Positions 1 through 64,000 of a stretch of 64,000 bases of DNA are shown piece after piece. The stretch spans positions 10,752 to 74,751 of the forward strand of contig JAHJHG010000006.1 in assembly GCA_018823885.1 (NCBI GenBank), read 5' to 3'. Positions within the stretch are counted from its first letter, which is position 1. The number at the start of each line of letters is the position of its first letter. The stretch comes from Patescibacteria group bacterium. GTDB taxonomy: Bacteria; Patescibacteriota; Microgenomatia; UBA8517. The notes under the pieces are model-generated. The model was not told where the DNA came from and searched no databases. It saw only the letters and a list, made by a program, of their open reading frames with translations. Position numbers and translations under genes: made by a program.

Positions 1-112
1 CTCCCTGCATATTTCGTTTCCAAATATATAGTAGGTCAAATAAGTTGAGGCTACCTGAAAAGATATAGTTGACGCGCCCATAATAAATCTGCGATAAATA
101 ATAAAGGGAAAA

Positions 113-934
113 ATGACGCCTGAGAATCCTTACTTTGGAGCAACTAATAAAGAATTAGATACAAAACGCCTTGAGATTCAATCAAGTGGTTTCAATCCTT
201 ACACTGAGAAATTTTTAGAAGATTTAGGTCTATCAAAAGAAACTGCTTTAGATCTGGCAACTGGAACAGGGGCCGTCCTAACAATACTGGCGAAATATGC
301 AAATCGGATCACAGCGCTTGACTCTGACAAAGATCAGCTAGCTGAGGCTCAAAAAGTTATCGAGCTATTCAATCTTGGGAGCAAAGTAGAACTTAGGCAA
401 GGAAACGCTTTAGAACTAGACTTGCCTGACAATACATTCAGCATAGTTCACGCAAGACTCCTTCTTACAAATCTTCCAACAAAAACGCACTCGCAAGTGG
501 TAAACGAGTCTATCAGGGTTCTCAAACCCGGTGGGGTGTTAGTTCTGGAAGAACTCGGAGTTGACCGGGGATGGCACGCCAAACCTCCTTCTTCACATTT
601 TGAAACTCTTGTTAATGCCGTCATTGAAGCACGCAACAGAACGGAGATCTCTAACCAAACAGGGCCAGAATTGGAAGATTTGGTCACAATCTCTGGTCTA
701 AAAACGATAGCTAAAAATTCATACTCTATCGAAAGTCGTGCCAAGGATCCTTTTACACAGCTTAATGTCATGTTTATGACCCTCTATACTCCTCTTCTCG
801 TAAGAACCGGCGCTTTGAGTAAAGAGGAAAGTGAAGTTCATTTGGAAGGCCTCAAAAATGATATTAAGGATAATCCTGATATGAAAGTTTGGGCACCGCA
901 AATGTTTCAGGTTGCGGCGAAAAAACTCTCCTAA
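113..934 (+). CDS. Class I SAM-dependent methyltransferase
   Basis: The ORF track lists a 273-aa ORF. It carries the glycine-rich SAM-binding motif I (LDLATGTGAVLTILAKYA) followed by an acidic residue (ALDSD), which is the typical Rossmann-fold methyltransferase arrangement. Confidence 0.65.
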   Translation: MTPENPYFGATNKELDTKRLEIQSSGFNPYTEKFLEDLGLSKETALDLATGTGAVLTILAKYANRITALDSDKDQLAEAQKVIELFNLGSKVELRQGNALELDLPDNTFSIVHARLLLTNLPTKTHSQVVNESIRVLKPGGVLVLEELGVDRGWHAKPPSSHFETLVNAVIEARNRTEISNQTGPELEDLVTISGLKTIAKNSYSIESRAKDPFTQLNVMFMTLYTPLLVRTGALSKEESEVHLEGLKNDIKDNPDMKVWAPQMFQVAAKKLS

Positions 935-977
935 AAGGTTTGCCTTTTCCTCCATTTTCATTCATCATTAAAATGAA

Positions 978-3152
978 ATGATAGATCTTCTTCTAAGTAT
1001 TATTGTTTGGATCTGTGCAGTAGGAAATCTCTTCCTTGGTTTCCTTGTTTATACTAGAAAAAAGAAAACTGTCATCTCAATCACCTTTGCTTCATTCGCC
1101 ACCAGTGCTGCGTTTTGGACCATGGCACTTTTCTTCTTTGAGCATCCAATTATTTTCTCTAGCCTTATTTGGCTAAAAATTGTTTATTGCATCGTTCTCC
1201 TGATGACTGGGTTGCTTTTCTCTTTTTCCTTTATTTTTCCCCGAAAAACCACTAGGCCACGTACTCTTCCTATTTTGTTTTTTATTCTCACGGCTATCTT
1301 CTTCGCCTATTTAATCAGTTGCACAAAATTGTTTGTAGCAAACGTTACATTAGAGCCCTGGGGTTACAAACAAATATTAGGACATGCCTATCCATTTTTC
1401 GCATCCTGGGCCACTTTCTTTATCTTCTGGGCACTTTATAATTTCTACCAAAGTCATAAAAAGGGACGGGGTCTGGAAAGAGCTCAAGTCAAGTTTATAT
1501 TTTTAGGGATGTTCTTTTTTACTTTAATCCCAATCGTCCTAGATGCCATTCTTCCAATTTTTTTCAAAAACTCCAAGTTTATTTGGTTCAGTCCCATCTC
1601 TGCAATCTTTCTTGTTGGCTTCACGGCCTACGCAATTATAAAACACCGCTTTTTAGACATCCGTCTAATTATTGCTCGCTCCATCTCGTATGCATTGTTG
1701 ATTATTACCTTTAGCCTCATTTATGCAGGTGGCCTATTTGGTCTTGGCACACTCATCACAAGAAGCCAGGGAACTACTGCTAACTCAATAGTCTCTGCTG
1801 TCTTAGCGATCGCTATAGCTTTTTCTTTTCAACCTCTCAGGCGATTCCTTGAAAAAATAACAGATAAAATTTTTTACAAAGAAAAATATGACTCAAATAA
1901 GCTTATCTATAAACTTTCACTAAAAATGGCAGAAAATATTCAATTAGATGTTTTAACGGGAGAAATTTTGGAAATACTAAGAGATGAAATGAGAATATCT
2001 ACAGCCTCTTTCCTTGTTATTACTAAAAAAGGGCTCGAATACACCATTAAAGACCATAATACATTCCATTCTCAACCCACAAAAGAAGAGCTTAAATTGA
2101 TAAGCGAAGAGGGTAAAATCTTAATATTTGAAGAACTAGAGAAAGGAAAAGTTAAAAACGTTCTCCGAAAACACAATCTTTCAGTATTTACACCCTTAAC
2201 AACTAAAGGAAAACGGGTGGGATATTTATTACTAGGCGAAAAATCTTCAGGTGATATTTATTACGATCAAGACATTAAAACCTTAAGTATACTTGCATCC
2301 CAATTCGCCATCTCAATCCAAAACGCTCAAAGCTACGAAGAAATTACGAAATTCAATAAAACCTTAAAACAAGAGGTAGATAAAGCAACCTTAAACCTTC
2401 AGGTCGCCAATAAACGCTTAACAGAATTAGGGAAATTAAAAGATGAATTTTTCTCAATCGCGGCCCATGAGTTAAGAACACCTTTGACGGCAATACAAGG
2501 AAATACTTCCCTCATCCAAGAATATTTTGGTGATGATATTAGAAAAAACAAAGATCTGGAAGAAATGGTGGAAGATGTGAACGAATCAAGTAAAAGACTA
2601 ATTAAAATTGTCAATGATTACCTGGATGCTTCCAGGCTTGAGCAAGGAAGAATCGTGTTCAAGAATAAGAATATTGACATAAAAGAAATAATCACCGATG
2701 TTGTTGCTGAAACAAAAGAATTAGCTACTGAGAAAAATTTATACATAAAGCTGGGCGAGGAAATAAATGCCAAACTTCTCCAGGTCTTTGCAGACAAAGA
2801 TCGGGTCAAGCAAGTTATCTATAATTTAGTCGGAAATGCAATTAAATATACCAAACAAGGAGGGCTTACAATTCATGCCCAGGAAGAAAACGGATCATTG
2901 CTTCTAAGGTTTGAAGATACCGGGATAGGAATTGACCCAGAGGGGCAGCAACTACTCTTCCAAAAGTTCCAACAAGTAGGAGAAAATCATTTAGATAGGA
3001 AGACAAATCGTGGTGCGGGTATTGGCCTCTATATCTCTAAGCTTTTAGTAGAAAGCATGGGAGGAAAAATATATTTAGAGAAATCAGAGGTAAATAAGGG
3101 CTCTATCTTTACTTTTACTCTACCTCTGGCCAAGGTTGCAAAGACTGCCTAA
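978..3152 (+). CDS. Sensor histidine kinase with an N-terminal polytopic membrane domain, a GAF-like middle region, HisKA and HATPase_c
   Basis: The 724-aa ORF has about 7 hydrophobic helices in its first roughly 300 aa. It contains the H-box EFFSIAAHELRTPL, and N, G1 and G2 boxes (VGNAIKYT, EDTGIGI, GAGIGLY). The gene directly precedes a receiver-domain gene. Confidence 0.85.
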   Translation: MIDLLLSIIVWICAVGNLFLGFLVYTRKKKTVISITFASFATSAAFWTMALFFFEHPIIFSSLIWLKIVYCIVLLMTGLLFSFSFIFPRKTTRPRTLPILFFILTAIFFAYLISCTKLFVANVTLEPWGYKQILGHAYPFFASWATFFIFWALYNFYQSHKKGRGLERAQVKFIFLGMFFFTLIPIVLDAILPIFFKNSKFIWFSPISAIFLVGFTAYAIIKHRFLDIRLIIARSISYALLIITFSLIYAGGLFGLGTLITRSQGTTANSIVSAVLAIAIAFSFQPLRRFLEKITDKIFYKEKYDSNKLIYKLSLKMAENIQLDVLTGEILEILRDEMRISTASFLVITKKGLEYTIKDHNTFHSQPTKEELKLISEEGKILIFEELEKGKVKNVLRKHNLSVFTPLTTKGKRVGYLLLGEKSSGDIYYDQDIKTLSILASQFAISIQNAQSYEEITKFNKTLKQEVDKATLNLQVANKRLTELGKLKDEFFSIAAHELRTPLTAIQGNTSLIQEYFGDDIRKNKDLEEMVEDVNESSKRLIKIVNDYLDASRLEQGRIVFKNKNIDIKEIITDVVAETKELATEKNLYIKLGEEINAKLLQVFADKDRVKQVIYNLVGNAIKYTKQGGLTIHAQEENGSLLLRFEDTGIGIDPEGQQLLFQKFQQVGENHLDRKTNRGAGIGLYISKLLVESMGGKIYLEKSEVNKGSIFTFTLPLAKVAKTA

Positions 3153-3170
3153 TAGTTATATAAATTAGAT

Positions 3171-3584
3171 ATGCCGAGAATACTAATTATCGAAGACGAC
3201 CCCTTAATGACCCGTTTGTATCAAAAGGTTTTTAGGTTTGAAAAATACGATGTTGATGTTGCTTCGAATGGCAAGTTGGGTTTAGAAAAAGTCAAATTGG
3301 AGAAACCAACCCTCATCCTTCTTGACATCATGATGCCAGAAATGAATGGTCTGGAGGTCTTGACAAAGTTAAAGGCTGATGAAGAAACCAAGAAAATACC
3401 AGTTATCGTTTTAACAAATCTGGCCGGAACTCAAGATGCAGAAACCGCTATGGCTAAGGGAGCCGTTCGATATATTGTTAAAAGCGAGCATGATCCTAAA
3501 GAAGTAGTTAAAATCGTTAAAGAAATATTGGCAGGATATACGAGAGATAAGATACCAGAAGTAAGCAAAGAAAAAAAAGAGTAA
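3171..3584 (+). CDS. Single-domain response regulator (CheY-like receiver)
   Basis: The 137-aa ORF has an acidic pocket (IIEDDP), the phospho-acceptor Asp context LILLDIMMPEMNGLEV, and a conserved Lys region (VKS). It starts 19 nt after the kinase gene. Confidence 0.8.
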   Translation: MPRILIIEDDPLMTRLYQKVFRFEKYDVDVASNGKLGLEKVKLEKPTLILLDIMMPEMNGLEVLTKLKADEETKKIPVIVLTNLAGTQDAETAMAKGAVRYIVKSEHDPKEVVKIVKEILAGYTRDKIPEVSKEKKE

Positions 3585-3604
3585 ATTCTAAATTATCTAT
3601 CTAG

Positions 3605-5848
3605 CTATATCATTCCTGCAAAGATATTTTCAACTTCTTCCTGATTTAAAACCCCTGTTATTATTCTTTTAACGATTCCCTTTCTGTCTAAGAAGTAATG
3701 AGTCGGAAGTGAGTATATACTGTAATCTTCTATCAACCTTCCGTCAGCATCTATTACAATAGGTAAACTATAATTCCCTCGTTTAGCAAAAATGGAAACT
3801 TTAGAGCTTGTTTCCTGAGTTGAAACTACTGCCATCTGAGTATCCCCACCTGTCATATTGTTAAGAACGGCTAGTTGTTCCAAAGATGGAGATGACCAAG
3901 TACTGATAAAAGTCAGTAATAAAGGCTTTCCCCGCGTGTCAGTTAACCCAAACTCACCATCAATAGTAGGCAGAGTAAATACAGGGGCTTCCTTTCCTAA
4001 TATATCCCACTTCGCTGCTTCTACCGGTATGACTGGGGTACTAATATTGACATTCGCTTTATCTCCGGAAAAATCAGGTAAGGTGAAAACAAAGGGCCCC
4101 AGATTAATCCGTCTGCCAACTTCAAGCTCGAAATCAGCATTGATGGGAGCGGGGACTGAAAGAGTAAATATCTTGCTGGTTAGAGTTGTATAACCGGAGG
4201 AACTGATTCTAAAATAGTATGTACCAGGTGGTAAAAAGTATTGGTAGTTTCCACTCTCATCTGTTTCTTGCGGGTTTTCTTGACCAAAAGGTTTTGCATC
4301 CCAAAGCGTCCAAATCTCACTTAATGGATCCTTGTAATAAGCACTAACTTTGGCCTCTTTGGGTGGCTTCTGAGTATCTTTTGCCACCACTTTACCTGGA
4401 CTAAGAACAACAACTGAATTAAGAATTCTTTCCGTTTCGTTCTCGGCACCATCTTTTGCTTTTACCAGCAACTCATAAAATCCTGGATCGGGAAAGTTAA
4501 TTGTTCCGGACCAAAGACCTGTTTCCGGTGAACGAGGTAAAGAATACATGGCGTCATTGGCATATAAATCAATAGAAGTCGGACCACCAACAGTTGACAA
4601 TGTAATTCTTTGTTCTAACCCTGCCATGGTCACTATTACCCCATCTTTATTCGGCATTAGTATTAAAGGGCCCAAAGAAAGAAGGTTTCCTCCAACCAAT
4701 GGAGGAAGGCGGTCTATTATTAAAGTATGTGTTTTTGAAGTACCCCTGTTCCCTGCTCCATCTGTAGCTCTAACCACTATTTCATAATTACCATCATCAA
4801 AGATTTCGGGAACAAAACTAAATTCCGTCGAAGTTGCTCCAGGGTCGATAATTTCATCAACGGGTAACCAATTGACTCCCCCATCCGTTGAATAATCAAC
4901 TCCAGCTATTCTTGATTTATCCGAAGCCCTTCCTGTTATTAATGGTGGTTGTTCAAAAGGATCATCAAAATCCGTAGTGATAGTAACACTTGGTGGTATT
5001 TTATCCGTTGGGGCTTTAACAATGATTGTTTGTGTCGTTGTCACTGTTTGTGTCGTTGTCACTGTAGTCGCCATACCAACACTGGTAGCCGTACCAGTTG
5101 TAAAAGAATTTTCAGTAGTACAACCCTGATTCCCTGCTGCATCTGTACTGCAAGCCCGATAATAGTAGGTTGTACTAGCCCCTAAATTGTCTGGAGAAAG
5201 CGAATGAGAGGTTGACAATGTCGCGCTATTTTTGTTAAGAGAATATATTCCTGTTTCTAAGCCATATTCGACTAAAGAAGTTGCCGACTCGCTACTTGTC
5301 CAAGCCACCACCGCAGATGAGCTTCCTATACTTGAAACACTTAAATTCGATATTGTGGGGGCGGTAATATCAGTCCCCCCGGTAACATTAAACGCCAAGT
5401 TGCCCGAACAAGAAAAAGAATTCGCTCCTCCTGCGTCATCCGAAACCTCCACTGACCAATTTCCAGAAGCCCCAGCAATATCGCCAATGTCAGCTGAAAT
5501 ATTAGGAGTAATAGTTCCTCCTGCAGCAAGAGGGTCCTGATAATACCTATATGTTATTGAGTCGCTAGCCCAATCTGTATACCAAGCTGGATAGACTGAA
5601 GCCCCCTTAAAAGTTACGCCATCGTTCGGTCTAGTAATTTTAAACCATAAAACATCGGCCGCATCTGTATTGTTTAACGTAAAAATAAAAGCAATCCCAT
5701 TAACATTGGCCTCTGGATCATTTGGGGTAACGGAAACAGAGCAAGAACTAATGATCGCTTCTGCCGGTTTTATAAATTCAAAACGAAGAAATGCAACAAA
5801 AGCAAAAACAAAAATAATCGCCAAATATTTTTTAGTCCGAGCAGGCAT
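3605..5848 (-). CDS. Secreted multidomain protein: signal peptide, fibronectin-III-like, Ig-like and carboxypeptidase-regulatory-like beta-sandwich domains, and a C-terminal thioredoxin/TlpA-like fold without a CXXC motif
   Basis: The 747-aa ORF begins with an N-terminal signal peptide (MPARTKKYLAIIFVFAFVAFL...AEA). An FN3-like segment (PTISNLSVSSIGSSSAVVAWTSSE...) is followed by a Thr-rich repeat (TTVTTTQTVTTTQT). The C-terminal about 110 aa resembles a redoxin/TlpA fold, but the active-site position reads WSSPS instead of CxxC. Confidence 0.55.
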   Translation of the reverse strand: MPARTKKYLAIIFVFAFVAFLRFEFIKPAEAIISSCSVSVTPNDPEANVNGIAFIFTLNNTDAADVLWFKITRPNDGVTFKGASVYPAWYTDWASDSITYRYYQDPLAAGGTITPNISADIGDIAGASGNWSVEVSDDAGGANSFSCSGNLAFNVTGGTDITAPTISNLSVSSIGSSSAVVAWTSSESATSLVEYGLETGIYSLNKNSATLSTSHSLSPDNLGASTTYYYRACSTDAAGNQGCTTENSFTTGTATSVGMATTVTTTQTVTTTQTIIVKAPTDKIPPSVTITTDFDDPFEQPPLITGRASDKSRIAGVDYSTDGGVNWLPVDEIIDPGATSTEFSFVPEIFDDGNYEIVVRATDGAGNRGTSKTHTLIIDRLPPLVGGNLLSLGPLILMPNKDGVIVTMAGLEQRITLSTVGGPTSIDLYANDAMYSLPRSPETGLWSGTINFPDPGFYELLVKAKDGAENETERILNSVVVLSPGKVVAKDTQKPPKEAKVSAYYKDPLSEIWTLWDAKPFGQENPQETDESGNYQYFLPPGTYYFRISSSGYTTLTSKIFTLSVPAPINADFELEVGRRINLGPFVFTLPDFSGDKANVNISTPVIPVEAAKWDILGKEAPVFTLPTIDGEFGLTDTRGKPLLLTFISTWSSPSLEQLAVLNNMTGGDTQMAVVSTQETSSKVSIFAKRGNYSLPIVIDADGRLIEDYSIYSLPTHYFLDRKGIVKRIITGVLNQEEVENIFAGMI
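5028..5063. repeat. Perfect tandem 2 x 18-bp repeat (tgtttgtgtcgttgtcac) inside the 747-aa secreted-protein gene
   Basis: The repeat is seen directly in the sequence. It encodes the duplicated TTTQTV hexapeptide on the minus strand, and its length of 18 is a multiple of 3. Confidence 0.8.
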
Positions 5849-5933
5849 TACTTTATTCTACTATGGAAAATGTTACCGACAAAGAACCCTTGAACAAAAC
5901 CACACAACCCCGCTATTATTAAAATATACTTAT

Positions 5934-6389
5934 ATGGTTGGTGTTGTTACATTTTGGGAAACTTTTATCGGAGTAGATAATCCAATCTACATTGGAGATA
6001 TATGGGCTAACACCATAAGACCACTTGGTGGTACCCATTTATTTTATGTTGACCAGCAAGGAATAGGAACACCGAGCATAGATGCTTCTATCGTTTCTAA
6101 AACCTATTCTACTTTCCAAGAAGTATTGGATGACAACCCCGATGCAACCTATGTGTTTCTTGAGGCTGAAAGGAGTATTCCAAAAGGTACCGATTTTACT
6201 TACTTAAAAGACTTTGTTCATCCCAAAGAAGACGTCATTTATGTTTTCGGCAAAGATAGTTCTGATGTGTTCACAGAGAACCTGCCACTTGAAGGAAATC
6301 ATGTTGTATCAATTACCACAAATGATAATCTTGTGCTCTGGTCATTAATAACAGTCGGTATCGTTCTGTATGATAGAAAGGTTAAATAA
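5934..6389 (+). CDS. Hypothetical protein, first gene of the beta-helix cluster; the start is uncertain
   Basis: The ORF runs 5670..6389, but its first 180 nt overlap the convergent 747-aa gene. The first in-frame ATG outside that overlap is at 5934 (151 aa). Its stop, TAA, overlaps the ATG of the next gene (taATGg), which suggests translational coupling. Confidence 0.35.
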   Translation: MVGVVTFWETFIGVDNPIYIGDIWANTIRPLGGTHLFYVDQQGIGTPSIDASIVSKTYSTFQEVLDDNPDATYVFLEAERSIPKGTDFTYLKDFVHPKEDVIYVFGKDSSDVFTENLPLEGNHVVSITTNDNLVLWSLITVGIVLYDRKVK

Positions 6390-8500
6390 TGGCATTTTCA
6401 ATTACATCAGATATGACCACTATTGATACTTGTTCTGATACCACAAACTGGTCAGGAACTATTACTCCTACGCAAGACACTGAGGTGTTTATTGAGGGCG
6501 CCGCCTCAGTCGGAATGGTAAAAGTATCACAGGGGAAATTTATTGAAAAATTTGATTATTATACTGAAAAAGCAAGCAATTATTATAATGCTTCTACTAA
6601 TCCTACTCATTTATATTTTTGGGTAAATGTCTCCAACGGCGGTGGACTTTATCCGCTGTCTAGTGGAACAGAATCTACAGAAGGCGGAGTTAGACTATAT
6701 ATGGAAGACAGCGCTGGTGCTTATGTTGAGTGGTACGTTGCAGGTTCAGACACTTACTCTGGTGGTTGGAGATGTTTCGTAGCCTACACCGATGCCGCGC
6801 CCAATAACTCATCTGGTTCAATTAACAAATCACAAATTCGATATTTTGGTGTAACTCTAAATATGCAAGCTAAAACCACAGCTAACGTGAGAAATGCTTG
6901 GATAGATTTTATCAGATATGGTTCAGGTCTCATTTGTAGTGGAACCGACACGGGCCAAATGACTTGGGATGATATTTATGCCGGTGATCTTGCGGGTCCA
7001 CATGGGGTTATTAGAAAAGAAGGTGGAATTTTCTTCGTACAAGGATCGGTCACCATAGGCGACAATATTGGAACAAGTGCAACAGATTTCAGTGATGCTA
7101 ACCAAGTTCTCGTATTTGAAGACGCAAACGTTTCAAGTACTTTATATAACATTACAATCGTCGGCAATGCCACAGGAGATACTGATTTTCAAATGGGAAC
7201 CAAATCGGGTACGGCAGGAATTTCAGGATGCATTATCAGGTCGGCTGGTATAAATAAATATGATTTCACTTGTACCGATACTGCAGTCGAAGAGCTGTTG
7301 TTATACGGGTGTACTTTTTATGATGCGGACGTTATTTCTCTCCCGGCCTATTCCGCCTCGGCTCCACTTAGAGAAGTATTAAACTGCAACTTTGAGGCGT
7401 GTAATCAGGTTGATCCTGATACTTGTACAGTAACTAATTGTAATTTCATTAACGCTGATGACAGAGGGTGTTTGATAGATACTTCATCTCACCATATTAC
7501 CGATTCAAATTTTATTGCCTGTCCAGACGCAGTACATATTAATACTGCTGATACTTATACTTTTTCTGGTCTTATCTTCACCAACAACACCTATGACGTA
7601 GAAAACTCATCTGCCGGTGTCGTAAATATTAACGTATCCGGAACTGGAGCGGCTTCCTCAGCTGAAAATACTGGTGGGGGCTCTACAAACTTTATTTCGT
7701 CCGTTGATGTAGATGCCAAAGTACTAAACGATGCAGGCTCAAATATAGAAAATGCGCAAGTGTATATTCAAAAATCCGATACTGGAAAACAATGGAATTA
7801 TGTTTCTCATTCTGGAAATGCATTAAACGACACTGACTTTGTGGTTACTGGAGCAATTGACGATGATTTGCCCTCATCAGGGTGGATACACGTTTGGGAC
7901 AAATCAGATAATTCCAAGCAGAATTATAGATATACCGGATGGGCAACGGCAACAGATACAACTTTTACACTAAAAACTAATGTAACAGGAAGTGCAACAA
8001 GTGAAGATGGAACAAGCCCAGAAATAAAATTAATTTCTACATCGTCTGATTTTATAGCAATGAAAACGGCTGGGACTATTGAAGAAGGAGACTCAATTTA
8101 TAATTCAACTGATTTAAGCTGGGCTATTGTAGACGAAATAGTAGATGCAGACAATGTAACTACAACTCCACTACAAGGTGGTTCGGACAATAAATGGCAA
8201 GCCAGTGATGGATTCAGTCTACATAAATTAGTAAAGGCTTATACTCTCACCGATGATAAAATAGACATTCCCCTATTCAACGGACAGACTGATTCAAACG
8301 GAGAAATATCAACCTCATATAACTATGGAGAAATTGGAAATCCTCCTGGTCAGTCTGGTTATACTTCCCTGCCCATTTGGATCAGAATTAGATCAAACCA
8401 AGGTACACCTAAATATATTCCATACAACACGAGCGGAACCATAACAGGAAGTGGATACGATTTAACGGCGGTTATCACAGAAGACGATGTAGCAACATAA
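6389..8500 (+). CDS. Right-handed parallel beta-helix repeat protein (pectate-lyase / tailspike-like fold)
   Basis: The 703-aa ORF has repeated short beta-helix rungs rich in N, C, T, I and V (NITIVGNATGD; CIIRSAGIN; NCNFEACNQVD; VTNCNFINADDRGCLIDTSSHHITDSNFIACPDAVHIN). There is no N-terminal signal peptide. Confidence 0.6.
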   Translation: MAFSITSDMTTIDTCSDTTNWSGTITPTQDTEVFIEGAASVGMVKVSQGKFIEKFDYYTEKASNYYNASTNPTHLYFWVNVSNGGGLYPLSSGTESTEGGVRLYMEDSAGAYVEWYVAGSDTYSGGWRCFVAYTDAAPNNSSGSINKSQIRYFGVTLNMQAKTTANVRNAWIDFIRYGSGLICSGTDTGQMTWDDIYAGDLAGPHGVIRKEGGIFFVQGSVTIGDNIGTSATDFSDANQVLVFEDANVSSTLYNITIVGNATGDTDFQMGTKSGTAGISGCIIRSAGINKYDFTCTDTAVEELLLYGCTFYDADVISLPAYSASAPLREVLNCNFEACNQVDPDTCTVTNCNFINADDRGCLIDTSSHHITDSNFIACPDAVHINTADTYTFSGLIFTNNTYDVENSSAGVVNINVSGTGAASSAENTGGGSTNFISSVDVDAKVLNDAGSNIENAQVYIQKSDTGKQWNYVSHSGNALNDTDFVVTGAIDDDLPSSGWIHVWDKSDNSKQNYRYTGWATATDTTFTLKTNVTGSATSEDGTSPEIKLISTSSDFIAMKTAGTIEEGDSIYNSTDLSWAIVDEIVDADNVTTTPLQGGSDNKWQASDGFSLHKLVKAYTLTDDKIDIPLFNGQTDSNGEISTSYNYGEIGNPPGQSGYTSLPIWIRIRSNQGTPKYIPYNTSGTITGSGYDLTAVITEDDVAT

Positions 8501-8567
8501 AAATGGGTCTTGATTATATTAGGAGAAATGTCTCATTATAGTTTATAGTTAATTACAGGACAAAAAT

Positions 8568-8909
8568 ATGAAAATAAAACTAATTAGTTATCCCTATAAG
8601 GATTATGAAGTTGGAGAGATTGTTGATCTTGGTGAAGACAAAAATAGGTCGATGGTGTCTTTGCAAAGAGCTGTTTGGGTTGAAGAAGAAGAGAAAAAGA
8701 AAAGGACACCAAAAAAGACCGTTACAAAAACAGCCACGCAAACACAAGACGATGTAATTGAAGAAGAAGAAAAACCAGCAAAAGAGACCGAAGAAGTTGA
8801 AGAAACAAAAAAGCCGACTCGAGGACCAGACGGGAAATTTGTAAGCAAAGAGGAAACAGAAAATACAGAAAAACCTAAAAAAAAAGGCTTTCTGAGTAGG
8901 CTGAGGTAA
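8568..8909 (+). CDS. Lys/Glu-rich low-complexity hypothetical protein
   Basis: The 113-aa ORF is highly charged low-complexity sequence (EEEEKKKRTPKK...EEEEKPAKETEE). It sits in the same orientation as the flanking large genes. Confidence 0.4.
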   Translation: MKIKLISYPYKDYEVGEIVDLGEDKNRSMVSLQRAVWVEEEEKKKRTPKKTVTKTATQTQDDVIEEEEKPAKETEEVEETKKPTRGPDGKFVSKEETENTEKPKKKGFLSRLR

Positions 8910-8921
8910 AACAAGAGTAGG

Positions 8922-9122
8922 ATGGAAATTTTTAATTTACACTCTAATAATAAAAAGAAAATTAAAGGCTTGAAAGTTACGTCACACAAAGAATATGATA
9001 AGAACGGGAAGAAGCGTACCAATCGGTACGTAGAGTTTACGGTTGTCGGAAAAAATCGACAATGGAAAGATTTTATGCCGGTTGAAGACTTTAAAAAATT
9101 GAATCCCGAGATTAATATCTAA
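8922..9122 (+). CDS. Small basic hypothetical protein
   Basis: This 66-aa ORF fills the gap between the KE-rich gene and the 982-aa gene on the same strand. Confidence 0.3.
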   Translation: MEIFNLHSNNKKKIKGLKVTSHKEYDKNGKKRTNRYVEFTVVGKNRQWKDFMPVEDFKKLNPEINI

Positions 9123-9127
9123 CTGCC

Positions 9128-12076
9128 ATGGCAATACAAAACGATTTTACAGTCTACCCTACATCAAAAGTAATTAGGCATACTTCTGGAACAACCGTTT
9201 ACTCAGCGGTTGCTTTCTACTCCTGGTTAATGAACACTTTTGACGAGCCAGGATACTTGACCTATGAAACCCCGATAAGGTTCAACACACCAACTTCGTT
9301 CACGATGATTAATGGCTGGTTTCTAGACGATGGGGATGGCAATCCCGCTGACACGGAAGATGGCCACATTCTTAAATATATAACTGGTGGTGGTATTGAT
9401 ACCTCCGGTTATGCCACAGTTTCTGATCCTATCTATATGGCAGACCTGGCTACTTCTACAGTCGATTTTGTCTACACAGATAAAGACCTACAAGTAACGT
9501 CTGGAGCAGCCGTGGGCCCACTACTGGCCTATAAAAATGATTACCCCACTTCCGCCCGCATTCGTATTTGGGTCAGAGATACTGAATCACACGGAGCACT
9601 CGCCACATCAACTGTCACAGAGGTCACCACTGCGGGAGGTTCGGGAACGGGTACTACTGATGGCACCACAGCATCTGTAAGCGGTGATGAGATTTACCAC
9701 AATCTGTTTACCATTGCGTCCTTTCCAACTGACGTTTATCCCCAGGTATATGTCTATCAACGACACCCTGTAACAACACAAAGTTATAACACCAGAGTCC
9801 GCATAGCGGAGTGGTCTGGTTTTACCAACTGGGACAGAGGTTCGGATGGAATTGATGTCCTCATTCCAGTCAAGCTAGGTGGTACAGCTGTTGACGGTGG
9901 CAACCTTACAGCTTTCGTCCGCGAAACTGGCGACACCTACACTTTTGTTAAGTCTACACTGACATCATCAGGTAGAACCCCTATCGCTACTGAAACTTCC
10001 GCTGACGAGGTAAATATTACTGAAGGTGAACACTATTTGCTTTACGACGGTTCTGATACTGGCTCATTTTCCGCTGATGATGTCATTACCGACAGCGATG
10101 TTTCAACGGGTGTCCCCCCCTCCTGGTACGCCGAGGTAGTTGAGGTAGATGAATTTACTGCCACTGCCACCGGTTTGCTCACAATTCGGTCTTTGCACGG
10201 AACCATTTCAGACAATGACGATATTTATGTCACCGCTTATTCTGCTGGTGCACCGGTGAGCGTACTTGAGGGTACAGTTAATGGTACTGTGGGCGACACA
10301 CTTGTGACACACACTGGAGCTGGTACTGAACCGGTTATAGGAGACATTGATTTACCTTTTGAAGGGGGTACTAGTGGAGCACACCGAGTCTTGAGAGGGT
10401 ATGATAATGCTGAAAACAAGCTTGTTATGCAGGTATATCATACATTTGGCACTCTCGACTCTCAGGTTTATACCGGATCGGGCAGAGATGCTCTTTACAT
10501 AGATTTTTCATTAACTGAAGTAGTAGACGCTCCAGCCAGTGGTACTGGTCTCATGAGTGTAACCACATCAGCAGTTAGCACTACTTTAATCTCTGGATTT
10601 TCTGATGTCACAGTGGCTCATATGAACGGTACTGTAACAGTCAGTGGTATTGCCAACGGCCCACTTATTCTTGGAGATAGATTCACGTACAACACAGGGG
10701 CCCAATCTGGGATCTTAATTTATGCCGATAGCCTAACTGCCCCCACATCTCTCATGCTCGGGAATATTGATCCTGACAATGAACCAGATGCGTCAGACCA
10801 ATTTGCTTTCCAGCTCGCCGGATCTGGTGCATGTACTGTCGACTGTGACTCTGTTTTGACTGATAATAATTCACAAAATTTTGAATTTACTCTTCAATCG
10901 ACTGGGGCGCTTTACACTATTTTTATTGAAGGAGGATCCATTTACAACGCTGGTCGAAGTCTTGCCGATATCTATGCATATTTGCAATACTACGTTCGAG
11001 ACGGCCAGAATATATCCGAGAGAACTATCTATACCAGCGATGGCACTGCCATTACAAAATTAGCGGCCGAAGAATATATCAAGGCAGTCGATGTAACTGC
11101 TTATTCTGCAACCAAACCAGCACCGTTCGGAACCTTAGCTGGAACCACTTTCTTCGGTGCCCAAGGTGTGTGGCTGCAGGGCATGACAAGCACTGACAAC
11201 AACAACATAAAATTCATTGATGCTGGTACAAGCCCCACTTGGGTAGGAACTCTCCGAGAGCCTGATCCATCTATAAACTTAACGATAAGTAACACTAGGG
11301 TTGGCGATAGAATAGCAGTCTACCTAGAAAGTGGCTCTACTACTTTGCCTGACAAAGCTCAATACACGAGCCATGCCACACTTAATGCTCAAAGTGACTC
11401 AACTTTTGATAGAAATGCCTCTGATGGTGCATTCCCCATCGACACACCAACTTTTGGAACTTTTATCGCAGTTGCCACTGATGAAAGCGAGGAGCACAGA
11501 TATAGATATACTTCTTATAACGCAACTGGTGGTGGTGGTTCCGATGGACAATTAGTGTTACCGACTGAAAGGACGGGAACGGCGACAGCTGGTTCTACTG
11601 GACAAACTTTGGTAGCTTCGGCTGCAACGTTTGTTAGCTGGGTCGACCAGAATGGATTAACAACCCAAATTGGAGATATTATCAGAAGAACCAATAATGA
11701 GGGTGGGTGGGCGTATATCACCAGCATCGATTCAGAAACACAAGTTACGACAACACTATTTAACGCTGGCATCACTCAGGGTTGGGATGATACTGCAACA
11801 GCTGATACATTTGAGATGCTCTCTTTAGTGCAATTATATGATGACAGCGATACTTTCTTTATCCCTTATATGGACTTTAGAGAATCCGCTGGAACGGATG
11901 GTTCCCCGGGTTCAGAAACAGTAACAGTATTGTATTATGCAAATCGAGAAGTAGTAATTGAGGTTCGCAACGTCGAAGCTTCCACTCAGATTATTCCTTT
12001 CAAAACCACCGGAACTATTTCTTCAACAGGTTTGACTCAGTCTGTAATTAGAAACGAAGATACTGTTTACACTTAA
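9128..12076 (+). CDS. Large Thr/Gly/Ser/Asp-rich hypothetical structural protein (fibre/adhesin-like), no signal peptide
   Basis: The 982-aa ORF has a composition typical of beta-sandwich fibre or adhesin proteins. It shares its strand with the beta-helix genes, and no catalytic motifs were recognised. Confidence 0.55.
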   Translation: MAIQNDFTVYPTSKVIRHTSGTTVYSAVAFYSWLMNTFDEPGYLTYETPIRFNTPTSFTMINGWFLDDGDGNPADTEDGHILKYITGGGIDTSGYATVSDPIYMADLATSTVDFVYTDKDLQVTSGAAVGPLLAYKNDYPTSARIRIWVRDTESHGALATSTVTEVTTAGGSGTGTTDGTTASVSGDEIYHNLFTIASFPTDVYPQVYVYQRHPVTTQSYNTRVRIAEWSGFTNWDRGSDGIDVLIPVKLGGTAVDGGNLTAFVRETGDTYTFVKSTLTSSGRTPIATETSADEVNITEGEHYLLYDGSDTGSFSADDVITDSDVSTGVPPSWYAEVVEVDEFTATATGLLTIRSLHGTISDNDDIYVTAYSAGAPVSVLEGTVNGTVGDTLVTHTGAGTEPVIGDIDLPFEGGTSGAHRVLRGYDNAENKLVMQVYHTFGTLDSQVYTGSGRDALYIDFSLTEVVDAPASGTGLMSVTTSAVSTTLISGFSDVTVAHMNGTVTVSGIANGPLILGDRFTYNTGAQSGILIYADSLTAPTSLMLGNIDPDNEPDASDQFAFQLAGSGACTVDCDSVLTDNNSQNFEFTLQSTGALYTIFIEGGSIYNAGRSLADIYAYLQYYVRDGQNISERTIYTSDGTAITKLAAEEYIKAVDVTAYSATKPAPFGTLAGTTFFGAQGVWLQGMTSTDNNNIKFIDAGTSPTWVGTLREPDPSINLTISNTRVGDRIAVYLESGSTTLPDKAQYTSHATLNAQSDSTFDRNASDGAFPIDTPTFGTFIAVATDESEEHRYRYTSYNATGGGGSDGQLVLPTERTGTATAGSTGQTLVASAATFVSWVDQNGLTTQIGDIIRRTNNEGGWAYITSIDSETQVTTTLFNAGITQGWDDTATADTFEMLSLVQLYDDSDTFFIPYMDFRESAGTDGSPGSETVTVLYYANREVVIEVRNVEASTQIIPFKTTGTISSTGLTQSVIRNEDTVYT

Positions 12077-12082
12077 ACCCAA

Positions 12083-12565
12083 TTAGTTTGATTTTGAAGG
12101 AGATCTAAGCTTCTCTAAGATTATTCTCGTTTCAAGTGCTTTTTTAGTCTCACCTGTAAAATAATATACTTGGCCAAGATTATAGTATGCTTCCCGGTAC
12201 TTCGGATATATTTTAATCGCTCTTTTGTAAAAAAATTCAGCCTCCTTAAGTCGATCTGTACTCATGTAAACATTTCCCAAGTTATTATAGACTACTCCAC
12301 TATTCGGCTTTATTTTTAAAGCTTTGACATAAATATTTTCTGCTTCCTTAAAAAGCCCCGCACATTTATAGGCCACTCCAAGATTGCAGTAAGCCTTAAA
12401 GTAATCAGGCATAATTTTAATAGCCTGTTTATAACTGGCAATGGCTTTGGGATATTCCCTCTTTTTCAAAAAATCGTTGCCAGCCTGATAGTACACTTTT
12501 GCCTGCTGCTGCTTCATTTTGTAAATTGTACCATTTAAGATGACGAACACTTTGACTTCGAGCAA
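12083..12565 (-). CDS. Tetratricopeptide (TPR) repeat protein
   Basis: The 160-aa ORF contains about four 34-aa repeats with the W/LG/Y and A/F/AP signature (AIASYKQAIKIMPDYFKAYCNLGVAY...). Confidence 0.7.
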   Translation of the reverse strand: MLEVKVFVILNGTIYKMKQQQAKVYYQAGNDFLKKREYPKAIASYKQAIKIMPDYFKAYCNLGVAYKCAGLFKEAENIYVKALKIKPNSGVVYNNLGNVYMSTDRLKEAEFFYKRAIKIYPKYREAYYNLGQVYYFTGETKKALETRIILEKLRSPSKSN

Positions 12566-12657
12566 TCTGCTGCTACAGGCGATTATTATTAGTTTAAGCT
12601 CCTAATGCCGTTAACAACTAGATTTGAAGGAATTCTTCCGACATAATAGTATGAGTT

Positions 12658-13977
12658 ATGGCAATAAGAGTAAATCCTTACGTTAGCCCTAGAATTATAG
12701 AGGTTCAAGCACCCCTTACAGAAATCTCTATTCAAGACTTAACTGACCAAATAAAAGACTGGGAAGACGAACCAGCCGATCTTGCCTTTCCTATTTTGAT
12801 TAGAACGTACGGAAAACAACCTCTTGGTGGCGGATCTTTCGTGGGAATAACAGCTGTATTACAAAACGCAAAAATTTCTTTTGAAGCTAGGGACGGATTA
12901 GATACTCCACCCGAGGTTTTATGTACTATCTCCGGAGGAAATTTAGTTGCCGTTGACGATGTTGGTGCCTCAATGAACCCTATTCACCCAACTGCTTATA
13001 CTCAAGTTGTTATTGCCCAGTCAACCTCTCCTTCTATTATTACTCCACCCGAAGACCTTAACATGCTTTACCTTATTGAATCTCTAAGAGGTACTGGTAA
13101 ATCTTTGGGGAGTATTTTCTACTGGGATCCGGAAGGTGGAAGCGATACAAACGATGGGAGCCAACCTAGTGAAGCTGTTCAAACCTTTGCCGCAGCACAG
13201 GCATTGACGACAGCCGGAGCGGGAGATATTATTTTTGCTCTCTCAACCCACTCAAGTGGAATCACAACTACCTCTGAAAAACTAAGCATTACTACCGCGG
13301 GCCTGAAAGTAAGAGGCCCTGGCTACAGACTTCAATTGATTCCATCGGCCACCGGTTCCCCTACCGTCAATATCTCAGCCAACTCTGCTGAATTTGAGGG
13401 TTTTTATATCGAAACGAAGAGTGGAGGAACAGACAACGGAATCACAGCGACTGGAAATAATGTGGTGATTAAAGACTGTTGGGTAAATTCTGCCACTGGT
13501 AATGGAATTGATATTTCCTCGACCAGTAGAACTGAAATTAATACTTGCGTGATTGAAGAGAGTGTTGGTTACGGAATCAATGTGGGGGCAACAACAAGTC
13601 TCTCAACAATTCGAAAATGTATCATCTCTGGCAACTCCGAAGGAGTATATATTGCGGGGGCCAGCATTACGGACAACATATTGGAAAACAATATAATTTA
13701 CAACAACACGACCAGCGGAATTGAAATTGGCAACGGAGTGGTCAGAACCGGGATTCGATTGCATCATACTTTTGCCGCCAATAACCCCAATATCACTGAC
13801 GATGGAACAGGGACTTATCAAGACACATCAGGGACAATCGAGCAAGGGGATATCGACAACATTGTTAGTGGGGTTTGGGATGAAGTAATTTCAGCTACAG
13901 CTCATGCGGGTGCCGGAAGTGCCGGAAAGACATTGAGGGACGCGAAAACGAAAGCCACCCTTGCTTCCCTTAAGTAA
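12658..13977 (+). CDS. Right-handed parallel beta-helix repeat protein (second tailspike-like paralog)
   Basis: The 439-aa ORF has consecutive beta-helix rungs (NGITATGNNVVIKDCWVNSATGNGIDISSTSRTEINTCVIEESVGYGINVGATTS...CIISGNSEGVYIAGASITDNILENNIIYNNTTSGIEIGNG). There is no signal peptide. Confidence 0.65.
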   Translation: MAIRVNPYVSPRIIEVQAPLTEISIQDLTDQIKDWEDEPADLAFPILIRTYGKQPLGGGSFVGITAVLQNAKISFEARDGLDTPPEVLCTISGGNLVAVDDVGASMNPIHPTAYTQVVIAQSTSPSIITPPEDLNMLYLIESLRGTGKSLGSIFYWDPEGGSDTNDGSQPSEAVQTFAAAQALTTAGAGDIIFALSTHSSGITTTSEKLSITTAGLKVRGPGYRLQLIPSATGSPTVNISANSAEFEGFYIETKSGGTDNGITATGNNVVIKDCWVNSATGNGIDISSTSRTEINTCVIEESVGYGINVGATTSLSTIRKCIISGNSEGVYIAGASITDNILENNIIYNNTTSGIEIGNGVVRTGIRLHHTFAANNPNITDDGTGTYQDTSGTIEQGDIDNIVSGVWDEVISATAHAGAGSAGKTLRDAKTKATLASLK

Positions 13978-14512
13978 TATGAGCTATCTCTAACTCGTAG
14001 GCCATTTTTTCTCCTATAAATTTAATCTTTGCGAGCTCTACCTCATTCAACTCTTCATTGGCTCCACCAATTCCAATTCTTACTTTCCAGAAATCTTTGC
14101 TGTTTAATTTCTTCTCCATTTTCAAAATTGCTTCCGGGGCAGAACCTAAATTTTTACTTATATCAAACTGGCCAAAAGTAAGGTTTTCGTCAGGATAAAT
14201 AATATAAAAGTCTTCGGGAATCACTCTGTAAAACGCGTAGAGACCAAAGGCAACATCATCAAACTTGTCTGTAGGGGTCCTAGGCTTAACCACCATCGTC
14301 AAAGGATTCAGATTGGTAGTCATGAGCATATATTTTGATCTCATCGCCCAGCCGCTTACCATGGCGTTAGGATATAGCTTTCTCACTTTTTCCACGGCAT
14401 AATCAATAATCATATAACCCACATTGCTTCGGGCTTTTGCATACCGTATTCCGGGGTTCCCGTAAGCAATAATCAGTCTTACTTTTTCCTCTATATTCTT
14501 TTCCTCTGTCAT
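13970..14512 (-). CDS. Divergent peptidyl-tRNA hydrolase (Pth)-like paralog with the catalytic His position substituted
   Basis: The 180-aa ORF aligns by eye to the canonical Pth in this same window: N-terminus LIIAYGNPGIRYAKARSNVGYMIIDY against [26 protein letters not shown], and C-terminal motif DFWKVRIGIGG against DFWRVRIGVDN. The His of the conserved R-H-N motif reads Ser here (ARSN). Confidence 0.6.
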   Translation of the reverse strand: MTEEKNIEEKVRLIIAYGNPGIRYAKARSNVGYMIIDYAVEKVRKLYPNAMVSGWAMRSKYMLMTTNLNPLTMVVKPRTPTDKFDDVAFGLYAFYRVIPEDFYIIYPDENLTFGQFDISKNLGSAPEAILKMEKKLNSKDFWKVRIGIGGANEELNEVELAKIKFIGEKMAYELEIAHIT

Positions 14513-14599
14513 CTCTTTTAAGTCCCCATTCTTTCAAAATATGATAGCATTTTTTCCCCTCTTGCTTTTGGAAAATATTTCTTTTACCATCTTACTAGA

Positions 14600-14791
14600 A
14601 TGCCAGCCTTCTTAAAAAACATCGGAGCAGTCGAGCTCATCATCATTGCCCTCATTCTTGTTCTTCTTTTCGGAGGTAAAAAGTTTAAGGAATTAGCTCG
14701 TGGACTTGGAGAGTCAAAACACGAAGCGAAAAAACTTAAAGAAGAAATTATAGGCAAGGGCAAGAAGGATTCTGAAGAAGACGCTTCTTGA
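14600..14791 (+). CDS. tatA: Twin-arginine translocase subunit TatA/E family (copy 1, subtype a)
   Basis: The 63-aa product has a single N-terminal TM helix (GAVELIIIALILVLLFGGKKF) followed by an amphipathic basic helix. This is the classic TatA architecture. Confidence 0.8.
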   Translation: MPAFLKNIGAVELIIIALILVLLFGGKKFKELARGLGESKHEAKKLKEEIIGKGKKDSEEDAS

Positions 14792-14841
14792 CTAGTTGCC
14801 ACAAACAAGTAAGAATTAATAAGTAAGGGAGGTGGTAGATA

Positions 14842-14985
14842 GTGATCAAGAATCTAGGAACAACTGAACTAATAATTATCGCTTTAATCTTAATACTTCT
14901 ATTTGGTGGCAAAAAGATACCTGAGTTTATAAAGGGTGTCGGAGAGGCTGTTAAAGAATTCCGAAAGGCGTCTAAAGAAGACTAA
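14842..14985 (+). CDS. tatA: TatA family protein (copy 2, subtype b), GTG start
   Basis: The 47-aa product reads VIKNLGTTELIIIALILILLFGGKKIPEFIKGVGEAVKEFRKASKED. An AAGGGAGG RBS lies 10 nt upstream. An in-frame stop lies immediately upstream of the GTG, so no ATG start is possible. The product is too short for the ORF track. Confidence 0.65.
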   Translation: MIKNLGTTELIIIALILILLFGGKKIPEFIKGVGEAVKEFRKASKED

Positions 14986-14991
14986 TTTTCT

Positions 14992-15198
14992 ATGCTAAAA
15001 AACTTAGGAACGGTTGAATTTGTGGTTATCGGAGTAATCGCAGTTCTTTTGTTTGGAAGCAAAAGAATAACAGATGTGGCCAAAGGCCTGGGCAAGTCAA
15101 CAAAGGAATTCAAAAAAGCACAAAGTGAATACGAAAAAACAGTTAACAAAGATGTCTCCGAAGAAGAGTCGGAAGACAAAGATAAGGAGGTGACATAG
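14992..15198 (+). CDS. tatA: TatA family protein (copy 3, subtype a)
   Basis: The 68-aa product begins MLKNLGTVEFVVIGVIAVLLFGSKRITDVAKGLGKSTKEFKK. Confidence 0.8.
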   Translation: MLKNLGTVEFVVIGVIAVLLFGSKRITDVAKGLGKSTKEFKKAQSEYEKTVNKDVSEEESEDKDKEVT

Positions 15199-15351
15199 AT
15201 GTTTGGAAAACTTGGAGCATTAGAATTAATTATTATCGCTTTTGTCTTAATCCTACTTTTCGGTGGCAAAAAGATCCCTGAATTAGTTCGCGGAATCGGT
15301 GAGGCCGTTCGTGAATTTAAAAAGGGTGCCAAAGAAGAAAAAAAAGATTAA
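15199..15351 (+). CDS. tatA: TatA family protein (copy 4, subtype b)
   Basis: The 50-aa product reads MFGKLGALELIIIAFVLILLFGGKKIPELVRGIGEAVREFKKGAKEEKKD. A GGAGGTG RBS sits 6 nt upstream. The sequence was found by manual translation. Confidence 0.75.
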   Translation: MFGKLGALELIIIAFVLILLFGGKKIPELVRGIGEAVREFKKGAKEEKKD

Positions 15352-15412
15352 ATTACTCCTCTTGCACATATCCCCCTGTTTAACTTATCATTAGACAAAT
15401 TAGCTTTTATCT

Positions 15413-15577
15413 ATGTTAAATAACGTTGGACCGGCTGAAATGATAATCATTGGTATTGTGGCTCTTTTCCTTTTCGGAAACAAGAAACTGTCCGAATTGG
15501 CTCGAGGCCTCGGGGAGTCAACTAAAGAATTTAAAAAGATTAAAAAAGACATTGGAAAAGAAATTGATACAGACTAA
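15413..15577 (+). CDS. tatA: TatA family protein (copy 5, subtype a)
   Basis: The 54-aa product reads MLNNVGPAEMIIIGIVALFLFGNKKLSELARGLGESTKEFKKIKKDIGKEIDTD. It was found by manual translation. Confidence 0.75.
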   Translation: MLNNVGPAEMIIIGIVALFLFGNKKLSELARGLGESTKEFKKIKKDIGKEIDTD

Positions 15578-15609
15578 TAAATATTTAAGACCGGAAGGGG
15601 GTGTTATAA

Positions 15610-15762
15610 ATGCCTAGTCGATTTGGAGCATTAGAAATTGCCATTATCGCTTTGATTCTTATATTGCTTTTTGGTGGTAAAAAGATCCCTGAATTAATAA
15701 AGGGGGTCGGAAAAGGAATCCGAGAGTATCGCAAAGCGTCAAAAGAAGAGAAAAAGGAATAA
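15610..15762 (+). CDS. tatA: TatA family protein (copy 6, subtype b)
   Basis: The 50-aa product reads MPSRFGALEIAIIALILILLFGGKKIPELIKGVGKGIREYRKASKEEKKE. A GGAAGGGGG RBS lies upstream, and the stop abuts the tatC ATG. Confidence 0.75.
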   Translation: MPSRFGALEIAIIALILILLFGGKKIPELIKGVGKGIREYRKASKEEKKE

Positions 15763-16506
15763 ATGGACGATATATATAATCGCTTCTTCCCGTACCTTAT
15801 GGAGGTTCGAAAAAGGCTGTTTTTTATAGCCTCTATTTTTCTTATTTCATCCGCCCTGGGTTTCATCTATTACGAGAAGATAATCACCACCAGCCTGGGT
15901 ATTTTTAATCTTGAGGGAATAAATATTGTTTTTACCTCTCCTTTTCAATTTTTAGAACTTTCAATTAATTCCGGCCTCCTGGTCGGTTTGATTGCTGTTT
16001 TCCCTCTGATAATAGTTCAGGTCCTGTCATTCTTAAAACCCGCCTTAAAGAAAAGCGAATTTAAGCTGGTTATTTCTCTCTTGCCCTTAAGTATCTTTCT
16101 TTTTATCTTCGGATTTACCTACGGCATCTTTATCATGAGATATGTCTTGGTTATCTTCTATGAGAAGTCCTTAGCGCTTTCCATTGGCAACTTCTTAGAT
16201 GTTAGCAAGTTCCTCTCTCAGATTCTGCTTACCTCGGCTCTAATGGGCCTAGCCTTCCAATTTCCTGTTATCTTGACAGTCCTAATGCGCCTAAGAGTAA
16301 TAACGTATAGCGCCCTTTCAAAACAAAGAATGATCGCTTACTCCTCCTCAATTATCTTTGCCGCCTTTTTGCCACCTACCGACCTGCTCTCTCTTGCCCT
16401 TTTAACAGTCCCTCTTGTAATACTTTTCGAAACTACGCTATTATTAAACAAGGTGGTATTCAAAGCCCCCCTTAAACCAAAAAAGGAGGTGAAACGTAAT
16501 GTTTAA
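15763..16506 (+). CDS. tatC: Twin-arginine translocase subunit TatC
   Basis: The 247-aa product has 6 predicted TM helices. It shows TatC-like conserved stretches (FLKPAL, PPTDLLS), and its ATG sits 1 nt after the stop of the sixth tatA. Confidence 0.85.
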   Translation: MDDIYNRFFPYLMEVRKRLFFIASIFLISSALGFIYYEKIITTSLGIFNLEGINIVFTSPFQFLELSINSGLLVGLIAVFPLIIVQVLSFLKPALKKSEFKLVISLLPLSIFLFIFGFTYGIFIMRYVLVIFYEKSLALSIGNFLDVSKFLSQILLTSALMGLAFQFPVILTVLMRLRVITYSALSKQRMIAYSSSIIFAAFLPPTDLLSLALLTVPLVILFETTLLLNKVVFKAPLKPKKEVKRNV

Positions 16507-16657
16507 AACAATTGGATCAACAGAACTACTAATAATTGCCATAATATTACTTATTCTTTTTGGAGGAAGAAAGCTTCCAGAGCTTGGAAAAGGAATGGGA
16601 GAATCTGTAAAGGAATTTAGAAAATCTTTAAAGAAAGAACCTAAAACCAAAAAGTAA
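16499..16657 (+). CDS. tatA: TatA family protein (copy 7)
   Basis: The 52-aa product reads MFKTIGSTELLIIAIILLILFGGRKLPELGKGMGESVKEFRKSLKKEPKTKK. It overlaps the tatC stop by 8 nt, and an AAAGGAGGTG RBS lies inside the tatC 3' end. Confidence 0.75.
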   Translation: MFKTIGSTELLIIAIILLILFGGRKLPELGKGMGESVKEFRKSLKKEPKTKK

Positions 16658-16662
16658 TTCCT

Positions 16663-17046
16663 TTGCTAACCCCTCTACTCGCCTTAATAGCACCATTCAT
16701 TGTTTGGCCTATTGAGTTAATATTGCCATATCCTCACATCATTGAGGAGTTGGCAAAAGCGGTTCTTGTTTTTACCCTACTGGATCTTCCGGATCGTTTA
16801 ACGAAAATCAAACTTACGATCTTAATCGGAGTACTTTTTGCATTCTCCGAATCAGTCCTCTATCTTTTCAATATTCAAATGGTCGGCATTATGCGGACAT
16901 ATTTTGTCAGACTTCTTGTCACCATTCCACTTCATGTCATCACAACATTAATCATTTTATTACCGGCCCTGAAAAATAAGAAATTAATTATTGTCGGAGT
17001 TTTATTTGCTTCCCTAATCCACTACCTCTTCAATTTATACATCTAA
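16663..17046 (+). CDS. Small integral membrane protein (about 4 TM helices)
   Basis: The 127-aa ORF is hydrophobic throughout and lies directly downstream of the tat array. Confidence 0.4.
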   Translation: MLTPLLALIAPFIVWPIELILPYPHIIEELAKAVLVFTLLDLPDRLTKIKLTILIGVLFAFSESVLYLFNIQMVGIMRTYFVRLLVTIPLHVITTLIILLPALKNKKLIIVGVLFASLIHYLFNLYI

Positions 17047-17107
17047 TAACAGTAAACAAGAGATACATTGATAAATAGTTGGCTATACTATTATATATAT
17101 TGATATA

Positions 17108-17608
17108 TTATAGTTGCCAAGATAAGAAGGCAGTGCTCAAATCTTCATCTGAAAAATCCTGAATGATATTTGCTTTCTTCTTTTTATAAAAATTTAGAGC
17201 GGCCGGACTTCTATCACTAACATATGCATAGATTTCTCTAATCCCCTTATCTTTTGTAAAAGCTAATACTTTTTCAAATAATTTATTGCTGTACCCCTCT
17301 CCTCTAAGTTCTGGTTTGACATACATGTACATCAACTCAAACGGATCTGGGTCCATCTGAAAATCATTCTTAACCCATCCTTCTTCTTTAAAGGTCTGTC
17401 CCCACACTTTCATTTTGGCTGGTGAGTGACCAATAACCACAAAGCCAATTCTTTCTCCTTTTTTGTTTTCTTGAAAAATAACATATACCTTGGAGTTTCT
17501 TTCCTCGTCGCTTAAATCAAATTCCTTATTTATTCTTTTAACAAAATGTGAATAGGCTTTATCATCGCCAACAATATCAGCGATCTCCCGTATCTCGTCT
17601 CTGCTCAT
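17108..17608 (-). CDS. GNAT family N-acetyltransferase
   Basis: The 166-aa ORF has an acetyl-CoA-binding motif A-like segment (RGEGYSNKLFEKVLAFTKDKG) and GNAT-like topology. Confidence 0.65.
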   Translation of the reverse strand: MSRDEIREIADIVGDDKAYSHFVKRINKEFDLSDEERNSKVYVIFQENKKGERIGFVVIGHSPAKMKVWGQTFKEEGWVKNDFQMDPDPFELMYMYVKPELRGEGYSNKLFEKVLAFTKDKGIREIYAYVSDRSPAALNFYKKKKANIIQDFSDEDLSTAFLSWQL

Positions 17609-17665
17609 AAAACTATTATGAAACAGGAAAGAATAATTAGAAAGTATTAATTGAAGTCTTACTTA

Positions 17666-20443
17666 TTAATACTCAAGAGAAGAATACTCTTTTGAAACCC
17701 AGCCTAATGTTCCATCATTCAGCTCTATCTGGTACCAATCAGCTTTTTCGTCTATGAGAGCAAAAGATTCACCCGGTTCAACTTTGGCAATCTCTATTCC
17801 GCCGGGGGCCTTTCTCACTCTTAACCAGCCTGTAGGAGTATCTTCAATCATCACCGTGCCTCCAATGGGGTCAGTTAGGCTTTCAAACTCTTCCTCTCCT
17901 AACGAATCTTCTTCAAAAGGTACCCCTTCTACAACAAATTCTAAATAAACCCAGCCTTCTGTGTAATCGCCCTCTTTCTCGTTCACAAAGGCAATGTTCG
18001 CCCAATCTCCTTCCTCCCCTATCCTAACCACTTCTTGAGTTACCTTAAGGCGCATGATCACCGCAGAAGTTAATGACGGCTCTTCTCTGATGTTGACCGA
18101 AGAACCGACCGGTACTTCTACCATCACAATATCCTCTCCCCCAGTCGCATCTTCTTCAAGCTCTTCTTCCTCAAGGTCAATTACTTCAGCTTCCTCCTGC
18201 TCACCCAAAACAAACTCCGATTCGTCTATGGTTTCGGCCACTTGCTGAGAAACAATTTTGGCGGTGATCACCTTGCTGGTAATAAAAGCGGTCAGGGCGG
18301 CAATCCCGGCACCAAACAGAATGAATAAAACAGCCAGTCTAATGGCAACCTGCTTTCTAATACGTCTTCTGGCTTCACCATTTGTCTTCTTTGTCTTTGT
18401 TTTCATCTTCATGGGTTGTGTCTTCTTCTTATTGCTCTTGGCCATCTCCTTGTCTCTAAGAGTCTTCATGTAGACTGCCAGGAAAATAAATCCGCCGGCA
18501 ACGATAACAATCATTCCCCAAACGGCCAGTGTTTGGGTACTGCCGACAAAACCAAAGAGGGTGCCGATAGAACCTGCTTCAGTGACCAATTCTTGAAGTT
18601 TGTCCATCTTGGTGTTGACAGCATCAAGTTCGATTTCGGCCTCACGGTAAGCTCTAATCTTTTGTTCGGGAGTAATAGCCGTCTTCTGAAGTTCAATAAT
18701 TTTGTCTAAAGAAACATCAATATCGCTTTTAAGAGTCACTCCTTGAGCGAAGTAGGATGTCTTCTCAAGTGGTCTGGAAAGTTCTTCTGCTTGTTTGCGT
18801 AAACTTTCTACCTGTTCTTCCGTAATTACCCAAATATCGTTTACCTGAATTGATACCGTTTTTGTTTGTCCGGCTCCTAATGTAAACTCACCTTCTACGT
18901 AATATTGATCTTGCTCTGCATCATATTTAACTGTTAAATCATCATCTGTTGAAATAATATCTTCCTCTCTCACTTCGGGAGGCAAATAGTATTTTAACGG
19001 AACAGTTTGGCTAATTAAGCTGGAAGGGTTTGTTATTAATGACTTAAAAACAATGCTTCCCAATTCAAGCCAGGTGCTGGCAATGGTTGAGCCCGCCTTT
19101 TTGGCCAAAAATGTTTCGTTTGCTTGAATTAATCCCTTTAAGCTCAATAATTTGTTCTTGAGGATCTTTTCGTCCGAAGTATCTTTGTAAGTCGAAGCGC
19201 CTAAAACTTTTTCTATCCTCGGCAATCTGTTGATGGCAATTATCTTGTTGTATAAGGTATTGATTTTAGAAACTCGATCATTGGCTCTTGTTGAATTCCA
19301 TTTTGCCAATACATTATCAATATCACCTTTTCGAGTTTCAAAAATATCAGCTAAGTCTCTAACCTCTTTTATCTTCCCGAACAATGTCCTTTGGTTTGAA
19401 GAATCTGCAGCATCCCCAACCAATGTCTCAAGTCTATCGATATTACCTACCAGGCCTTTTATTTCATTGTAGGCAAAATTGGTTTTACCATAAGAACCAA
19501 GCCTGTATTGAGTGGCTGAAAGAACATTGCCAATGGCGATTGCCTGATTATAAACATCCTCGGTTGCTTTCCACCCCCAAGCTTCCTTTAGCCAATTTAT
19601 TTGTCCAAAAATGGTGTCTTTGTTGTCTGAATCCCCCTCATCTCCCAACATTGCCGAAAGCTCCATGACATTCGAAAGAAGCTCTCTTTCGCTTAGTTTT
19701 GACCACTTCGTAACCAATAAGCTTGCCTTACTTCTCAAATATTGATTGTTTACATAGAGTGTGTTGGCAACTGATTTTGTTTGCTCAAGCTTCTCCCCCA
19801 AATCAGGGGTTTCTTCTTCTTCAATGAAATTTTGAATGATTGGTTCGTTAACCAGCCGCTCAAGCAAAAGCCTGTTTTCATTAATTGTTGCTTCCATACT
19901 GGAAATATCTATTGCATCTTCGTCCCCTGCATTAAGACTGGTCAAGGATCGTGAGGCGTTTGACCATATATTAGAAATCAAATCACCAAAATTGGAAAGA
20001 GTTCTGCCTGAATATCCCCACACAGCCGATGAAATATCTCCGGTGGAGGGAGTAGTTGACGACGCTTTAACTTCGTAACTCTTGTCTAAACACAAATAAT
20101 CACCACTGGCCGTACAACAAACTTGAGCTCGATAAAGACCGGTAGTGGTTGGGGCTGTAAAAGTATGATAATACCAACCATCTGTAGCCTTGGACATTAC
20201 CTCTCCATTAAGATGAAGAGATCCATCGGGATAACGGCTAGTAATAGTACAATCAGCCGTAGTAATAGGAACATAAGAGTCATCATAAAGAAACTCTCCT
20301 ACTGTGCAACTACTGCTTACTGTGCAATCTTGAGGACTTCCTGCTGAGGCCAAAGTATTCCGGGGGAAAACAAGGGCCCCAGCAAGAGCAGAAACAGCAA
20401 TTGCCACAAACACTTGTTTTTGAACAGTTTGGGCAGTTACCAT
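17666..20443 (-). CDS. Large secreted/membrane-anchored protein: signal peptide, long alpha-helical ectodomain, 2 TM helices with a polybasic loop, acidic linker, two C-terminal bacterial SH3 (SH3b) domains
   Basis: The 925-aa ORF begins with a signal peptide (MVTAQTVQKQVFVAIAVSALAGALVFPRNTLASA). It has TM segments flanking KSNKKKTQPMKMKTKTKKTNGEARRRIRK, and an EEEELEED acidic stretch. The two C-terminal segments of about 60 aa carry GW...Y/W signatures typical of SH3_3. Confidence 0.55.
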   Translation of the reverse strand: MVTAQTVQKQVFVAIAVSALAGALVFPRNTLASAGSPQDCTVSSSCTVGEFLYDDSYVPITTADCTITSRYPDGSLHLNGEVMSKATDGWYYHTFTAPTTTGLYRAQVCCTASGDYLCLDKSYEVKASSTTPSTGDISSAVWGYSGRTLSNFGDLISNIWSNASRSLTSLNAGDEDAIDISSMEATINENRLLLERLVNEPIIQNFIEEEETPDLGEKLEQTKSVANTLYVNNQYLRSKASLLVTKWSKLSERELLSNVMELSAMLGDEGDSDNKDTIFGQINWLKEAWGWKATEDVYNQAIAIGNVLSATQYRLGSYGKTNFAYNEIKGLVGNIDRLETLVGDAADSSNQRTLFGKIKEVRDLADIFETRKGDIDNVLAKWNSTRANDRVSKINTLYNKIIAINRLPRIEKVLGASTYKDTSDEKILKNKLLSLKGLIQANETFLAKKAGSTIASTWLELGSIVFKSLITNPSSLISQTVPLKYYLPPEVREEDIISTDDDLTVKYDAEQDQYYVEGEFTLGAGQTKTVSIQVNDIWVITEEQVESLRKQAEELSRPLEKTSYFAQGVTLKSDIDVSLDKIIELQKTAITPEQKIRAYREAEIELDAVNTKMDKLQELVTEAGSIGTLFGFVGSTQTLAVWGMIVIVAGGFIFLAVYMKTLRDKEMAKSNKKKTQPMKMKTKTKKTNGEARRRIRKQVAIRLAVLFILFGAGIAALTAFITSKVITAKIVSQQVAETIDESEFVLGEQEEAEVIDLEEEELEEDATGGEDIVMVEVPVGSSVNIREEPSLTSAVIMRLKVTQEVVRIGEEGDWANIAFVNEKEGDYTEGWVYLEFVVEGVPFEEDSLGEEEFESLTDPIGGTVMIEDTPTGWLRVRKAPGGIEIAKVEPGESFALIDEKADWYQIELNDGTLGWVSKEYSSLEY

Positions 20444-20450
20444 ATTTTAC

Positions 20451-20597
20451 CTACACCTTCTCTTTCGCTACTCGCCGGAGTTCAGAGACAGACTCTCCTA
20501 CTCCCTTGGCAAGTTCTGGCAGCTTCTTGCCGCCAAAGAGAACAAAAAGCATCACAGCTATTACGCCTAGCTCTGTTGCTCCTATGTTATTTAACAT
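20451..20597 (-). CDS. tatA: TatA family protein (copy 8), immediately upstream of the 925-aa gene
   Basis: Manual translation of the minus strand gives MLNNIGATELGVIAVMLFVLFGGKKLPELAKGVGESVSELRRVAKEKV (48 aa). A GGGAGGTG RBS lies upstream, and the stop is 5 nt from the next ATG. The antisense ORF 20401..20664 shows the characteristic mirror sequence (SGSFLPPKR). Confidence 0.7.
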   Translation of the reverse strand: MLNNIGATELGVIAVMLFVLFGGKKLPELAKGVGESVSELRRVAKEKV

Positions 20598-20827
20598 GCA
20601 GTCAATCACCTCCCTTCTAATAAGTTGGCTGGGTTTCCAACAGGTAAAACCAAAGTGTATTTAGTTGGGCAGGATTTTCCGTGAAAACCCAGCTGTCTCC
20701 AGTATTGACTGTTATTTGATATATTGTCAAGGGGCATTTTCTATCCAATTTTTCTTATCATAATCTTATCATATTTTGTTATTCTAGCCTCAAATTTAGG
20801 AAATTATTCCAAGATTGACTCTGTGAT

Positions 20828-21805
20828 GTGATTATGATACATTCTTGTTACATGACAATTTTGGCTTACAATTTATCTTCGAACATAAAAGACAATTTGC
20901 AAAAAATTGAAGCCCTTCGACGCCAGATATTACTTCTTCCCATTCCTCCAAAAACAGAGCTCAGACTAAAATGGGAAGCCTCTCTTCAACGAACTTATTG
21001 GTCATTAATTTTGGCAGGTAATCCTCTCAGTAAAACCGATATGGTCAAGCTCCTTTCCACTCAGAGCAAGACAAGGCTAAACCCAGAACAGAAGGAAGTG
21101 GTCAATTACAAAAAGACCCTCGATTTCATAAGAGAGAACTGGCTTATCTCCTCAAAACCCGTAAGTCTCACTACCATAAAGAAACTTTACGATCTTGCCT
21201 GCAAACCTACACTTGGTACCAATACCCGGCTCAGCTCAAATTCAAAAAAACTTCAACCCTTCATTGATTATCTGCAGGCAGGTAAGGAAAGCCCTGTCAT
21301 TCAAGCTGGTATTGCCCAGATATCAACCATTAATGCCGATGCCTTTGGTGAAGGCAACGGCTCTATTGCCAGACTGGTCCCCTATTTGTATTTATATAAG
21401 CATGGATATGATTTCCGAGGGTTGTTGGTATTGGATGAATATTTAAGAAAAGATCTTTTTTCTCTAAAAGAAGCAATTGAAAGCGTTGGCAGAAATAAAC
21501 ACTTAACTCTTTGGCTGGAATATTTCACTAATGGAATTCTCACCCAACTCCAAAGTGCATACAAGATTGCTTCTTCTGCAAAATTCCAAACAGATCTCCC
21601 GGCCGCCTTTTGGAAATTAAATGACAGACAGGTAGACATTTTAAATTCTCTTGAGCAACCGGGGGCGAAAGCTACAAATAAGAAAGTTCAAGAGAAATAT
21701 AAGGTATCTCAAATTACAGCATCTAGGGATTTATCAAAGCTTGTTAAGTTAGGGCTTCTTTTCTCCCACGGTAAAGGTCGCTCCGCTCACTATACCAAAG
21801 TATAA
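20828..21805 (+). CDS. Fic/DOC-family protein with degenerate Fic motif and C-terminal winged-HTH
   Basis: The 325-aa ORF carries DAFGEGNGSIAR at the position of the canonical HPFx(D/E)GNGRxxR; the His and Arg are substituted. The C-terminus (VSQITASRDLSKLVKLGLLFSHGKGRSAHY) resembles the wHTH of the canonical Fic protein at 62815..63879. Confidence 0.55.
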   Translation: MIMIHSCYMTILAYNLSSNIKDNLQKIEALRRQILLLPIPPKTELRLKWEASLQRTYWSLILAGNPLSKTDMVKLLSTQSKTRLNPEQKEVVNYKKTLDFIRENWLISSKPVSLTTIKKLYDLACKPTLGTNTRLSSNSKKLQPFIDYLQAGKESPVIQAGIAQISTINADAFGEGNGSIARLVPYLYLYKHGYDFRGLLVLDEYLRKDLFSLKEAIESVGRNKHLTLWLEYFTNGILTQLQSAYKIASSAKFQTDLPAAFWKLNDRQVDILNSLEQPGAKATNKKVQEKYKVSQITASRDLSKLVKLGLLFSHGKGRSAHYTKV

Positions 21806-21833
21806 GGCAATGTATAAGAAGGTATCAGTTTAG

Positions 21834-21904
21834 TGGACCCGCCGAGAATCGAACTCGGGACTCACCCATGCGAAGGGTACGGTATACCACTTACCTACGG
21901 GCCC
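21834..21904 (-). tRNA. tRNA-Ala (anticodon CGC)
   Basis: The reverse complement folds as a cloverleaf with a GGGCCCG acceptor stem including the G3:U70 alanine identity pair. The anticodon loop is TTCGCAT and the T-loop is TTCGATT. Confidence 0.7.
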
Positions 21905-21941
21905 AAGAGATTAAATTATACCAAATCCATATCTTTCCGCT

Positions 21942-23069
21942 TTACTGAAGTACACTAAGAGGATTTAGATAGACACCGTTTCGGATAACCTCGAAATGAA
22001 GATGTATTCCCGTCGATCTACCGGTTGAACCCATTTTACCAATGGCTGTACCTCTGGCCACTGTTTGTCCGGGGACAACATAGACTTGTGATAAGTGAGC
22101 GTAAAGAGTTCTGTAACCATTGCCATGATCGATTATCACTCTGTTTCCATATCCATAACCATCAAGCCATCCGGCAGCAACAACCGTTCCCGAATCAGCC
22201 GCTAAGATACTGGGAGCGGCCCTATTAGCGATATCAATTCCTTTGTGGTACCAAACAAATCTCTGGGTGATCGAACCGCCTGCGGGCCAAACAAAGCTTC
22301 CTGAAGCCACTACCGTTCCAGCATCAGGTGTAATTTGCCTGATTCTTGGGGAAGTAGGAGCGGCGGCAGGAGGAATACCATCAGGAACCACGATTGTTTG
22401 GCCAATAGCTAATTCAAAAGTCTCATCATTGGTAAAGGAATTAAAAGGAAAATCAACAATTCCCTGAGGTGAAGTGTCATATTTTTTGGCAATCGAGTAA
22501 ACAGTATCGCCTTTGCTTACCTTGTGGGAAACGCCGACCACCGGTAAAACCTCTAATGTCTGTCCCGCTTTTATCGTATCTTTGCTGCCCAGATTATTCT
22601 GCCAACGAATTGTGTCCGCAGATATTCCGAATTTTTCAGCAATTGTACCTACTGTATCTCCTTCAAGAACTGTATATTCAATTGCTTTATCACGCATTTT
22701 CTCGGAAACCAAAGTGTTTGTGTAGGAATCTTCTGTCGCCGCAGAAAGAACGGTTGAAGTGGAAGGAATATCCCAAGGATCAACGCTTCTCCCGGGAAAC
22801 TCTTGGGCAATAATCGGGGCAATCATCATACCAACGGCCGCCAAACCGGCCATACCGGAATGCATAAGGCGCCTAGCCATCTTTCCTCTTTGCTTATAAA
22901 GAGCAGTAACAAAAACACCCTTTCCCTCTTCAAAGCGCAAGAAAGATAAATGCAAGTTCTTAATGATGTAAACAGTCAACTCTTTAAAAAAGAGTTTGAG
23001 GTCAAAAAAGAAGCTTAAAATTAAATCGTAGGTTTCTTCCATTTTTTGTCGGTAGAATGAAGATAACAC
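21942..23069 (-). CDS. LysM-domain M23 family metallopeptidase (cell-wall hydrolase)
   Basis: The 375-aa ORF has two LysM-like segments (LEGDTVGTIAEKFGIS..., GDTVYSIAKKYDTSPQGI). Its C-terminal M23 signature reads HKGIDIA...GNRVIIDHGNGYRTLYAHLS...STGIHLHFEV. Confidence 0.8.
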   Translation of the reverse strand: MLSSFYRQKMEETYDLILSFFFDLKLFFKELTVYIIKNLHLSFLRFEEGKGVFVTALYKQRGKMARRLMHSGMAGLAAVGMMIAPIIAQEFPGRSVDPWDIPSTSTVLSAATEDSYTNTLVSEKMRDKAIEYTVLEGDTVGTIAEKFGISADTIRWQNNLGSKDTIKAGQTLEVLPVVGVSHKVSKGDTVYSIAKKYDTSPQGIVDFPFNSFTNDETFELAIGQTIVVPDGIPPAAAPTSPRIRQITPDAGTVVASGSFVWPAGGSITQRFVWYHKGIDIANRAAPSILAADSGTVVAAGWLDGYGYGNRVIIDHGNGYRTLYAHLSQVYVVPGQTVARGTAIGKMGSTGRSTGIHLHFEVIRNGVYLNPLSVLQ

Positions 23070-23118
23070 ATGGAAAAATGATGGTCAAATAAACTCGGGG
23101 AGCAAAAAAATTACCCAA

Positions 23119-24474
23119 CTACGATACCTTGAGGCTGTCAAGAAAATCTCTGTTGCTTTCCGACTTTTTTAGCCTCTCAAGAAGTGTTTCTGTTCTTTCC
23201 TCTTGGGAAACCATCTCCAACATTCGCCTAAGGGTGTGAATCAATTCCAAATCCTTCTTGCCATACAATAACTCTTCCTGTCTCGTACCAGACAGGGAGA
23301 CATCAATCGCCGGGAAAATTCTTTTGTCCGCAAGCTTTCTGACAAGATGAATTTCCATATTTCCGGTACCTTTGAATTCTTCATAAATCAGATCATCCAT
23401 TCTGGAGCCCGTCTCTACCAAACATGTCCCAAGGATGGTCAACGAACCTTTGTCTTCAATCCTCCTGGCAGCTCCAAAAAGTTTTTTGGCCGGGAAAAGA
23501 GCAACAGGGTCAAAACCTCCTGTTAGTGTTCTCCCTGATGTTGGCAAAGCCAGATTGTATGCACGAGCCATCCTGGTTATTGAATCAAGAACAACAACTA
23601 CATCTTTACCGTCTTCCACTAGTCGCCTTGCCCGTTCAAGAGCCAATTCCCCTACTCTTGTTTGTGCACCTGGAGATTCATCGAAATTGCTGGCAGCCAC
23701 TTCTCCTTTTCCACCAGTCACTTCCTCCATGTGACGAACAATGTCGGTTACTTCTTCCGGTCTTTCACCAATAAGGGCAGCCATCAAGTGGACATTTTTA
23801 CCTCCCTTGGCTTTACCTTCTTCAGGATAATTTTTAGCTATTCCCGAAAGAATATCCTTTAGAAGCCATGTTTTCCCAGCTTTTGGAGGAGACACAATCA
23901 ATCCTCTTTGACCAAACCCAATAGGAGCAATTAAATCCAAAACGCGGGTTGTCAGTATGTCTTTATCCGTACTAAGTATTATTTGTGCATCAGGATAGAC
24001 GGCGGTAAGGTCATCATAATTCGCCCTATCGATGACTTTATCAATCGGATTTCCATTAACTTCTTCCACTTTGAGAAGTCCCCAAAATCGCTCATTTTCT
24101 TTGGGACGTCGCGCTTGCCCGGTAATCAAATCCCCTACTCTCAAATTAAATCTCCTAATCTGAGAAGCGGAAATATAAATATCCTTCTCCGAAGCGGCAA
24201 ATTTTGGCCTTAGAAGTCCGGATCCTTCATTGGCAATATCCAATACTCCCTGAACATGTTCCGTGGGAAGACCTGAGTCCGGAATAGCCCTTCTATCGAC
24301 AATTAGATTTTTTGGTTCTTGTGTTTGAATATCGGTTTCTCCTTTTCCAAGAAAACCGGTCGGTTCAGATGATGTCAATGTTTTCTCTTCTTCCACAGAA
24401 TCAGCGACCTTCTTTACGTCTGAAGTTGTTGTACGAGTGGAACTAGAACTGATAGATTTTTTCGTTGCGGCCAT
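23119..24474 (-). CDS. rho: Transcription termination factor Rho
   Basis: The 451-aa ORF has an N-terminal RNA-binding region and a cold-shock-like segment (IRRFNLRVGDLITGQAR). It carries a Walker A motif (GLIVSPPKAGKT), and its RecA-like core matches the Rho architecture. Confidence 0.85.
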   Translation of the reverse strand: MAATKKSISSSSTRTTTSDVKKVADSVEEEKTLTSSEPTGFLGKGETDIQTQEPKNLIVDRRAIPDSGLPTEHVQGVLDIANEGSGLLRPKFAASEKDIYISASQIRRFNLRVGDLITGQARRPKENERFWGLLKVEEVNGNPIDKVIDRANYDDLTAVYPDAQIILSTDKDILTTRVLDLIAPIGFGQRGLIVSPPKAGKTWLLKDILSGIAKNYPEEGKAKGGKNVHLMAALIGERPEEVTDIVRHMEEVTGGKGEVAASNFDESPGAQTRVGELALERARRLVEDGKDVVVVLDSITRMARAYNLALPTSGRTLTGGFDPVALFPAKKLFGAARRIEDKGSLTILGTCLVETGSRMDDLIYEEFKGTGNMEIHLVRKLADKRIFPAIDVSLSGTRQEELLYGKKDLELIHTLRRMLEMVSQEERTETLLERLKKSESNRDFLDSLKVS

Positions 24475-24561
24475 TAAAATAAAACTCTACATTGTAAGAA
24501 AATCCGGAAGTGCCTGTCGGCTTTCGAGCTTGATTTGATCCTAATGATCCTTAAGCTAGCG

Positions 24562-27513
24562 TTATTTTAACTTTAGGCTCTTACCTTTGTCAACTGCCAA
24601 GTCTGATTTTCCCTTTTTGTTATATAACCAGATTAAACCAATTACTGAGATGGCAATACCAAAATACTCAAGATATTGCGGCCAAAAAACAAAAATTAGT
24701 CTTTGATTGCCTTCTGTTGCAAACCATCCATTGGCCCAGGAATTTACTTTTACGTGTTTTAAATAATCTCCGGAAAACCAAGGAAATACCTTATTGAAAA
24801 CATTGATATCGTCTTCCTCAAACCCAAAACCTAACCACCCCGACTCATATCCCTGACCCAAGACAATAAGTCCTTCCTTTGAGTTTGTTTTTAGGTTGTA
24901 ATAGCCGGTTCCAACCTTCTGGCTCTCAAGAATTTCTATATCATTTCCGACGTTACTATAGCTATCTGGTACAAGCTTTATGCTTTGCAATACCGATATA
25001 GGAACGGGAATGAGTTCAATTCTCTCTAAAATGTTCTCTGAAGAGACACGACCATAAGAGCGGGTTTCCAGATTAAGTGTATAACCCGAACCGTCAATGT
25101 CCTTCGGTAGAATAACAAAGGTTTCATTAAACTTGCCCTCGGGAAGTAGTTCTTCCAAATCCATCCTTTTTGTTTTTGTGTTTTGCAGATAGAACTTGAG
25201 ACTTCTTCCTTCTGTGTTTTCTCCGCTAATTCGCAATACATATCCTTGGGAATAGGAAAGGCCAGGATAACTGAAAAAGTCGCAACTTACTCCCCCATCA
25301 AAGGCTTTATAGGTAATTTTATCTCCATCATTTTCTTTCGAAACAGAACCTATCTTCTTCAAATCACAGTTATAGCCTGCATCAAACCCCCTCCTTAAGG
25401 AAAAATCTTCTTCAATTTTTTCGTCTATCGCCACACTTGTCTTCACTCGTTTCTCATTGTTAAGTTCTATCTTGACAGCACCGCTATTATCTGAGATTAC
25501 TAATTTCTTTGTACCGGAGAAATCTAGGGGCAAACTATAGAAAACAACATTATCTTCCTCAATTTCAACATCGATTCCAGCTCTTCTATCAAAATTTGCA
25601 TACGGGTATGTTAATCCTTCTTTGTCCTCAACATACACACCGTTTTCAACATATATTGCGTTCTTCTCTGAATATTTCGTGTCACCGTCTACTAGAACAT
25701 AAGACTTTGGAGTACTGAGATAATTCTTGTTCTGTCCAAAATCAGTTTCGTAAATTGAAAGAAAACCAAATTCCTGAACAATCTTTGTGTGAGAAGATTC
25801 AGTAAGCATTCTCTTAATCTCGTTTATGCGGAGAATCTCTGCTAATCCCCCGGCATTTAAGATCGATTCATCCAGTAAAAGATAGTTTACTTGATATTTT
25901 CCCAAAGTATTCTCTAAGCCTTCTAAATCATCTGAATAGAGAGCAAAGGAGGCTTCATTGTAAAAACTTTCGTTATACGGACTCCAACGGTCAAATTCCC
26001 GGTCTAGTGTGGGTTGAGTCAAGCCAAACCAGGTAAAACCAGCCCCTTGGTAACCCCAAGAGTTAAACTGCCAACCCCAAAGAGAATGGAGCGGTAATTT
26101 GGCTATCCTAGCTGTTGGATCTTTCTTGTTAAACCATTCAAAAACCTCGAAATATTCATTAGGAATTTCAACTTTCATTGAGGGGCTGATTAAATATCCT
26201 TCAAAAGCAGGCAAGGAAAAGTAAATCAGTGATGCACAAATAATGAAGAAACAACTCACACTCAACTTGATCTTTTTAAGCTTTTCGAGAACAAATTGAG
26301 CAAAAAAGGAGAAGTAAGTAGCCAGTGTAAAAATTAAAAGGATTGAAATCTTGGTAAACGAAAATCTTAATCCCTCCTTGAAGAGAGCTAGATTATCTCT
26401 CAATAAATTAAAGAGTGATTCAAACGGAGGGTTTGCGTTAATCCAAAAGAAAACAGCAACTGCCAAAAGCGGCAGTAATGAAAAAGAATAGCCTGAACCA
26501 CCAAACATGGAAATAATTGAACCCGACACTGCTAACCCAAACAAAGTATATCCAACTATCTCAATACCAGGCTTATTGAGGTGGGTTTTCCATTCATCCA
26601 TCAAGTCAACGAACGTATTTTCGCCTGTATTAAACTCTCTCCAATTAAAAAGAAAGTTTTTCGACAGGGCCAAACTCTCTATATCTCCAAAGGATTTGCC
26701 TTGCAGAAACGCTTCGTCACTAAAAATACGGTGAATTCTTGAACTAGTTACTTCTTTCGAGTGGTTGACAATAAAATACAAATTTGGCAGAAGCCAAAAC
26801 GAATTCAGAAGCAGGGTAAGAAAAACAATGACTATTCCCCTCTTAAACACTCTTCTGCCTTTAATCAGTGAAAGTAAGGCAATATAAACAACCAACGCAC
26901 CTAGATAGACATAGAACAGAGTTGCCGTGTGTGCCATGCCGGCAGCAAACAGAGTTGCTAGGGAAAACCAAATGAGAAACTTTCCTTTTCCTTGCCTAAG
27001 ATACAAAACAGTTAACAAAAACAACCAAGGAAGAGCGGCAAAATGGATAGCAAACATTTCTAAGGGGACATAGAAATGCTGAAGAGTGGTCAAGTTTAGG
27101 ACATAAAAAAGAGCGGCTAAAAAAGCAGATGAACCGAGATAGTGACGCTTAGTAATAGCCAGTAAGTATTTTGAGAAATAATAAATACCTAAAGCGCCCA
27201 ACCCCAAACAGAGAAAGAAAAATACATATCTAACCGCCGAGAGAGGTAAAATCAAAGACAGCAAAAAAACAATTAAAAGTCTCGGAATTTCAGCAATATG
27301 AGCCTGAGAAGCAACCGCCCCAACTCCTTGATGCTCCTGCCAAACGCCAAAAAATGCGCGCTTAAGATAAAGGCCCAAATTGAATTCAGGATGAAGGGTG
27401 TCCCAGCCGGAAAGAATGGTTCCTGGAACATAATTTTTCCAAACCAAAACACCAGTAATCAAAATTAGAAGTACTGGGAATAGAAATTTTTGAAGATGTT
27501 TATTAAATTTCAT
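24562..27513 (-). CDS. Very large polytopic membrane protein with a big C-terminal extracytoplasmic domain (possible GT-C-type glycosyltransferase / YfhO-like)
   Basis: The 983-aa ORF has roughly 14 or more hydrophobic helices in its first 450 aa, followed by a soluble domain of about 500 aa. The family assignment is only an architectural guess. Confidence 0.45.
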   Translation of the reverse strand: MKFNKHLQKFLFPVLLILITGVLVWKNYVPGTILSGWDTLHPEFNLGLYLKRAFFGVWQEHQGVGAVASQAHIAEIPRLLIVFLLSLILPLSAVRYVFFFLCLGLGALGIYYFSKYLLAITKRHYLGSSAFLAALFYVLNLTTLQHFYVPLEMFAIHFAALPWLFLLTVLYLRQGKGKFLIWFSLATLFAAGMAHTATLFYVYLGALVVYIALLSLIKGRRVFKRGIVIVFLTLLLNSFWLLPNLYFIVNHSKEVTSSRIHRIFSDEAFLQGKSFGDIESLALSKNFLFNWREFNTGENTFVDLMDEWKTHLNKPGIEIVGYTLFGLAVSGSIISMFGGSGYSFSLLPLLAVAVFFWINANPPFESLFNLLRDNLALFKEGLRFSFTKISILLIFTLATYFSFFAQFVLEKLKKIKLSVSCFFIICASLIYFSLPAFEGYLISPSMKVEIPNEYFEVFEWFNKKDPTARIAKLPLHSLWGWQFNSWGYQGAGFTWFGLTQPTLDREFDRWSPYNESFYNEASFALYSDDLEGLENTLGKYQVNYLLLDESILNAGGLAEILRINEIKRMLTESSHTKIVQEFGFLSIYETDFGQNKNYLSTPKSYVLVDGDTKYSEKNAIYVENGVYVEDKEGLTYPYANFDRRAGIDVEIEEDNVVFYSLPLDFSGTKKLVISDNSGAVKIELNNEKRVKTSVAIDEKIEEDFSLRRGFDAGYNCDLKKIGSVSKENDGDKITYKAFDGGVSCDFFSYPGLSYSQGYVLRISGENTEGRSLKFYLQNTKTKRMDLEELLPEGKFNETFVILPKDIDGSGYTLNLETRSYGRVSSENILERIELIPVPISVLQSIKLVPDSYSNVGNDIEILESQKVGTGYYNLKTNSKEGLIVLGQGYESGWLGFGFEEDDINVFNKVFPWFSGDYLKHVKVNSWANGWFATEGNQRLIFVFWPQYLEYFGIAISVIGLIWLYNKKGKSDLAVDKGKSLKLK

Positions 27514-27624
27514 ACTCTCATCTTAACAAACAACTAAAATTAGTTATTTACTAAGGTGAAACGGCAGCGCTTTGAAATTCTCTATGGTAGAGAACCAAGG
27601 CGCTGCCAGATCGAAACATACAGA

Positions 27625-28443
27625 TTAGTTGCTTTCGAGAAGCTTCCAGTTGTCCAAATCGCCTGCTTTGACTTCAAACTTCTGATAGAAGTGACTGTCA
27701 ACATCAAACAGGACAACGTGAACAGTGGTGCAACCAGTTGCTCCGCAGTTGGTTCCACCCGTAGTGGTGCTGGTAACCAATTGCTCGCGAAACCAGTCCT
27801 TGGATACATATGCCCCAGGAGGCATGATGGACCAAGTGGCGTGACCAGGAACGAATTCCACCACCATTGCGGTCATGTTGAGATCAGAATCAACGATCGT
27901 ATCGTCAATCCGCCCGCGAATAAGGACCAAATAATTCAATCCTTTTGCGCCGGGCAAAACCAAGGAAACGCCGTCAACCGTGATTATTCCCTTGCCAAGG
28001 CTAAAGGGAGTAAATCCTCCTTCAGGGACATTAGCAAAATGCTCTGCCTCAACAGAAGGAATTACCCAAGTAGCCGCATCATCCAAGATGGCACCGGGTT
28101 CCGCGATCAACCAGGAACTTTCCTCGTTGAAAACATCGATTGTTTGAACCGGAGTTTGGAAGAGCTCTCCTGCAGGCATTCCGCCAGCAATGAGAGCAAA
28201 CTCAACTGGATCACTTTTTACTATCTCTTCTTTCTCTTCTTCGGCTGGAACTGGTGTTACTGGCGGTAAGGTCGCGGCTTTGAGCTCCTCTGCTAGCTCA
28301 GCAATCGTCGATTTTTTATCTTCGATTTCCGCTTCGATTTCCGCTATTTCGGAAAAAAGGATCACGGCCCAAACAAGCAACACAGTAATTAAAAGAATAC
28401 CAAGAGCCACTCCAATCCACCCAAAAAACTTTTTCCAATTCAT
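27625..28443 (-). CDS. Membrane-anchored hypothetical protein (N-terminal TM, coiled-coil, C-terminal globular domain)
   Basis: The 272-aa ORF begins MNWKKFFGWIGVALGILLITVLLVWAVILF. It is preferred over the overlapping plus-strand ORF 27556..28269, whose translation is low-complexity. Confidence 0.4.
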   Translation of the reverse strand: MNWKKFFGWIGVALGILLITVLLVWAVILFSEIAEIEAEIEDKKSTIAELAEELKAATLPPVTPVPAEEEKEEIVKSDPVEFALIAGGMPAGELFQTPVQTIDVFNEESSWLIAEPGAILDDAATWVIPSVEAEHFANVPEGGFTPFSLGKGIITVDGVSLVLPGAKGLNYLVLIRGRIDDTIVDSDLNMTAMVVEFVPGHATWSIMPPGAYVSKDWFREQLVTSTTTGGTNCGATGCTTVHVVLFDVDSHFYQKFEVKAGDLDNWKLLESN

Positions 28444-28689
28444 TTTGCACCTCCCGTGCTTGTATTTAATTGCGGATAGAATTTGCTTAACAGTCTTTTT
28501 AAAGACTGGATTTTCTGTATGTTTCGTTAATGTGCCTCCTAAAAACCTCCGAAAAAGCGCGAAAAAAATATTTGACAGGCCTTTTCTTTGGTCTAGGAAA
28601 CGTTTTTGCTTTTAATTTCTTAAAGGCAAAGGAGAAGAAATAATATGGGTTTTTTGATTATTTACTCTCCTCTACCTCCATGGAAGTGT

Positions 28690-28983
28690 TTATCTATTAA
28701 CCTGCGCCTTCTTTGCAAATTTTTTAGAAAGATACAGAAGTGATCCTGAAGCTAAAAGAAACCCTGTGCCTAAAATAGCAGGATTAATATCACCCAAGTC
28801 AGTATCTACCGGCTCATGAGTTTCTGCCCCGCAAACCACTCCGCCACCATACACAGTGACACAATTTTCCTGCGCCAGAACTGCTTTTGGCAGAGAAAAT
28901 AAAACAGCGGTAATTACTAAAGATAAAAATAGTTTTTTCATACGATTAGGTGGCATTATATGTAATATAGGATGAGATGTCAA
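28690..28983 (-). CDS. Small secreted protein with a C-terminal hydrophobic segment and basic tail (candidate sortase substrate)
   Basis: The 97-aa ORF has a signal peptide (MKKLFLSLVITAVLFSLPKAVLA), a mature segment of about 40 aa with 2 Cys, and the C-terminus ...NPAILGTGFLLASGSLLYLSKKFAKKAQVNR. It lies immediately downstream of the sortase gene. Confidence 0.4.
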   Translation of the reverse strand: MTSHPILHIMPPNRMKKLFLSLVITAVLFSLPKAVLAQENCVTVYGGGVVCGAETHEPVDTDLGDINPAILGTGFLLASGSLLYLSKKFAKKAQVNR

Positions 28984-29001
28984 GGCTGTAGGATTTATTA
29001 A

Positions 29002-29739
29002 CTAAATCTCTAAAAGTCTGGCATATTTATAGATCCTAATAGGCGAACTTAAGGTCTCACAGGTATATAAAATCAAGTCTGCAGAGTAATCAGATATTTC
29101 TTCAGCTTCCTCCGTCGCATAGACTTCATAAACATACTTTCTTTGACGCCAAATAATTTCTACTATATCCCCTTCTTTAAGTTTAGGTAGATTAAAAAAT
29201 GAATTTTCCCGCCTAAAAATATTATTCCAAGCCAAATACCCAAATCTGTGAGCAGCCATTATCGTCGGTTTATTTCTGGTATATGGAGTGCCGAAATCAG
29301 AAACTCTCCAAATTCCTTTTTTCAAAGCCTTCTCATAATATTCAAGAGTTGATTCTTGAATTTCCGAATTTACACCAATCGAAGAGATCCTGATTGTATT
29401 TTCAAGAGGCAAAGATGCATCAAACCTTGGCTGATAACCAATATTGCTCACGGTGTTCATCAATCCATTAACTTCATTTGCCTCCGTTTTCGCGAATATT
29501 TTGGAAGCAAACGCAACACCCTGAGTCTTTGTTGCATGCCAGATAGATGGAGCGAAAGAAATAAATAACAATATTGTCCCAATTACAGCTGTTGTTTTTG
29601 CCGCCTTAATCAATAATTCAGAAATCTTTAATGAAAAGCTGTTTGTATCAACAGGTTTTTGCCAAACAAAAATATCACCCGCTGTAGAGGCGCCTTTGTA
29701 CGTGTGAATAAAGACAGTATTTTCCATATATAAATTCAA
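29002..29739 (-). CDS. Sortase family transpeptidase
   Basis: The 245-aa ORF has an N-terminal TM anchor, a conserved His (IMAAHRFG), the catalytic Cys in LILYTC (TLxTC-like), and a downstream Arg (IRIYKYARL). Confidence 0.7.
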   Translation of the reverse strand: MNLYMENTVFIHTYKGASTAGDIFVWQKPVDTNSFSLKISELLIKAAKTTAVIGTILLFISFAPSIWHATKTQGVAFASKIFAKTEANEVNGLMNTVSNIGYQPRFDASLPLENTIRISSIGVNSEIQESTLEYYEKALKKGIWRVSDFGTPYTRNKPTIMAAHRFGYLAWNNIFRRENSFFNLPKLKEGDIVEIIWRQRKYVYEVYATEEAEEISDYSADLILYTCETLSSPIRIYKYARLLEI

Positions 29740-29954
29740 AATCTGAAGCCGAAAATAGGTTCAAAAACCTAAATCGGCCCCACAAGGAGCGGGTAGTAAG
29801 CCTGCCCTACGTACCACCCGCCCCCTCTGGAGCCGAACACTAAACGGGTCTTGACAAGACCCTCATTTTAATTTTAGTCTGTTCTTGGATTTATCTTGAT
29901 TCCTGTCCTCAAGACAAACTGCACTTGTCTTGCCCAAGGTAAATCTGAACGAAG

Positions 29955-30028
29955 GGCATCTCTATTTGTGGCAAACCTGCAAGTTCTCACGAATTGGCAG
30001 GGCCAACGGTGGAGATGCTCTTTTTTTG
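29955..30028 (+). terminator. Intrinsic terminator-like hairpin followed by a T7 tract on the plus strand
   Basis: The stem GGGCATCTC...GAGATGCTC is followed by TCTTTTTTT. The stem contains a G.U pair in the plus-strand RNA that would be an A-C mismatch on the minus strand, which argues for plus-strand function. Confidence 0.45.
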
Positions 30029-30202
30029 GTTAAAGAACTGTGAATAGTTTACATCGATATTATTCATTTTGTCAAATCCTATAACTAAATGTACCTACTC
30101 CTTGTATCTCCCCCATAGTAACTACTTACATATAATTAGCTTTGTGATTCGGTAATTCTCTGGGAAAAAAATAAAATGTGGAAAACTTGGGGAAATCTTC
30201 TT

Positions 30203-31513
30203 CTACCTCAATAATTTCTTGATCGCCTGGTTTAAAAACTTTGTGTTTCCTTGTGACATTGTAATATTAAAACCTAACCTTCTTGCTTCTCTAAGTCTTC
30301 TTGCTTCCACCGCTACTTCTCGTATCTCCCCCAAAAGCCCAACCTCTCCAATTGCCATAAGTTTATTGGGAAGTGCTTTATCAAAAAAGGCGGATGCCAA
30401 GGACAAACATATTGCCAGATCGACACCGGTATCTTTAACACGAATTCCACTGGTAATATTAACAAAACAATCGTATTCATATAGAGGCAAGCCACAGCGG
30501 CGAGCCAAAACAGCAATTAATAGCTCCAACCTTTTTGAATCAATCCCTTGTGCAATTCTTCTAGGAAAGGCCAGTTTTGTGGGTACAACAAGGCTTTGAA
30601 TTTCAACAATGATCGGTCGAGTTCCTTGCATTACTGAGGAAACAACACTCCCTGCTACGTTTCTTACCCCTTTTGTTAAGAACATTTTCTCTGGATCGGT
30701 CATACTTATTAAACCTTTGTCTTCCATTGAAAATATTCCCACTTCATCCGTCGGGCCAAAACGATTTTTGACAGCACGAAGAAGTCTCAATGCCGTTGTT
30801 TTATCACCTTCAAACCACAACACCGTATCGACTATATGAGCCAGAACCGCAGGTCCAGCCACCACTCCCTCTTTGGTTACATGTCCTACTAAAAAGAGAG
30901 GTACGTTTTTCCCTTTAGCCGCAGATAATAACCTAAAAGCACATTCCCGAACTTGCCCGACAGAGCCTGCGAGCCCTGAAAGATCTTGTGTTGTCGTTGT
31001 TTGAATCGAGTCTATTATCACGCATGATATTTTTTTAACTTCTTTAATCTGAGCCACAATTGCATCCACATCTGTTTCTTCCATTATCTGGATACTTTTC
31101 TTGGTTACCTTTAATCTGTCTGCCCTTAATTTAAGCTGATGAGCAGATTCCTCGCCTGAGACATATAAAGTATCACCAAGCTTATCTGCCAGTTGAAGTA
31201 AAAGTGTTGATTTCCCAATACCGGGTTCTCCCGCTAAAAGACCTACTTGGCCTGAAACCAATCCCCCTCCCAAAACCCTATCCAGTTCAGATATCTTTGT
31301 AGATGTTCTTGGGATTCTTCTAGAAGGAATTGAAGATAAACTAACAGGTTTTTTGCCGCCTCTTGTTTTTCTTGCCCTACTTTCTTCTCTTTCCTTTTCA
31401 ATAATTGTTTCAACCAAGCTTCCCCAGGTCTCACAATTTGGACATTTACCAGCCCACCCAACCTGGGCATAGCCACACTGTTGACAAACATATTGTGAGT
31501 GAGTTTTCGCCAT
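30203..31513 (-). CDS. radA: DNA repair protein RadA/Sms
   Basis: The 436-aa ORF has an N-terminal C4 zinc finger (CQQCGYAQVGWAGKCPNCETW), a Walker A motif (GEPGIGKSTL), a KNRFG motif, and a Lon-protease-like C-terminal domain. Confidence 0.9.
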   Translation of the reverse strand: MAKTHSQYVCQQCGYAQVGWAGKCPNCETWGSLVETIIEKEREESRARKTRGGKKPVSLSSIPSRRIPRTSTKISELDRVLGGGLVSGQVGLLAGEPGIGKSTLLLQLADKLGDTLYVSGEESAHQLKLRADRLKVTKKSIQIMEETDVDAIVAQIKEVKKISCVIIDSIQTTTTQDLSGLAGSVGQVRECAFRLLSAAKGKNVPLFLVGHVTKEGVVAGPAVLAHIVDTVLWFEGDKTTALRLLRAVKNRFGPTDEVGIFSMEDKGLISMTDPEKMFLTKGVRNVAGSVVSSVMQGTRPIIVEIQSLVVPTKLAFPRRIAQGIDSKRLELLIAVLARRCGLPLYEYDCFVNITSGIRVKDTGVDLAICLSLASAFFDKALPNKLMAIGEVGLLGEIREVAVEARRLREARRLGFNITMSQGNTKFLNQAIKKLLR

Positions 31514-31532
31514 TTGGCCAATTATATATTAT

Positions 31533-31889
31533 TCATTCGCCCTCTTCTTCAGGCGCCTGATCATTGAGATATCCCAATCTTTCTCCGACTACCAATTTTC
31601 TCATTTCACTCACTCTATCCGTACCCGCATCTCTCATAATTTTACTTGCACGATTAATAATTTCATTCACCACCTCAATGCTCTGTCCAAGAGCTTGTGC
31701 TCCTTGAAAAACTATTTCATTAGAACTTACTTTTAGATAAATAAGCCTAAGCCTTACAATTCCATCTCTTTCTTTCCGAAGATCATCAATCGCTTCTTCT
31801 CCTTGTTCGGCTAGAAAGGAAGCATAAAAATCTATATTTTCTTCTAGTTCGGGGGCAAATTGTGGTATTTTTCTTTCTGGCCCACTCAT
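31533..31889 (-). CDS. Hypothetical protein
   Basis: This 118-aa acidic protein lies between rpsA and radA on the same strand. No motif was recognised. Confidence 0.4.
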   Translation of the reverse strand: MSGPERKIPQFAPELEENIDFYASFLAEQGEEAIDDLRKERDGIVRLRLIYLKVSSNEIVFQGAQALGQSIEVVNEIINRASKIMRDAGTDRVSEMRKLVVGERLGYLNDQAPEEEGE

Positions 31890-31906
31890 ATTTTTTAGAC
31901 AGGAGT

Positions 31907-33016
31907 TTACTTGTATCCAGCTGGCTTAGCCGTAAGAACTAAGCCTAAAGAAATTTTTCTAGAACTGGCATCTGTTTCCTCAATATAGCAATTTACTTCT
32001 TGGCCTCTTTCGTATCTTTTGCCTGGGGGAATTTTTGTTAAATGAATTAATCCTTCAATTCCCGGTTCCAATTGCACAAATACGCCAAAATCAGACAATC
32101 TTGCTACTTTGCCTGTTACTTTATTATCTTTCTTATACTTCTTCCCCGCACTCTCCCAAGGATCTTTTTGAGCGTGTTTCATAGACAAAGAAAGTCTTCC
32201 ATTCTTCTTCCCTATCGCCTTAACCTTGACTGCATCTCCCTCTTTTAAAACATCACTCGGTTTATCAACTTTATCCCAGGAAATCTCCGAGATGTGGACC
32301 AAGCCTTCAATTGGAGTCATTTTTTTCTTCGATTCTTCTTTTATTTGAACAAAGCATCCAAAATCCGAGACTGTTGTGACCACTCCGTCATATATTTTCC
32401 CTTCAATTATTTTTTCTAAGGCTTTCTGGGCAAGTTCAATATTTGCGGCTTCTGATACAGCTTTTTCGGAAAGAACCACCTTGTTGGAAGCCCGATTAAG
32501 ATCAATTATTTGTACCTTAAAGCTATTTTCAATTAATACTGATGTATCTTTTGCGGCTTCTTTTCCAATTTGAGAGCCTGGAATAAAACCGCTCATACCC
32601 ATCACATCAACGATTACTCCCGATGGATTCACCGCTTTACCAAGAACAATTATTGGTTTTTTGTCCTTCTTTGCCTTTTCTAGCTTTTTCCAAATAGAGT
32701 TTTGAGCCGCTCTTCTCAAAGAAAGAACCGTATAACCGTCTGGTGTTTCGGTGATAAGAACACTTGCTTCAATTTCATCCCCTATCTCTAAATCTTTAAC
32801 AAAAGATTTAGCTTCCTCGAAAGCTTTTTCAGCCACAACACCTTCTGTTTTTGAACCAATATCAAGGAGAACTTTTTTGCCAGTTATTTCAACTATTTTA
32901 CCTGTTACTCTTTGGCCAACAGATAAGCCTTTAGGTTCTCCACCATAGGCAGCCAGGAGCTCTTCCATGCTCTTTATCTCAGAGGTCTTTTTTGAAGTTT
33001 TTTTCTTTGCTACCAC
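31907..33016 (-). CDS. rpsA: 30S ribosomal protein S1 (short, 4 S1 domains)
   Basis: The 369-aa ORF has four S1/OB-fold repeats, each with G-x-V and hG-L-hH-hSEhS-like signatures (for example GLVHISEISWDKV). Confidence 0.8.
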   Translation of the reverse strand: MVAKKKTSKKTSEIKSMEELLAAYGGEPKGLSVGQRVTGKIVEITGKKVLLDIGSKTEGVVAEKAFEEAKSFVKDLEIGDEIEASVLITETPDGYTVLSLRRAAQNSIWKKLEKAKKDKKPIIVLGKAVNPSGVIVDVMGMSGFIPGSQIGKEAAKDTSVLIENSFKVQIIDLNRASNKVVLSEKAVSEAANIELAQKALEKIIEGKIYDGVVTTVSDFGCFVQIKEESKKKMTPIEGLVHISEISWDKVDKPSDVLKEGDAVKVKAIGKKNGRLSLSMKHAQKDPWESAGKKYKKDNKVTGKVARLSDFGVFVQLEPGIEGLIHLTKIPPGKRYERGQEVNCYIEETDASSRKISLGLVLTAKPAGYK

Positions 33017-33090
33017 TTACCATACCACCTTTCTTTTTAGTACAAAGGCATTATACAGCATACTAGCCTCAAATTCAATCCACAAAAAAA

Positions 33091-33209
33091 GCCCAGCAAT
33101 GAACTATTTTCGCATAGAGTTGCCCCTATACTATCGTCGCCGCTGGTGTGTTTTACTTTCCTGTTCGGAATGGGAAGGAGTAGGACCACACCGCTAAAAT
33201 TACTAGGCT
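33091..33209 (-). rRNA. 5S ribosomal RNA
   Basis: The reverse complement reads GCCTAGTAATTTTAGCGGTGTGGTCCTACTCCTTCCCATTCCGAACAGGAAAGTAAAACACACCAGCGGCGACGATAGTATAGGGG...GCGAAAATAGTTCATTGCTGGGC. This matches the 5S consensus (CCGAAC...GAAAC, terminal helix I). Confidence 0.7.
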
Positions 33210-33289
33210 ATTTTTATGGTTAATAGATTTTCTCTATTAACCACATATGTTAATGTTTTTTGTTCTCTGAAAACTGAAGGGAATGGGTC

Positions 33290-36511
<3,222 letters not shown>

Positions 36512-36538
36512 TTTCCCTTCAGATGTCAAAGAACAAAG

Positions 36539-36613
36539 TGGACCTGACCGGGCTCGAACCGGTGACCTCTACATTGCAAATGTAGCGCTCTTGCCAGCTG
36601 AGCTACAGGCCCG
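36539..36613 (-). tRNA. tRNA-Ala (anticodon TGC)
   Basis: The reverse complement reads GGGCCTGTAGCTCAGCTGGCAAGAGCGCTACATTTGCAATGTAGAGGTCACCGGTTCGAGCCCGGTCAGGTCCA. It has a G3:U70 pair and the anticodon loop TTTGCAA. Confidence 0.85.
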
Positions 36614-36825
36614 AAAAATAATAATATTAATTTTTAAACTAAAAAACCGGCCTTGAAGCCGGTTACATAAAAGAAGCGTATAAACTATCTAGCCACTATC
36701 AATGCCCCCAAGGGCTTGTCTTTGGTTAAATGTTGAGCTTCTCATAAAGTAACTTGCCTCAATCGGCAGAGACTATTATATATAGTAAGAAACAAAGAGT
36801 CAACAGAGGAGAAAGTAGAAGTGTG

Positions 36826-36898
36826 TGGGTCCGGATGGGATCGAACCATCGACCTCTTACTTATCAGGTAAGCGCTCTAGCCACTGAGCTACGGACCC
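36826..36898 (-). tRNA. tRNA-Ile (anticodon GAT)
   Basis: The reverse complement reads GGGTCCGTAGCTCAGTGGCTAGAGCGCTTACCTGATAAGTAAGAGGTCGATGGTTCGATCCCATCCGGACCCA. The anticodon loop is CTGATAA. Confidence 0.85.
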
Positions 36899-36990
36899 TG
36901 GAGCAACCAATAATTTACCATAAATTAGCCTTAAAAACAAACTATTAATATCTGCTACATTTTCAGAAAGCTACCATATATAATAGTTGT

Positions 36991-39210
36991 ATGACGAACT
37001 TAACAACGCTTCTTTTAAAACTTCCACGAAATACTGAAGTTACACCTGAAGCAGCTCAAACATTCCTCTCTGCATTAACACAAATAAATTCAGTTTCCTC
37101 TTTAAGAAAATTATTAGGCACAAAATCACAAGCCTTAGCTTTGGAAATTGTGCTTTTCGATCAACAAATAAGGTTTCAAATAACTTGCGACCGCGACCTG
37201 GTTCCTTTTCTTAAAACACAAATTCAGTCTAACTATCCCCTTGTCCTAATTGAGCAAACACAAGACCCATTAGTAAATAAAAGGCTTGAAATAAAAAAAC
37301 TCTGTCTTGCTAAGGGAAGTTATTACCCAATTGCAACTTTCGAATCATTTCAAGACATTGACCCTCTCTCCTCTGTTCTTTCTGTTTTATCAAAAGGCAA
37401 TCCTGATGAAGTCGGCCTTGTTCAGTTCGCCTTGGAGGCAACAGGTTCTTCTTGGCAAAGAAAAGGGGCTCTTTATGCAGAAAGAGGTACAAAGAATGAA
37501 GATGGTTCTTATTCCCCAAGATCGGACGCAAACATAATAACTGAGAAAATTTCTTACCCAGGTTTCAAGGTCACAATAAGGCTTGCTGCAAACACGAAAC
37601 AAACCCTTAGAGAACTTATATCTAGCTTTGGAGTATTCACAAGAGCTGATGGAAATAGGCTCTCATCGAAGAAAACTTCACAGCTAAAGAAAAAGTCTGC
37701 TCTAGCTTGCCTTTTACAAAGAAAGGTCGTAGATAACCAAATATTAAACATTCAAGAACTGGCAACTATTTGGCATCTTCCAAGCGATAAGATAAAAACC
37801 ACCTCCATTGCTTGGGGAACGTCTGTTCTTTCAGAGCCCCCCGAAAATTTACCTATCGCAATCGATAAGTCAGAAGATGAAAAAAGGGAAATAAACTACT
37901 TTGCCAAAACTCATTTCAAAAACAAAGAAACAATATTTGGTATTGAGACTCCAGACAGAAGACGCCACATATGGACCTTAGGAAAAACAGGTACCGGTAA
38001 ATCCACTCTAATTGCCAACATGGCCATCGATGATCTCAAGAAAGGTCGTGGTTTAGCCGTTATAGATCCCCATGGAGATCTTATTGAAATACTTCTTGAT
38101 TATATTCCGAAGAACAGAATTAACGATGTCATTTACTTCAATCCCGCAGATAGCCAACCTCCAACAATTAATCCTCTTGAGGTTAGAACTCGTGAGGAAG
38201 CAGAACTGGCTGCTTCCGGTCTTCTTTCAATATTCACAAAAATTTGGGCCAATGTCTGGTCCGCACGGATGGAATATATCTTAAGAAACTCATTCCTCAC
38301 TTTAGCGCAAACTCCTAACTCTACTTTGGCGGATGTTTTGAAACTTCTGGCAAATAGAAAATTCAGAGATCAAATCGTAGAAAAAATTGATGACCCAAAT
38401 CTTGTCCACTTCTGGAAAGAAGAATTCGATAAAATGCCGGAAAGACTTCAAAAGGAGGCTATTTCCCCTATTCAGAATAAGGTAGGCCAATTTGTCCTAT
38501 CACCTATGATTCGCGAAATAATCGGTCAACCAAAAGGTTCTTTTAGAATTGACGAGATCATGGATGGCGGAAAAATATTCCTTGCCAATTTATCACAAGG
38601 AAGAATCGGAGAAGATAATGCTAATTTACTTGGCGCCATGTTGATAACGAAAATCCAACTTGCGGCCATGCATCGAGTCGAGATAAGGGAACAGGAAAGA
38701 CGCGATTTCTATCTCTATGTCGATGAGTTCCAGAATTTTGCCACCACATCATTTATAAAAATCCTCTCAGAAGCCAGAAAATACAGACTTAACTTGATGC
38801 TTGCAAACCAATATATTGCTCAAATTCCCGAAGAGGTTCAAAAAGCAATATTAGGAAATATCGGAACAATGATTAGTTTTACCGCCGGTGCGGAAGACGC
38901 GCAAATTCTTCAAAAAGAGTTTTCAGAAGTCTTTACCGAAAACGACCTTGTCAACCTATCACGCTTCCAAGTGGCCATTAAACTTACTATAGATGGGCAA
39001 TCCAACAGACCCTTCTTAGCTCATACTCTGCCTCTTCCTGTCTCAAGAAACCAGAACAGGCCAAAAGTTATTACGGCCTCAAGGGAAAGATGGTCAAAAA
39101 GAGAAAAACCACAACAAGACCTGGAACAAAAGCCATATACACCTAAACAGAAACCATACACACCCAGACATCGACAATACCCACGTAGGAGCAAGTCCCA
39201 TCAAAGATAA
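36991..39210 (+). CDS. VirD4/TraG/TraD-like coupling-protein-type ATPase (FtsK/HerA superfamily) with a basic Pro-rich C-terminal tail
   Basis: The 739-aa ORF has a Walker A motif (LGKTGTGKSTL) and a Walker B motif (FYLYVDEFQNFAT), followed by an ANQY..Q segment typical of TraG/TraD C-terminal domains. It sits inside the 16S-23S spacer on the strand opposite the rRNAs. Confidence 0.6.
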   Translation: MTNLTTLLLKLPRNTEVTPEAAQTFLSALTQINSVSSLRKLLGTKSQALALEIVLFDQQIRFQITCDRDLVPFLKTQIQSNYPLVLIEQTQDPLVNKRLEIKKLCLAKGSYYPIATFESFQDIDPLSSVLSVLSKGNPDEVGLVQFALEATGSSWQRKGALYAERGTKNEDGSYSPRSDANIITEKISYPGFKVTIRLAANTKQTLRELISSFGVFTRADGNRLSSKKTSQLKKKSALACLLQRKVVDNQILNIQELATIWHLPSDKIKTTSIAWGTSVLSEPPENLPIAIDKSEDEKREINYFAKTHFKNKETIFGIETPDRRRHIWTLGKTGTGKSTLIANMAIDDLKKGRGLAVIDPHGDLIEILLDYIPKNRINDVIYFNPADSQPPTINPLEVRTREEAELAASGLLSIFTKIWANVWSARMEYILRNSFLTLAQTPNSTLADVLKLLANRKFRDQIVEKIDDPNLVHFWKEEFDKMPERLQKEAISPIQNKVGQFVLSPMIREIIGQPKGSFRIDEIMDGGKIFLANLSQGRIGEDNANLLGAMLITKIQLAAMHRVEIREQERRDFYLYVDEFQNFATTSFIKILSEARKYRLNLMLANQYIAQIPEEVQKAILGNIGTMISFTAGAEDAQILQKEFSEVFTENDLVNLSRFQVAIKLTIDGQSNRPFLAHTLPLPVSRNQNRPKVITASRERWSKREKPQQDLEQKPYTPKQKPYTPRHRQYPRRSKSHQR

Positions 39211-39255
39211 TTATTAACTTTAATAGTGCTTCCTCTCTTGAATAATCCCATAATC

Positions 39256-39283
39256 TTGCAATATTGCGCATATTTGTTATAAT
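39256..39283 (+). promoter_or_regulatory. Sigma70-like promoter candidate (TTGCAA - 16 nt - TATAAT)
   Basis: TTGCAA is at 39256-39261 and TATAAT at 39278-39283, about 200 nt upstream of the 201-aa secreted-protein gene. Confidence 0.3.
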
Positions 39284-39480
39284 TTTCTCAGTCTTTCCCT
39301 TCTGGCCTATCGCAGGTGAGATGTGGGAAAGATGTAAAGTTCTTTAATAACGGGAGAATATAATCTCCTCGGGACGCAATGGGTACTTAAAACCTTTTTT
39401 GAGTATCTTTTGCGTCTCGGGGGCAAAGGGCAGGAGACGTAAAAATCCAACCATTCTTATCAAAAAGGAGAATAGCAACT

Positions 39481-40086
39481 ATGAAGCGTTGGAAAATTGT
39501 AAGTTTGTTGGCTGTTTTCGCTCTTCTGATCACCGCTGTACCAGTATTTGCCATGGCAGAAAACGGAGCTCCATGGACCGGAGATCCAGATCCATATGCC
39601 TGTAACGTCTATCAGGACTGTTTCTACACAGTAACTGTCTGCATCGATGGTACAACCTACGAAGTAGGTATCTACTACGACCCAGCGACTCAAACCGCTG
39701 CGTACATGGAAGCAGACGCCTTAGGCTGGTCGGATATCGTCCTTACAATCGGCGCCTGTCCATATGTATGCGAAGTGAGACCGCTTTACCGAATGGTCAC
39801 TCTGGTTGATAACGACGCACCTGACTGGTATTTGTATGATGGTCGTTGTTACATTATCATGCACGAAGACGGAACTGTCCCCTCAGTTGATCGCCAGGCC
39901 GAAGTTTGTAGTGTTTGCGAGCATCCTGATTTCATCTATGAAGGAGATGGTCCCGCTCTTTACGACTCCTATGTCGGTGTGGATTGCTATGGCAACTACG
40001 TCTATGCAGATCCTCTGTGGGATCCTGAATGGATCAATCTGGATCCTGACAACATCTGTCACGAAGAATCCTGCATTACCAAATAG
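39481..40086 (+). CDS. Secreted cysteine/aromatic-rich hypothetical protein (short paralog)
   Basis: The 201-aa ORF has a signal peptide (MKRWKIVSLLAVFALLITAVPVFAMA) and 14 Cys. Its C-terminal module (CSVCEHPDFIYEGDG...YDSYVGVDCYGNYVY) resembles the C-terminus of the 695-aa neighbour. The GC content is visibly higher than in flanking DNA. Confidence 0.5.
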   Translation: MKRWKIVSLLAVFALLITAVPVFAMAENGAPWTGDPDPYACNVYQDCFYTVTVCIDGTTYEVGIYYDPATQTAAYMEADALGWSDIVLTIGACPYVCEVRPLYRMVTLVDNDAPDWYLYDGRCYIIMHEDGTVPSVDRQAEVCSVCEHPDFIYEGDGPALYDSYVGVDCYGNYVYADPLWDPEWINLDPDNICHEESCITK

Positions 40087-40208
40087 ATCCGAGGAAGGTG
40101 TCTGTACACTACTGCCCAAAAGGCACCTTCCTGCTCTACCCATTATTCTCCCGTTTTAATTTTTTTTAGATACTTCATGAACCTATAATTTGTAATTTTT
40201 ATCATTTG

Positions 40209-40217
40209 TGCTATAAT
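40209..40217 (+). promoter_or_regulatory. Extended -10 promoter element (TGCTATAAT) upstream of the 695-aa gene
   Basis: The element TGnTATAAT sits in an AT-rich 300-bp intergenic region. Confidence 0.3.
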
Positions 40218-40455
40218 TCTTCAAGAAATTTCCTACTCGCTTATTGTAAATGTAGTATGGAAAAATTCTAATTAAATTTTGTTCTTTAACAACAAGATAA
40301 TACCTTTTTGCGCTTCTTGCGCAAAAAAATGTAAATTGTCAAAAAACTCATAACAAAAGGAGGAAAAGCATGACAAAAGGATAGCCGCGTCTTCTGTCCT
40401 ATGGGGCTACTTCCCCAAATAGACGTAATCGTTTTTCAAAAAAGGAGAAAGTACG

Positions 40456-42543
40456 ATGAAGAAACTTTTTGTTATCGCATTGACACTGTTACTATTGTTA
40501 GTAGCAGCGGTCGCCGTATCAGCGGCCACTCCCCTCCCAGTATGTCCAGAAAGTGGAGGCGGCTGGACCAGGGTTAATAACGGAAATTGGACTGAAGTCA
40601 CGGGCGCGACTAACTACTGCTTTAAGTTCGGGAATGGTGCAGCGCCTGGAGCCGGACCATCATGCGCACCAGAACCTGCGCTCTACGGCTCGAGCTACCC
40701 GGGAGCAACACCCGCAAGTCGGTGTCCCCTAAATCACTGGGCATACTTTGTTCCCCCGGAACCTCAGTGTGGACCGAACGAGTGGTCAACTGAAGAGGGG
40801 TGTATACCCAAAACCGACATCTGTCATGCAACCGGTAGTTGGATTCACCCATTCCAACTGATCTCCCCTTCCAATATCGGCATTCTCATGGGGCATGTTG
40901 GTCCAGGCCATCAAAGTGGTGAGGACATCATCCCGCCGATCCCCTTCTATCTGCCAGCAGGTCAAAATTGGAATACGGTTGGGCAGGCTATCTTCAACAA
41001 CGGATGTGAATTGCCTGAGCCTCATGACTACGAGCTTGTGTTTGACTATCGTAACGAATGCGATGGTAATAATTACTATCGCATCATGCTGACGGATTTT
41101 GGTCAGTATGTCACCACTCTCTATCACAGTGGTTACTTCGTATGGTCTGAGCCGTTCTTGCTCGAAAACAAAACGTTTGGACCGTTTGATCTTGGCGAGT
41201 TTGGGACATTCCCTGCTGTAACGCTGGATGAACCCTTGGATTGCCAAGTCGAACATGAACTTGCGTTCGTGTATACGAATAAGTGCGTCGGTTGGTCCTA
41301 TGGGTATGTACTCGATGGCGTCGAAACAATCATCGCCTCTGGTGAATGGGTTGATCCATATGGTGAGCCGGAAAAGATCTTTGTAAGTTTTGAGGTCTTC
41401 CTACCCGCAGGTGAGATTGCAAATCGCAGTCCCATCTTCGGCCCGTGGTACCTTGTGGAACCAGCCGATTGCCAGATCTTCCGCACGTACAAGGCTCATC
41501 AAGCATATCTTGCGGATAGTTGCGAGGGAATCCATCGAGTGATCAACTTGTACGAAGGCCCAGCCAGTGATCCGTATGATGTATTGGTTGGCACTCTCTA
41601 CAACGAGACGGTTCTGTTCTCGGATCCTTTCAATCTCGAGACCATTCCGGCCGTCACCGTTGATGTCCCGGCAGCGTATGGCCCAGACTACACCTTCGCC
41701 GCTATGGACGAACCATCAACCTGTTACAGCACCTGTGATCTGACCACTCCGGTGGTACAAGATCCTGTTTGGAACCCGTGGTCACCATGGGTATACAATC
41801 CTATCAGCGGTCTTGAGGAAAGTTTCCACACAGGAACACAGACAACCTTATTCATGGACAGTGTCGATGAAGGGTATGTCTGTGGCTCATCGGTTGAAGA
41901 GTTATTCGAATCTCGAACACGGGAAGTGGATTACTCGCTAACCGTCGTTGGTTCCGGAGACTGCTTCAACTGGGAGTACGTCCCTGCTTTCACCAAGGGT
42001 GGTGAAATGACCGTCGTTGGCGATCTGACAGGCGAATGGCTGGACATCTATGGGCCTGAAACCGCTCCAGTACCAACCGTCACTGTTGTATGGCCAAGCG
42101 GCTATGCTCTGACAGTTACACCTGAAGCCGTTGTCAAAGATGTTGGCTGTATTCAATGCCGAATCACGCCTTACTACCCACAAGCGTCATACCATGACGC
42201 AGCTGCTCCTGGCGTTTACTGGCAAGGTCCATTCGGTCTAGGAGCTGGTGTGTGTAGCGTTATTCATCCTGAAGGCCAAGTACCTTCAGCTGAGCGCGTA
42301 ACCACGATCTGCTCCCTCTGCCCCGATGTGTTTGAAGGTGGTTATATCTATCAGGTTAACCACATGTTCTATGACGGCTGGGTCTACAAGGTCCAGTGCT
42401 ACGGTCAAGAACCTCACTACACGTACATGGGGTACAACTGGGACGCATACGTCAGAATTGGCGAATACACCACAGAAGGTGAACGCCTCTCCTGCCGCGT
42501 TCAAGGTTGTGCGGACTGGATTCACGAAAACATGGTGGAATAG
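40456..42543 (+). CDS. Secreted cysteine/aromatic-rich hypothetical protein (long paralog)
   Basis: The 695-aa ORF has a signal peptide (MKKLFVIALTLLLLLVAAVAVSAA), many Cys, Trp, Tyr and Pro residues, and a C-terminal module (CSLCPDVFEGGYIYQVNHMFYDGWVYKVQCYG...) related to the 201-aa protein. The GC content is higher than in flanking genes. Confidence 0.55.
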   Translation: MKKLFVIALTLLLLLVAAVAVSAATPLPVCPESGGGWTRVNNGNWTEVTGATNYCFKFGNGAAPGAGPSCAPEPALYGSSYPGATPASRCPLNHWAYFVPPEPQCGPNEWSTEEGCIPKTDICHATGSWIHPFQLISPSNIGILMGHVGPGHQSGEDIIPPIPFYLPAGQNWNTVGQAIFNNGCELPEPHDYELVFDYRNECDGNNYYRIMLTDFGQYVTTLYHSGYFVWSEPFLLENKTFGPFDLGEFGTFPAVTLDEPLDCQVEHELAFVYTNKCVGWSYGYVLDGVETIIASGEWVDPYGEPEKIFVSFEVFLPAGEIANRSPIFGPWYLVEPADCQIFRTYKAHQAYLADSCEGIHRVINLYEGPASDPYDVLVGTLYNETVLFSDPFNLETIPAVTVDVPAAYGPDYTFAAMDEPSTCYSTCDLTTPVVQDPVWNPWSPWVYNPISGLEESFHTGTQTTLFMDSVDEGYVCGSSVEELFESRTREVDYSLTVVGSGDCFNWEYVPAFTKGGEMTVVGDLTGEWLDIYGPETAPVPTVTVVWPSGYALTVTPEAVVKDVGCIQCRITPYYPQASYHDAAAPGVYWQGPFGLGAGVCSVIHPEGQVPSAERVTTICSLCPDVFEGGYIYQVNHMFYDGWVYKVQCYGQEPHYTYMGYNWDAYVRIGEYTTEGERLSCRVQGCADWIHENMVE

Positions 42544-42567
42544 CTCTGAGATAGCTTAGCCATGTGT

Positions 42568-42609
42568 GAGGTGTCACTCAACTATGTACAACCGAGTGGC
42601 ACCTCATTT
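42568..42609 (+). terminator. Hairpin terminator candidate after the 695-aa gene
   Basis: A 12-bp stem (GAGGTGTCACTC / GAGTGGCACCTC, one G.U pair) is followed by ATTTCC. Confidence 0.35.
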
Positions 42610-42753
42610 CCAAATTACGACAATTACATTCAAAATCAATACAACAAATTATATTTATCGCAAATATGAATATTTGTTTTTTGGTTTTACGGTATTATCT
42701 TGTTTCGCGTCTACTGAATATCAGTACTGAAGAGTCTTCCAAAAGGCAAGACG

Positions 42754-42790
42754 AAACGCAAAAACCCGCTTTAAAAAAGCGGGTTTCTTT
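42754..42790. terminator. Bidirectional rho-independent terminator (AAAAACCCGCTTTAAAAAAGCGGGTTTCTTTGTTTT)
   Basis: A perfect 8-bp GC-rich stem is flanked by an A-tract and a T-tract. It is located about 120 nt beyond the 16S 3' end on the minus strand and about 210 nt beyond the 695-aa gene on the plus strand. Confidence 0.6.
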
Positions 42791-42910
42791 GTTTTAACAA
42801 TCAAAATACGACTAGAAGCGGGTTCGGTTTTTTTACAGTTTAACCGTGACCTAAAAGCTGGGTGTATACCTACCCTCAGATAAATCTGAAAGCAGTCGTG
42901 ATACTCCTTA

Positions 42911-44372
42911 GAAAGGAGGTGATCCATCCGCTCCTTCCAGAACGGATACCTTGTTACGACTTAATTCTTGTCGCTGGTCTCACCTTCCCCCGATTCAATC
43001 GAGGTTCGGGTGCTTCCAACTTCACTAACTTGACGGGCGGTGTGTACAAGACCTGAGAACGTATTCACCGCGGCTTGGCTGATCCGCGATTACTACCAAT
43101 TCCACGTTCATGAGGGCGAATTGCAGCCCTCAATCCCCACTGAGAAGCCGTTTGATGGGATTAGCTCCGTGTTACCACTTGGCAACCCATTGTCGGCTCC
43201 ATTGTAGCATGTGTGTAGCCCTGGACATAAGGGCCATGCTGACTTAACGTCGTCCCCGCCTTCCTCCCGAGAATGACTCGGGCAGTCCCGTATGAATATT
43301 CAACATACGGCGAGGGTTGCGCTCGTTACCCCACTGAAGGGAACACCTCACGACACGAGCTGACGATAGCCATGCAGCACCTGTTCTAGTACCTTCGAAA
43401 GAGTCACCATTTCTGGTGATGTGCAACTAGTATGTCAAGTCCAGGTAAGGTTCTTCGGTTCGTCTCGAATTAAACCACATGCTCCACTGGTTGTGCAGGT
43501 CCCCGTCAATTCCTTTGAGTTTTAGTCTTGCGACCGTACTCCCCAGGCGGCTCGCTTAACGCGTTAGCTTGCGAGACGGAAAAATAAATTCCCCATCCCT
43601 AGCGAGCATCGTTTACGGCTAGGACTACAGCGGTCTCTAATCGCTTTCGCTACCCTAGCTTTCGTTCCTCAGCGTCAAGAAATGCCTAGTTACCCGCCTT
43701 CGCCCTTGGTGTTCTTGTCGATATCAACGGATTTCACCCCTACACCGACAATTCCAGTAACCCCGACATTCTTCAATTCTGGTAGTATTATGCCCCTTCC
43801 CGAGGTTAAGCCCCGGTCTTTGAAACATAACTTACCAAAAAGCCTACGAACTCTTTACGCCCAATAAATCCGGACAACGCTTGCACCCTACGTATTACCG
43901 CAGCTGCTGGCACGTAGTTAGCGGGTGCTTATTCTCCAGTCGGTCTCCCTTCTGGCAAAAGAGGTTTACAACCCTAAGGCCTTCATCCCTCACGCGGCGT
44001 CGCGGCGTCAGACTTTCGTCCATTGCGCACGATTCCCGGTTGCTGCCACCCGTAGGTGTAAGGCCCGTGTCTCAGTGCCTTTCTGGGGGAACACGCTCTC
44101 ACGCCCCCTACCCGTCGTAGCCTTGGTAGGCTATTACCCTACCAACAAGCTGATGGGCCGCAGGCTCCTCCCTCGGCGGGCAGTTACGCCCTTTCATCCT
44201 TGGATCTTATGCGGTATTAACTACTCTTTCGAGTAGGTATTCCACACCAAGGGGTAGATTCCTACGTGTTACTCAGCCGTTCGCGACTTACTATCCGAAG
44301 ATAGCTCGTTCCACTTGCATGCCTAAGGCACGCCGCCAGCGTTCGTCCTGGGCCAGGATCAAACCCTCAAAT
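42911..44372 (-). rRNA. 16S ribosomal RNA
   Basis: The 3' end reads ...GGATCACCTCCTTTC (complement at 42911-42924) and the 5' end reads GAGGGTTTGATCCTGGCCCAGGACGAACGCTGGCGGCGTGCC. The internal conserved blocks (GTGCCAGCAGCTGCGGTAATAC, etc.) are present. Confidence 0.9.
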
Positions 44373-44477
44373 AGTGACGAGTTTTGAACCTAAACATGCA
44401 TAAGCACGAATAAGTATTCGTCTTACGCTTCCAGTCATATTTTGATTGTCAAAGTGCGCACATTTTTGAGACTAAAA

Positions 44478-44530
44478 AACCGCCCAGATGGACGGCTTCA
44501 CAAGGCTTTTTAAGCCATCTGGTATTTCGT
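44478..44530 (-). terminator. Rho-independent terminator on the minus strand upstream of the 16S promoter region
   Basis: On the minus strand the sequence reads CCAGATGG-CTTAAAAAGCCTTGTGAAGCCGTC-CATCTGGG followed by CGGTTTTTT. Confidence 0.45.
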
Positions 44531-44613
44531 CTTACATCATGTGCATCGTTATTATAACACACGATTCAATGGGGTCAACGAGAAGTAAATAATTGTTTTT
44601 GCAGCCCTCCAAC

Positions 44614-44690
44614 CCTACTTCTTTTCCATCACTTTGGTCATCATAAACTCGAGAAGATCGCTCCTAGAGATTAAATAGACACTATATTTT
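44614..44690 (-). repeat. Orphan copy of the 3' end (last 24 codons plus stop) of the HTH gene at 45106..45291
   Basis: The copy is about 80% identical over about 75 bp to 45108-45183. Its reading frame is conserved (...KYSVYLISRSDLLEFMMTKVMEKK* against ...KYGVYLVSRSDLLEFMMSKVMEER*), but it is preceded by a stop only 10 codons upstream. Confidence 0.6.
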
Positions 44691-44730
44691 ATTCAGCAAT
44701 AACGAAGTTGACTTGTCCTATTTTCTTTCA

Positions 44731-45045
44731 TTAAACCTCCCTTAACTCCATCCCCTCTTTATGAAGCCACTCGGCAAGAAAATCTGATACTTTAGTTCCG
44801 GAAATACCTTTCTTGGTATAAATTTGTATTACAGAAGGATTTTGTCCAGAAATTATCTGGGCATTTCTTTCAAAATTTCCTAAACCCTCTCTTAATCTTT
44901 CGGGAAGATTGTCCGTAAACTCAATAACACATCTATCACTGTCAACTGGAACTATTACTAAATCGATTTCTCCTTCTATTAACAGCTGAGGAACATCTTT
45001 CCAAGGTACATTCGTAGAATATCTTATTCCTTCTTTTTCAATCAT
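44731..45045 (-). CDS. Hypothetical protein, located between the duplicated HTH-gene 3' ends
   Basis: No motif was recognised in this 104-aa ORF. Confidence 0.4.
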   Translation of the reverse strand: MIEKEGIRYSTNVPWKDVPQLLIEGEIDLVIVPVDSDRCVIEFTDNLPERLREGLGNFERNAQIISGQNPSVIQIYTKKGISGTKVSDFLAEWLHKEGMELREV

Positions 45046-45105
45046 ATAATAATCGTGTAATTACTTTCCTGCAAGATAAACTAGACAAAATTAAAGGCTT
45101 TCAAT

Positions 45106-45291
45106 TCACCTTTCTTCCATCACTTTAGACATCATGAATTCGAGGAGATCACTCCTGGAGACTAAATAGACGCCGTATTTACCGGCCAGTTTTGTTGCAC
45201 GAAGTTTTTTCTCTCTAATCCAACGCCTAATCGTATCAGGGTGTTTTTTGAGATATTTGGCAGTTTGTTTAACTGTCAGATAATCCTTCAC
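45106..45291 (-). CDS. Excisionase/MerR-like helix-turn-helix DNA-binding protein
   Basis: The 61-aa ORF reads LTVKQTAKYLKKHPDTIRRWIREKKLRATKL, which is typical of excisionase-family HTH_17 domains. Confidence 0.6.
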   Translation of the reverse strand: MKDYLTVKQTAKYLKKHPDTIRRWIREKKLRATKLAGKYGVYLVSRSDLLEFMMSKVMEER

Positions 45292-45325
45292 AATACCTTA
45301 GTATATCATAATGTATCAGTGGTAC

Positions 45326-45943
45326 CTAGGGAGCACAATTAGGCCAAATAGAAGCATGGCCTATTGAATAAGCATAGGCAGCCGTTTGAACTGCCTCTTC
45401 GGCATTAAGACGCAAATCAATATCAGTATCCTCCCCCATTAATAGTCTGTATTTAATCCATGTATTGGGAGAGAACTGAAAAAGACCAGCATAATTGAGT
45501 TTTATCGCCAAAGGATTAAACCCAGATTCACAAACAGCCAGATGTCTCAAAACATTAGGGTCAACACCATATTGACCAGCAAATCTTTCAATAAATCCAT
45601 GAATTTCCTCAGAACTGAAAACAGGTTGCTGAATTGGTGTAGGACTAGGTGAAGGTGTTGAAGTGGGCTTTGGTGTTTGAGTTGGTTCGGAAGTTGGTGA
45701 AGGCGTAGGGCTAGGTGTCATCACTAAAGAAGAATCATGAGTTAAACTACCATCTCCGGCAACATAATATTCTGAAAGAACCTCACCTTTTAAAAAAAAA
45801 TCCTCCCCAAAAAAACTCATACCAAAATACCCAAGCAAGAAACCCATCAAAAGAGGGGCAACAAGAAATATTTTCCTGAACATATTAACGCCCCTCATTA
45901 AACCACAATGTAAATAGATTAGAAAGCGAGCAGAGTGTTTCAA
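45326..45943 (-). CDS. Secreted lytic transglycosylase (SLT domain) with Pro/Thr/Ser-rich linker
   Basis: The 205-aa ORF has an N-terminal TM/signal segment and a PTPSPTSEPTQTPKPTSTPSPSPTP linker. Its SLT signature reads LAVCESGFNP...YAGLFQFSPNTW (catalytic E-S and GLxQ-like motif). Confidence 0.6.
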   Translation of the reverse strand: MKHSARFLIYLHCGLMRGVNMFRKIFLVAPLLMGFLLGYFGMSFFGEDFFLKGEVLSEYYVAGDGSLTHDSSLVMTPSPTPSPTSEPTQTPKPTSTPSPSPTPIQQPVFSSEEIHGFIERFAGQYGVDPNVLRHLAVCESGFNPLAIKLNYAGLFQFSPNTWIKYRLLMGEDTDIDLRLNAEEAVQTAAYAYSIGHASIWPNCAP

Positions 45944-46253
45944 AAAATGATGAGCATGCCGATCTTGGCCTTTTTGCTCCTATAACTAGATGTTGTACCT
46001 GCAGTTATAATCCGAAAAAATCATTCATACGGGTCTGAGCCCTATCTATCCCTAGAAGTGTTCCAAACTAAAACTAAGCGCAATAAATAGAATACTATAG
46101 AAGTGGTCGACCGCGTTCTTTTATTATGTGTGAATCATAAATATCAACACAATACGATTAAGCTTTGGATAATTCATATATACAACATTGAAATAGGTTT
46201 TGATATCAAGAAATATTTAGACATCTCTAAATACACCCCAATTTACAAGTAAA

Positions 46254-48611
46254 TTATTTCAACCTTAGGGACAACTCTCTCTTAAGAGAATTTAAATTTT
46301 GTAGCGTCTCTGAAATTTCAAGCGTTCTCCACTTCCATTGTTTGGCCTTATTCAGGTTTTTGTCTGACACAATATTGACAACAGAACACACAGAATACTT
46401 TCTGTCATTAAATCCTATCTTTATATATTCATCTTGATCTTCTTGGTCAAAGTCAAAACCAACTAATATATGTACGCCATTTTTTTCGATAAGGGTATAT
46501 CTATCTTTAAAATCATAATGTTCCTCAATAAAGTGATAAAATGGAGCAAGCTTCGGATCGAGGTCCCACATAATTCCTCCAACGTTCTCTTCCATCGAGT
46601 GTGCACTAGAGTCAGAATTTTCTTCAACCACTTTTGTTGTAATCTCAAAAAACACTTTGTTTCTCAAATTATATAAAATGTCCTCAATTCTCTCTGAATA
46701 ATTTTGTACCTGACTTTTCCTTTCGGCTCGAGGTTTTTCCTTCTTAATTTTGTTTGCCAAAGCTAAATACATAGTATGCTCATCTACATATTCTTTAAAT
46801 GAACTAAGCCCAGAAGAATCAATCTGGGATTTTGTCTTATCAAGTTTCTCAAACCAATCCAAAAATCCTTCTTCATATTTTGTTTTTAAAGTCTTTAATC
46901 TCACGCTCTCAAGGTCGGGAAAACTAAATTTATCCTTTAAAGAATAAATACACACACTTGTTTCAAGTTCTTTGCCGTCTTTATCTGTGGCTTTCCGTTT
47001 TTCCTCTTTAGAATCAATTATTCCGTACATTTCATTCCTTTCAGCCCTCAATAGAAAATCCTCAATTGCACCTGCAAAATCTTGTCTTGATGCCTCATCA
47101 AGATCATCCAATCTTAATCTTTTTTGTATATCTTTTGGCAATATGCCCAAGAAATCGTCTTCTTTTATCTCGATTGATTTGTTACTTTGTAAAATTCCGC
47201 ACACCTCACGCATAACCAAATATAATTTTTCATTGGTCTCGTATTCTCCTGGGTATAATTTTTCATCGTAAGATGCATTTAAAAACACCTGTAGGGCGGC
47301 ACAGGTCTCCCAGTCCTCTGGTATATTGCCCTTGGATAATCCCTCAGCAGAATACACTTTTACCGAAGGTGTTTCATCCTTGTTAAAATTAATGAAATTC
47401 TCTATCAGATTATGTGTGTCAAAAATGTGGTTTTTAGCTTGCCAACTAACAAAAGATATAAATTTACTAAAAGACTTTGCATACTCCTCCGCAATATGGC
47501 CTTTTACGTAACTCATTACAATATCTTTAATGTCTGCATAATACATTGGCGAAAGAAACAGTCTGTCTGTGAACAAAGTGTACACATTTGAATACGGGTC
47601 GGTTTTCCGTTTGTTTTCTAAAATATGAAAAAAGTCATCGCTTCCCACAAATACAAAGATTGAGTTTGATAAAGTAAACAAATTTTTTAGCGACTTAACA
47701 ACTTTGTAAATTGTATGGGTGGCAACAGCATCCTCATTTAATTCTTCTGCGCTATCAAGTTTGTCCAATTCATCTATCACAAAAACAACTTTGTAGTCCT
47801 TGTTCAGCTCCACAAGCACTTGATTTAAACCAAACTCAATTGTATCGGATGACAAGTCGTATTTCGCGATACCTGTTTTTCCAGTTTTTTTATCTATTCC
47901 TGATTCTTCTCCTTCAACCGATCCATTTGTGAATGTAAAATTCAAATTAACGTTTAACAGAATCAAAATAAAGGCAGCTCCAATCAAAAACAAGATAATC
48001 ATTACCCAAGGATTAGGATTTGGGTAAAATCTAGTCAACATGTCCGCAAGCAGCCAAAAGCCAAAACCACCACTCAACCATTTCAAAAATAACTTCACCG
48101 ATGATCCTATGTCCCACTTGATGATGGTTTCCTGTGTTTCTTTTTCTTCGTGATATGAAGATTGTTTTTTAACTAACTCACTTATATTTTTATCTTTGAA
48201 CTCAGAATAATAACTTTTTTGATATAAACCTTCCAATATATCTTTTGTGTTTGACTTAACGCCTTTCCACTTGCTTTTATTTAGTGTCAAATACAAAGAT
48301 CGAGTAAGAGAATTTAATACTTTTTTCCTAATACTACCCCCTTTGGCAATACTTGCTAGTGTGGCCTCAAGAACAATTAATGACTTTTTGTTTTTTGAGT
48401 GTTTTATCTGTCTTAGAACCTCTTTCACGAATGACGTTTTGCCAATTCCCCTGGCTCCTCCAATCAATACACATGCGGCCTTACGATTTAAAATAACGTT
48501 TTTGAATTTTTGTATCAATTCGTCCCGACCTTTAAAAACGCTTTTGTCACTATCTACATCAATAGGGTCCCGATAATTTGTTCTTATATCAAACTTAAGT
48601 ATTGTTGCCAT
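46254..48611 (-). CDS. KAP-family P-loop NTPase (Walker A and B split by inserted transmembrane helices)
   Basis: The 785-aa ORF has a Walker A motif (IGGARGIGKTSF) near residue 50. TM helices (GFWLLADMLTRF...VMIILFLIGAAFILILLNVNL) lie around residues 190-235, and a Walker B motif (VVFVIDELDKLD) near residue 290. A large C-terminal domain follows. This is the KAP NTPase topology. Confidence 0.65.
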   Translation of the reverse strand: MATILKFDIRTNYRDPIDVDSDKSVFKGRDELIQKFKNVILNRKAACVLIGGARGIGKTSFVKEVLRQIKHSKNKKSLIVLEATLASIAKGGSIRKKVLNSLTRSLYLTLNKSKWKGVKSNTKDILEGLYQKSYYSEFKDKNISELVKKQSSYHEEKETQETIIKWDIGSSVKLFLKWLSGGFGFWLLADMLTRFYPNPNPWVMIILFLIGAAFILILLNVNLNFTFTNGSVEGEESGIDKKTGKTGIAKYDLSSDTIEFGLNQVLVELNKDYKVVFVIDELDKLDSAEELNEDAVATHTIYKVVKSLKNLFTLSNSIFVFVGSDDFFHILENKRKTDPYSNVYTLFTDRLFLSPMYYADIKDIVMSYVKGHIAEEYAKSFSKFISFVSWQAKNHIFDTHNLIENFINFNKDETPSVKVYSAEGLSKGNIPEDWETCAALQVFLNASYDEKLYPGEYETNEKLYLVMREVCGILQSNKSIEIKEDDFLGILPKDIQKRLRLDDLDEASRQDFAGAIEDFLLRAERNEMYGIIDSKEEKRKATDKDGKELETSVCIYSLKDKFSFPDLESVRLKTLKTKYEEGFLDWFEKLDKTKSQIDSSGLSSFKEYVDEHTMYLALANKIKKEKPRAERKSQVQNYSERIEDILYNLRNKVFFEITTKVVEENSDSSAHSMEENVGGIMWDLDPKLAPFYHFIEEHYDFKDRYTLIEKNGVHILVGFDFDQEDQDEYIKIGFNDRKYSVCSVVNIVSDKNLNKAKQWKWRTLEISETLQNLNSLKRELSLRLK

Positions 48612-48755
48612 AAAAAACCTGCCTTCAGGCAGGTCAACTGATTCGATTGTATATCCCTTTTCCTACAGAAACAAGCGGAGCGCTCTATACAACTGTTTTT
48701 AAATTTAACTGTTAGGCAGCTTTTGGAACTATACCCAAGAATCCTGCCTATCCTG

Positions 48756-48826
48756 CTGCGGGACAGGGATTTGAACCCCAATTTCCGCTTCCAAAGAGCG
48801 GCGTGCTACCATTACACCATCCCGCA
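48756..48826 (-). tRNA. tRNA-Gln (anticodon TTG)
   Basis: The reverse complement reads TGCGGGATGGTGTAATGGTAGCACGCCGCTCTTTGGAAGCGGAAATTGGGGTTCAAATCCCTGTCCCGCAg. It has a U1-A72 pair, a G73 discriminator and the anticodon loop CTTTGGA. Confidence 0.75.
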
Positions 48827-48835
48827 AGGAAAATG

Positions 48836-48907
48836 TGAGCCCGGAAGGATTCGAACCTTCGACCATCAGCTTAAAAGGCTGTTGCTCTGCCACTGAGCTA
48901 CGGGCCC
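48836..48907 (-). tRNA. tRNA-Lys (anticodon TTT)
   Basis: The reverse complement reads GGGCCCGTAGCTCAGTGGCAGAGCAACAGCCTTTTAAGCTGATGGTCGAAGGTTCGAATCCTTCCGGGCTCA. The anticodon loop is CTTTTAA. Confidence 0.75.
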
Positions 48908-48923
48908 ATGTGTATTTTTGTTG

Positions 48924-48996
48924 TGACCCCACAGGGACTCGAACCCTGGTTCCAGGCCTGAAAAGCCCGTGTCCTAGGCCACTAGACGATGGGGCC
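48924..48996 (-). tRNA. tRNA-Glu (anticodon TTC)
   Basis: The reverse complement reads GGCCCCATCGTCTAGTGGCCTAGGACACGGGCTTTTCAGGCCTGGAACCAGGGTTCGAGTCCCTGTGGGGTCA. The anticodon loop is TTTTCAG. Confidence 0.75.
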
Positions 48997-49061
48997 AAGA
49001 ATACAAAATAATACACTATTCCAATTCAAGGCCATAGTATTTTACCAAATAACCCCATGGA

Positions 49062-49613
49062 ATGCTACAATATGGCCTAGTTATGGTCAAATTAAACGCC
49101 CAGCAATTAAGAAAATCTGAGCCTAATATAAAGGAAGTTGAGAAAATAGAAAGAAATCCAATTTACCTTGTGTTAGATAGAATCATTGATACATACAACA
49201 CAGGCTCTCTTTTTAGACTGGCTGATGCTATTGCTGTTGAAAAAATGTATCTCTGTGGCGAAATGGAATATCCACCATTGTCCCGAATACATAAAGCAGC
49301 TGTAGGAACCGAGAAGTGGGTCCCTTGGGAGAAAAAGAATTCCACACTTGCCGCGGTTAAAGAACTAAAAAAGAAAGGTGTCCAAATAATAGTCGTTGAA
49401 CAAGATAGCCGATCTGTTTCATACAAGAAGATTGAGCCTAACTTGCCCGTTGCCATTGTTGTCGGGAGTGAAACTGGAGGTATTGAAAAAAAAGTGTTAG
49501 ATGAGGCAGATATTATCGTTGAATTACCAATGCTTGGGATAAATAGATCTTTTAATGTCTGGGGGTCAGCGGCCGTTATCTCGTACAAAGTGCTAGAATT
49601 TATTGAGAAATGA
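49062..49613 (+). CDS. SpoU/TrmH-family RNA 2'-O-methyltransferase
   Basis: The 183-aa ORF shows SPOUT-fold motifs: NPIYLVLDRIIDTYNTGSLFRLADAIAV, a glycine-rich segment VAIVVGSETGGI, and the C-terminal knot motif ELPMLGINRSFNVWGSAAV. Confidence 0.7.
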   Translation: MLQYGLVMVKLNAQQLRKSEPNIKEVEKIERNPIYLVLDRIIDTYNTGSLFRLADAIAVEKMYLCGEMEYPPLSRIHKAAVGTEKWVPWEKKNSTLAAVKELKKKGVQIIVVEQDSRSVSYKKIEPNLPVAIVVGSETGGIEKKVLDEADIIVELPMLGINRSFNVWGSAAVISYKVLEFIEK

Positions 49614-49864
49614 AAAACTTGCCCAAAAGTATCTTTTCCCTGCTAATTGCCCTTCTTTTGGTTGCAGTTTTGCTTATCCTCCCCGATGCAGACGTCACCT
49701 TCAAAAAACAGCTTGATTTTCTTACTAAAAGTGACAATGCGGCCATTGCCTTTGGCTATTATCTTCTTCAAAAAATAATATCTGGCGCTTTAGTTATTTT
49801 TCTAACAATAACCATTTCTATTGCCGGTCATAGAACATATAAGAAATATAGAAGCGAAATTTGA
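49610..49864 (+). CDS. Small membrane protein (2 TM)
   Basis: The 84-aa ORF overlaps the previous stop by 4 nt, and its product is hydrophobic. Confidence 0.35.
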   Translation: MKNLPKSIFSLLIALLLVAVLLILPDADVTFKKQLDFLTKSDNAAIAFGYYLLQKIISGALVIFLTITISIAGHRTYKKYRSEI

Positions 49865-49866
49865 AG

Positions 49867-50616
49867 TTATTGACTTTGAAGGGCTACGTCTATTGCCTGC
49901 TTCATGGAATCAAAAGGAAGTGCTCCCGGTATAAGCCAAGCTTCACCTTTATCATTTAATATAATATTTCCAGGCGTTCCATTAACTCCTGCGGCCATTC
50001 CACCTTGATATTGGTTTTCAACCTTCTCATCGTTGTTACCAGCCTCAAGACAATTTGCAAATTCACTTGCGTCAAGACCAATATTTGCGGCCACTTTCTT
50101 AAGTCCGGCATCAGTAAGGTTCGTTGTTTGGTCTGCAAATACTCCACCTATAAAGGCCCAAAAACTTTCGTCTCCCCCTTTCTCTGCAGCGCACTCGGAC
50201 GCTATGGCAGCGGGACGGGCTCTATCATGAAATTCCAGAGGAAAATGCCTATACACCCAAGCAATATCGTCTCCATATTCATCTTTTAGCTGTTGCGCCG
50301 TGGCATGGAAAGTCGAACAATACGGACACTCAAGATCTGAGTATTCAATTAGAATAACCTTTGCGTCTTTGTTTCCTTTAATATGGTCTTCGTCGCTTAT
50401 GGGTACAATATTTTTTACCTGATCCTCTGTTAGTTTGCCATCTGCTGGGGGCGGCACAACATCGGCCGGCTGAGCAACACCCTCTACTTTTCCTCCCTCA
50501 AGAGTGCTCACTTTTTGCCAAAGAATCCCAACTGCAAAAGCAAGTATTACTGTCGCCACAAGAAGAATCGGGGTCAATTTTTCAAAGGTGCCTTCTTTGG
50601 TGGACTTTTCTGGCAT
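49867..50616 (-). CDS. DsbA-like thiol:disulfide oxidoreductase, membrane-anchored
   Basis: The 249-aa ORF has an N-terminal TM anchor and a thioredoxin-fold active site, CPYC (YSDLECPYCSTFH). Confidence 0.7.
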   Translation of the reverse strand: MPEKSTKEGTFEKLTPILLVATVILAFAVGILWQKVSTLEGGKVEGVAQPADVVPPPADGKLTEDQVKNIVPISDEDHIKGNKDAKVILIEYSDLECPYCSTFHATAQQLKDEYGDDIAWVYRHFPLEFHDRARPAAIASECAAEKGGDESFWAFIGGVFADQTTNLTDAGLKKVAANIGLDASEFANCLEAGNNDEKVENQYQGGMAAGVNGTPGNIILNDKGEAWLIPGALPFDSMKQAIDVALQSQ

Positions 50617-50640
50617 ATGGAGATATTGCTCGAAAAAGCC

Positions 50641-51642
50641 CTATTTGTCAAGGGTTGTCTCTTGCTTCTTATTCCCCTGTTTTTCGTCCAAATACTTTAA
50701 GGCTTCCATCCCCGCCATACAACCAAAACCTGCGGCCGTTATCGCCTGACGGTAATGATAATCATGAACGTCACCAGCGACAAATACTCCATCTGTGCTG
50801 GTTTTAGTATGATCATTAACAACAATATAGCCTTTTTCATCAAGCTCGACCTTGCCTTTAAAAATAGCGGTTGAAGGGGTGTGCCCTACGGCTACAAAAA
50901 CTCCGTCTACTACCAGTTCGCTTTTTTCCCCTGTCTTGGTGTTTTCAAGAAGTATTTTTTCTAGTTTTTGTTCTCCAACAAACTCTTTTACTTGAGTATC
51001 CCAAATTACTTTAATTTTTTTATTATCTTTCACCTTTTTCTGCATGGCCGCCGAGGCCCTAAATTCTTCTCTCCTGTGGACAATGGTTATGGAATTTGAA
51101 TATTTCGTAAGAACCAAGGCTTCTTCCATTGCAGAATCCCCTCCTCCAATGACAGCCGTGTCTTTGTCTTTAAAAAATGGAGCATCACATGGAGCACAAG
51201 ATGAAACTCCTCTTCCACGCAATCTGTCTTCACCTGGTACTCCAAGCCATTTAGTCTCTGCTCCAGTGGCGATAATTACCGATTTTGCTAGGTATTTTGT
51301 TTCTCCAACTGTCAATTCAAAATATTCTTTACTAAAATCAACGGCCTCTACATTTTTCTCGATGAATTCCGCTCCAAACCTCTCACTTTGCTTCCTCATT
51401 TTTTGCATCAAATCAGGACCCTCAATTCCTTCATGAAAGCCTGGATAATTATCTACTTCTGTTGTTAGCATTAATTGACCACCCCACTTTTCTCCTCCTA
51501 ATATCAAAGTCGAAGCAGCTCCTCTTGTTGTGTAAATAGCGGCTGTCAATGAAGCGGGTCCGGAACCTATTACTGCGACATCCCAAGGTTCTGTGAAGTT
51601 TTTCGGTTTTTGTGCAAATTCAATCTTTTGCTTTTCATCCAT
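50641..51642 (-). CDS. trxB: Thioredoxin-disulfide reductase
   Basis: The 333-aa ORF has FAD-binding (VAVIGSGPASLTAAIY) and NADPH-binding (AVIGGGDSAMEEA) GxGxxG/A motifs. Its redox-active pair is CAPC (SCAPCDAPFF). Confidence 0.85.
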   Translation of the reverse strand: MDEKQKIEFAQKPKNFTEPWDVAVIGSGPASLTAAIYTTRGAASTLILGGEKWGGQLMLTTEVDNYPGFHEGIEGPDLMQKMRKQSERFGAEFIEKNVEAVDFSKEYFELTVGETKYLAKSVIIATGAETKWLGVPGEDRLRGRGVSSCAPCDAPFFKDKDTAVIGGGDSAMEEALVLTKYSNSITIVHRREEFRASAAMQKKVKDNKKIKVIWDTQVKEFVGEQKLEKILLENTKTGEKSELVVDGVFVAVGHTPSTAIFKGKVELDEKGYIVVNDHTKTSTDGVFVAGDVHDYHYRQAITAAGFGCMAGMEALKYLDEKQGNKKQETTLDK

Positions 51643-51710
51643 ACTAATATTTCTACAAAGCCAGGCAAGCCTAATGAATCATTAGGCTGCCTTCTTCTTT
51701 TTTAACAAAT

Positions 51711-51986
51711 TTATACTGCAGGAGGTGTTCCTGCTCCAGGTGTTCCTTTGTCCTCCTCTGTTATTGGCGCGGGGACTGTAGGTGCTGGCTCCGGAGTTAC
51801 TACTTCTGGTGTTTCTGATACAGGTTTGTCTATTGGCTCCGGAGTAACCGCTGGTTCCACTGGTTGATCCATCGGTACTACTGGAGGAGTTTGATCTCCA
51901 ACGGTAGGCTGATCAGTGCCTGTAGGTGTAGGAGTTGTTACTCCTGTGTCATCTGTTTTATCTTGTTTAGGATCCAAATTACTCAC
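51711..51986 (-). CDS. Pro/Thr-rich small hypothetical protein
   Basis: The 91-aa ORF is low-complexity sequence (PTPTGT, PPVVP, PEP repeats). Coding status is uncertain. Confidence 0.3.
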   Translation of the reverse strand: MSNLDPKQDKTDDTGVTTPTPTGTDQPTVGDQTPPVVPMDQPVEPAVTPEPIDKPVSETPEVVTPEPAPTVPAPITEEDKGTPGAGTPPAV

Positions 51987-51996
51987 CCCCTTCTAA

Positions 51997-52368
51997 TTAA
52001 ATACCTTTTTTAATAAGGTCTTCAAAAACTTTTTTTCCTGCAAATCCAATTTGACGTCCTATTTCGTTGCCGTCTTTAATAAGAACTGTTGTCGGAATAG
52101 ACATAACATCATAATCGGCAGCAGATTTTTGATTCTCATCTATATTGAGTTTAACAATCTGAATCTTACCTTCGTATTCCTCAGCAAGTTCATCTAATAC
52201 AGGACCAGCCATTCTGCAAGGACCGCACCAAGGAGCCCAAAAATCAACCAAAACAGGAATCGTCGATTTTAAGACCTTCTCATCAAAAACTGCATCTGTT
52301 ATTTCCATCGTTGCCATACGGTTCTCACTATACCCAGCAAAACCACGCCCAGTCAATACGCAAAGCAC
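51997..52368 (-). CDS. trxA: Thioredoxin
   Basis: The 123-aa ORF carries the WCGPC active site (FWAPWCGPCRM) in a thioredoxin fold. Confidence 0.85.
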   Translation of the reverse strand: MLCVLTGRGFAGYSENRMATMEITDAVFDEKVLKSTIPVLVDFWAPWCGPCRMAGPVLDELAEEYEGKIQIVKLNIDENQKSAADYDVMSIPTTVLIKDGNEIGRQIGFAGKKVFEDLIKKGI

Positions 52369-52392
52369 ACGGCTCTGCCAAGATTAAACTAC

Positions 52393-52926
52393 TTATAATA
52401 CGAAACTCAACAATAAAAGAACTAAAAACATTATTGACCAATAAACTTTTGCTTGATTTTCGCTTATTTCGAAATTATATCCCCCGGTCCAATTGTCCAT
52501 ATTGCCCGTTTCTACTAAATCTACTGCCTGATCAACCAAAAGGTGCAAGAAAAATGCTAAAACGACTCCTCTACTAAACAGGCTGCCTGAAGAAGTAACC
52601 ACCAAGAAAGCAAGAACAATAAAGACCAACTGGAAAAGGCCCGAATGAAATACCAATTTTGTTCTTTCGCTCCGAGTTTCGGCTAAAAGACGGAACGACT
52701 TTGAAAGATTTCTTTTCCCCATCATATAGCCCACTCTTTGCGAAGTAAGTTCGTGAGGTTTTAGAAAATATACATATATAAAATGATCTAAATCAGGCAG
52801 GATATTACCAAATATTCCCCCTATCCAAAGGGGCCAATAAGAAAGGCTCATCCAGCCCTTGGCAAGAGATATAAAGATAAAAAGGGAAATTAAGAACGAG
52901 TAATGTATGAAAATTTCTTTTTTCAT
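52393..52926 (-). CDS. Integral membrane protein (about 5 TM)
   Basis: The 177-aa ORF is hydrophobic. No motif was recognised. Confidence 0.4.
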   Translation of the reverse strand: MKKEIFIHYSFLISLFIFISLAKGWMSLSYWPLWIGGIFGNILPDLDHFIYVYFLKPHELTSQRVGYMMGKRNLSKSFRLLAETRSERTKLVFHSGLFQLVFIVLAFLVVTSSGSLFSRGVVLAFFLHLLVDQAVDLVETGNMDNWTGGYNFEISENQAKVYWSIMFLVLLLLSFVL

Positions 52927-52954
52927 TACGGCAGTTTACTTAAGAATACTTTAG

Positions 52955-53230
52955 TTACCTCTCAATTTCAAAGCCTGTATGCTCCTTGGTCGCCTTTTTC
53001 CATTTAACTTCTACGTACTTAACCCCCGCGACGCTTGGTCCTATTTTGCATTTATTGATTATTTCTTCTATTTTATCTTTTGGCCCTTCAAAAACAGCCT
53101 CCACTCTACCGTCAGTAAGATTTTTTACCCAGCCGGTTAAACCTAATCTTTCAGCCTGAGTACGAACCCAAACGCGATAGAAAACACCTTGAACTTCCCC
53201 TTTGATAAATACGTGTGCGCTTGTGTTCAT
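52955..53230 (-). CDS. Acylphosphatase
   Basis: The 91-aa ORF carries the signature VxGxVQGVxFR (VFIKGEVQGVFYRVWV) and GWVKNLTDGRVE. Confidence 0.8.
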   Translation of the reverse strand: MNTSAHVFIKGEVQGVFYRVWVRTQAERLGLTGWVKNLTDGRVEAVFEGPKDKIEEIINKCKIGPSVAGVKYVEVKWKKATKEHTGFEIER

Positions 53231-53259
53231 TTAACCATCTCTTTCTTTTTCTACTTTTC

Positions 53260-54237
53260 TCAGTCCGTAAACACCTGGACAAACATTTTGCCGTATATTC
53301 CATTATCAATAACTCCAATGCCAACTTTATTAAACTTAGGCTCTAAAATATTTTCTCTGTGCCCCTCTGAATTCATTAATCCTACGTGTGCCGATGACAC
53401 AGTCGGAGCTAGAGCTAAGTTCTCCCCCGCATAATCGTAATTAATTCCTGCTTCCGTCAATCTATCTCCAGCATCTTTTCCCTCAGGCGAAACATGGCCA
53501 AAATATTTTCTTTCCCACATGTCAGTGGCGTGCACCCTTGCTACCGAAACAATTTCTGTATCCCAGCTGAGCTTATTCAAACCGGCCGCCTCTCTTTCTT
53601 CATTCACCAATTTGAACATTTCCCCTTCAGACGCTTCATCAACTAGTAATTCTTGGGTGGCAACTTCAAGAGCAACTCTTTCCTTGCTTTCAGGCTTAAT
53701 GGTGAAATAAGTAAGAGAATCTTCTATTACTCCCCCAAATATTTCGTTTATCTTACTTTCAATTCCCGCTGTTTGTTCTAAGATGTACCCACCTATCTTT
53801 GACTCTGTCGTGCTTAGTTTAATCTTGGGCGAAACAGGAAGACCAAGAACAAGAGTTAAAATAAAGGCAACAATAATTAACCCTTCACCCAAGGCAGGTA
53901 AAATTGCCAATATTTTTTGACCTTTTATTTTTCTATATTTTTTAGGGAGCTTTGTAATCGCATGACCAAATAAATAACCCAACAACGCTTCTGTCAATAT
54001 CGCTGTTATTAAAAAACCTAAGGCATTTGAAGCTGATGGAGAGAGCGAAAAATTAGCTCGAAGCAATCCGGCTGTAAATTGATAGGCTCGGAAAGAAATG
54101 AGAATCGAGCCCAGAAAAGAAAAGAAATCTGCAAGTATTACCCAAAATCCATGTCTTACTCCTTCGGTTACAAAAAACAATATTATGGCGATTATGAGTA
54201 AATCAACCCAGTTCCCATTTAGGCTTAATATATTCAT
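53260..54237 (-). CDS. Membrane protein with N-terminal CvpA-like TM domain and C-terminal CAP/SCP (YkwD-like) domain
   Basis: The 325-aa ORF has 4 TM helices. Its C-terminal segment (HATDMWERKYFGHVSPEG...GENLALAP...GHRENIL) matches CAP-domain motifs. Confidence 0.55.
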   Translation of the reverse strand: MNILSLNGNWVDLLIIAIILFFVTEGVRHGFWVILADFFSFLGSILISFRAYQFTAGLLRANFSLSPSASNALGFLITAILTEALLGYLFGHAITKLPKKYRKIKGQKILAILPALGEGLIIVAFILTLVLGLPVSPKIKLSTTESKIGGYILEQTAGIESKINEIFGGVIEDSLTYFTIKPESKERVALEVATQELLVDEASEGEMFKLVNEEREAAGLNKLSWDTEIVSVARVHATDMWERKYFGHVSPEGKDAGDRLTEAGINYDYAGENLALAPTVSSAHVGLMNSEGHRENILEPKFNKVGIGVIDNGIYGKMFVQVFTD

Positions 54238-54551
54238 TTTTGTTTCTTTGCTTCTGCTTCTTTTTTAAGTTGTTGTAATTTCCACATAAATAATCGTGGT
54301 TTACTTTTAACATTTGCCGCATCTTTAACAAAATTTTTTGCCACCTCCAATAATCCACGAGGGGTTTCTTTTGCCAGTTTTATATATAAAGATGTGTTTT
54401 TTAAGTCCCCCATTTCCTTAGCAAGCTCATAACCATATTTTTGAAACTCGTGAGAAATATATTTGTCCTCGTCAATCTTAAATCTTTTCAATACATCCCC
54501 AACTAATGAAAATTCTTTATTTTTGCCTCGTTTTTTTATATTTTTTGTCAT
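54234..54551 (-). CDS. Lys-rich hypothetical protein
   Basis: This 105-aa ORF overlaps the next gene by 4 nt. Confidence 0.35.
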   Translation of the reverse strand: MTKNIKKRGKNKEFSLVGDVLKRFKIDEDKYISHEFQKYGYELAKEMGDLKNTSLYIKLAKETPRGLLEVAKNFVKDAANVKSKPRLFMWKLQQLKKEAEAKKQK

Positions 54552-55750
54552 TTGTCTTGAAGTTTTCTCTTATACACAGCAATCAATGGCAGCGTGCTCA
54601 AAACTGCGGCAATTATAAAACCTTCTTCCAATCTGCCACCATATAACATCCAGACAATAAGTAATATTAAAGACAACAGCCCACCTATTGTAATGGCTGT
54701 TTCTCTAAAAAGAATCGCTCTCGCGGACCCGCCTTCAACTCCTTTTTTATAAGTTAAGGTATTTAAAGGCAGTTCAACCATTCTTTGACCGAAATTCCAA
54801 ACACTGTCCGCTAAGATAAAGATTGGTAAAGATTTTTTAATAATCCTAATAATCCAAGAGAGTGTAACCAAAGGTACTCCGATAGAAATAATCTTTCTTT
54901 CCCCTTGTTTATCAACCCATCTCCCCAAAACTAAAGAGAAAATCGCTGCAAAAAATATTGATACCGACACTACTGCTCCCAGGCTGATGACCTGCCCAAA
55001 AAATCTAAACAGAAACACAGGCCAAATAACCATATAAAGAATAGTTTCAGCTGATGATCCAATATAGGCAAGTGAAATGGATTTATGGCTCTTTATCAAT
55101 GAAATCACCTCAGAAAACTTAATGTCTCTCCTTTGCCTTCTTTCGTGATCTTTCCCTAATAAAAGAAGGGCGATACCCATAAAAACTCCTGAGAATATAT
55201 ATAGAGAGTTAAAGCCCAAAAAACTGATAAGTAAGGCTCCCAGGAAAGGAGATAAAACAGCAACGATCGTTTCTAAAAACCTCGCTTCACCTATATTAAG
55301 ACCAAAATGATCACCATCCCCCTCCTTAATAAAATACCCGTGATATCCCCACCAGAAAAAGCCGACATGAATCCCCCAAAAAATTGCCGCTGGGATAAGT
55401 AAATACGGACACAGAGATGTAAAAACTAAACTTAAGATAAATATAACAAAAGGCACAAATGATGCCCAAATCATGCTCTTAAAACCAATCTTCTGGCTTA
55501 AATTTTCAGAAAAGGAAAGACTGATAGTCTTCGACAATATGGCAATTACGTAATACAAAAGGACAACAATAATCGCATAACGTGAGTCCAAACCATATTT
55601 TTGCCCAATTTCATAGATATATATTGGAGAAAAAATAGAAATAAGTGTAACGGCCACTCTTCGCGCCACACCACTTAAAAGAAGAGGCTTTAATTCATTT
55701 TTACGATAATTAAAAAAATTAAAGTTATTTGGAAGATGCCAAGTAAGCAT
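54548..55750 (-). CDS. Polytopic membrane protein (possible MFS-type transporter)
   Basis: The 400-aa ORF has about 10-12 TM helices. The assignment is by architecture only. Confidence 0.4.
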   Translation of the reverse strand: MLTWHLPNNFNFFNYRKNELKPLLLSGVARRVAVTLISIFSPIYIYEIGQKYGLDSRYAIIVVLLYYVIAILSKTISLSFSENLSQKIGFKSMIWASFVPFVIFILSLVFTSLCPYLLIPAAIFWGIHVGFFWWGYHGYFIKEGDGDHFGLNIGEARFLETIVAVLSPFLGALLISFLGFNSLYIFSGVFMGIALLLLGKDHERRQRRDIKFSEVISLIKSHKSISLAYIGSSAETILYMVIWPVFLFRFFGQVISLGAVVSVSIFFAAIFSLVLGRWVDKQGERKIISIGVPLVTLSWIIRIIKKSLPIFILADSVWNFGQRMVELPLNTLTYKKGVEGGSARAILFRETAITIGGLLSLILLIVWMLYGGRLEEGFIIAAVLSTLPLIAVYKRKLQDK

Positions 55751-56286
55751 TATTTGTTTTTAACCATTAACGATATAACTTCTCTATTTATTTTAACAAT
55801 CACGGGAGTAATAATTTTGACTTCTTCTTCTGTAAAATCTTGCAAAACATATGCTTCTCCGGAGATCTTGTTCTCCGCACTTCGGTTATCTACACCAATC
55901 CTTACCCTCCAAAAATCAGTTTTCCCTATTTTATCCTCAATTGACTTGATCCCTTTATGAAGTTTCGGACCTTTTCCTTTTTGAATTTTATAGTCTCCCA
56001 AAGCAATATCTAAATCATCGTGAATAACCCATAAGTCAGAGCTTTTTATTTTATACTGATCAATTAATTTCTTCACAGCTTCGCCTGATTGATTCATAAA
56101 AGTTTGAGGTTTGGCCAACATAAATAATCCTTCGTGTTTGATTATTAATGACTGAAATTTCTTAACCGAGGACCATTCTTCTTCAAACAGTTGGTTCGCC
56201 ATTTCATCAACAACTAAATAACCGCTGTTGTGGCGATTGTTTCTGTGTTTATCCCCCGGATTACCTAGGCCTACTATTAATTTCAT
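55750..56286 (-). CDS. pth: Peptidyl-tRNA hydrolase (canonical)
   Basis: The 178-aa ORF reads LIVGLGNPGDKHRNNRHNSGYLVVD (Asn10, His20), FMNQSG, VIHDDLD, HKG and FWRVRIGV. Confidence 0.9.
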   Translation of the reverse strand: MKLIVGLGNPGDKHRNNRHNSGYLVVDEMANQLFEEEWSSVKKFQSLIIKHEGLFMLAKPQTFMNQSGEAVKKLIDQYKIKSSDLWVIHDDLDIALGDYKIQKGKGPKLHKGIKSIEDKIGKTDFWRVRIGVDNRSAENKISGEAYVLQDFTEEEVKIITPVIVKINREVISLMVKNK

Positions 56287-56303
56287 CGGTTTAATTTTAG
56301 CAC

Positions 56304-56927
56304 TTACTTCCTTACGAAGGGAACGAAGTGAAAAATGCCATGTTCTTCTTTTTTAATTTTTCTATCTTCTCCTTTAAAAAACTTGGTCATCATCTTATCA
56401 CTTCCTTTACCTACGGGTGCGACAAGAACACCCCCCTCTTTTAATTGGTCAAATAATACTTGAGGTACTTCACCCTCTATCCCTGCTGTTACCAGGATTG
56501 CATCAAACGGCGCCTTCTCGAGCCACCCTACTCCCCCTGTCCCTGCTTTTGTATACACATTCTTAAAATTCAGTTTTGCTAATTTCTTTCGCGCTTTTCT
56601 GGCCAAATCCTCAATTATCTCTATCGTAAAAACTTCTTTAGCCAGAAGAGAAAGAATTGCTGCTTGATAACCAGAACCCGTTCCTATTTCAAGAACTCTT
56701 TCTTTGCCTTTAAGATTCAGCAAATCGGTCATAAAGGCGACTGTATACGGCTGAGACATTGTCTGGCCGTGTCCTATGGGTACAGGGCTATCCCCGTATG
56801 CAGAATGCCGATACTCTTTGGGGGAGAATTTATCACGAGGAACCTGAAGCATGGCAGAAAAAACACTGGGCGAGTCAAGGTCATACCTTGTCTTTATCTC
56901 CCAAACCATCTTCTCTCGGGGATTCAT
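56304..56927 (-). CDS. pcm: Protein-L-isoaspartate O-methyltransferase
   Basis: The 207-aa ORF carries the SAM motif VLEIGTGSGYQAAIL and has a PIMT-like overall length and order. Confidence 0.8.
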   Translation of the reverse strand: MNPREKMVWEIKTRYDLDSPSVFSAMLQVPRDKFSPKEYRHSAYGDSPVPIGHGQTMSQPYTVAFMTDLLNLKGKERVLEIGTGSGYQAAILSLLAKEVFTIEIIEDLARKARKKLAKLNFKNVYTKAGTGGVGWLEKAPFDAILVTAGIEGEVPQVLFDQLKEGGVLVAPVGKGSDKMMTKFFKGEDRKIKKEEHGIFHFVPFVRK

Positions 56928-56931
56928 TTTT

Positions 56932-57270
56932 CTATGCCTTCTCTGCTAATTGCTTTGCAAACTTTCCAAAGAGAGGGACTTCCCATTTTTCTCCTTGCCA
57001 AGCTTTATATATTAATAGGAGCCAAAGAACAAAAGAAACAATCCCGATTAGTGGTACTAATGGCAAAAGGAAAATAGTTAACCCTAATATAAACTGCAAA
57101 ATAAATAGTCCAATAAAGACCACTATCGATTGCATTGCGTGGAAACGGACATAGGCATCTTTCTCAATAACCAAGAAAATAACACCAGTAATTGGACCTA
57201 ATACATATGCCATCGCTCCAGCAGTATTTTTATTTAAACCTGTACCTGATTTTGTCGCCATCTCTATCAC
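56932..57270 (-). CDS. Small membrane protein (DUF4870-like, 3 TM)
   Basis: The 112-aa ORF is hydrophobic. Confidence 0.4.
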   Translation of the reverse strand: MIEMATKSGTGLNKNTAGAMAYVLGPITGVIFLVIEKDAYVRFHAMQSIVVFIGLFILQFILGLTIFLLPLVPLIGIVSFVLWLLLIYKAWQGEKWEVPLFGKFAKQLAEKA

Positions 57271-57397
57271 CCCCTCTTTTTATGAAACAAGTCTGTTTCT
57301 ATGATTTCAAAAGCAACAAGATTAGTCAAGGTCTGCAAAATATAAAAATATCTCCTGGGGATCATTACGCTACAAACTAATATCTAAATAATGATTC

Positions 57398-58369
57398 TCA
57401 AACAAAGGTGGCAAGAAGAAAAAGGAGATAAAGAAGGAGGAGAATGCCAGCTTCCCACCTGTCCAGCCTGTGCTTGCTCCTTATAAAATACCAAAAAGTA
57501 ATAAAGATTAATAAGAAAGCTCCTACGGCAATCATATACTCGCTTCCCGAAACTACCTTAATGGGGTAAATAACCGCAGCAATGCCGATTACAAGGGTTG
57601 AGTTGGCAATAATCGAGCCCAGCAAGTTTCCAAAAAACATGGATGGCTGGCGATCTTCTAAGGAGCGCAGAGAAAACGCAAGCTCAGGTAAAGATGTCCC
57701 GGCTGCGATAAGAATAAGTCCAATAACAAACACCTCGACTCCTGCGGCCACGGCCAACTGAGTTGACAGTTTCACAATCACGTCTGCAGAAAAAAGAAGA
57801 ACTGCAATTCCAACAAAAAGTTTGCCAAATTCCTTTGTTCTTGCTCCATTAATATGATTTACTTTCCTCAAGAAACGGTAATAAAAACTTTCTTTTTTAT
57901 GCTCCTCTGCGATTTCAAGAAAACGTCCTTTAAAGAAACCTGTAGCATAAGCTCCATACATAGCCAGTAGAACAAGGCCATCTACGCGACTGAGTTCTCC
58001 GTCCAAAACCAAAGCAAGGGGCATAATTCCGGCAACTAAGGCTATTAATGCATCGCGCTTCAGAAAATCTCCATGAACATTTACTTTGCCAACAATGAAA
58101 GCAGTTAGTCCCGCAACTAAAGAAATGTTAGCAATATTCGAACCAACAATTACACCCAAGGTGATACTTGGCGTTTTTTCAATTGCTGAAGTTATAGAAA
58201 CGAAGAGTTCGGGAAAAGAAGTGCCTACGGCCAGGATAATTGCCGAAAGAGCAAAAAGGCCGGTTTTTGTCTGTTTGGCTATCCTTCTTAAGGCAACAAT
58301 TGCCATATCGGCGGATTTAACAAGAATAAACGAAAATAGAATTAGTAATAGTATTAACCCTGGAACCAT
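57398..58369 (-). CDS. Sodium/calcium exchanger family (CaCA, YrbG-like) membrane protein
   Basis: The 323-aa ORF has two alpha-repeat signatures, GTSFPELFVSI and GTSLPELAFS. Confidence 0.8.
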   Translation of the reverse strand: MVPGLILLLILFSFILVKSADMAIVALRRIAKQTKTGLFALSAIILAVGTSFPELFVSITSAIEKTPSITLGVIVGSNIANISLVAGLTAFIVGKVNVHGDFLKRDALIALVAGIMPLALVLDGELSRVDGLVLLAMYGAYATGFFKGRFLEIAEEHKKESFYYRFLRKVNHINGARTKEFGKLFVGIAVLLFSADVIVKLSTQLAVAAGVEVFVIGLILIAAGTSLPELAFSLRSLEDRQPSMFFGNLLGSIIANSTLVIGIAAVIYPIKVVSGSEYMIAVGAFLLIFITFWYFIRSKHRLDRWEAGILLLLYLLFLLATFV

Positions 58370-60807
58370 TCTGGTTTTCCTCTAAATAATACTTTAGCAG
58401 TTTCAATAATGATAAACATTAGTATTGATGCTGAAAAAACAATCGCCCATTGCAGAACGGTCAAGGGAACAATTCCCAGAAAATCTCGCGAGAATTCGAA
58501 AAGAAAGGGGGCTACTTGAAGCACCAGTCCTGCCAATACAGCTATATTTAGCCATCGATTAGCGAACACCTTCCCTTTCCAAAAAGAAACTGTCAGGGTC
58601 CTTATCGAGAAAACATAAACAAGTGAGTTTACGCCTAATGTAGCAAAAGCGATTGAACGGGCAACCGGCAGTTCTCCTGTTGTTTTATAAAAATAGATAA
58701 ATAGAGCTAGGGCAACAATACCGCCAACCAAAGAAACTATCAATATTATGTCTTTCATCCAAGTGTTCACGATTGGCTCCTTAGAGGAGCGCGGAGCTCT
58801 TTTCATAATGTCAGGCGCCCGGGGATCAACCGTTAAAGCAAGATCGGGAAAACCATCCGAAATCAAGTTAATCCACAATATTTGTCCTGCCGTTACCGCC
58901 AGAGGTAAGCCCAAAATAAGCGTACCCAAAACAGCGACAATTTCTTCAAAAGCATCGCTCATCAGGTAAAGAATTATTTTTCTAATGTTGTCAAATATTC
59001 CTCTGCCTTCTTCTATCGCCTCAACAATGGTCGCAAAACTCGAATCAAGAAGAATCAAGTCAGCCGTTTCCTTAGCAACATCGGTGGCTTCTCCAACCAC
59101 AATTCCAATATCGGCTTTTTTCAGAGCAGGGGCATCGTTAACGCCATCCCCCATCATGGCAACTACCTCTCCATTTTTCTTTAACGCCTCGACTATTTTT
59201 AATTTATGCTCTGGTGTTGTTCTCGCAAAAAGCTTTGTCTCACCCTCAATAAGCATGGCCGCCAATTTATCAACATTAAGCTTTGCCACATCTTCACCCA
59301 AAACAACGCAATTATCTTCGCAGGCAATACCAAGCTGGTCCATAACAGAAATTGCAGTTTGGGGATAATCTCCCGTAATCACTAAAAACTTAACCCCTGC
59401 CGCTCTTGTTTTCTTAAAAGCCTCACCTACTCCAGGTCTTACCGGATCTGAAAAAGCCAAAAGCCCAACCCACTCAAGATCTTTTTTGACATCCCTTTCT
59501 TTTATTTCTTTATAACTTGAAGGAACCTTCTTTCTTGCCATTCCTATAAGTCTTTTGCCGTGTGACGATAGTTCCTTGATTGTCTGATTTAATTCTTGTT
59601 TTTCTTTTTTACTTAGGGTTGACCATTCAATCAAAAACTCCGGAGCCCCATTTACGAAAAGCATATTCCCTCCATCCTTCCATCTACTTAAACTCGCAAA
59701 AAACCTGTTCTTTGAAGTAAAAGGAATACTAGTAATGCGGGTGTGTTTTTTTCTTAAGCTTTTCGAATTCTTAAGTTTTTTCCCTGCCCATTCCCAGGCA
59801 GCGATAAGAAGAGGATCGTCTAAATCATTTGCCAGAATCGCTTGAGAAGCTATATCGTGTTCTTTTCCAATAGCGTCGACAACCCTCATTTTCCCCTCCG
59901 TCAGAGTGCCTGTTTTATCTACACAAATTACGGTAACGCTACCTAATGTTTCCGCCGAAACTAAATTTCTAACCAAGCCCTTTCTTTTTAAGATTCTCTG
60001 CATTCCTATGGCTAAAACCACAGTCAATCCAACCAAAAGACCTTCAGGAATACTCGAAACCGCCAAGGCTACGGCAGTCGTAAAAAGATCAATTATTTCT
60101 AATCCTTTAAGCATGCCAACAACAAAAACAATGGCTGTCAATCCTAATACCAACAATGAAAGCTGTTTGCTTAAAGTTTTGAGTTGTACTCGTAAAGGAG
60201 TGTCTTGACTAGGCTCCTGAATTTTCTCGGCAATCTTCCCAATCTCAGTATCCTCTCCGGTAATCTCAACAATCATTTTCGCTTGCCCAGAAACGACAAT
60301 TGTGCCCATAAAAGCTTTATCGTTTTCCTTTTTGGCAACGGATACAGATTCCCCCGTCAATATTGCCTCTGATACAAAGAGTTTATTAACTTCTACCAAT
60401 TTTCCGTCTGCGGGAATCTTTTCTCCTTGACCTAAAACAACAATATCTCCAGGAACAACTTCTGAGACATCTATCTTTTCCAAATGTCCATTTCTTATTA
60501 CTTGAGCCTCAGGATGAATAAGTTTTTTGAGGGCAAAGAGAGCTTTGCTGGCACGCCTTTCTTGAAAAAACCCTAATATCGTATTTAAAAAAACAGCAAA
60601 GAAAATTATGGCTGTATCTGAGCGATGGTTCAGGAAAAATGTTACAACTCCTGCCGCCACCAAAACATAAACCAAAGGATTTTTCAGTTGAGAAATAAAA
60701 ATAATCAAATCGCTTGGAGGAGGCTTCTCAGGCAAGATGTTGGGGCCATGTTTTTGCCGTTGCTCTGCTGCTTCCTTAGAAGTTAAACCCTTTTGCTCAG
60801 GTGGCAT
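58354..60807 (-). CDS. Cation-transporting P-type ATPase (type II, Ca2+/Mg2+-like)
   Basis: The 817-aa ORF carries a TGES motif (LTGESVSV), the phosphorylation site ICVDKTGTLT, and the hinge MMGDGVNDAPAL. It has 10 TM segments. Confidence 0.9.
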   Translation of the reverse strand: MPPEQKGLTSKEAAEQRQKHGPNILPEKPPPSDLIIFISQLKNPLVYVLVAAGVVTFFLNHRSDTAIIFFAVFLNTILGFFQERRASKALFALKKLIHPEAQVIRNGHLEKIDVSEVVPGDIVVLGQGEKIPADGKLVEVNKLFVSEAILTGESVSVAKKENDKAFMGTIVVSGQAKMIVEITGEDTEIGKIAEKIQEPSQDTPLRVQLKTLSKQLSLLVLGLTAIVFVVGMLKGLEIIDLFTTAVALAVSSIPEGLLVGLTVVLAIGMQRILKRKGLVRNLVSAETLGSVTVICVDKTGTLTEGKMRVVDAIGKEHDIASQAILANDLDDPLLIAAWEWAGKKLKNSKSLRKKHTRITSIPFTSKNRFFASLSRWKDGGNMLFVNGAPEFLIEWSTLSKKEKQELNQTIKELSSHGKRLIGMARKKVPSSYKEIKERDVKKDLEWVGLLAFSDPVRPGVGEAFKKTRAAGVKFLVITGDYPQTAISVMDQLGIACEDNCVVLGEDVAKLNVDKLAAMLIEGETKLFARTTPEHKLKIVEALKKNGEVVAMMGDGVNDAPALKKADIGIVVGEATDVAKETADLILLDSSFATIVEAIEEGRGIFDNIRKIILYLMSDAFEEIVAVLGTLILGLPLAVTAGQILWINLISDGFPDLALTVDPRAPDIMKRAPRSSKEPIVNTWMKDIILIVSLVGGIVALALFIYFYKTTGELPVARSIAFATLGVNSLVYVFSIRTLTVSFWKGKVFANRWLNIAVLAGLVLQVAPFLFEFSRDFLGIVPLTVLQWAIVFSASILMFIIIETAKVLFRGKPEWFQG

Positions 60808-60827
60808 ATTTTAATGCTAGCAAACAA

Positions 60828-62540
60828 CTACACATTTTGCATTTTAAAAAGTCTTTTGACTTCAGAAGTTGTAGTTGCCTGACTCACGTTTTTGTCATCC
60901 CTGAAGCGCACTAGGCGCGGGAACCTTAAAGCATATCTGCTAGAATGTGTAGGGCTTTTGGTAATATCATCTGCCGCAACTTCCATAACTAATACAGGTT
61001 CTATCCAATAGTCTGGTTCCAAGTTTTTGTGAACAATATAAGCTTTCGGCTTTTCTTTCACTTCAAGCTTGGTTAAGCGTTTCTTAAATTCTTTAAATTG
61101 CTCATCTGTTATTCCTGTACCTATTTTTGAAATGGTTTTTATTTGCTCCCCATCTCTTACGCCTACCAAAAGCTGTCCCATCCCAAATTGGGCTCTTCTT
61201 CCCTTCCCTACTGAATATCCCATCACAACACAATCAACCGTATCTGATAACTTTCCTGTTGATTTTTCTGCTTCCTTCATCTTTACCCATCGCCAACCGG
61301 TCCTACCAGGAATATATGCACTATCCACCTTCTTTAACATTATTCCTTCATATCCTTCCTTCCTTTTTTGCTTATTTAACCTGCTGATTTCATCAGGATC
61401 CTCAGTTAGATGATTTTCAACTATCTTGAAATACTCACCTTTATTAATAGATTGCTCTAAAATTTTTCTTCTCTCGAGATAGGATTTATCCATTAAATTT
61501 TTCCCATCTTTACTCAGTAAATCAAAAACATAAAACTTTATAGGCACTTTGGAAGTAGTCTCATTAATTGAGTGCTTTCTCCTTCGAGTCATTGTTGTTT
61601 GAAAACTCGCCATCGCTATTTTTTTCTCGTCAAGCCCAACCGCTTCCGCGTCAAAAATAATTTCTTTTGCTTTAACAAAGTTACTGATATTTGTTAATTC
61701 AGGAAACATCCAACTTGTTTCATTAAGATTTCTGGTAAAAGATTTAATAAATCCATTCTTACCTGCCTTGAAATGAATTTGGATTCTCAAGCCATCTAAC
61801 TTAGGCTCAACGGCCACCTTCCCCATCTTTTTAATCATCTCAGTAGGGCTCTTAATTCTCTGAGCCAGCATTGGCAAAACAGGAATTCCCAAAGTTGGAG
61901 AAATATTCTTGGCTACCTTCTCTATACCCAGTTTTTTAACCTTCTTCGTCAAAGCCCCAACATCAGGTATCACTCGATACGCCCTCTCCAGTTTTGATTT
62001 TGCACTTTTATCTCCATTTTTCATCCAAGACAACGCATCTAATATTGTTTTATCCGAAAATCCGAGTCGAAGTTTGCCAATAGGAATTCTAGCAACAAAT
62101 CTGGCACTTAAGGGGTCAAGATCCTTCAATAGTTTTGCCATTTCGTTTATCTTTCTTTCCTGACTCCCTCCCCCTTCATCTTGAGCAATTGCGAGGGTCC
62201 TTTCATAAACCTGAATCACACTTAAATTCTTTCCTTTACCAACAGCAACTTTTGTGACAACATCGCCCAGGTCTCCTTCTTTCTTATATATAGTTCTTAT
62301 CTCTTTAATTTCTTTACCGTAGGCTTCGGAAACCGCACGGAGCATCATTCTGTCAGCAATATTAAATACAATATTTTTATAATTTGGAGCAAGTTTCCCC
62401 AAAACGAGGTAGGTAATCTTGTCTATCTCTTCCGCACCTGCTTTTTTGAAAATCGAGGACAATATTTTAGTAATTTCAATTCTCGAAGAGGTTTCTTCTA
62501 ACTTCTCAAGATATTTTGCGAGTTCACTAAATTTCATCAT
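60828..62540 (-). CDS. ATP-dependent DNA ligase
   Basis: The 570-aa ORF has the adenylation motif I KxDG (VEPKLDGLRIQIHF), motifs III-V (FDAEAV, EGIMLK) and a C-terminal OB domain. Confidence 0.85.
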   Translation of the reverse strand: MMKFSELAKYLEKLEETSSRIEITKILSSIFKKAGAEEIDKITYLVLGKLAPNYKNIVFNIADRMMLRAVSEAYGKEIKEIRTIYKKEGDLGDVVTKVAVGKGKNLSVIQVYERTLAIAQDEGGGSQERKINEMAKLLKDLDPLSARFVARIPIGKLRLGFSDKTILDALSWMKNGDKSAKSKLERAYRVIPDVGALTKKVKKLGIEKVAKNISPTLGIPVLPMLAQRIKSPTEMIKKMGKVAVEPKLDGLRIQIHFKAGKNGFIKSFTRNLNETSWMFPELTNISNFVKAKEIIFDAEAVGLDEKKIAMASFQTTMTRRRKHSINETTSKVPIKFYVFDLLSKDGKNLMDKSYLERRKILEQSINKGEYFKIVENHLTEDPDEISRLNKQKRKEGYEGIMLKKVDSAYIPGRTGWRWVKMKEAEKSTGKLSDTVDCVVMGYSVGKGRRAQFGMGQLLVGVRDGEQIKTISKIGTGITDEQFKEFKKRLTKLEVKEKPKAYIVHKNLEPDYWIEPVLVMEVAADDITKSPTHSSRYALRFPRLVRFRDDKNVSQATTTSEVKRLFKMQNV

Positions 62541-62606
62541 TCTATATATTAAACCATATATGTATTGTTATTAAGCTTCGTTTTTGACTTCAATCTTTTT
62601 CCCCAT

Positions 62607-62810
62607 TTATATTTGTTTGCCAAAGTATGAGGAAAAGAAAAGAAATGCAAAAATCACCAAGCTGATAAAAACCAGGCCAAAAGTAATACTGATTAAGCCA
62701 GCCCACTTTTCATGCACAACTTTATTTATCCCTTCTCCAATAAGGGCCAACCCAAAAAGGCTTGGTAAAACCAAAATCATATATAGAAACTGTGGATCAG
62801 ATGGTGACAT
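62607..62810 (-). CDS. Small membrane protein (2 TM)
   Basis: The 67-aa ORF is hydrophobic. It overlaps a plus-strand ORF that is judged spurious. Confidence 0.3.
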   Translation of the reverse strand: MSPSDPQFLYMILVLPSLFGLALIGEGINKVVHEKWAGLISITFGLVFISLVIFAFLFFSSYFGKQI

Positions 62811-62814
62811 GTCT

Positions 62815-63879
62815 TTATCTATTGCCCATATGGTACCTGGCTGCTTTTGTTCGACCTTTTTTATTAATTATGTCTTTATCCATTAAATCTCTTATGTCTC
62901 TTAAAACCGTATCTTCTGAAACCATCGGCAGCACGCTCTTGAGATCTTGCATTACGGCCGAACCTTGATCAGAGAGATATTCCACAAGTCTCATTTGGCG
63001 CTCGCTTAAGGCCACTTGTTTACCCATTTTTGTTTTTAGTCTCGTATCTACAGAAAGTTTCCTAACTTTATCTTTTATTTTAGTTAACTCAACAGCCACA
63101 ACTTCCGTAAAATATTCAAGCCATGGCGTTAAATCACGTTGTCCAATATTCGGAGATTGCTTGTCTACCAAAGAAAAGGCATCATAGTAGGAGCCTGGAT
63201 CCTGGTCAAAATGTTCTTCTAAAGCGAAAAATTGCTTAATATCATAATTCTCTCGCCTCAAAATTAAGGAGGCAAAAGCTCGAGCTGTCCTTCCGTTTCC
63301 TTCAACAAAAGGGTGGATAGCAACCAAAACATAATGGGCAATTCCGGCTTTAATGATTGGATGAAGTGGCTTAGTCTCTTTTGCATTCAGCCATCCGATA
63401 AAATCTTCCAAAAGAAACGGCACTTCCACAAAAGGAGGTGGCTGGAAAATAATTTTGCCCGTCCCTTCTTCTTTGACTACAACTTGGCTTGTTCTAAAAA
63501 CACCAACCTTTTCTTCGGCAACGATTTTTTGAACCGTTTCTTTGTGAATATCTTTAAGAATGTCTAAATCATACCCTCCCCTTTTGCTTGCCAATTCCTC
63601 TAAAAGCCCCACAGCTCTTCTGTAATTTATTACTTCCTGAATATCCCGAGCTCGGGCAACAACGTTTTCCCCCTCAAGAACTTTTTTAGTCTGGGAAAGG
63701 CTTAAATCATTTCCTTCAATATGGGTCCCGTGGTAAATCGTCCTTACAATTGCATCTGATTGAAATTGTTTTTCAAAAGAAGGAACTAGCGGGGCATTTT
63801 CAATTACCTCCTTTGCAGCCTCAATTAAGCCAACATTTTTCAAAACGATATTGGAGATAGAGAATATAGGAGAATACAT
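62815..63879 (-). CDS. Fic family protein (canonical motif) with C-terminal winged-HTH
   Basis: The 354-aa ORF carries an intact Fic motif, IHPFVEGNGRTARAF. Its C-terminus has a wHTH (LSERQMRLVEYLSDQGSAVMQDL). Confidence 0.8.
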   Translation of the reverse strand: MYSPIFSISNIVLKNVGLIEAAKEVIENAPLVPSFEKQFQSDAIVRTIYHGTHIEGNDLSLSQTKKVLEGENVVARARDIQEVINYRRAVGLLEELASKRGGYDLDILKDIHKETVQKIVAEEKVGVFRTSQVVVKEEGTGKIIFQPPPFVEVPFLLEDFIGWLNAKETKPLHPIIKAGIAHYVLVAIHPFVEGNGRTARAFASLILRRENYDIKQFFALEEHFDQDPGSYYDAFSLVDKQSPNIGQRDLTPWLEYFTEVVAVELTKIKDKVRKLSVDTRLKTKMGKQVALSERQMRLVEYLSDQGSAVMQDLKSVLPMVSEDTVLRDIRDLMDKDIINKKGRTKAARYHMGNR

Positions 63880-64000
63880 TTCTACTTAATTATCGCAAAA
63901 TTTGCGGAAAAAACAATGTTATTATGAAGCGTTTTATGTATCTGGTATTATACTGTTAGCATGCTGGAAACAGCCAAAAAGGAAACCAAGCAATTTAAAA

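Follow-up and report, generated by a model that had tools for sequence, protein, structure and literature searches.

The 463-nt intergenic gap between radA and a sortase-domain gene, both located on the minus strand, harbours conserved RNA structures which are split between two genes. In our preferred explanation, which we hold with moderate confidence, the gap holds two distinct small-RNA genes, both conserved and oppositely oriented: RNA B would be expressed from the minus-strand promoter P(-), and RNA A, encoded on the plus strand, would be the antisense partner of B. This explanation builds directly on the two structures, their strands, three promoter-like sites, a terminator and the conservation in Microgenomates-type CPR bacteria, as read from the window (the whole 64,000-nt stretch of DNA analysed) and from related loci. 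RNAs A and B appear to represent two new, well-supported structured RNA families, for which we hypothesise an antisense role through kissing loops. The features of the locus are given in Table 1.

Table 1. Features of the radA-sortase intergenic region and of its surroundings in the window
Feature	Position	Strand	Description
Sortase-domain (sortase-like) gene	29002-29739	-	flanks the gap; ATG at 29727
Mechanical ORF	29675-29785	-	
U-rich tail of RNA B	29750-29773	-	AUUUAGGUUUUUG; small second hairpin AGGUU-UUUG-AACCU, then AUUUUC
RNA B, core hairpin	29836-29774	-	63 nt, 23 bp
RNA B, P1	29836-29829 with 29781-29774	-	3x3 internal loop between P1 and P2
RNA B, P2	29825-29811 with 29799-29785	-	15 bp
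RNA B, loop	29810-29800	-	11 nt, invariant (in part by ascertainment), GUAGGGCAGGC
Predicted promoter P(+) of RNA A	29851-29880	+	TTGACA 29851-29856, 18-nt spacer, TAGTCT 29875-29880
Mechanical ORF	29874-29990	-	
RNA A (putative)	~29888-30027	+	~140 nt; 5' hairpin H2', linker, terminator hairpin H1' with U7 tail
H2'	29888-29945	+	11-bp stem, 29888-29898 with 29935-29945
Mechanical ORF	29896-30033	+	
Mechanical ORF	29930-30043	+	
H1'	29951-30027	+	outer stem 29951-29971 with 30003-30023; U7 run 30021-30027 partly within
Predicted promoter P(-), sigma-70-type	30046-30084	-	TTATAGG, A, TTTGACA (TTGACA 30075-30070), 18-nt spacer, TAAACT 30051-30046
Two tandem DnaA-box-like 9-mers	30177-30196	-	ATTTCCCCA, 2 nt, TTTTCCACA; directly after the radA stop
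radA	30203-31513	-	flanks the gap
Hypothetical gene, rpsA, 5S, 23S and 16S rRNA genes		-	upstream on the minus strand

The initial annotation had described this interval as a GC-rich region without ORFs, containing several hairpins and a final T7 run, and had assigned it to a single plus-strand small RNA. All these hairpins and the T7 run were found where it had placed them, and they proved to be real and conserved. The interval is also GC-richer than its surroundings, with a GC content of 0.45-0.47 over positions 29725-30024 compared with 0.30-0.40 on either side. The absence of ORFs holds above about 45 aa; below this length, the interval is overlapped by mechanical ORFs of 36-45 aa (Table 1), all starting with TTG or GTG. 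In the relatives of alignment A2, this region presents indels whose lengths are not divisible by three. Compared with shuffled sequences, the gap folds into stable structures on both strands (z = -5.2 for the plus and -4.6 for the minus strand), and none of 100 shuffles equalled it.

Strand and structure of the two RNAs

The helix in the left half of the interval had been described as a 20-bp imperfect helix, which is correct for the plus strand only; the minus-strand sequence folds there into a nearly perfect hairpin of 23 bp, the core of RNA B. In the window this RNA folds at -48.2 kcal/mol (z -6.4) on the minus strand, compared with -27.6 kcal/mol on the plus strand. In alignment A3, comprising 99 distinct sequences among the matches listed, 95.7% of the cells of the 23 pairs are paired, compared with 47-55% when the partners are slid. 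Changes on both sides were found in 16 of the 23 pairs, and the observed values were not matched by any of 500 shuffles. The minus-sense reading of these sequences gives 474 G.U against 24 A.C cells, while in the plus-sense reading only 75.9% of the cells are paired. The search pattern fixed the B loop and five P2 pairs, the invariance of which is therefore partly an ascertainment effect; leaving aside the G.U pair fixed by the search, the matches listed still contain 375 G.U against 24 A.C cells. The covariance model R1, built for RNA B, scores 89.6 bits on the minus and 29.8 bits on the plus strand of the window. R1 detects one copy in the window; across 685 kb of related DNA it hits once at each locus and nowhere else.

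The U-rich tail of RNA B, located just ahead of the sortase-like gene, probably serves as a weak 3' end or as an attenuator. In relatives such as L003, L004, L021 and others, hairpin B is followed by AUUUUUUGU.

The right half of the interval encodes the putative RNA A, whose consensus structure contains 30 pairs. Among the 31 sequences of alignment A2, which were chosen as typical members and exclude atypical members with large insertions, 99.4% of the cells are paired, compared with 38-56% when the partners are slid. Double changes are present at five pairs of this alignment. The G.U argument for the plus strand, which the initial annotation had drawn from the terminal stem of the window, extends to these 31 relatives: in plus sense the right half shows 97 G.U against 3 A.C cells, and when it is read on the minus strand the paired fraction decreases to 89.2%. 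The folding energy of RNA A in the window is -57.3 kcal/mol (z -6.75), compared with -40.5 kcal/mol (z -2.5) for its reverse complement.

The 5' hairpin of RNA A, H2', contains the conserved sequence CCUGUCC in its loop (29902-29908). In the window's clade only, this loop holds an extra inner hairpin, CAAGACAA-ACTGCAC-TTGTCTTG, at 29910-29932. The pairs of H2' between columns 8-18 and 58-68 of A2 covary, for example column 13/63 with GC in 12, AU in 10 and GU in 9 sequences. The second hairpin, H1', has 19 pairs, with 99.5% of the cells paired and many U.G cells (columns 86/145, 89/142, 92/140, 93/139 and 95/137). Its internal loops UUYGUGG and CCARCG are conserved, and its AAAGAGCAU...AUGCUCUUUUU portion is invariant across all relatives. 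The terminal stem GGGCATCTC/GAGATGCTC followed by U7, with which the initial annotation had ended its plus-strand small RNA, keeps this role and is invariant in all relatives. With this stem and the U run, H1' is the predicted intrinsic terminator of RNA A. A simple terminator scan missed the terminal stem and T7 run because the 'loop' enclosed by the stem is an inner structure of about 50 nt.

The counts of G.U and A.C cells thus assign RNA A to the plus and RNA B to the minus strand. RNAalifold gives the same picture: it forms H1 and H2 exclusively in plus sense, and the core hairpin exclusively in minus sense. A region annotated as one structured intergenic region can therefore hide two overlapping genes, which may be separated by counting G.U and A.C cells helix by helix.

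These opposite assignments bear on the single plus-strand RNA of about 280 nt (29745-30030, ending at U7) of the initial annotation, which becomes extremely unlikely. Such an RNA would agree with the conserved plus-strand terminator, with the G.U pairs of the terminal stem, which exist in plus sense only, and with the folding of the whole interval on the plus strand. However, its left helix (29774-29836) belongs to the minus-strand RNA by G.U counts, pairing, folding energy and covariance model score alike. A conserved predicted promoter (29851-29880) separates the two halves, H2' beginning 7-8 nt further on, and the plus-strand RNA would start only at about 29888. In other loci the two halves differ in order and orientation.

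Predicted promoters, gene order and distribution in relatives

Both RNAs are associated with predicted promoters that present the features of sigma-70-type promoters, namely a -35 box TTGACA, a -10 box of the form TAnnnT and, within the usual 16-18 nt, a conserved distance between the boxes with a variable spacer sequence. Four perfect-TTGACA promoter matches were found in the 64-kb window, and two of them are P(+) and P(-).

The sequence GGGTCTTGACAAGACCC (29846-29862), which had been noted as a perfect hairpin, is palindromic only in the window and its closest relatives. The conserved part of it is limited to TTGACA, the -35 box of P(+). Among the matches listed, all 54 loci compared keep a P(+) spacer of 17-18 nt with a free sequence, and 43 of them have TAGTCT as their exact -10 box. 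In minus sense, the long-form alignment shows the same arrangement as the motifs AGACTAG and TTGTCAAG, fixed at 17-18 nt from each other with a freely varying spacer. The fixed spacing, the free spacer and the plus-strand reading TTGACA-N17/18-TAGTCT argue for a promoter rather than for an RNA structure. In relatives, a conserved hairpin starts 6-8 nt past the -10 box, similar to H2' in the window. A strict P(+) motif adjoins B in 82 loci among the matches listed, and in 74 of these 82 the motif G[GA][GA]CAGG (minus sense) occurs 25-65 nt from the promoter.

P(-) is located directly past the plus-strand terminator of A, with a promoter scan score of 10/12 and an expected start near 30039, and is directed through the A gene towards hairpin B. 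Its TTTGACA and TAAACT elements are invariant or nearly so in six genomes, with a varying spacer. The initial annotation had stated that the element is not a leader of the sortase operon, which is only half right, since the conserved P(-) (30075-30046) reads in the direction of hairpin B and, beyond it, of the sortase-like gene. Inspection by eye found no promoter belonging to B itself in the 10-15 nt that separate P(+) from the hairpin.

One long minus-strand RNA running from P(-) (30039 to about 29750), either as a leader of the sortase-like gene or as a non-coding RNA of about 290 nt, would have H1, H2 and B as its domains and would make the plus-strand gene illusory. The position of P(-) speaks for such an RNA: the motif TTGACA-N16-19-TAnnnT was found in 91 of 104 loci, always upstream of B, and where P(-) and the A gene are both present it lies upstream of A in 59 of 59 loci, in both cases among the matches listed. 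B itself is a minus-sense structure, and the downstream gene has its ATG directly after hairpin B in L010, L012, L090 and L112 and 10-25 nt beyond it in many relatives, with no space for a further promoter; the downstream gene is therefore probably co-transcribed with B. Nevertheless, H1 and H2 would carry 97 A.C mismatches in a minus-strand RNA, and RNAalifold does not form them in that sense. The motifs TTGTCAA and AGACTAG, at their fixed distance of 17-18 nt with a free spacer, mark a promoter on the opposite strand and not an RNA structure. Furthermore, in the short-form loci B is immediately preceded by a promoter and closed by a strong terminator, and the gene that follows is served by a separate promoter. 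We consider this alternative unlikely as a whole; a long minus transcript may exist, and selection on 29888-30027 acts on the plus-strand RNA.

The short-form loci (L019, L026, L049, L069, L102, L105 and L114) differ in the arrangement of the same parts. Here B forms a hairpin some 100 nt long, built on a basal stem of an A-run and a U-run and ending in a terminator, and a P(-)-type promoter lies directly before it. In five of them, L019, L049, L069, L102 and L114, an A-like gene was found downstream, convergent with B. The parts of the locus are therefore constant, and their order is variable between loci.

Upstream of P(-), at a distance of about 100 nt, the window possesses the two tandem DnaA-box-like 9-mers, which are followed by AT-rich DNA. 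Similar sequences (T[TG][AT]TC[CT]ACA) occur at most 700 nt upstream of B in 70 of the 103 distinct loci among the matches listed, always in this one orientation. These DNA-level signals, together with the promoters and the GG(G/A)CAGG sites (GGACAGG and GGGCAGGC are repeats on the same strand), could make the locus an origin or a DnaA-controlled site with the RNAs as by-products. This is very unlikely, because the strand-specific G.U pairs and the compensatory changes show selection on RNA helices, and no switch of GC skew or gene orientation is present at 30 kb. From 17 to 64 kb every gene, those of the rRNA operon among them, runs on the minus strand; the sole switch is located at about 14-16 kb. 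An oriC was therefore rejected despite the boxes and the AT-rich stretch.

The window stems from a CPR/Patescibacteria bacterium of the Microgenomates (Woesebacteria-like) type: the reference genomes with the closest radA loci bear the names Microgenomates, Woesebacteria or Patescibacteria, as do the relatives of RadA. A radA-based scan of reference genomes yielded six loci, five of them with a homologous element. The element is downstream of radA in four; in L003 the whole unit is inverted and located upstream of radA. L006 (RadA identity 48%) lacks the element and has rdgB after radA. The exact pattern GGTGGNNNGTNGGGCAGGCNNNCTACC, derived from the most conserved part, retrieved at least 120 metagenome loci, with 104 distinct full-length copies among the matches listed. 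In total, the locus recurs downstream of radA in at least 125 loci, all apparently of Woesebacteria-type CPR. The order rRNA operon, rpsA, radA and then the locus was found in about one hundred Woesebacteria-type genomes among the matches listed. The search for B variants with other loops through RadA homologues returned, among the best 120, only close Woesebacteria-type relatives (at least 61% identical) and reached no distant lineages. As far as seen, both RNA families are restricted to Microgenomates-type CPR bacteria, which are 'ultra-small' inhabitants of groundwater. A phage or mobile origin was rejected, as the B pattern gave no match in 2.9 million viral contigs, and related DNA holds the one model copy per locus described above.

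Comparison with known RNA families

Rfam 15 (4227 covariance models) was searched with the gathering threshold on the whole window and with E<=10 on positions 29500-30300. The first search detected rRNAs, tRNAs and a group I intron only, and the second gave only chance-level matches to miRNAs and snoRNAs, with at most 21 bits. The 16 related loci, the short-form B and the 'outer' B matched no family either. ARAGORN found six tRNAs elsewhere in the window, no tmRNA in it, and nothing within 29700-30200. The initial annotation had matched the interval to none of tmRNA, RNase P, SRP and 6S RNA, with which Rfam at E<=10 and ARAGORN agree. It had also proposed an Rfam scan, which matched no family on either strand, and a search for conservation and compensatory changes, both of which are present in relatives.

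RNA B might still be a divergent housekeeping RNA missed by the standard models, such as a 4.5S SRP RNA, with its hairpin of about 100 nt, or a 6S RNA, with A as an incidental neighbour. B is single-copy and has a strong predicted promoter; its short-form version measures about 100 nt as a hairpin, the apical region of which is invariant. Similar to 4.5S RNA (RF00169), it has a promoter and a terminator, with a conserved apex and a variable, covarying base. The expanded 'outer' B has the junction UAGG...(A)GCAGGC, which recalls the AGG/AGCA symmetric loop of SRP helix 8. However, no match to SRP, 6S, RNase P or tmRNA was obtained at E up to 10 in the window, the short-form B or the outer form. 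Unlike 4.5S RNA, B has neither a GNRA tetraloop nor the symmetric and asymmetric loops near the tip; its loop is the 11-nt GUAGGGCAGGC, and its 15-bp P2 is continuous and covarying. B is also too short for the rod with a central bubble of 6S RNA. A housekeeping RNA of this kind is thus distinctly unlikely. For the small SRP RNA in particular, there was no match to RF00169 or RF01854 at E<=10, and the 11-nt loop sits on a continuous covarying helix, so this identity was rejected.

Other candidates were also rejected. Comparison with the T-box sequence GGGUGGNACC, conserved regions of RNase P, twister and other ribozymes, the SRP Alu domain and 6S RNA gave resemblances that were short, misordered or contradicted by the covarying P2. 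An rrn-type boxA (GCUCUUUAACAA-like) was considered as well, as many relatives read AUGCUCUUUAAG after H1. The window presents AUGCCCUUCGUU, and its own rrn leader GCACUUUGACAA, so that the boxA is not kept there; what resembles it in relatives arises from the terminator stem of RNA A.

To our knowledge, few non-coding RNAs are known in CPR/Patescibacteria besides rRNA, tRNA and their introns. The literature on CPR small RNAs, SRP RNA and DnaA boxes that we searched gave no description of small RNAs in these organisms. The locus adds two strongly supported structured RNA families with assigned strands and with predicted promoters and ends at one syntenic site. It is a concrete target for metatranscriptomics and for the emerging genetic tools for CPR bacteria.

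Loop complementarity and proposed mechanism

The loop of A, 5'-CCUGUCC-3', is complementary to the loop of B, 5'-GGGCAGG-3', over 7 bp including one G.U pair. Among relatives the A motif varies as CCUGUCC, GCCUGCCC, GCCUGCUC and GCCUGUCU, which differ only by C or U opposite the G's of the B loop. These C/U variants keep the pairing with the B loop GGGCAGGC or GGGCAGG(C). When duplexes of the B loop with the whole of RNA A are predicted, the most favourable one is placed on the A motif in 38 of 41 loci, with about -13.8 kcal/mol and a z value against shuffled loops of only about -2. The B position N59 and the nucleotide 3' of the A motif are weakly associated, as they pair in 50 of 52 cases when N59 is A and in 5 of 23 when it is U.

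The A motif is kept both in loci where the genes overlap and in loci where they do not, which favours a loop-loop (kissing) contact. Complementary sequences exposed in the hairpin loops of two RNAs, as found here, suggest a kissing pair. The complementarity could alternatively be a relic of an inverted duplication or reflect two DNA sites for a protein on the same strand, as GGACAGG, the minus-strand reading of the A motif, is similar to GGGCAGG in the B loop. As for mRNA targets of the A seed, no GGGCAGG or GGACAGG site was found at a start codon in the window.

From these features we infer transcription, loop pairing and a regulatory outcome as follows. RNA A would be transcribed from TTGACA-N18-TAGTCT and would end at the long hairpin with U7. 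P(-) is the only recognisable promoter for B in this genome, and B would be made as the 3' part of a minus transcript of about 280 nt starting from P(-). The first 150 nt or so of this transcript would be exactly antisense to RNA A, and the transcript may continue into the sortase-like gene. The loop of A would kiss the loop of B, A being the antisense partner of B, and with the gene order of the window A would additionally pair along the whole leader of the B precursor. A would in this way control how much B is made or how B is processed, and also how far transcription reads through into the downstream gene. Alternatively, A would be titrated by B acting as a sponge.

CPR bacteria have minimal genomes and few regulators, and a conserved RNA pair located beside DnaA-box-like repeats therefore likely has an important role. 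A more far-reaching version, which we regard as improbable, would have B as an unrecognised core RNA of Microgenomates, part of an RNP or acting on the ribosome, with a loop complementary to the universally conserved 23S sequence CGCCUGCCC. A would be its antisense governor, and the boxes upstream of P(-) would wire the pair to DnaA. If this were true, B would be linked to replication status, in a lineage-specific housekeeping RNA circuit without counterpart in the bacteria studied.

Known antisense pairs with kissing loops include RNA I/RNA II of ColE1, CopA/CopT of R1 and hok/sok, and pairs of a small RNA and a sponge RNA are also known. Similar to the ColE1, R1 and hok/sok pairs, A and B are adjacent on opposite strands, each with a predicted promoter, and a G/C-rich loop sequence of 7-8 nt in one RNA is complementary to the loop of the other. 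The order in the window also makes A fully antisense to the 5' part of the presumed B precursor, as in antisense pairs. Unlike these pairs, A and B are chromosomal, without a plasmid or toxin locus and without a replication primer or toxin ORF. Moreover, in other members the genes of A and B do not overlap, being convergent, and only the loops match; the complementarity is thus not merely a product of overlap.

The hairpins also share features with intrinsic terminators. The 3' end of A resembles a bidirectional intrinsic terminator, with a G/C-containing stem, U7 after it and A7 before it, and in many relatives the hairpin of RNA B is followed by a U-run. However, both hairpins are far longer than those of intrinsic terminators, with about 75 nt and conserved internal loops in A, and 23 bp and the invariant 11-nt loop in B, and their sequences are conserved across genera.

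Conserved sequence elements upstream of the predicted minus-strand promoter

Two copies of an (A/T)(C/T)TATRGG box, about 35-40 nt apart, extend up to the -35 box of P(-) from its upstream side. P(-) is the predicted minus-strand promoter that points through the gene of the plus-strand small RNA A towards hairpin B of the minus-strand small RNA B. The same pair of boxes is present in the short-form loci, related loci in which a promoter of the P(-) type directly precedes B, and CTATAG-like boxes are found at further promoters of related loci too. The boxes may act as an upstream promoter element peculiar to the lineage or as a binding site for a factor.

DnaA-box-like 9-mers read TTATCCACA or TTTTCCACA with a period of 11-12 nt, and the roughly 40 nt after them are first T-rich and then A-rich. 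The 9-mers occupy the equivalent position in L001-L004 and most of the metagenome loci, with as many as five copies in L046 and L094. Among the matches listed, the 9-mers have a single orientation in 70 of the 103 loci and the opposite orientation in none. Could DnaA regulate P(-) through these repeats? We pose this candidate role as a question. A replication origin at the 9-mers is opposed by GC skew and gene orientation, which switch once in the window, at about 14000-17000, some 15 kb away from the RNA locus. Most genes left of this switch lie on the plus strand and those right of it on the minus strand, a convergent pattern that looks like a replication terminus.

Features of the RNA locus, its surroundings and the rRNA operon
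Feature	Position	Strand	Remark
(A/T)(C/T)TATRGG box, copy ACTATGGG	30112-30119	-	conserved
(A/T)(C/T)TATRGG box, copy TTATAGG	30078-30084	-	conserved
tandem DnaA-box-like 9-mers	30177-30196	-	immediately past radA stop codon
predicted promoter TTGACA-17-TATAAT	28955-28983	-	perfect consensus; directly downstream of sortase-like gene
97-aa ORF	28690-28983		
group I intron in 23S rRNA gene	34307-34536		Rfam RF00028, 65.8 bits
GCCUGCCC, complementary to B loop	34613-34620	-	within 23S rRNA gene
interval of ~6 kb, 16S gene to tRNA-Ile, tRNA-Ala and 23S gene	36899-42911		
TrwB/TraG-type type IV secretion coupling protein ORF	36991-39210	+	first of three in the interval

Downstream promoter and rRNA operon

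The TTGACA-17-TATAAT promoter precedes the 97-aa ORF, for which no Pfam match was found. The interval within the rRNA operon harbours three plus-strand ORFs, antisense to the operon; the second and third have no Pfam match.

Loop and expanded forms of hairpin B

The B loop GGGCAGGC is exactly complementary to GCCUGCCC of the 23S rRNA gene, which presumably corresponds to E. coli 23S positions around 1829-1836, inside the segment CGCCUGCCCGGUGC that we take to be universally conserved. A given 8-mer should turn up about twice per window by chance, so this complementarity may be without meaning.

Expanded 'outer' versions of hairpin B are present around the B match in L018, L019, L026, L029, L030, L035, L048, L053, L066, L067, L103, L111, and L118. 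An 'outer' B scanned against Rfam gave no match, and the outer copies were undetected by R1, the covariance model of hairpin B. One or two inserted hairpins divide the 11-nt loop, which then reads GUAGGC...AGCAGGC, and several of the loci possess a whole second B copy, nested at the tip of an inserted arm.

Follow-up and report, generated by a model that had tools for sequence, protein, structure and literature searches.

An orphan coupling-protein-like ATPase gene between the genes for 16S and 23S rRNA is a member of a widespread, uncharacterised Patescibacteria family

The open reading frame at positions 36991..39210 (+) of the 64-kb stretch of DNA analysed here (the window) is a real, intact gene, and its 739-aa product is an ordinary member of a known, uncharacterised protein family. 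The explanation favoured, at a little better than even probability, is that this product is a cytoplasmic FtsK-HerA ATPase of the VirB4/VirD4 branch, catalytically intact as judged by its motifs, which belongs to a chromosomal Patescibacteria family and would have a T4SS partner encoded elsewhere in the genome. The frame is complete, running from an ATG at 36991 to a stop codon that ends at 39210, and the protein is 100% identical to an annotated NCBI protein from the Patescibacteria MAG GCA_018816285.1. Homologues align from residue 1 on, so the start is conserved. A perfect TATAAT hexamer (36979..36984, +) lies 6 nt 5' of the ATG, with no Shine-Dalgarno sequence, and occupies the same position in two relatives (L009 and L012). 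It was not called in the promoter scan because there is no -35 match. Judged from sequence, this arrangement may represent a leaderless-type start.

The preliminary description of this DNA had given the frame, together with its three motifs (Walker A, Walker B and ANQ), exactly as they were found here. Walker A (the P-loop, GKTGTGKST) occupies aa 331-339 (37981..38007, +), Walker B (YLYVDEFQNF) aa 574-583 (38710..38739, +), and ANQ aa 605-607 (38803..38811, +; ANQY, aa 605-608). Conservation was measured over 47 homologues of 66-93% identity. Residues G331, K332, T333, G334, T335, G336 and K337 are invariant in all 47, as are V577, D578, E579, F580 and Q581, and A605, N606 and Q607. The invariance of Walker A, of D578/E579 and of A605/N606/Q607 indicates that selection acts on the gene, which is thus no chance ORF.

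Assignment of the motor domain to the FtsK/HerA class is borne out. Walker A aligns to GATGTGKS and Walker B to LWLFIDE of TrwB, and ANQ lies at the end of the strand that comes after Walker B; DSSP of the AF2 model places a strand at aa 600-606 (E600-606), which precedes and includes the start of the motif. ANQ would correspond to the sensor-1-type polar residue of FtsK/HerA-class ATPases. The spacing between the Walker motifs, on which the class assignment had been made to depend, is about 240 aa and is accounted for by an inserted helical domain (about aa 401-526; 38191..38568, +). DSSP of the AF2 model shows this insertion to be all-helical (helices H401-418 to H520-526), TrwB aligns on either side of it, and as modelled it is the counterpart of the TrwB all-alpha domain. 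Curated Pfam thresholds are passed for TrwB_AAD_bind (PF10412; aa 323-633, 46.7 bits against a cut-off of 20.5), DUF87 and TraG-D_C (PF12696; 30.3 bits against 22), and PF02534, the third family proposed for searching, is not matched by the 739-aa protein. The best NCBIfam matches are to TraD, VirD4-like and CedD models, far under their equivalog cut-offs. Among solved structures, TrwB alone matches significantly by sequence, and a profile search of PDB sequences returned nothing further.

The label of coupling-protein-like ATPase thus fits the sequence profiles, whose best matches are T4CP families, and the best solved relative; it does not fit two other properties of the protein. The maximum Kyte-Doolittle hydropathy over 19 residues is 1.06, so no transmembrane segment is predicted, and the motor fold is as near to VirB4 as to TrwB (the fold does not separate VirB4, VirD4 and DptH). 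The 739-aa protein is therefore not a canonical VirD4. VirD4/TrwB T4CPs such as R388 TrwB, F TraD, DotL and Cag-beta share with it intact Walker A and B motifs and an inserted all-alpha domain, but they carry an N-terminal transmembrane domain that is absent here and is replaced by a domain of about 290 aa resembling the VirB4 N-terminal domain. This domain (aa 1-294, 36991..37872, +; Pfam DUF8128) ends in a conserved linker, W-H-L-P ... E-P-P-x-N-L-P. Structure prediction, which had been suggested for this part of the protein, gave an alpha/beta fold like that of the VirB4 N-terminal domain; a HAS-barrel N-domain was not found. A literature search found no paper on DUF8128, and an N-domain architecture resembling that of VirB4 adds a modest new detail.

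At the other end, the protein carries a basic, disordered Pro/Lys/Arg/Gln-rich tail (aa 701-739, 39091..39207, +; pLDDT <50 for aa 706-739) that ends ...KPYTPKQKPYTPRHRQYPRRSKSHQR, with a net charge of +9 over aa 701-739 and +11 over aa 691-739. The Pro/Lys/Arg-rich C-terminus had been correctly noted, but it is not a special feature: among 47 close homologues the tail varies from 4 to 111 aa and its sequence is unconserved. It is a fast-evolving, low-complexity disordered appendage, unlike the conserved partner-binding tail of VirD4/TrwB T4CPs.

A protein with this N-terminal domain and fold could be a genuine VirB4, the ATPase that assembles and energises the Patescibacterial T4SS, with T4CP profiles mis-scoring it, a reading considered very unlikely. 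T4CP families pass their thresholds, whereas PF03135 (CagE_TrbE_VirB) and PF19044 (P-loop_TraG) are not matched at E <= 0.1; the NCBIfam VirB4_plasma match is weak (19.7 bits against a cut-off of 590), and a split-form orthologue (L090 ORF2, described below) matches PF02534, the VirD4/TraG family. Neither a VirB3-like gene nor an MPF cluster adjoins the ATPase gene, which has tRNA-Ile upstream and Cys-rich ORFs downstream, and in this it differs from VirB4 ATPases such as R388 TrwK and T. pseudethanolicus VirB4, in that it has no VirB4 Pfam match and does not lie beside VirB3, VirB6 or VirB8. A separate, genuine VirB4 is also carried by Patescibacteria. In the rows covered of the table of a published census, VirB4 (PF19044) is encoded beside TrsD, VirB3, VirB6 and VirB2, apart from the T4CP matches (PMC12102498), and Ca. 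Southlakia epibionticum has a distinct VirB4, SEML1_0008, besides SEML1_0293 and SEML1_0142 (PMC10633639 supplement).

Membership of the HerA, FtsK and DptH groups was also considered. The protein has neither a HAS-barrel nor an FtsK gamma domain, its gene has no NurA, Sir2 or DptFG partner, and profiles prefer T4CP. Matches to HerA in NCBIfam and PADLOC are marginal, and no HerA-type partner nuclease or effector (NurA, Sir2, DUF4297) is present. Defence and phage matches that were examined and given low weight are PADLOC mad8/HerA, PHROG 5156 and Bacillus phage G gp156. That the protein is the NTPase of a DptH, HerA or mad8-type anti-phage defence system is highly improbable: such matches are limited to the generic motor domain, the gene has no neighbour encoding a nuclease, Sir2, a methyltransferase or DptF/G, and the near-universal presence of the family in conserved core synteny is unlike that of defence islands.

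The location of the gene had been described as inside the rRNA spacer. Its geometry was correctly described, since the gene lies between the 16S rRNA gene (42912..44374, -) and the 23S rRNA gene (33287..36508, -; group I intron at 34307-34536), but 16S is unlinked from 23S by 5.9 kb and the ATPase gene is on the opposite strand, antisense to both rRNA blocks. The promoter scan placed a promoter-like site for 16S at 44578-44551 (-), and a bidirectional terminator-like hairpin lies by the gene at 42762-42786. The 23S block has its own strong promoter-like site (36803-36775, -) and contains tRNA-Ala (36538-36612, -), between tRNA-Ile and 23S, and 5S (33091-33207, -). Separate promoter-like and terminator-like sites for each rRNA block indicate an unlinked rRNA arrangement and not a transcribed spacer. 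Upstream of the ATPase gene, at a distance of 92 nt and in divergent orientation, lies the tRNA-Ile(GAT) gene (36825..36898, -). A 16-nt inverted repeat (36772-36787 and 36972-36987) flanks this tRNA gene, whose orientation varies among relatives. Relatives of roughly 70% identity keep the gene order 16S, variable ORFs, ATPase, tRNA-Ile, tRNA-Ala, 23S, 5S, S1, RadA, sortase. Adjacency to rRNA genes was rejected as a functional link across the family, as an rRNA gene lies within 10 kb in only 2 of 80 representative loci (L014 and L016). The position of the ATPase gene between 16S and 23S is lineage-specific synteny and implies no functional link.

Two Cys-rich ORFs, each with a signal-like N-terminus and its own promoter-like site, sit between the ATPase gene and 16S: one of 201 aa with 11 Cys (39481-40086, +) and one of 695 aa with 25 Cys (40456-42543, +). 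Searches of Pfam, NCBIfam, PADLOC and PHROGs returned no match for either. For the 201-aa protein there is a 42% identical homologue in L008/L009, and for the 695-aa ORF there is none; given this and the separate promoter-like sites, the two secreted ORFs were rejected as conserved operon partners. The variable downstream ORFs have a GC content of 0.45-0.50, compared with 0.38-0.40, and genes for SLT, HTH_17 and KAP-NTPase proteins follow beyond 16S. These features, with the T4CP Pfam matches, would suit a coupling protein belonging to an integrated conjugative element, or to the remnant of a plasmid, between the rRNA genes, which is nevertheless the least credible of the explanations weighed here. 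According to the preliminary description, the window contains neither a relaxase nor VirB4 nor a pilin. At the level of Pfam this is borne out: scans of 43 ORFs found none of these and no integrase, within a limit set by several large ORFs that have no Pfam match at all (6389-8500, 9128-12076 and 24562-27513). Relatives of about 70% identity moreover keep the gene and its flanks in synteny, the family is chromosomal and near-universal, the protein has no transmembrane domain, and relaxases are rare in the phylum. The genomic context of the ATPase is that of a housekeeping gene and not of a mobile element.

Homologues of the protein number more than 7,400, and among the 120 listed nearly all share an architecture of four Pfam domains, PF26449 + PF10412 + PF01935 + PF12696, that is, DUF8128 with TrwB_AAD_bind/DUF87 and TraG-D_C. 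Precomputed domains of the identical NCBI protein show the same architecture, and homology is full-length. Eighty species representatives, from many named Patescibacteria lineages, gave full-length matches at 35-64% identity. Among them, fused forms without a transmembrane segment, including the 739-aa protein, are of the Microgenomates type, and fused forms with one N-terminal hydrophobic helix occur in MAGs labelled Saccharibacteria, Dojkabacteria and Peregrinibacteria. In one clade, a coherent block, the N-domain and motor are encoded by two adjacent genes. The first ORF comprises a transmembrane helix and DUF8128 and stops after EPPxNLP; the second encodes the motor, 50-55% identical to aa 301-739 of the 739-aa protein. 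Recoding of stop codons was rejected as the origin of these split forms, since the stops are mostly TAA and the second ORF has its own ATG, often in another frame; they are genuine two-gene arrangements. Small upstream ORFs in the relatives L006, L013 and L010 were considered as membrane anchors and rejected, as they are mutually unrelated and absent from the window.

Neighbours of the family are housekeeping genes, encoding TopA, DprA, SecDF, SecA, PGK, MreB and PBP2, and the neighbour clusters that recur across 86 related loci include no recognised T4SS gene. The family is probably inherited vertically on the chromosome. In this it differs from VirD4/TrwB T4CPs: no linked relaxase, Dtr genes or T4SS (MPF) locus was found by Pfam in the window or recognised in the recurrent clusters of the 86 loci, and the gene is a chromosomal core gene instead of mobile-element cargo. 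Of the 3,035 Patescibacteria genomes in the census, 2,918 have VirD4-like/T4CP homologues, 5,713 in all or about two copies per genome; only 148 of the 5,713 are near virB4, and only 109 relaxases were counted (PMC12102498). From their Pfam content and gene arrangement in the part of the census table covered, we infer that these homologues are the DUF8128 family; neither this genome nor the Woesebacteria homologues (GCA_018816285, KKU63479 and others) have an entry in the table rows covered. The notion that an orphan coupling protein is something special to this locus is not upheld by the census counts. A family found in nearly every Patescibacteria genome, usually far from secretion genes, makes the orphan state ordinary.

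The closest functional information comes from Ca. S. epibionticum, in which the gene SEML1_0293 is non-essential by Tn-seq and the T4SS genes are essential (PMC10633639 supplement). Judged by its NCBI name and Pfam trio, SEML1_0293 is the probable Saccharibacteria counterpart of the 739-aa protein. The 739-aa protein shares with SEML1_0293 and the census T4CP homologues the NCBI product name, the Pfam trio and a position far from virB4. Saccharibacteria-type loci have a sigma-like gene directly upstream, as SEML1_0293 has SEML1_0294. SEML1_0293 is longer, at 921 aa, and the 739-aa protein lacks both the N-terminal hydrophobic helix and the upstream sigma-like gene. The dispensability of SEML1_0293 argues against an obligatory role in the T4SS of S. 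epibionticum, where the T4CP-like paralogues differ, one being dispensable and another essential (PMC10633639 supplement).

These data bear on the possibility that the protein is a T4SS-independent, exapted nucleic-acid motor, acting in processing of incoming DNA after transformation, in DNA or RNA handling or in chromosome maintenance. This is held to be a real but clearly less probable explanation. FtsK, HerA and Streptomyces TraB work without a T4SS, TraB being a T4CP-like ATPase that acts without other T4SS subunits (PMC12857230), and exaptation of T4CP homologues was raised by the authors of the census (PMC12102498). The basic tail, the housekeeping context and the non-essentiality of the probable Saccharibacteria counterpart beside an essential T4SS point the same way. 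In 13 loci TopA is encoded no more than a few genes away, and in nine DprA is; a Sigma70_r4 + HARE-HTH DNA-binding protein is encoded directly upstream, co-oriented, in 24 of 86 loci. An ORF in the window encoding a 325-aa wHTH protein (20828-21805) was rejected as the counterpart of the latter, as BLASTP found no similarity. The linkage to TopA and DprA is confined to a minority of loci, however, and these two commonly occur together in any case; neither NurA nor another nuclease partner adjoins the gene, and the VirB4-type N-domain, with a membrane helix in most lineages, suggests a membrane-machine context. For membrane attachment, pIP501 TraJ is a precedent: a T4CP-type motor whose anchoring is ascribed, as a proposal, to a second, small membrane protein, TraI (PMC12857230). 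Both TraJ and TraB function in plasmid conjugation and have known DNA substrates. No conserved anchor gene lies next to the 739-aa ORF.

Under the favoured explanation, the VirB4/VirD4-branch ATPase would assemble as a ring (hexamer), and NTP hydrolysis would serve to engage or translocate a macromolecular substrate, either nucleic acid or protein. The VirB4-like N-domain would mediate dimerisation, docking to a membrane partner, or both, in place of the canonical VirD4 transmembrane anchor. VirB4 protomers are joined through their N-terminal domains, which are embedded in the membrane and, as in R388 VirB4, make contact with VirB3 and VirB8 (PMC12857230). The most likely partner would be the chromosomal monoderm-type (MPF-FATA-like) T4SS encoded elsewhere in most Patescibacteria. 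Against this explanation stand the observation that no T4SS gene was seen in the 64-kb window, the lack of both a transmembrane helix and a conserved adjacent membrane partner, and a motor fold that does not tell VirB4, VirD4 and DptH apart. Relaxases are nearly absent in the phylum, which argues for a role other than conjugation; the protein may serve in taking up DNA or exporting protein in reduced genomes, as the preliminary description suggested. A more far-reaching and rather unlikely proposal is that the DUF8128 family constitutes a third, Patescibacteria-specific branch intermediate between VirB4 and VirD4, acting in nucleic-acid import or export at the host interface and not in conjugation. 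Its members would combine a VirB4-type N-terminal docking domain, ancestrally after one membrane helix, with a VirD4-like motor, and, if this were so, one example would be uptake of host DNA or RNA by nucleotide-auxotrophic epibionts.

The apparent oddity of an orphan coupling protein is removed by these comparisons, as this state is normal for a near-universal Patescibacteria gene family, which ranks with the most broadly distributed ATPases of the Candidate Phyla Radiation that are still uncharacterised. The VirB4-like fold of the N-domain, together with the existence of transmembrane-anchored, transmembrane-less and split forms, leads to testable hypotheses on docking to a membrane machine. 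Such hypotheses could help to explain why, of the S. epibionticum paralogues, one is dispensable and another essential.

The ATPase gene extends from 36991 (ATG) to 39210 (end of the stop codon) on the + strand and encodes 739 aa, with Walker A (GKTGTGKST, aa 331-339), Walker B (YLYVDEFQNF, aa 574-583) and ANQY (aa 605-608) motifs; its position, these motifs and a Pro/Lys/Arg-rich C-terminal tail are all as reported in the preliminary description. An identical protein is encoded on the counterpart contig JAHIWH010000012.1 (MAG GCA_018816285.1). Across 47 aligned homologues (66-93% identity), P-loop residues, D578/E579 and A605/N606/Q607 were invariant, and the gene is, judging from such conservation, functional and under selection. 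A perfect TATAAT lies at 36979-36984, 6 nt 5' of the ATG, and no Shine-Dalgarno sequence was found upstream of the ATG (window 36979-36991). Among related loci, this spacing is likewise 6 nt in L009 and is 8 nt in L012. The mRNA may be leaderless.

Pfam matches to TrwB_AAD_bind (aa 323-633, 2.8e-12), DUF87/HerA and TraG-D_C all exceeded gathering scores, the first and last of these in keeping with the proposed kinship to type IV coupling proteins (T4CPs). The top NCBIfam matches (TraD, a VirD4-like family and CedD) were all sub-threshold, and TrwB was the only solved structure with a significant sequence match, by single query or profile. In the AlphaFold2 model (pLDDT 81.5) a helical segment (about aa 401-526) is inserted into the RecA-like core between the two Walker motifs; as in TrwB, this insertion accounts for the spacing of about 240 aa between them. 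The predicted fold is enough to assign the motor to the VirB4/VirD4 branch of the FtsK-HerA superfamily; by sequence profile, a T4CP is favoured.

The N-terminal domain, previously considered unusual, is in fact a family-wide, already catalogued feature: precomputed annotation labels it Pfam DUF8128 (PF26449) in the identical protein and in all 120 homologues listed. A phmmer search with aa 1-305 against 1.84 billion cluster representatives matched 746, 213 of them at E <= 1e-10, and in the best 150 of the 746 matches the DUF8128-type domain begins within about the first 100 residues. In the structural model this domain resembles the VirB4 N-terminal domain, and no transmembrane (TM) segment was predicted in the window ATPase. 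The architecture is therefore VirB4-like, an N-terminal docking domain plus motor, instead of the TM domain plus motor of canonical VirD4. The coupling-protein assignment thus holds for the sequence but not for the architecture.

A family scan of one genome per GTDB species yielded 597 confirmed candidates, and 80 loci were kept. Those with a named lineage come from Microgenomates-group lineages (Shapiro-, Levy-, Roizman-, Ames-, Gottesman- and Collierbacteria) and from Saccharibacteria and Dojka-, Uhr-, Falkow-, Peregrini-, Moran-, Buchanan- and Nealsonbacteria. Three forms were distinguished: (a) fused and TM-less, the Microgenomates type, which includes the window ATPase; (b) fused, with an N-terminal extension of 40-100 aa containing a strongly hydrophobic helix; and (c) two adjacent genes, ORF1 encoding the helix and DUF8128 and ORF2 the motor. 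In form (c), ORF1 stops right after a conserved EPPxNLP motif, and ORF2, which shares 50-55% identity with window aa 301-739, has its own ATG and is often in a different frame. When motor domains were ordered by neighbour joining, forms (a) and (c) each occupied a single, largely contiguous block, apart from three exceptions probably caused by a truncated contig or over-extended ORFs, and form (b) filled the other blocks. From this distribution, the family looks ancestrally membrane-anchored, with the anchor lost in the window's lineage. Distant relatives exist in large Firmicutes phages as well, as indicated by matches to phrog_5156 (a PHROG family of unassigned function; aa 184-688, 7e-74), Bacillus phage G gp156 (JN638751.1, 91543-93114; 24% identity to aa 185-682) and SPO1-like Bacillus phages (motor only).

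The C-terminal tail is predicted to be disordered (AlphaFold2 pLDDT < 50 from aa 706). Among 47 close homologues it varies from 4 to 111 aa, is not conserved in sequence and is usually basic if long. It is a low-complexity, lineage-specific appendage, for which a nucleic-acid-binding role is speculation. The split-form motor of a complete Nealsonbacteria genome (L090 ORF2, 11033-12667) bears an extra C-terminal treble-clef zinc finger (PF23477), a further case of variable C-terminal appendages in the family.

Rfam and ARAGORN located, all on the - strand, 16S (42912-44374), tRNA-Ile (GAT) (36825-36898), tRNA-Ala (36538-36612), 23S (33287-36508, with a group I intron at 34307-34536) and 5S (33091-33207). 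The 5.9 kb between 16S and tRNA-Ile holds the ATPase gene and two more + strand ORFs, antisense to the rRNA genes; both encode Cys-rich, apparently secreted proteins with signal peptides (39481-40086, 201 aa, 11 Cys; 40456-42543, 695 aa, 25 Cys). Consensus scans found a strong promoter-like site ahead of 16S (44578-44551), another between tRNA-Ile and tRNA-Ala (36803-36775), and, just past the 16S 3' end, a bidirectional terminator-like hairpin with an 11-bp stem (42762-42786; AAACCCGCTTT...AAAGCGGGTTT, flanked by A-rich and T-rich runs). This hairpin, on which the 695-aa ORF and 16S converge, probably terminates transcription in both directions. Given these separate sites, 16S and 23S are unlinked, as is reported to be common in Patescibacteria (bioRxiv 10.1101/705046); the ATPase gene does lie between 16S and tRNA-Ile/23S, but not, as "inside the rRNA spacer" might suggest, in a transcribed spacer.

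The order sortase-RadA-S1-5S-23S-tRNA-Ala-tRNA-Ile-ATPase-variable ORFs-16S is kept in the independent relatives L006, L008/L009 and L010, where 16S and 23S were confirmed by Rfam and the ATPase is about 70% identical; L012 and L013 share flanking genes and tRNAs with the window by gene and tRNA comparison. An rRNA gene lies within 10 kb in only two of the 80 species-representative loci (35-64% identity). The linkage reflects synteny within one lineage and does not characterise the DUF8128 family, and the location is incidental. A 16-nt inverted repeat (36772-36787/36972-36987, 94% complementary) brackets tRNA-Ile, with a TATAAT-like box in each arm. One box forms the -10 of the strong promoter-like site that precedes tRNA-Ala/23S, and the other is the box before the ATPase ATG. 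The tRNA is on the - strand in the window and L010, but in L006, L009, L012 and L013 it is on the + strand and reads in the same direction as the ATPase gene; these differences and the bracketing repeat suggest recurrent inversion of this small segment. Several LAGLIDADG homing-endonuclease ORFs occur in the 23S region of relatives (L006, 4591-6353; L013, 865-6122).

The 201-aa and 695-aa ORFs had no match in Pfam, NCBIfam, PADLOC or PHROGs. Their GC of 0.45-0.50 exceeds that of the ATPase gene (about 0.39), and consensus scans detected a separate promoter-like site for each. Each relative has different hypothetical genes in this slot, and only the 201-aa protein recurs, as a 42% identical homologue adjoining 16S in L008/L009. 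The two ORFs are not partners of the ATPase. Elsewhere, a 983-aa ORF (24562-27513, -), whose N-terminal 430 aa contain about 10 predicted TM helices, adjoins the sortase gene, is kept in identical contigs and had no Pfam, PADLOC or PHROG match. Just beyond 16S are a small HTH_17 gene (~44400-45300, NCBI gene calls), an SLT lytic transglycosylase (45326-45943, -) and a KAP-family P-loop NTPase (46254-48611, -, 785 aa); other genes lie between 16S and a tRNA-Gln/Lys/Glu cluster in L012, and this region may be another variable slot.

A published census (Quinonero-Coronel et al. 2025; PMC12102498) counted 5,713 VirD4-like T4CP homologues in 2,918 of 3,035 Patescibacteria genomes, just 148 of them near virB4, and only 109 relaxases in the whole data set. 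In part of the census table, genuine VirB4 (PF19044) adjoins TrsD, VirB3, VirB6 and VirB2, with T4CP matches elsewhere, including pairs one gene apart as in loci L047/L048. In the saccharibacterium Ca. Southlakia epibionticum, Tn-seq (Wang et al. 2023; PMC10633639 supplement) scored SEML1_0293 (921 aa) as non-essential; it shares the NCBI name of the window ATPase and matches PF10412, PF12696 and PF01935. Essential in the same data were SEML1_0142, a second T4CP-like protein, and SEML1_0294, a sigma-like protein named RpoS directly upstream of SEML1_0293; SEML1_0008 is the VirB4. Judging by the census and Tn-seq data, coupling-protein homologues in Patescibacteria are therefore documented to be "orphans" as a rule: the window ATPase is an orphan, but in this it is nothing special.

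Neighbour clustering of 86 loci recovered housekeeping genes (TopA in 13 loci, DprA in nine; also SecD/F, MreB, PBP2 and Def), and the recurrent clusters included no recognisable T4SS component. In 24 loci, all non-Microgenomates (L048, 8758-9786; L090, 8710-9687; L047 and 21 others), the gene immediately upstream of the DUF8128 gene, in the same orientation, encodes a protein of about 340 aa with Sigma70_r4 N-terminal and HARE-HTH near the C-terminus; among the 86 loci this gene was absent beside the Microgenomates genes. L090 reads SecA-DUF1614-Sigma70_r4/HARE-HTH-ORF1-ORF2-PGK-DHH-MurJ, and its ORF2 also matches PF02534 (VirD4/TraG family). In Saccharibacteria-type loci two paralogues flank the sigma-like gene, of which SEML1_0294 is the S. 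epibionticum counterpart.

With its intact VirB4/VirD4-type P-loop motor, VirB4-like N-domain, lack of a TM segment and core chromosomal synteny, the ATPase would assemble as a ring and engage or translocate a macromolecule driven by NTP. Because the N-terminal domains of VirB4 link protomers, are embedded in the membrane and make contact with both VirB3 and VirB8 (PMC12857230), the N-domain may serve dimerisation and/or docking to a membrane partner; pIP501 TraJ, proposed to be attached via the separate small membrane protein TraI (PMC12857230), is a precedent for a T4CP with a separate anchor. About 80% of Patescibacteria encode a chromosomal monoderm-type T4SS, and exaptation of t4cp genes was explicitly raised as a possibility (PMC12102498). 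Such a T4SS, encoded elsewhere in the genome, is the most likely partner, in a role that would lie outside conjugation. The chief alternative is a nucleic-acid motor that works independently of a T4SS; in its favour are the housekeeping setting of the family, the neighbouring DprA/TopA and HTH genes, the finding that the putative S. epibionticum counterpart is non-essential, and the precedent of TraB. It seems improbable that the family is a separate branch, intermediate between VirB4 and VirD4, that acts in nucleic-acid traffic at the interface with the host. Specific tests contradicted a genuine VirB4, a conjugative-element T4CP and a defence NTPase.

The ATPase is an ordinary member of a known, functionally uncharacterised Patescibacteria family. 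A literature search found no description of the DUF8128 domain, its VirB4-like fold, or the family's three forms (with a TM anchor, TM-less and split). The fold assignment for DUF8128 and the three gene architectures are modest additions, and they make the mechanism of the family testable.

Follow-up and report, generated by a model that had tools for sequence, protein, structure and literature searches.

Patescibacteria account for a large share of bacterial diversity, and their cultivated members are attached to host cells. To our knowledge, almost nothing is known of the proteins which mediate and specify this contact. We have analyzed two adjacent genes in a 64,000 nt stretch of Patescibacteria DNA (the window), which code for secreted proteins of 201 and 695 amino acids, rich in cysteine.

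Several described systems show a partial resemblance to this locus. A conserved N-terminal scaffold with alternative C-terminal modules is found in CDI/Rhs polymorphic toxins, in phage receptor-binding proteins, and in bacteriocins with swappable heads; a breakpoint at the module junction and horizontal exchange are further points in common. Nevertheless, the genes in the window lack an immunity gene and a toxin fold, and they are unrelated to these systems in sequence or PHROGs. LPXTG/MSCRAMM-like and DUF11 adhesins also have a signal peptide, tandem Cys-framed repeats rich in beta structure, and PT-rich linkers, the latter found in relatives of our proteins. One module of the large protein, C-H-A-T…DIIPP, is also present in such proteins: A wall-anchored DUF11 protein of Leucobacter contains three copies, and it is found in an LPXTG-anchored Saccharimonadales protein. 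On the other hand, the proteins in the window end in an apparently folded module with eight cysteines, have no LPXTG or membrane tail, and their cysteine content is far above that typical of LPXTG adhesins. Mycoplasma vsp/vlp loci code for variable surface proteins in host-dependent bacteria with reduced genomes. As in our locus, a fixed chromosomal site harbors changing exported proteins in a small, host-dependent genome. However, the proteins in the window are not lipoproteins, and no site-specific invertase or phase-variable repeat has been seen: Variation is found here between lineages, by module exchange, and is known only at that level.

The function which we infer as the best reading, a tentative one, is extracellular binding, by variable proteins which are folded oxidatively and bear a C-terminal head that can be swapped.

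The two genes and their products

Both open reading frames proposed in a first-pass annotation have been reproduced, with the same coordinates and lengths (Table 1). Each gene has a strong AAGGAG ribosome binding site and, judging from the sequence, its own sigma-70-like promoter with an extended -10 box. The large gene is followed by a 368 nt spacer on the side of the 16S rRNA gene. The rRNA operon setting, the synteny with a VirD4-like gene, the common 5' leader and the base composition of the whole family had been overlooked in the first-pass annotation.

Table 1. Features of the locus and other genes of interest in the same window (positions in nt of the window, or in amino acids, aa, of the protein).
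Feature	Position	Strand	Remarks
Orphan VirD4/TraG-like coupling-protein ATPase, 739 aa	36991..39210	+	Pfam TrwB_AAD_bind (2.8e-12), DUF87, TraG-D_C
Small gene, promoter-like site	39256..39283	+	TTGCAA, 16 nt spacer, TG-n-TATAAT
Small gene, structured 5' leader	39291..39480	+	RNAalifold, covariance model
Small-gene leader, two-tier stem-loop	39291-39333
Small-gene leader, box AGTTCTTTAATAACGGGAGAA	39338-39358
Small-gene leader, 23-bp hairpin	39365-39423
Small-gene leader, repeated 5' arm of the hairpin, GGAGACGT	39433-39440		followed by the RBS
Small gene: secreted protein, 201 aa, 11 Cys	39481..40086	+	ORF exactly as first annotated
Small protein, predicted signal peptide	aa 1-24		Sec-type, cleavage between VPVFA and MAENG
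Small protein, N-module	aa ~25-96		conserved, PWTGDPDPYACN… motif, 4 Cys
Small protein, C-module	aa 93-201 (39757-40083)		type S, eight Cys
Large gene, promoter-like site	40190..40217	+	TTGTAA, 16 nt spacer, TG-n-TATAAT
Large gene, 5' leader	40225..40455	+	covariance model match, conserved box and hairpin
Large-gene leader, stem-loop	~40227-40266
Large-gene leader, box TGTTCTTTAACAACAAGATAA	40280-40300
Large-gene leader, short hairpin TTTTTGCGC-TTCTT-GCGCAAAAA	40305-40327
Large gene: secreted mosaic protein, 695 aa, 25 Cys	40456..42543	+	ORF exactly as first annotated
Large protein, predicted signal peptide	aa 1-23		Sec-type, cleavage between AVSA and ATPLP
Large protein, N-region	aa 24-104		contains Cys, CPxGGxW… motif
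Large protein, C-H-A-T…DIIPP module	aa ~105-189 (40768-41022)
Large protein, repeats A, B, C	aa 190-423 (41023-41724)		Cys-framed, beta-rich (predicted)
Large protein, module D	aa 424-503		W-rich
Large protein, repeat E	aa 504-564
Large protein, C-module	aa 565-695 (42148-42540)		type L, eight Cys
Terminator-like hairpin between large gene and 16S rRNA gene	42762..42786	+	inverted repeat I6
16S rRNA gene, convergent with large gene	42912..44374	-	Rfam RF00177, 1404.8 bits
16S processing stem	42793-42820 with 44426-44453		inverted repeat I1
Sortase gene	29002-29739
DsbA-like	49867-50616
TrxB	50641-51642
TrxA	51997-52368

The N-termini agree with the signal peptides proposed at first: Both have a K/R n-region, a hydrophobic core, and an AxA motif. 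The proteins are as rich in cysteine, tryptophan and tyrosine as had been stated. Cysteine amounts to 5.5% of the small protein and 3.6% of the large one (0.5 ± 0.6% in the other 43 ORFs), W+Y to 11.9% and 9.3% (4.6 ± 1.9% in other ORFs). The small protein, however, contains 11 cysteines, not 14.

The repeats of the large protein are predicted to be rich in beta structure, with low model confidence, and match no fold and no Pfam Ig-type family. AlphaFold2 models of the two proteins are poor (mean pLDDT 54 and 48), the one for the large protein is confident only at aa 341-420, 490-560 and 570-670, and fold searches gave nothing usable. In the family of the large protein, whole repeats are present or absent in different members, with breaks at EPxxC boundaries. 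The dN/dS ratio of the large gene is 0.12–0.22 in ten pairwise comparisons, and purifying selection is evident.

The C-terminal module and its family

The two proteins share a Cys-framed C-terminal module, as first proposed: Amino acids 97-181 of the small protein and 568-663 of the large one are 35% identical (BLASTP, E 4e-8), with all eight cysteines in register (C93/97/123/143/146/169/193/198 and C565/568/600/619/622/648/680/685). The proteins end in …CADWIHENMVE and …CHEESCITK, respectively. The module is about 105–130 amino acids long and has several subtypes. Much closer counterparts lie elsewhere, at 92% identity for the large protein (P0002) and 63% for the small one (the C-terminus of P0042, a 391 aa protein). 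Since the two modules resemble those of other genomes far more than each other, the pair is not a local duplication, and its description as a pair of paralogs was imprecise: One module is of type L, the other of type S. Large proteins have C-termini which are 49–63% identical to the C-module of the small protein. The N-module of the latter is 74% identical to P0017. Judged by sequence, the small protein is a chimera, in which a conserved N-module carries a C-module of type S, a subtype whose other bearers are large mosaic proteins.

The module family is rare: An exhaustive profile search detected 45 clusters among 1.84 billion. The module is C-terminal in all 44 credible matches, behind varied N-terminal parts, some of them with PT-rich linkers. 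We regard the remaining match, the repeat protein P0059, as probably spurious. A hydrophobic signal region is present at the N-terminus of about 40 of the 44 full-length members; the others seem to be truncated or to start at a mis-called position. All four members with a name come from Patescibacteria: two from the "Patescibacteria group", one from WWE3, and one from a Saccharimonadales-type relative. Sequence searches with both proteins in Pfam, NCBIfam, PHROGs and the PDB were empty, so that no match to a known housekeeping family was obtained.

Cys3 and Cys4 are lost jointly in two of 27 C-modules and are the only cysteines retained in two others. This pattern suggests that the cysteines form disulfides rather than metal sites, with the Cys3–Cys4 pair as the conserved core. 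The total number of cysteines is odd in both proteins (11 and 25), which counts against our preferred interpretation. A lipobox (PROSITE-type pattern) is absent from both proteins in the window. It is present in seven relatives, in five of them at the end of the signal peptide (P0003, P0009, P0042, P0050 and P0060); the matches in P0026 and P0032 were discounted, as they lie about 12 residues past the predicted cleavage site. In the five relatives with lipobox-like signal peptides, the C-module would be distal to the membrane. Neither protein in the window has an LPXTG motif, a signal for the sortase of the window, or a C-terminal transmembrane segment. Having no recognisable anchor, they could be freely released.

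This situation suggests another possibility, which we consider rather unlikely: The C-module might be a non-covalent anchor, which holds the protein to the wall or S-layer of the producing cell itself, comparable to SLH, GW or T9SS C-terminal modules, and the N-terminal parts would carry the function. It occurs strictly at the C-terminus, although the N-terminal parts differ widely and PT-rich linkers sometimes precede it. This agrees with such a role, as does the absence of any other anchor in the window's proteins; the invariant aromatics and the single invariant arginine (including Y574, W662 and R614) would suit polymer binding. On the other hand, the C-module is highly variable and swapped between genes which are nearly identical in the rest, which would be unusual for a fit to the own envelope. 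A second, C-terminal anchor would be redundant in the five relatives with lipobox-like N-termini, and the most conserved part of the large family is repeat C, not the C-module.

Exchange between lineages and base composition

A case of swapping is found when the window is compared with L011, a close relative. Their VirD4-like proteins are 93% identical and the N-module of the small gene is common to both (74% amino acid identity), but DNA homology stops at position 39761, at the module junction, and the C-terminal halves differ. In the large family, P0007, P0008 and P0012 also bear other C-termini. The large genes of the window and L012 have a dS of only 0.41, although their 16S rRNA genes are 89.6% identical, and patches with 92–93% nucleotide identity lie beside others with 76–78%. 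The repeat C region is synonymously saturated (0.36–0.58), the last 60 codons are not (0.67–0.92). In fact, the large genes of the window and L012 are more alike than those of L012 and L013, despite a more distant 16S rRNA. Within the set of family members, modules have evidently been exchanged between architectures and between lineages.

A diversity-generating retroelement target, which would require a reverse transcriptase nearby and a template repeat that almost matches the variable C-terminus, was rejected: There is no reverse transcriptase among the ORFs of the window, and direct repeats within 36400-44600 do not exceed 22 nt. Phage records, IMG/VR viral contigs and plasmids yielded no relatives.

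Secreted, probably disulfide-stabilised proteins with alternative C-termini on a conserved N-terminal scaffold, whose genes are exchanged horizontally, might be polymorphic toxins or bacteriocin-like effectors, with a variable C-module toxic to competitors or hosts. This is highly improbable. No immunity-like gene was found: The spacer before the 16S gene contains just unconserved ORFs of 35–54 aa and is only 57–65% identical between relatives, and no ORF of note lies between the two genes. The proteins match no toxin family in Pfam, NCBIfam or the PDB, and none of the 45 module clusters is accompanied by other parts of a toxin system. The invariant residues are cysteines, glycines, prolines, aromatics and a single arginine, with no catalytic dyad or triad, in agreement with the lack of a catalytic motif remarked at first. 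Effectors, toxins and adhesins had all been offered as candidate roles. A binding or adhesin-like role fits best, though it is unproven; toxins are the weakest reading, since immunity-like ORFs and enzyme-like conserved residues are lacking.

The two genes rank first and second among the 45 ORFs of the window both in GC (0.480 for the small gene and 0.513 for the large one, 0.391 ± 0.034 for the others) and in GC3 (0.470 and 0.514, 0.338 ± 0.049 for the others). The difference in GC and codon usage noticed at first therefore stays when computed over the window. The large gene shows it very strongly, the small gene moderately: Given the amino acid composition, the excess of G/C-ending codons has z = 9.2 in the former (rank 1) and z = 3.4 in the latter, which ranks fourth and in this respect resembles tatC and the ORF at 27625-28443. 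The flanking intergenic DNA is host-like (GC 0.34–0.38), as is the VirD4-like gene (0.395). An excess of GC3 is found in every low-GC context examined, about ten distinct loci (L001, L005, L008, L010, L011, L012, L016, L017, L018 and L020). The anomaly is a trait of the whole family.

A recent, single acquisition from a GC-richer donor, with the genes as passengers with no special role, would explain why both genes have the top GC and GC3 in the window, and the low dS relative to a lineage 10% diverged in 16S rRNA does indicate transfer. Nevertheless, such an origin is very doubtful. The anomaly is present in every host examined, including syntenic copies beside a synonymously saturated VirD4-like gene; the promoters and leaders beside the genes are rich in AT and have been conserved along with them; selection is purifying, as shown above; and neither an integrase or transposase nor a relative in phages or plasmids was detected. 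A persistent excess of GC3 would rather arise from frequent recombination, through GC-biased gene conversion, and/or from continuing exchange with a GC-richer gene pool. In the syntenic gene it could be due to codon-usage selection instead.

Neighbouring genes, leader and possible function

A VirD4-like gene lies directly upstream of family genes in at least seven related genomes (the window, L011, L013/L014, L016, L017, L018 and L020), and a convergent 16S rRNA gene forms the right border in four (the window, L012, L013/L014 and L015). The slot thus bordered varies in content, and the orphan VirD4-like gene of the window is its conserved left border. According to a survey (PMC12102498), most VirD4 homologues of Patescibacteria are encoded away from virB4 and may have been exapted to other roles, and no PrgB-like adhesins were found across the phylum. 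The left neighbour in the window is one of these abundant orphans, also away from virB4; its pairing with exported Cys-rich proteins and a 16S rRNA gene is not described in the passages of the survey consulted. The proteins do not qualify as PrgB-like adhesins or substrates of a type IV secretion system, which would be encoded in a cluster with VirB4, VirB6, VirB8 and others: Only an orphan VirD4-like gene is adjacent, and there is no homology to a named family. The conserved synteny with the VirD4-like gene is genuine, but no criterion for this class.

The family genes might be coupled to this ATPase, their products being either its extracellular partners (mating or contact adhesins) or translocation substrates. 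The order on the same strand is kept in seven lineages, in which VirD4-like proteins are only 70–93% identical to that of the window, and the exaptation and the lack of PrgB-like adhesins reported in the survey would fit. Coupling is nevertheless distinctly unlikely. The Sec signal peptides speak against a type IV channel as the export route, a separate promoter and leader precede each gene, and the VirD4-like gene has a host-like composition, unlike the genes of the slot. No other type IV secretion gene adjoins the slot, and some members have no VirD4-like neighbour: L005, which lies between recA and rpsI, L001, L008 and L009.

A conserved, structured leader is a further feature common to the family members. 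RNAalifold predicts 48 pairs in leaders from six loci, 15 of them with compensatory changes; 91.3% of the cells are paired, compared with 41–56% in slid controls, and none of 500 shuffles reaches this value. A covariance model (R1) gives 81.9 bits at the small-gene leader, and a model built from small-gene leaders alone matches 40225-40304, in the large-gene leader (E 2.7e-4). The box and hairpin of the latter are kept, with compensatory changes, in L013, L001, L010, L020 and L019. The -10 box and the upstream TG are kept in most of 13 aligned leaders. Rfam has no match to this leader: None reaches the gathering thresholds in the window, and only chance-level matches appear at E <= 10 in 39200-40470. 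A leader common to the family would place the set under common post-transcriptional control.

In the preferred reading, that of extracellular binding proteins, disulfides would be formed after export by a DsbA-like oxidoreductase, and the products would work outside the cell in an adhesin- or lectin-like manner. The C-module would be the head which sets specificity; beta-rich repeats would serve as its stalk in the large protein, and a compact N-module would carry it in the small one. Through recombination among members of the family, heads and repeats would be swapped and binding diversified, most plausibly to the surfaces of host or partner cells needed by these bacteria with reduced genomes; we infer this link with host contact only from the lifestyle known for cultivated Patescibacteria. 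The DsbA/TrxB/TrxA block cited in the first-pass annotation is indeed present in the window. As it lies 7–10 kb away and consists of ordinary housekeeping genes, it corroborates the formation of disulfides only weakly.

A broader scheme is conceivable, although unlikely as a whole. Surface-protein cassettes specific to Patescibacteria, made up of a promoter, an undescribed leader RNA and a mosaic coding sequence, might be exchanged by recombination across distant ultra-small bacteria. The recombination load would drive GC3 through biased gene conversion, the eight-Cys head would determine the host range of attachment, and the VirD4-like ATPase would act in the same contact process.

In summary, the locus provides testable candidates for contact proteins, with a rare, uncharacterised eight-Cys domain which is swapped between lineages. 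The slot between the VirD4-like and 16S rRNA genes is a synteny handle for finding such genes, and the leader RNA, which is outside Rfam, marks a putatively co-regulated set of exported proteins. It is also a clean natural case of GC3-rich genes in AT-rich genomes, which may be due to biased gene conversion, continuing transfer, or codon selection.

Two exported cysteine-rich proteins

The source genome belongs to the Patescibacteria (CPR). As proposed by the first-pass annotation, the window contains two neighbouring open reading frames, which code for proteins of 201 aa (small protein) and 695 aa (large protein) with typical Sec signal peptides. AAGGAG ribosome-binding sites precede both genes, which also have separate sigma-70-like promoters (extended -10) and leaders of about 190–230 nt. 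The dN/dS values are 0.12–0.22, therefore they are real genes under purifying selection, and a non-coding or pseudogene artefact is ruled out. Identical NCBI proteins appear as 'hypothetical protein KKH23_02740/02745 [Patescibacteria group bacterium]'. Cysteine makes up 5.5% of the small protein and 3.6% of the large one, against 0.5% in the other 43 ORFs, and the content of W+Y is roughly doubled. The small protein has 11 cysteines (not 14, as first reported) and the large one 25.

Both proteins end in a related module, as previously suggested: BLASTP aligns aa 97–181 of the small protein with aa 568–663 of the large one (35% identity, E 4e-8), with eight cysteines in register. We have searched 1.84 billion cluster representatives exhaustively with a HMMER profile of this C-module, and only 45 proteins are found at E <= 1e-3. 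If the 2148-aa repeat protein P0059 is set aside as probably spurious, the module is C-terminal in all the remaining ones (44/44). A scan of GTDB genomes gave one representative only, a WWE3 MAG. There are two main subtypes. Type L (CIQCKIT..YPMA.Y.D..AP..YWQGPFG…CSLCPD…) terminates the large protein, type S (CYVCEV.PLYRMVTLID.DAPDWYWG…CSVC.HPDF.YEAD…) terminates the small protein and, elsewhere, large mosaic proteins. In L008, a contig with a type S member, the gene appears split into two overlapping ORFs, both with a GC of 0.51: either a frameshift/pseudogene or an assembly error.

The full set of eight cysteines is present in 15 of 27 modules. Cys3 and Cys4 are jointly lost in two of the 27, and they are the sole cysteines kept in two others. 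These patterns support the presence of disulfides; the predicted Cys3-Cys4 bond would join C600 to C619 in the large protein and C123 to C143 in the small one. Zinc-binding CxxC knuckles were considered and rejected, since the covarying pair, Cys3 and Cys4, spans the two motifs. The invariant positions other than cysteine are Y574, Y588 and W662 (aromatic), P585, P610, G650 and a single arginine, R614. None of them looks catalytic, in agreement with the initial reading.

We have found 10 homologues of the small protein and 15 of the large one in an index of 5.8 billion proteins. The N-module of the small family is strongly conserved, with four cysteines (PWTGDPDPYACN..DC.WTV.VCI.G.TYEVGIYYDPAT…). 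The C-half is variable; its shared core, C-x-[IV]-I-…-P-S-V-x-R-…-C, corresponds to the part of the eight-Cys module that runs from Cys3 to Cys4. None of the nine other small-family members retrieved has a type S module. The C-module of the small protein is 49–63% identical to those of large mosaic proteins, while that of the large protein is 79–92% identical to those of its orthologues. Since each C-module is closest to proteins of other genomes, the two genes did not arise by a duplication in place, and the small protein is a recombinant; "pair of paralogs" is an imprecise term for them. DNA homology with L011, a contig whose VirD4-like protein is 93% identical to that of the window, spans the small-gene N-module and ends exactly at the module junction.

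The large protein contains, in this order, a signal peptide, a cysteine-containing N-region with a CPxGGxW… motif, a CHAT…DIIPP module, beta-rich repeats, a W-rich module and the eight-Cys C-module. The CHAT…DIIPP module (CHATGS…NPF…GHVGPGHQxGxDIIPP…GQNW…NGCE) is not a CHAT protease domain. Three copies of it are found in a Leucobacter DUF11 wall protein, and one copy in an LPXTG-anchored Saccharimonadales protein. The repeats have 60–85 aa and are bounded by EPxxC … xxCxGW. They are recognised only by pattern and family alignment; when the large protein is compared with itself by BLAST, no internal repeats show at the sequence level. Repeat C (aa 340–423) is near-invariant across the family. 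In the relatives, whole repeats are present or absent and there are alternative N- and C-termini: the large family is therefore mosaic. The motif (V)CP(E/Q)GG(D)W…(V/Y)…C(Y/V)K(A/G)G, for which there is no Pfam match, starts several different exported proteins of the gene site described below, PT-rich, membrane-tailed proteins among them.

No protein module matches a curated family, and the match to a housekeeping family that the first-pass annotation named as evidence against its proposal was not found. Pfam, NCBIfam and PHROGs give no match for the two proteins and their relatives, apart from an Actino_peptide hit (E 0.12) due to chance. The large protein and the profiles of the C-module and the small family found no sequence match in PDB; tblastn searches of phage and plasmid collections and a scan of IMG/VR viral contigs with the small N-module and repeat C were negative too. 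The AF2 models have a mean pLDDT of 54 (small) and 48 (large), and fold searches are uninformative because of this low confidence. Foldseek gave no credible match against PDB and BFVD, nor did the small model against PDB: TM-scores are below 0.15, and over the long alignments rmsd values mostly reach tens of angstroms. The top-ranking names, phage tail fibres, are artefacts of extended low-confidence beta structure.

A variable gene site and its leader RNA

The two genes follow a VirD4/TraG-like ATPase gene, and the three of them sit on the + strand within a split rRNA gene set on the opposite strand. The order is 16S, a 6-kb gap with the three genes, tRNA-Ile, tRNA-Ala, 23S and 5S. The 16S gene is equipped with a processing stem and a promoter-like site of its own, and with a terminator-like hairpin. 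Unlinked rRNA genes have been reported as common in Patescibacteria (10.1101/705046), so the split itself is not unusual.

The rest of the window contains ordinary CPR genes, including a sortase, a DsbA-like protein, TrxB and TrxA; no integrase, transposase or reverse transcriptase is found among its genes. Three large ORFs (703–983 aa) have no Pfam match and may code for further lineage-specific envelope proteins; the one of 982 aa also has a rather high GC (0.452). Two genes are peptidyl-tRNA hydrolase-like, one of them divergent, and in another gene a colicin V production (CvpA) domain is fused to a CAP/cysteine-rich secretory protein domain.

Positions of the features in the window and in related contigs
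Feature	Sequence	Position	Strand	Remarks
Large ORF	window	6389-8500		no Pfam match
Large ORF	window	9128-12076		no Pfam match
Large ORF	window	24562-27513		no Pfam match
Peptidyl-tRNA hydrolase-like gene	window	13970-14512		divergent, E 1.4e-16
Peptidyl-tRNA hydrolase-like gene	window	55750-56286		E 3.6e-49
CvpA-CAP fusion gene	window	53260-54237
tatC	window	15763-16506	+	GC3 excess, z 4.7
Membrane-anchored protein gene	window	27625-28443	-	272 aa, unannotated; GC3 excess, z 4.0
Split rRNA set	window	33091-44374		three opposite-strand protein genes inside
23S rRNA gene	window	33287-36508	-	contains group I intron
Group I intron	window	34307-34536	-	Rfam RF00028, 65.8 bits
Start of homology	window / L011	36977 / 1023		14 nt upstream of VirD4-like start codon
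VirD4-like gene	window	36991-39210	+
Small-gene leader	window	39291-39480
Small gene	window	39481-40086	+	201 aa
Junction with L011	window	39761		end of DNA homology
Large-gene leader	window	40225-40455
Covariance match	window	40225-40304		E 2.7e-4
Large gene	window	40456-42543	+	695 aa
CP(E/Q)GG(D)W motif	window	40525-40767		also in proteins P0010, P0039
Conserved 3' codons	window	42358-42543		last ~60 codons of large gene
16S rRNA gene	window	42912-44374	-
16S processing stem	window	42793-42820 with 44426-44453
16S promoter-like site	window	44578-44551
Split type S gene	L008	659-2274		ORFs 659-1549 and 1534-2274
Interrupted 16S gene	L015	3469-5833		insertion of ~630 nt
ORF in insertion	L015	4500-5099	-	199 aa, GC 0.33
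CP(E/Q)GG(D)W motif	L017	2048-3849
CP(E/Q)GG(D)W motif	L020	3460-5130

In the contigs which we have fetched for the homologues, the same arrangement at this site, the slot, is found repeatedly. The VirD4-like proteins of slot genomes are 70–93% identical to that of the window, and the 16S genes 88–92% identical. Upstream of the start of homology with L011, tRNA-Ile and 23S are found in the window and a GT87-like gene in L011, which marks a rearrangement breakpoint. The insertion in the L015 16S gene holds an ORF which, by its appearance, is a candidate homing endonuclease.

Gene order and base composition (GC) in contigs with family members
Contig	Gene order	Family gene	Neighbours/contig
L001, L009	single member, other neighbours
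L005	between recA and rpsI operon	0.49	0.36
L008	single member, other neighbours	0.51	0.40
L010	single member, other neighbours	0.48	0.38
L011	VirD4-like, small, another signal-peptide gene
L012	large, convergent 16S	0.51	0.36
L013/L014	VirD4-like, large, convergent 16S
L015	small, 391-aa exported protein, convergent 16S
L016	VirD4-like, small, another leader	0.49	0.37
L017	VirD4-like, 167 aa, small, two PT-rich CPQGGDW proteins
L018	VirD4-like, small, CHAT…/PT-linker protein
L020	VirD4-like, large, 556-aa Cys-rich protein

In one rival explanation, these proteins act together with the VirD4-like ATPase. The association of their genes is strong in one clade, but it is not obligatory: single family members are found elsewhere, beside other genes. 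A published study (PMC12102498) reports that most VirD4 homologues of Patescibacteria lie away from virB4 and may be exapted to other roles; it detected no PrgB-like adhesin in the phylum.

The upstream regions of the small-family genes at seven loci have common elements in a fixed order: extended -10, a two-tier 5' stem-loop, a box, a 23-bp hairpin, a downstream repeat of the 5' arm of this hairpin and the ribosome-binding site. The invariant box of these genes is AGTTCTTTAAnAAC(G/A)GGAGAA. Over small-family, large-family and other slot genes it broadens to CTTTAACAAC(R)(R)GA(K)AA, followed by a hairpin; it is also designated CUUUAACAAC. The ACAGGAU core of some leaders presumably resembles a CsrA site. 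RNAalifold, on an alignment of six loci made before L018 was included, gives 48 pairs, 15 with compensatory changes. In the same alignment 91.3% of the cells are paired, against 41–56% when the partners are slid, and none of 500 shuffles reached the observed values. The L018 leader has the same elements. In the large-gene leaders, this 5' stem-loop and box are followed by a different short hairpin, also with compensatory changes.

We have trained a covariance model on the seven small-gene leaders alone and scanned both strands of 176 kb with it. At E <= 1 it finds the training sequences and eight others, nothing else: the large-gene leaders of the window, L010, L001, L019, L013 and L020 and, in L016 and L019, those of the slot genes that follow. 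The strict box pattern, in 256 kb, finds only such leaders, with the exception of one probable chance match. No Rfam family was found for them at gathering or permissive thresholds. In all, leaders of this kind occur in the window and in L001, L005, L010, L011, L013 and L015–L020. A cis element and a protein module are both common to the two genes of the window, which argues that they belong to one regulated set.

Base composition and recombination

The difference in GC noted at first sight persists when computed: 0.480 (small) and 0.513 (large) against 0.391 +/- 0.034, with GC3 values of 0.470 and 0.514 against 0.338 +/- 0.049. Once the amino acid content is taken into account, the large gene ranks first of 45 in its excess of G/C-ending codons (z = 9.2) and the small gene fourth (z = 3.4). 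The genes of a 272-aa membrane-anchored protein and tatC have an excess comparable to that of the small gene. AT-rich, host-like intergenic DNA flanks both family genes. A simple one-off acquisition is a rival explanation for this anomaly. The family gene is GC- and GC3-rich compared with its neighbours in every host context checked.

The 16S genes of the window and L012 differ by 10.4%, yet the dS of the large gene is 0.41; the VirD4-like gene is synonymously saturated between comparable lineages. L012 and L013 are closer in 16S and more divergent in the large gene. Along the large gene, nucleotide identity with L012 alternates between 92–93% and 76–78%, and the spacer between this gene and 16S is the least conserved segment (57–65%). 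Exchange is therefore intragenic: the patches of high identity lie inside the gene, and we have rejected whole-cassette exchange anchored on the conserved 16S. Synonymous identity in repeat C is at saturation (0.36–0.58). In the last ~60 codons of the large gene, synonymous sites are unusually conserved against all five relatives (0.67–0.92 identical codons); either recent conversion or a constraint on the nucleotide sequence at the 3' end could be the cause. The incongruence with 16S, the patchiness and the breakpoint at the module junction agree with repeated recombination between members of the family in different lineages. A DGR target was also rejected: there is no reverse transcriptase or template repeat. 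GC-biased gene conversion predicts a persistent GC3 excess in highly recombining bacterial genes (PMC4450053), and we infer it as a candidate cause of the excess in this family.

Possible function of the family

The family consists of exported, cysteine-rich, modular proteins with a mosaic architecture and a rare C-terminal domain superfamily. Its other traits are a conserved slot and leader, recombination between lineages and a codon anomaly seen throughout the family. Polymorphic toxins are a disfavoured explanation: no immunity gene accompanies these exported, modular proteins, and they have no enzyme-like residues. Four features suggest surface proteins: the CHAT…DIIPP module shared with wall-anchored proteins, the stalk-like repeats, the PT linkers in relatives and the lipobox-type N-termini of five relatives, which would put the C-module at the distal end. 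The proteins would undergo oxidative folding outside the cell and serve in binding, with the C-terminal module as a variable head which would determine specificity. A rival reading takes this terminal module as a self-anchor.

A variable locus for exported surface proteins with swappable terminal domains is a known theme, and the locus described here is the same in kind. The novelty lies in an eight-Cys domain superfamily confined to a few lineages of ultra-small bacteria, in the conserved slot between the VirD4-like and 16S genes, in the leader RNA that comes with it and in a GC3 excess that persists. Cultivated Patescibacteria are episymbionts, and by extrapolation the family may function in host contact. 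The locus is a good candidate for a set of host-contact proteins of these bacteria.
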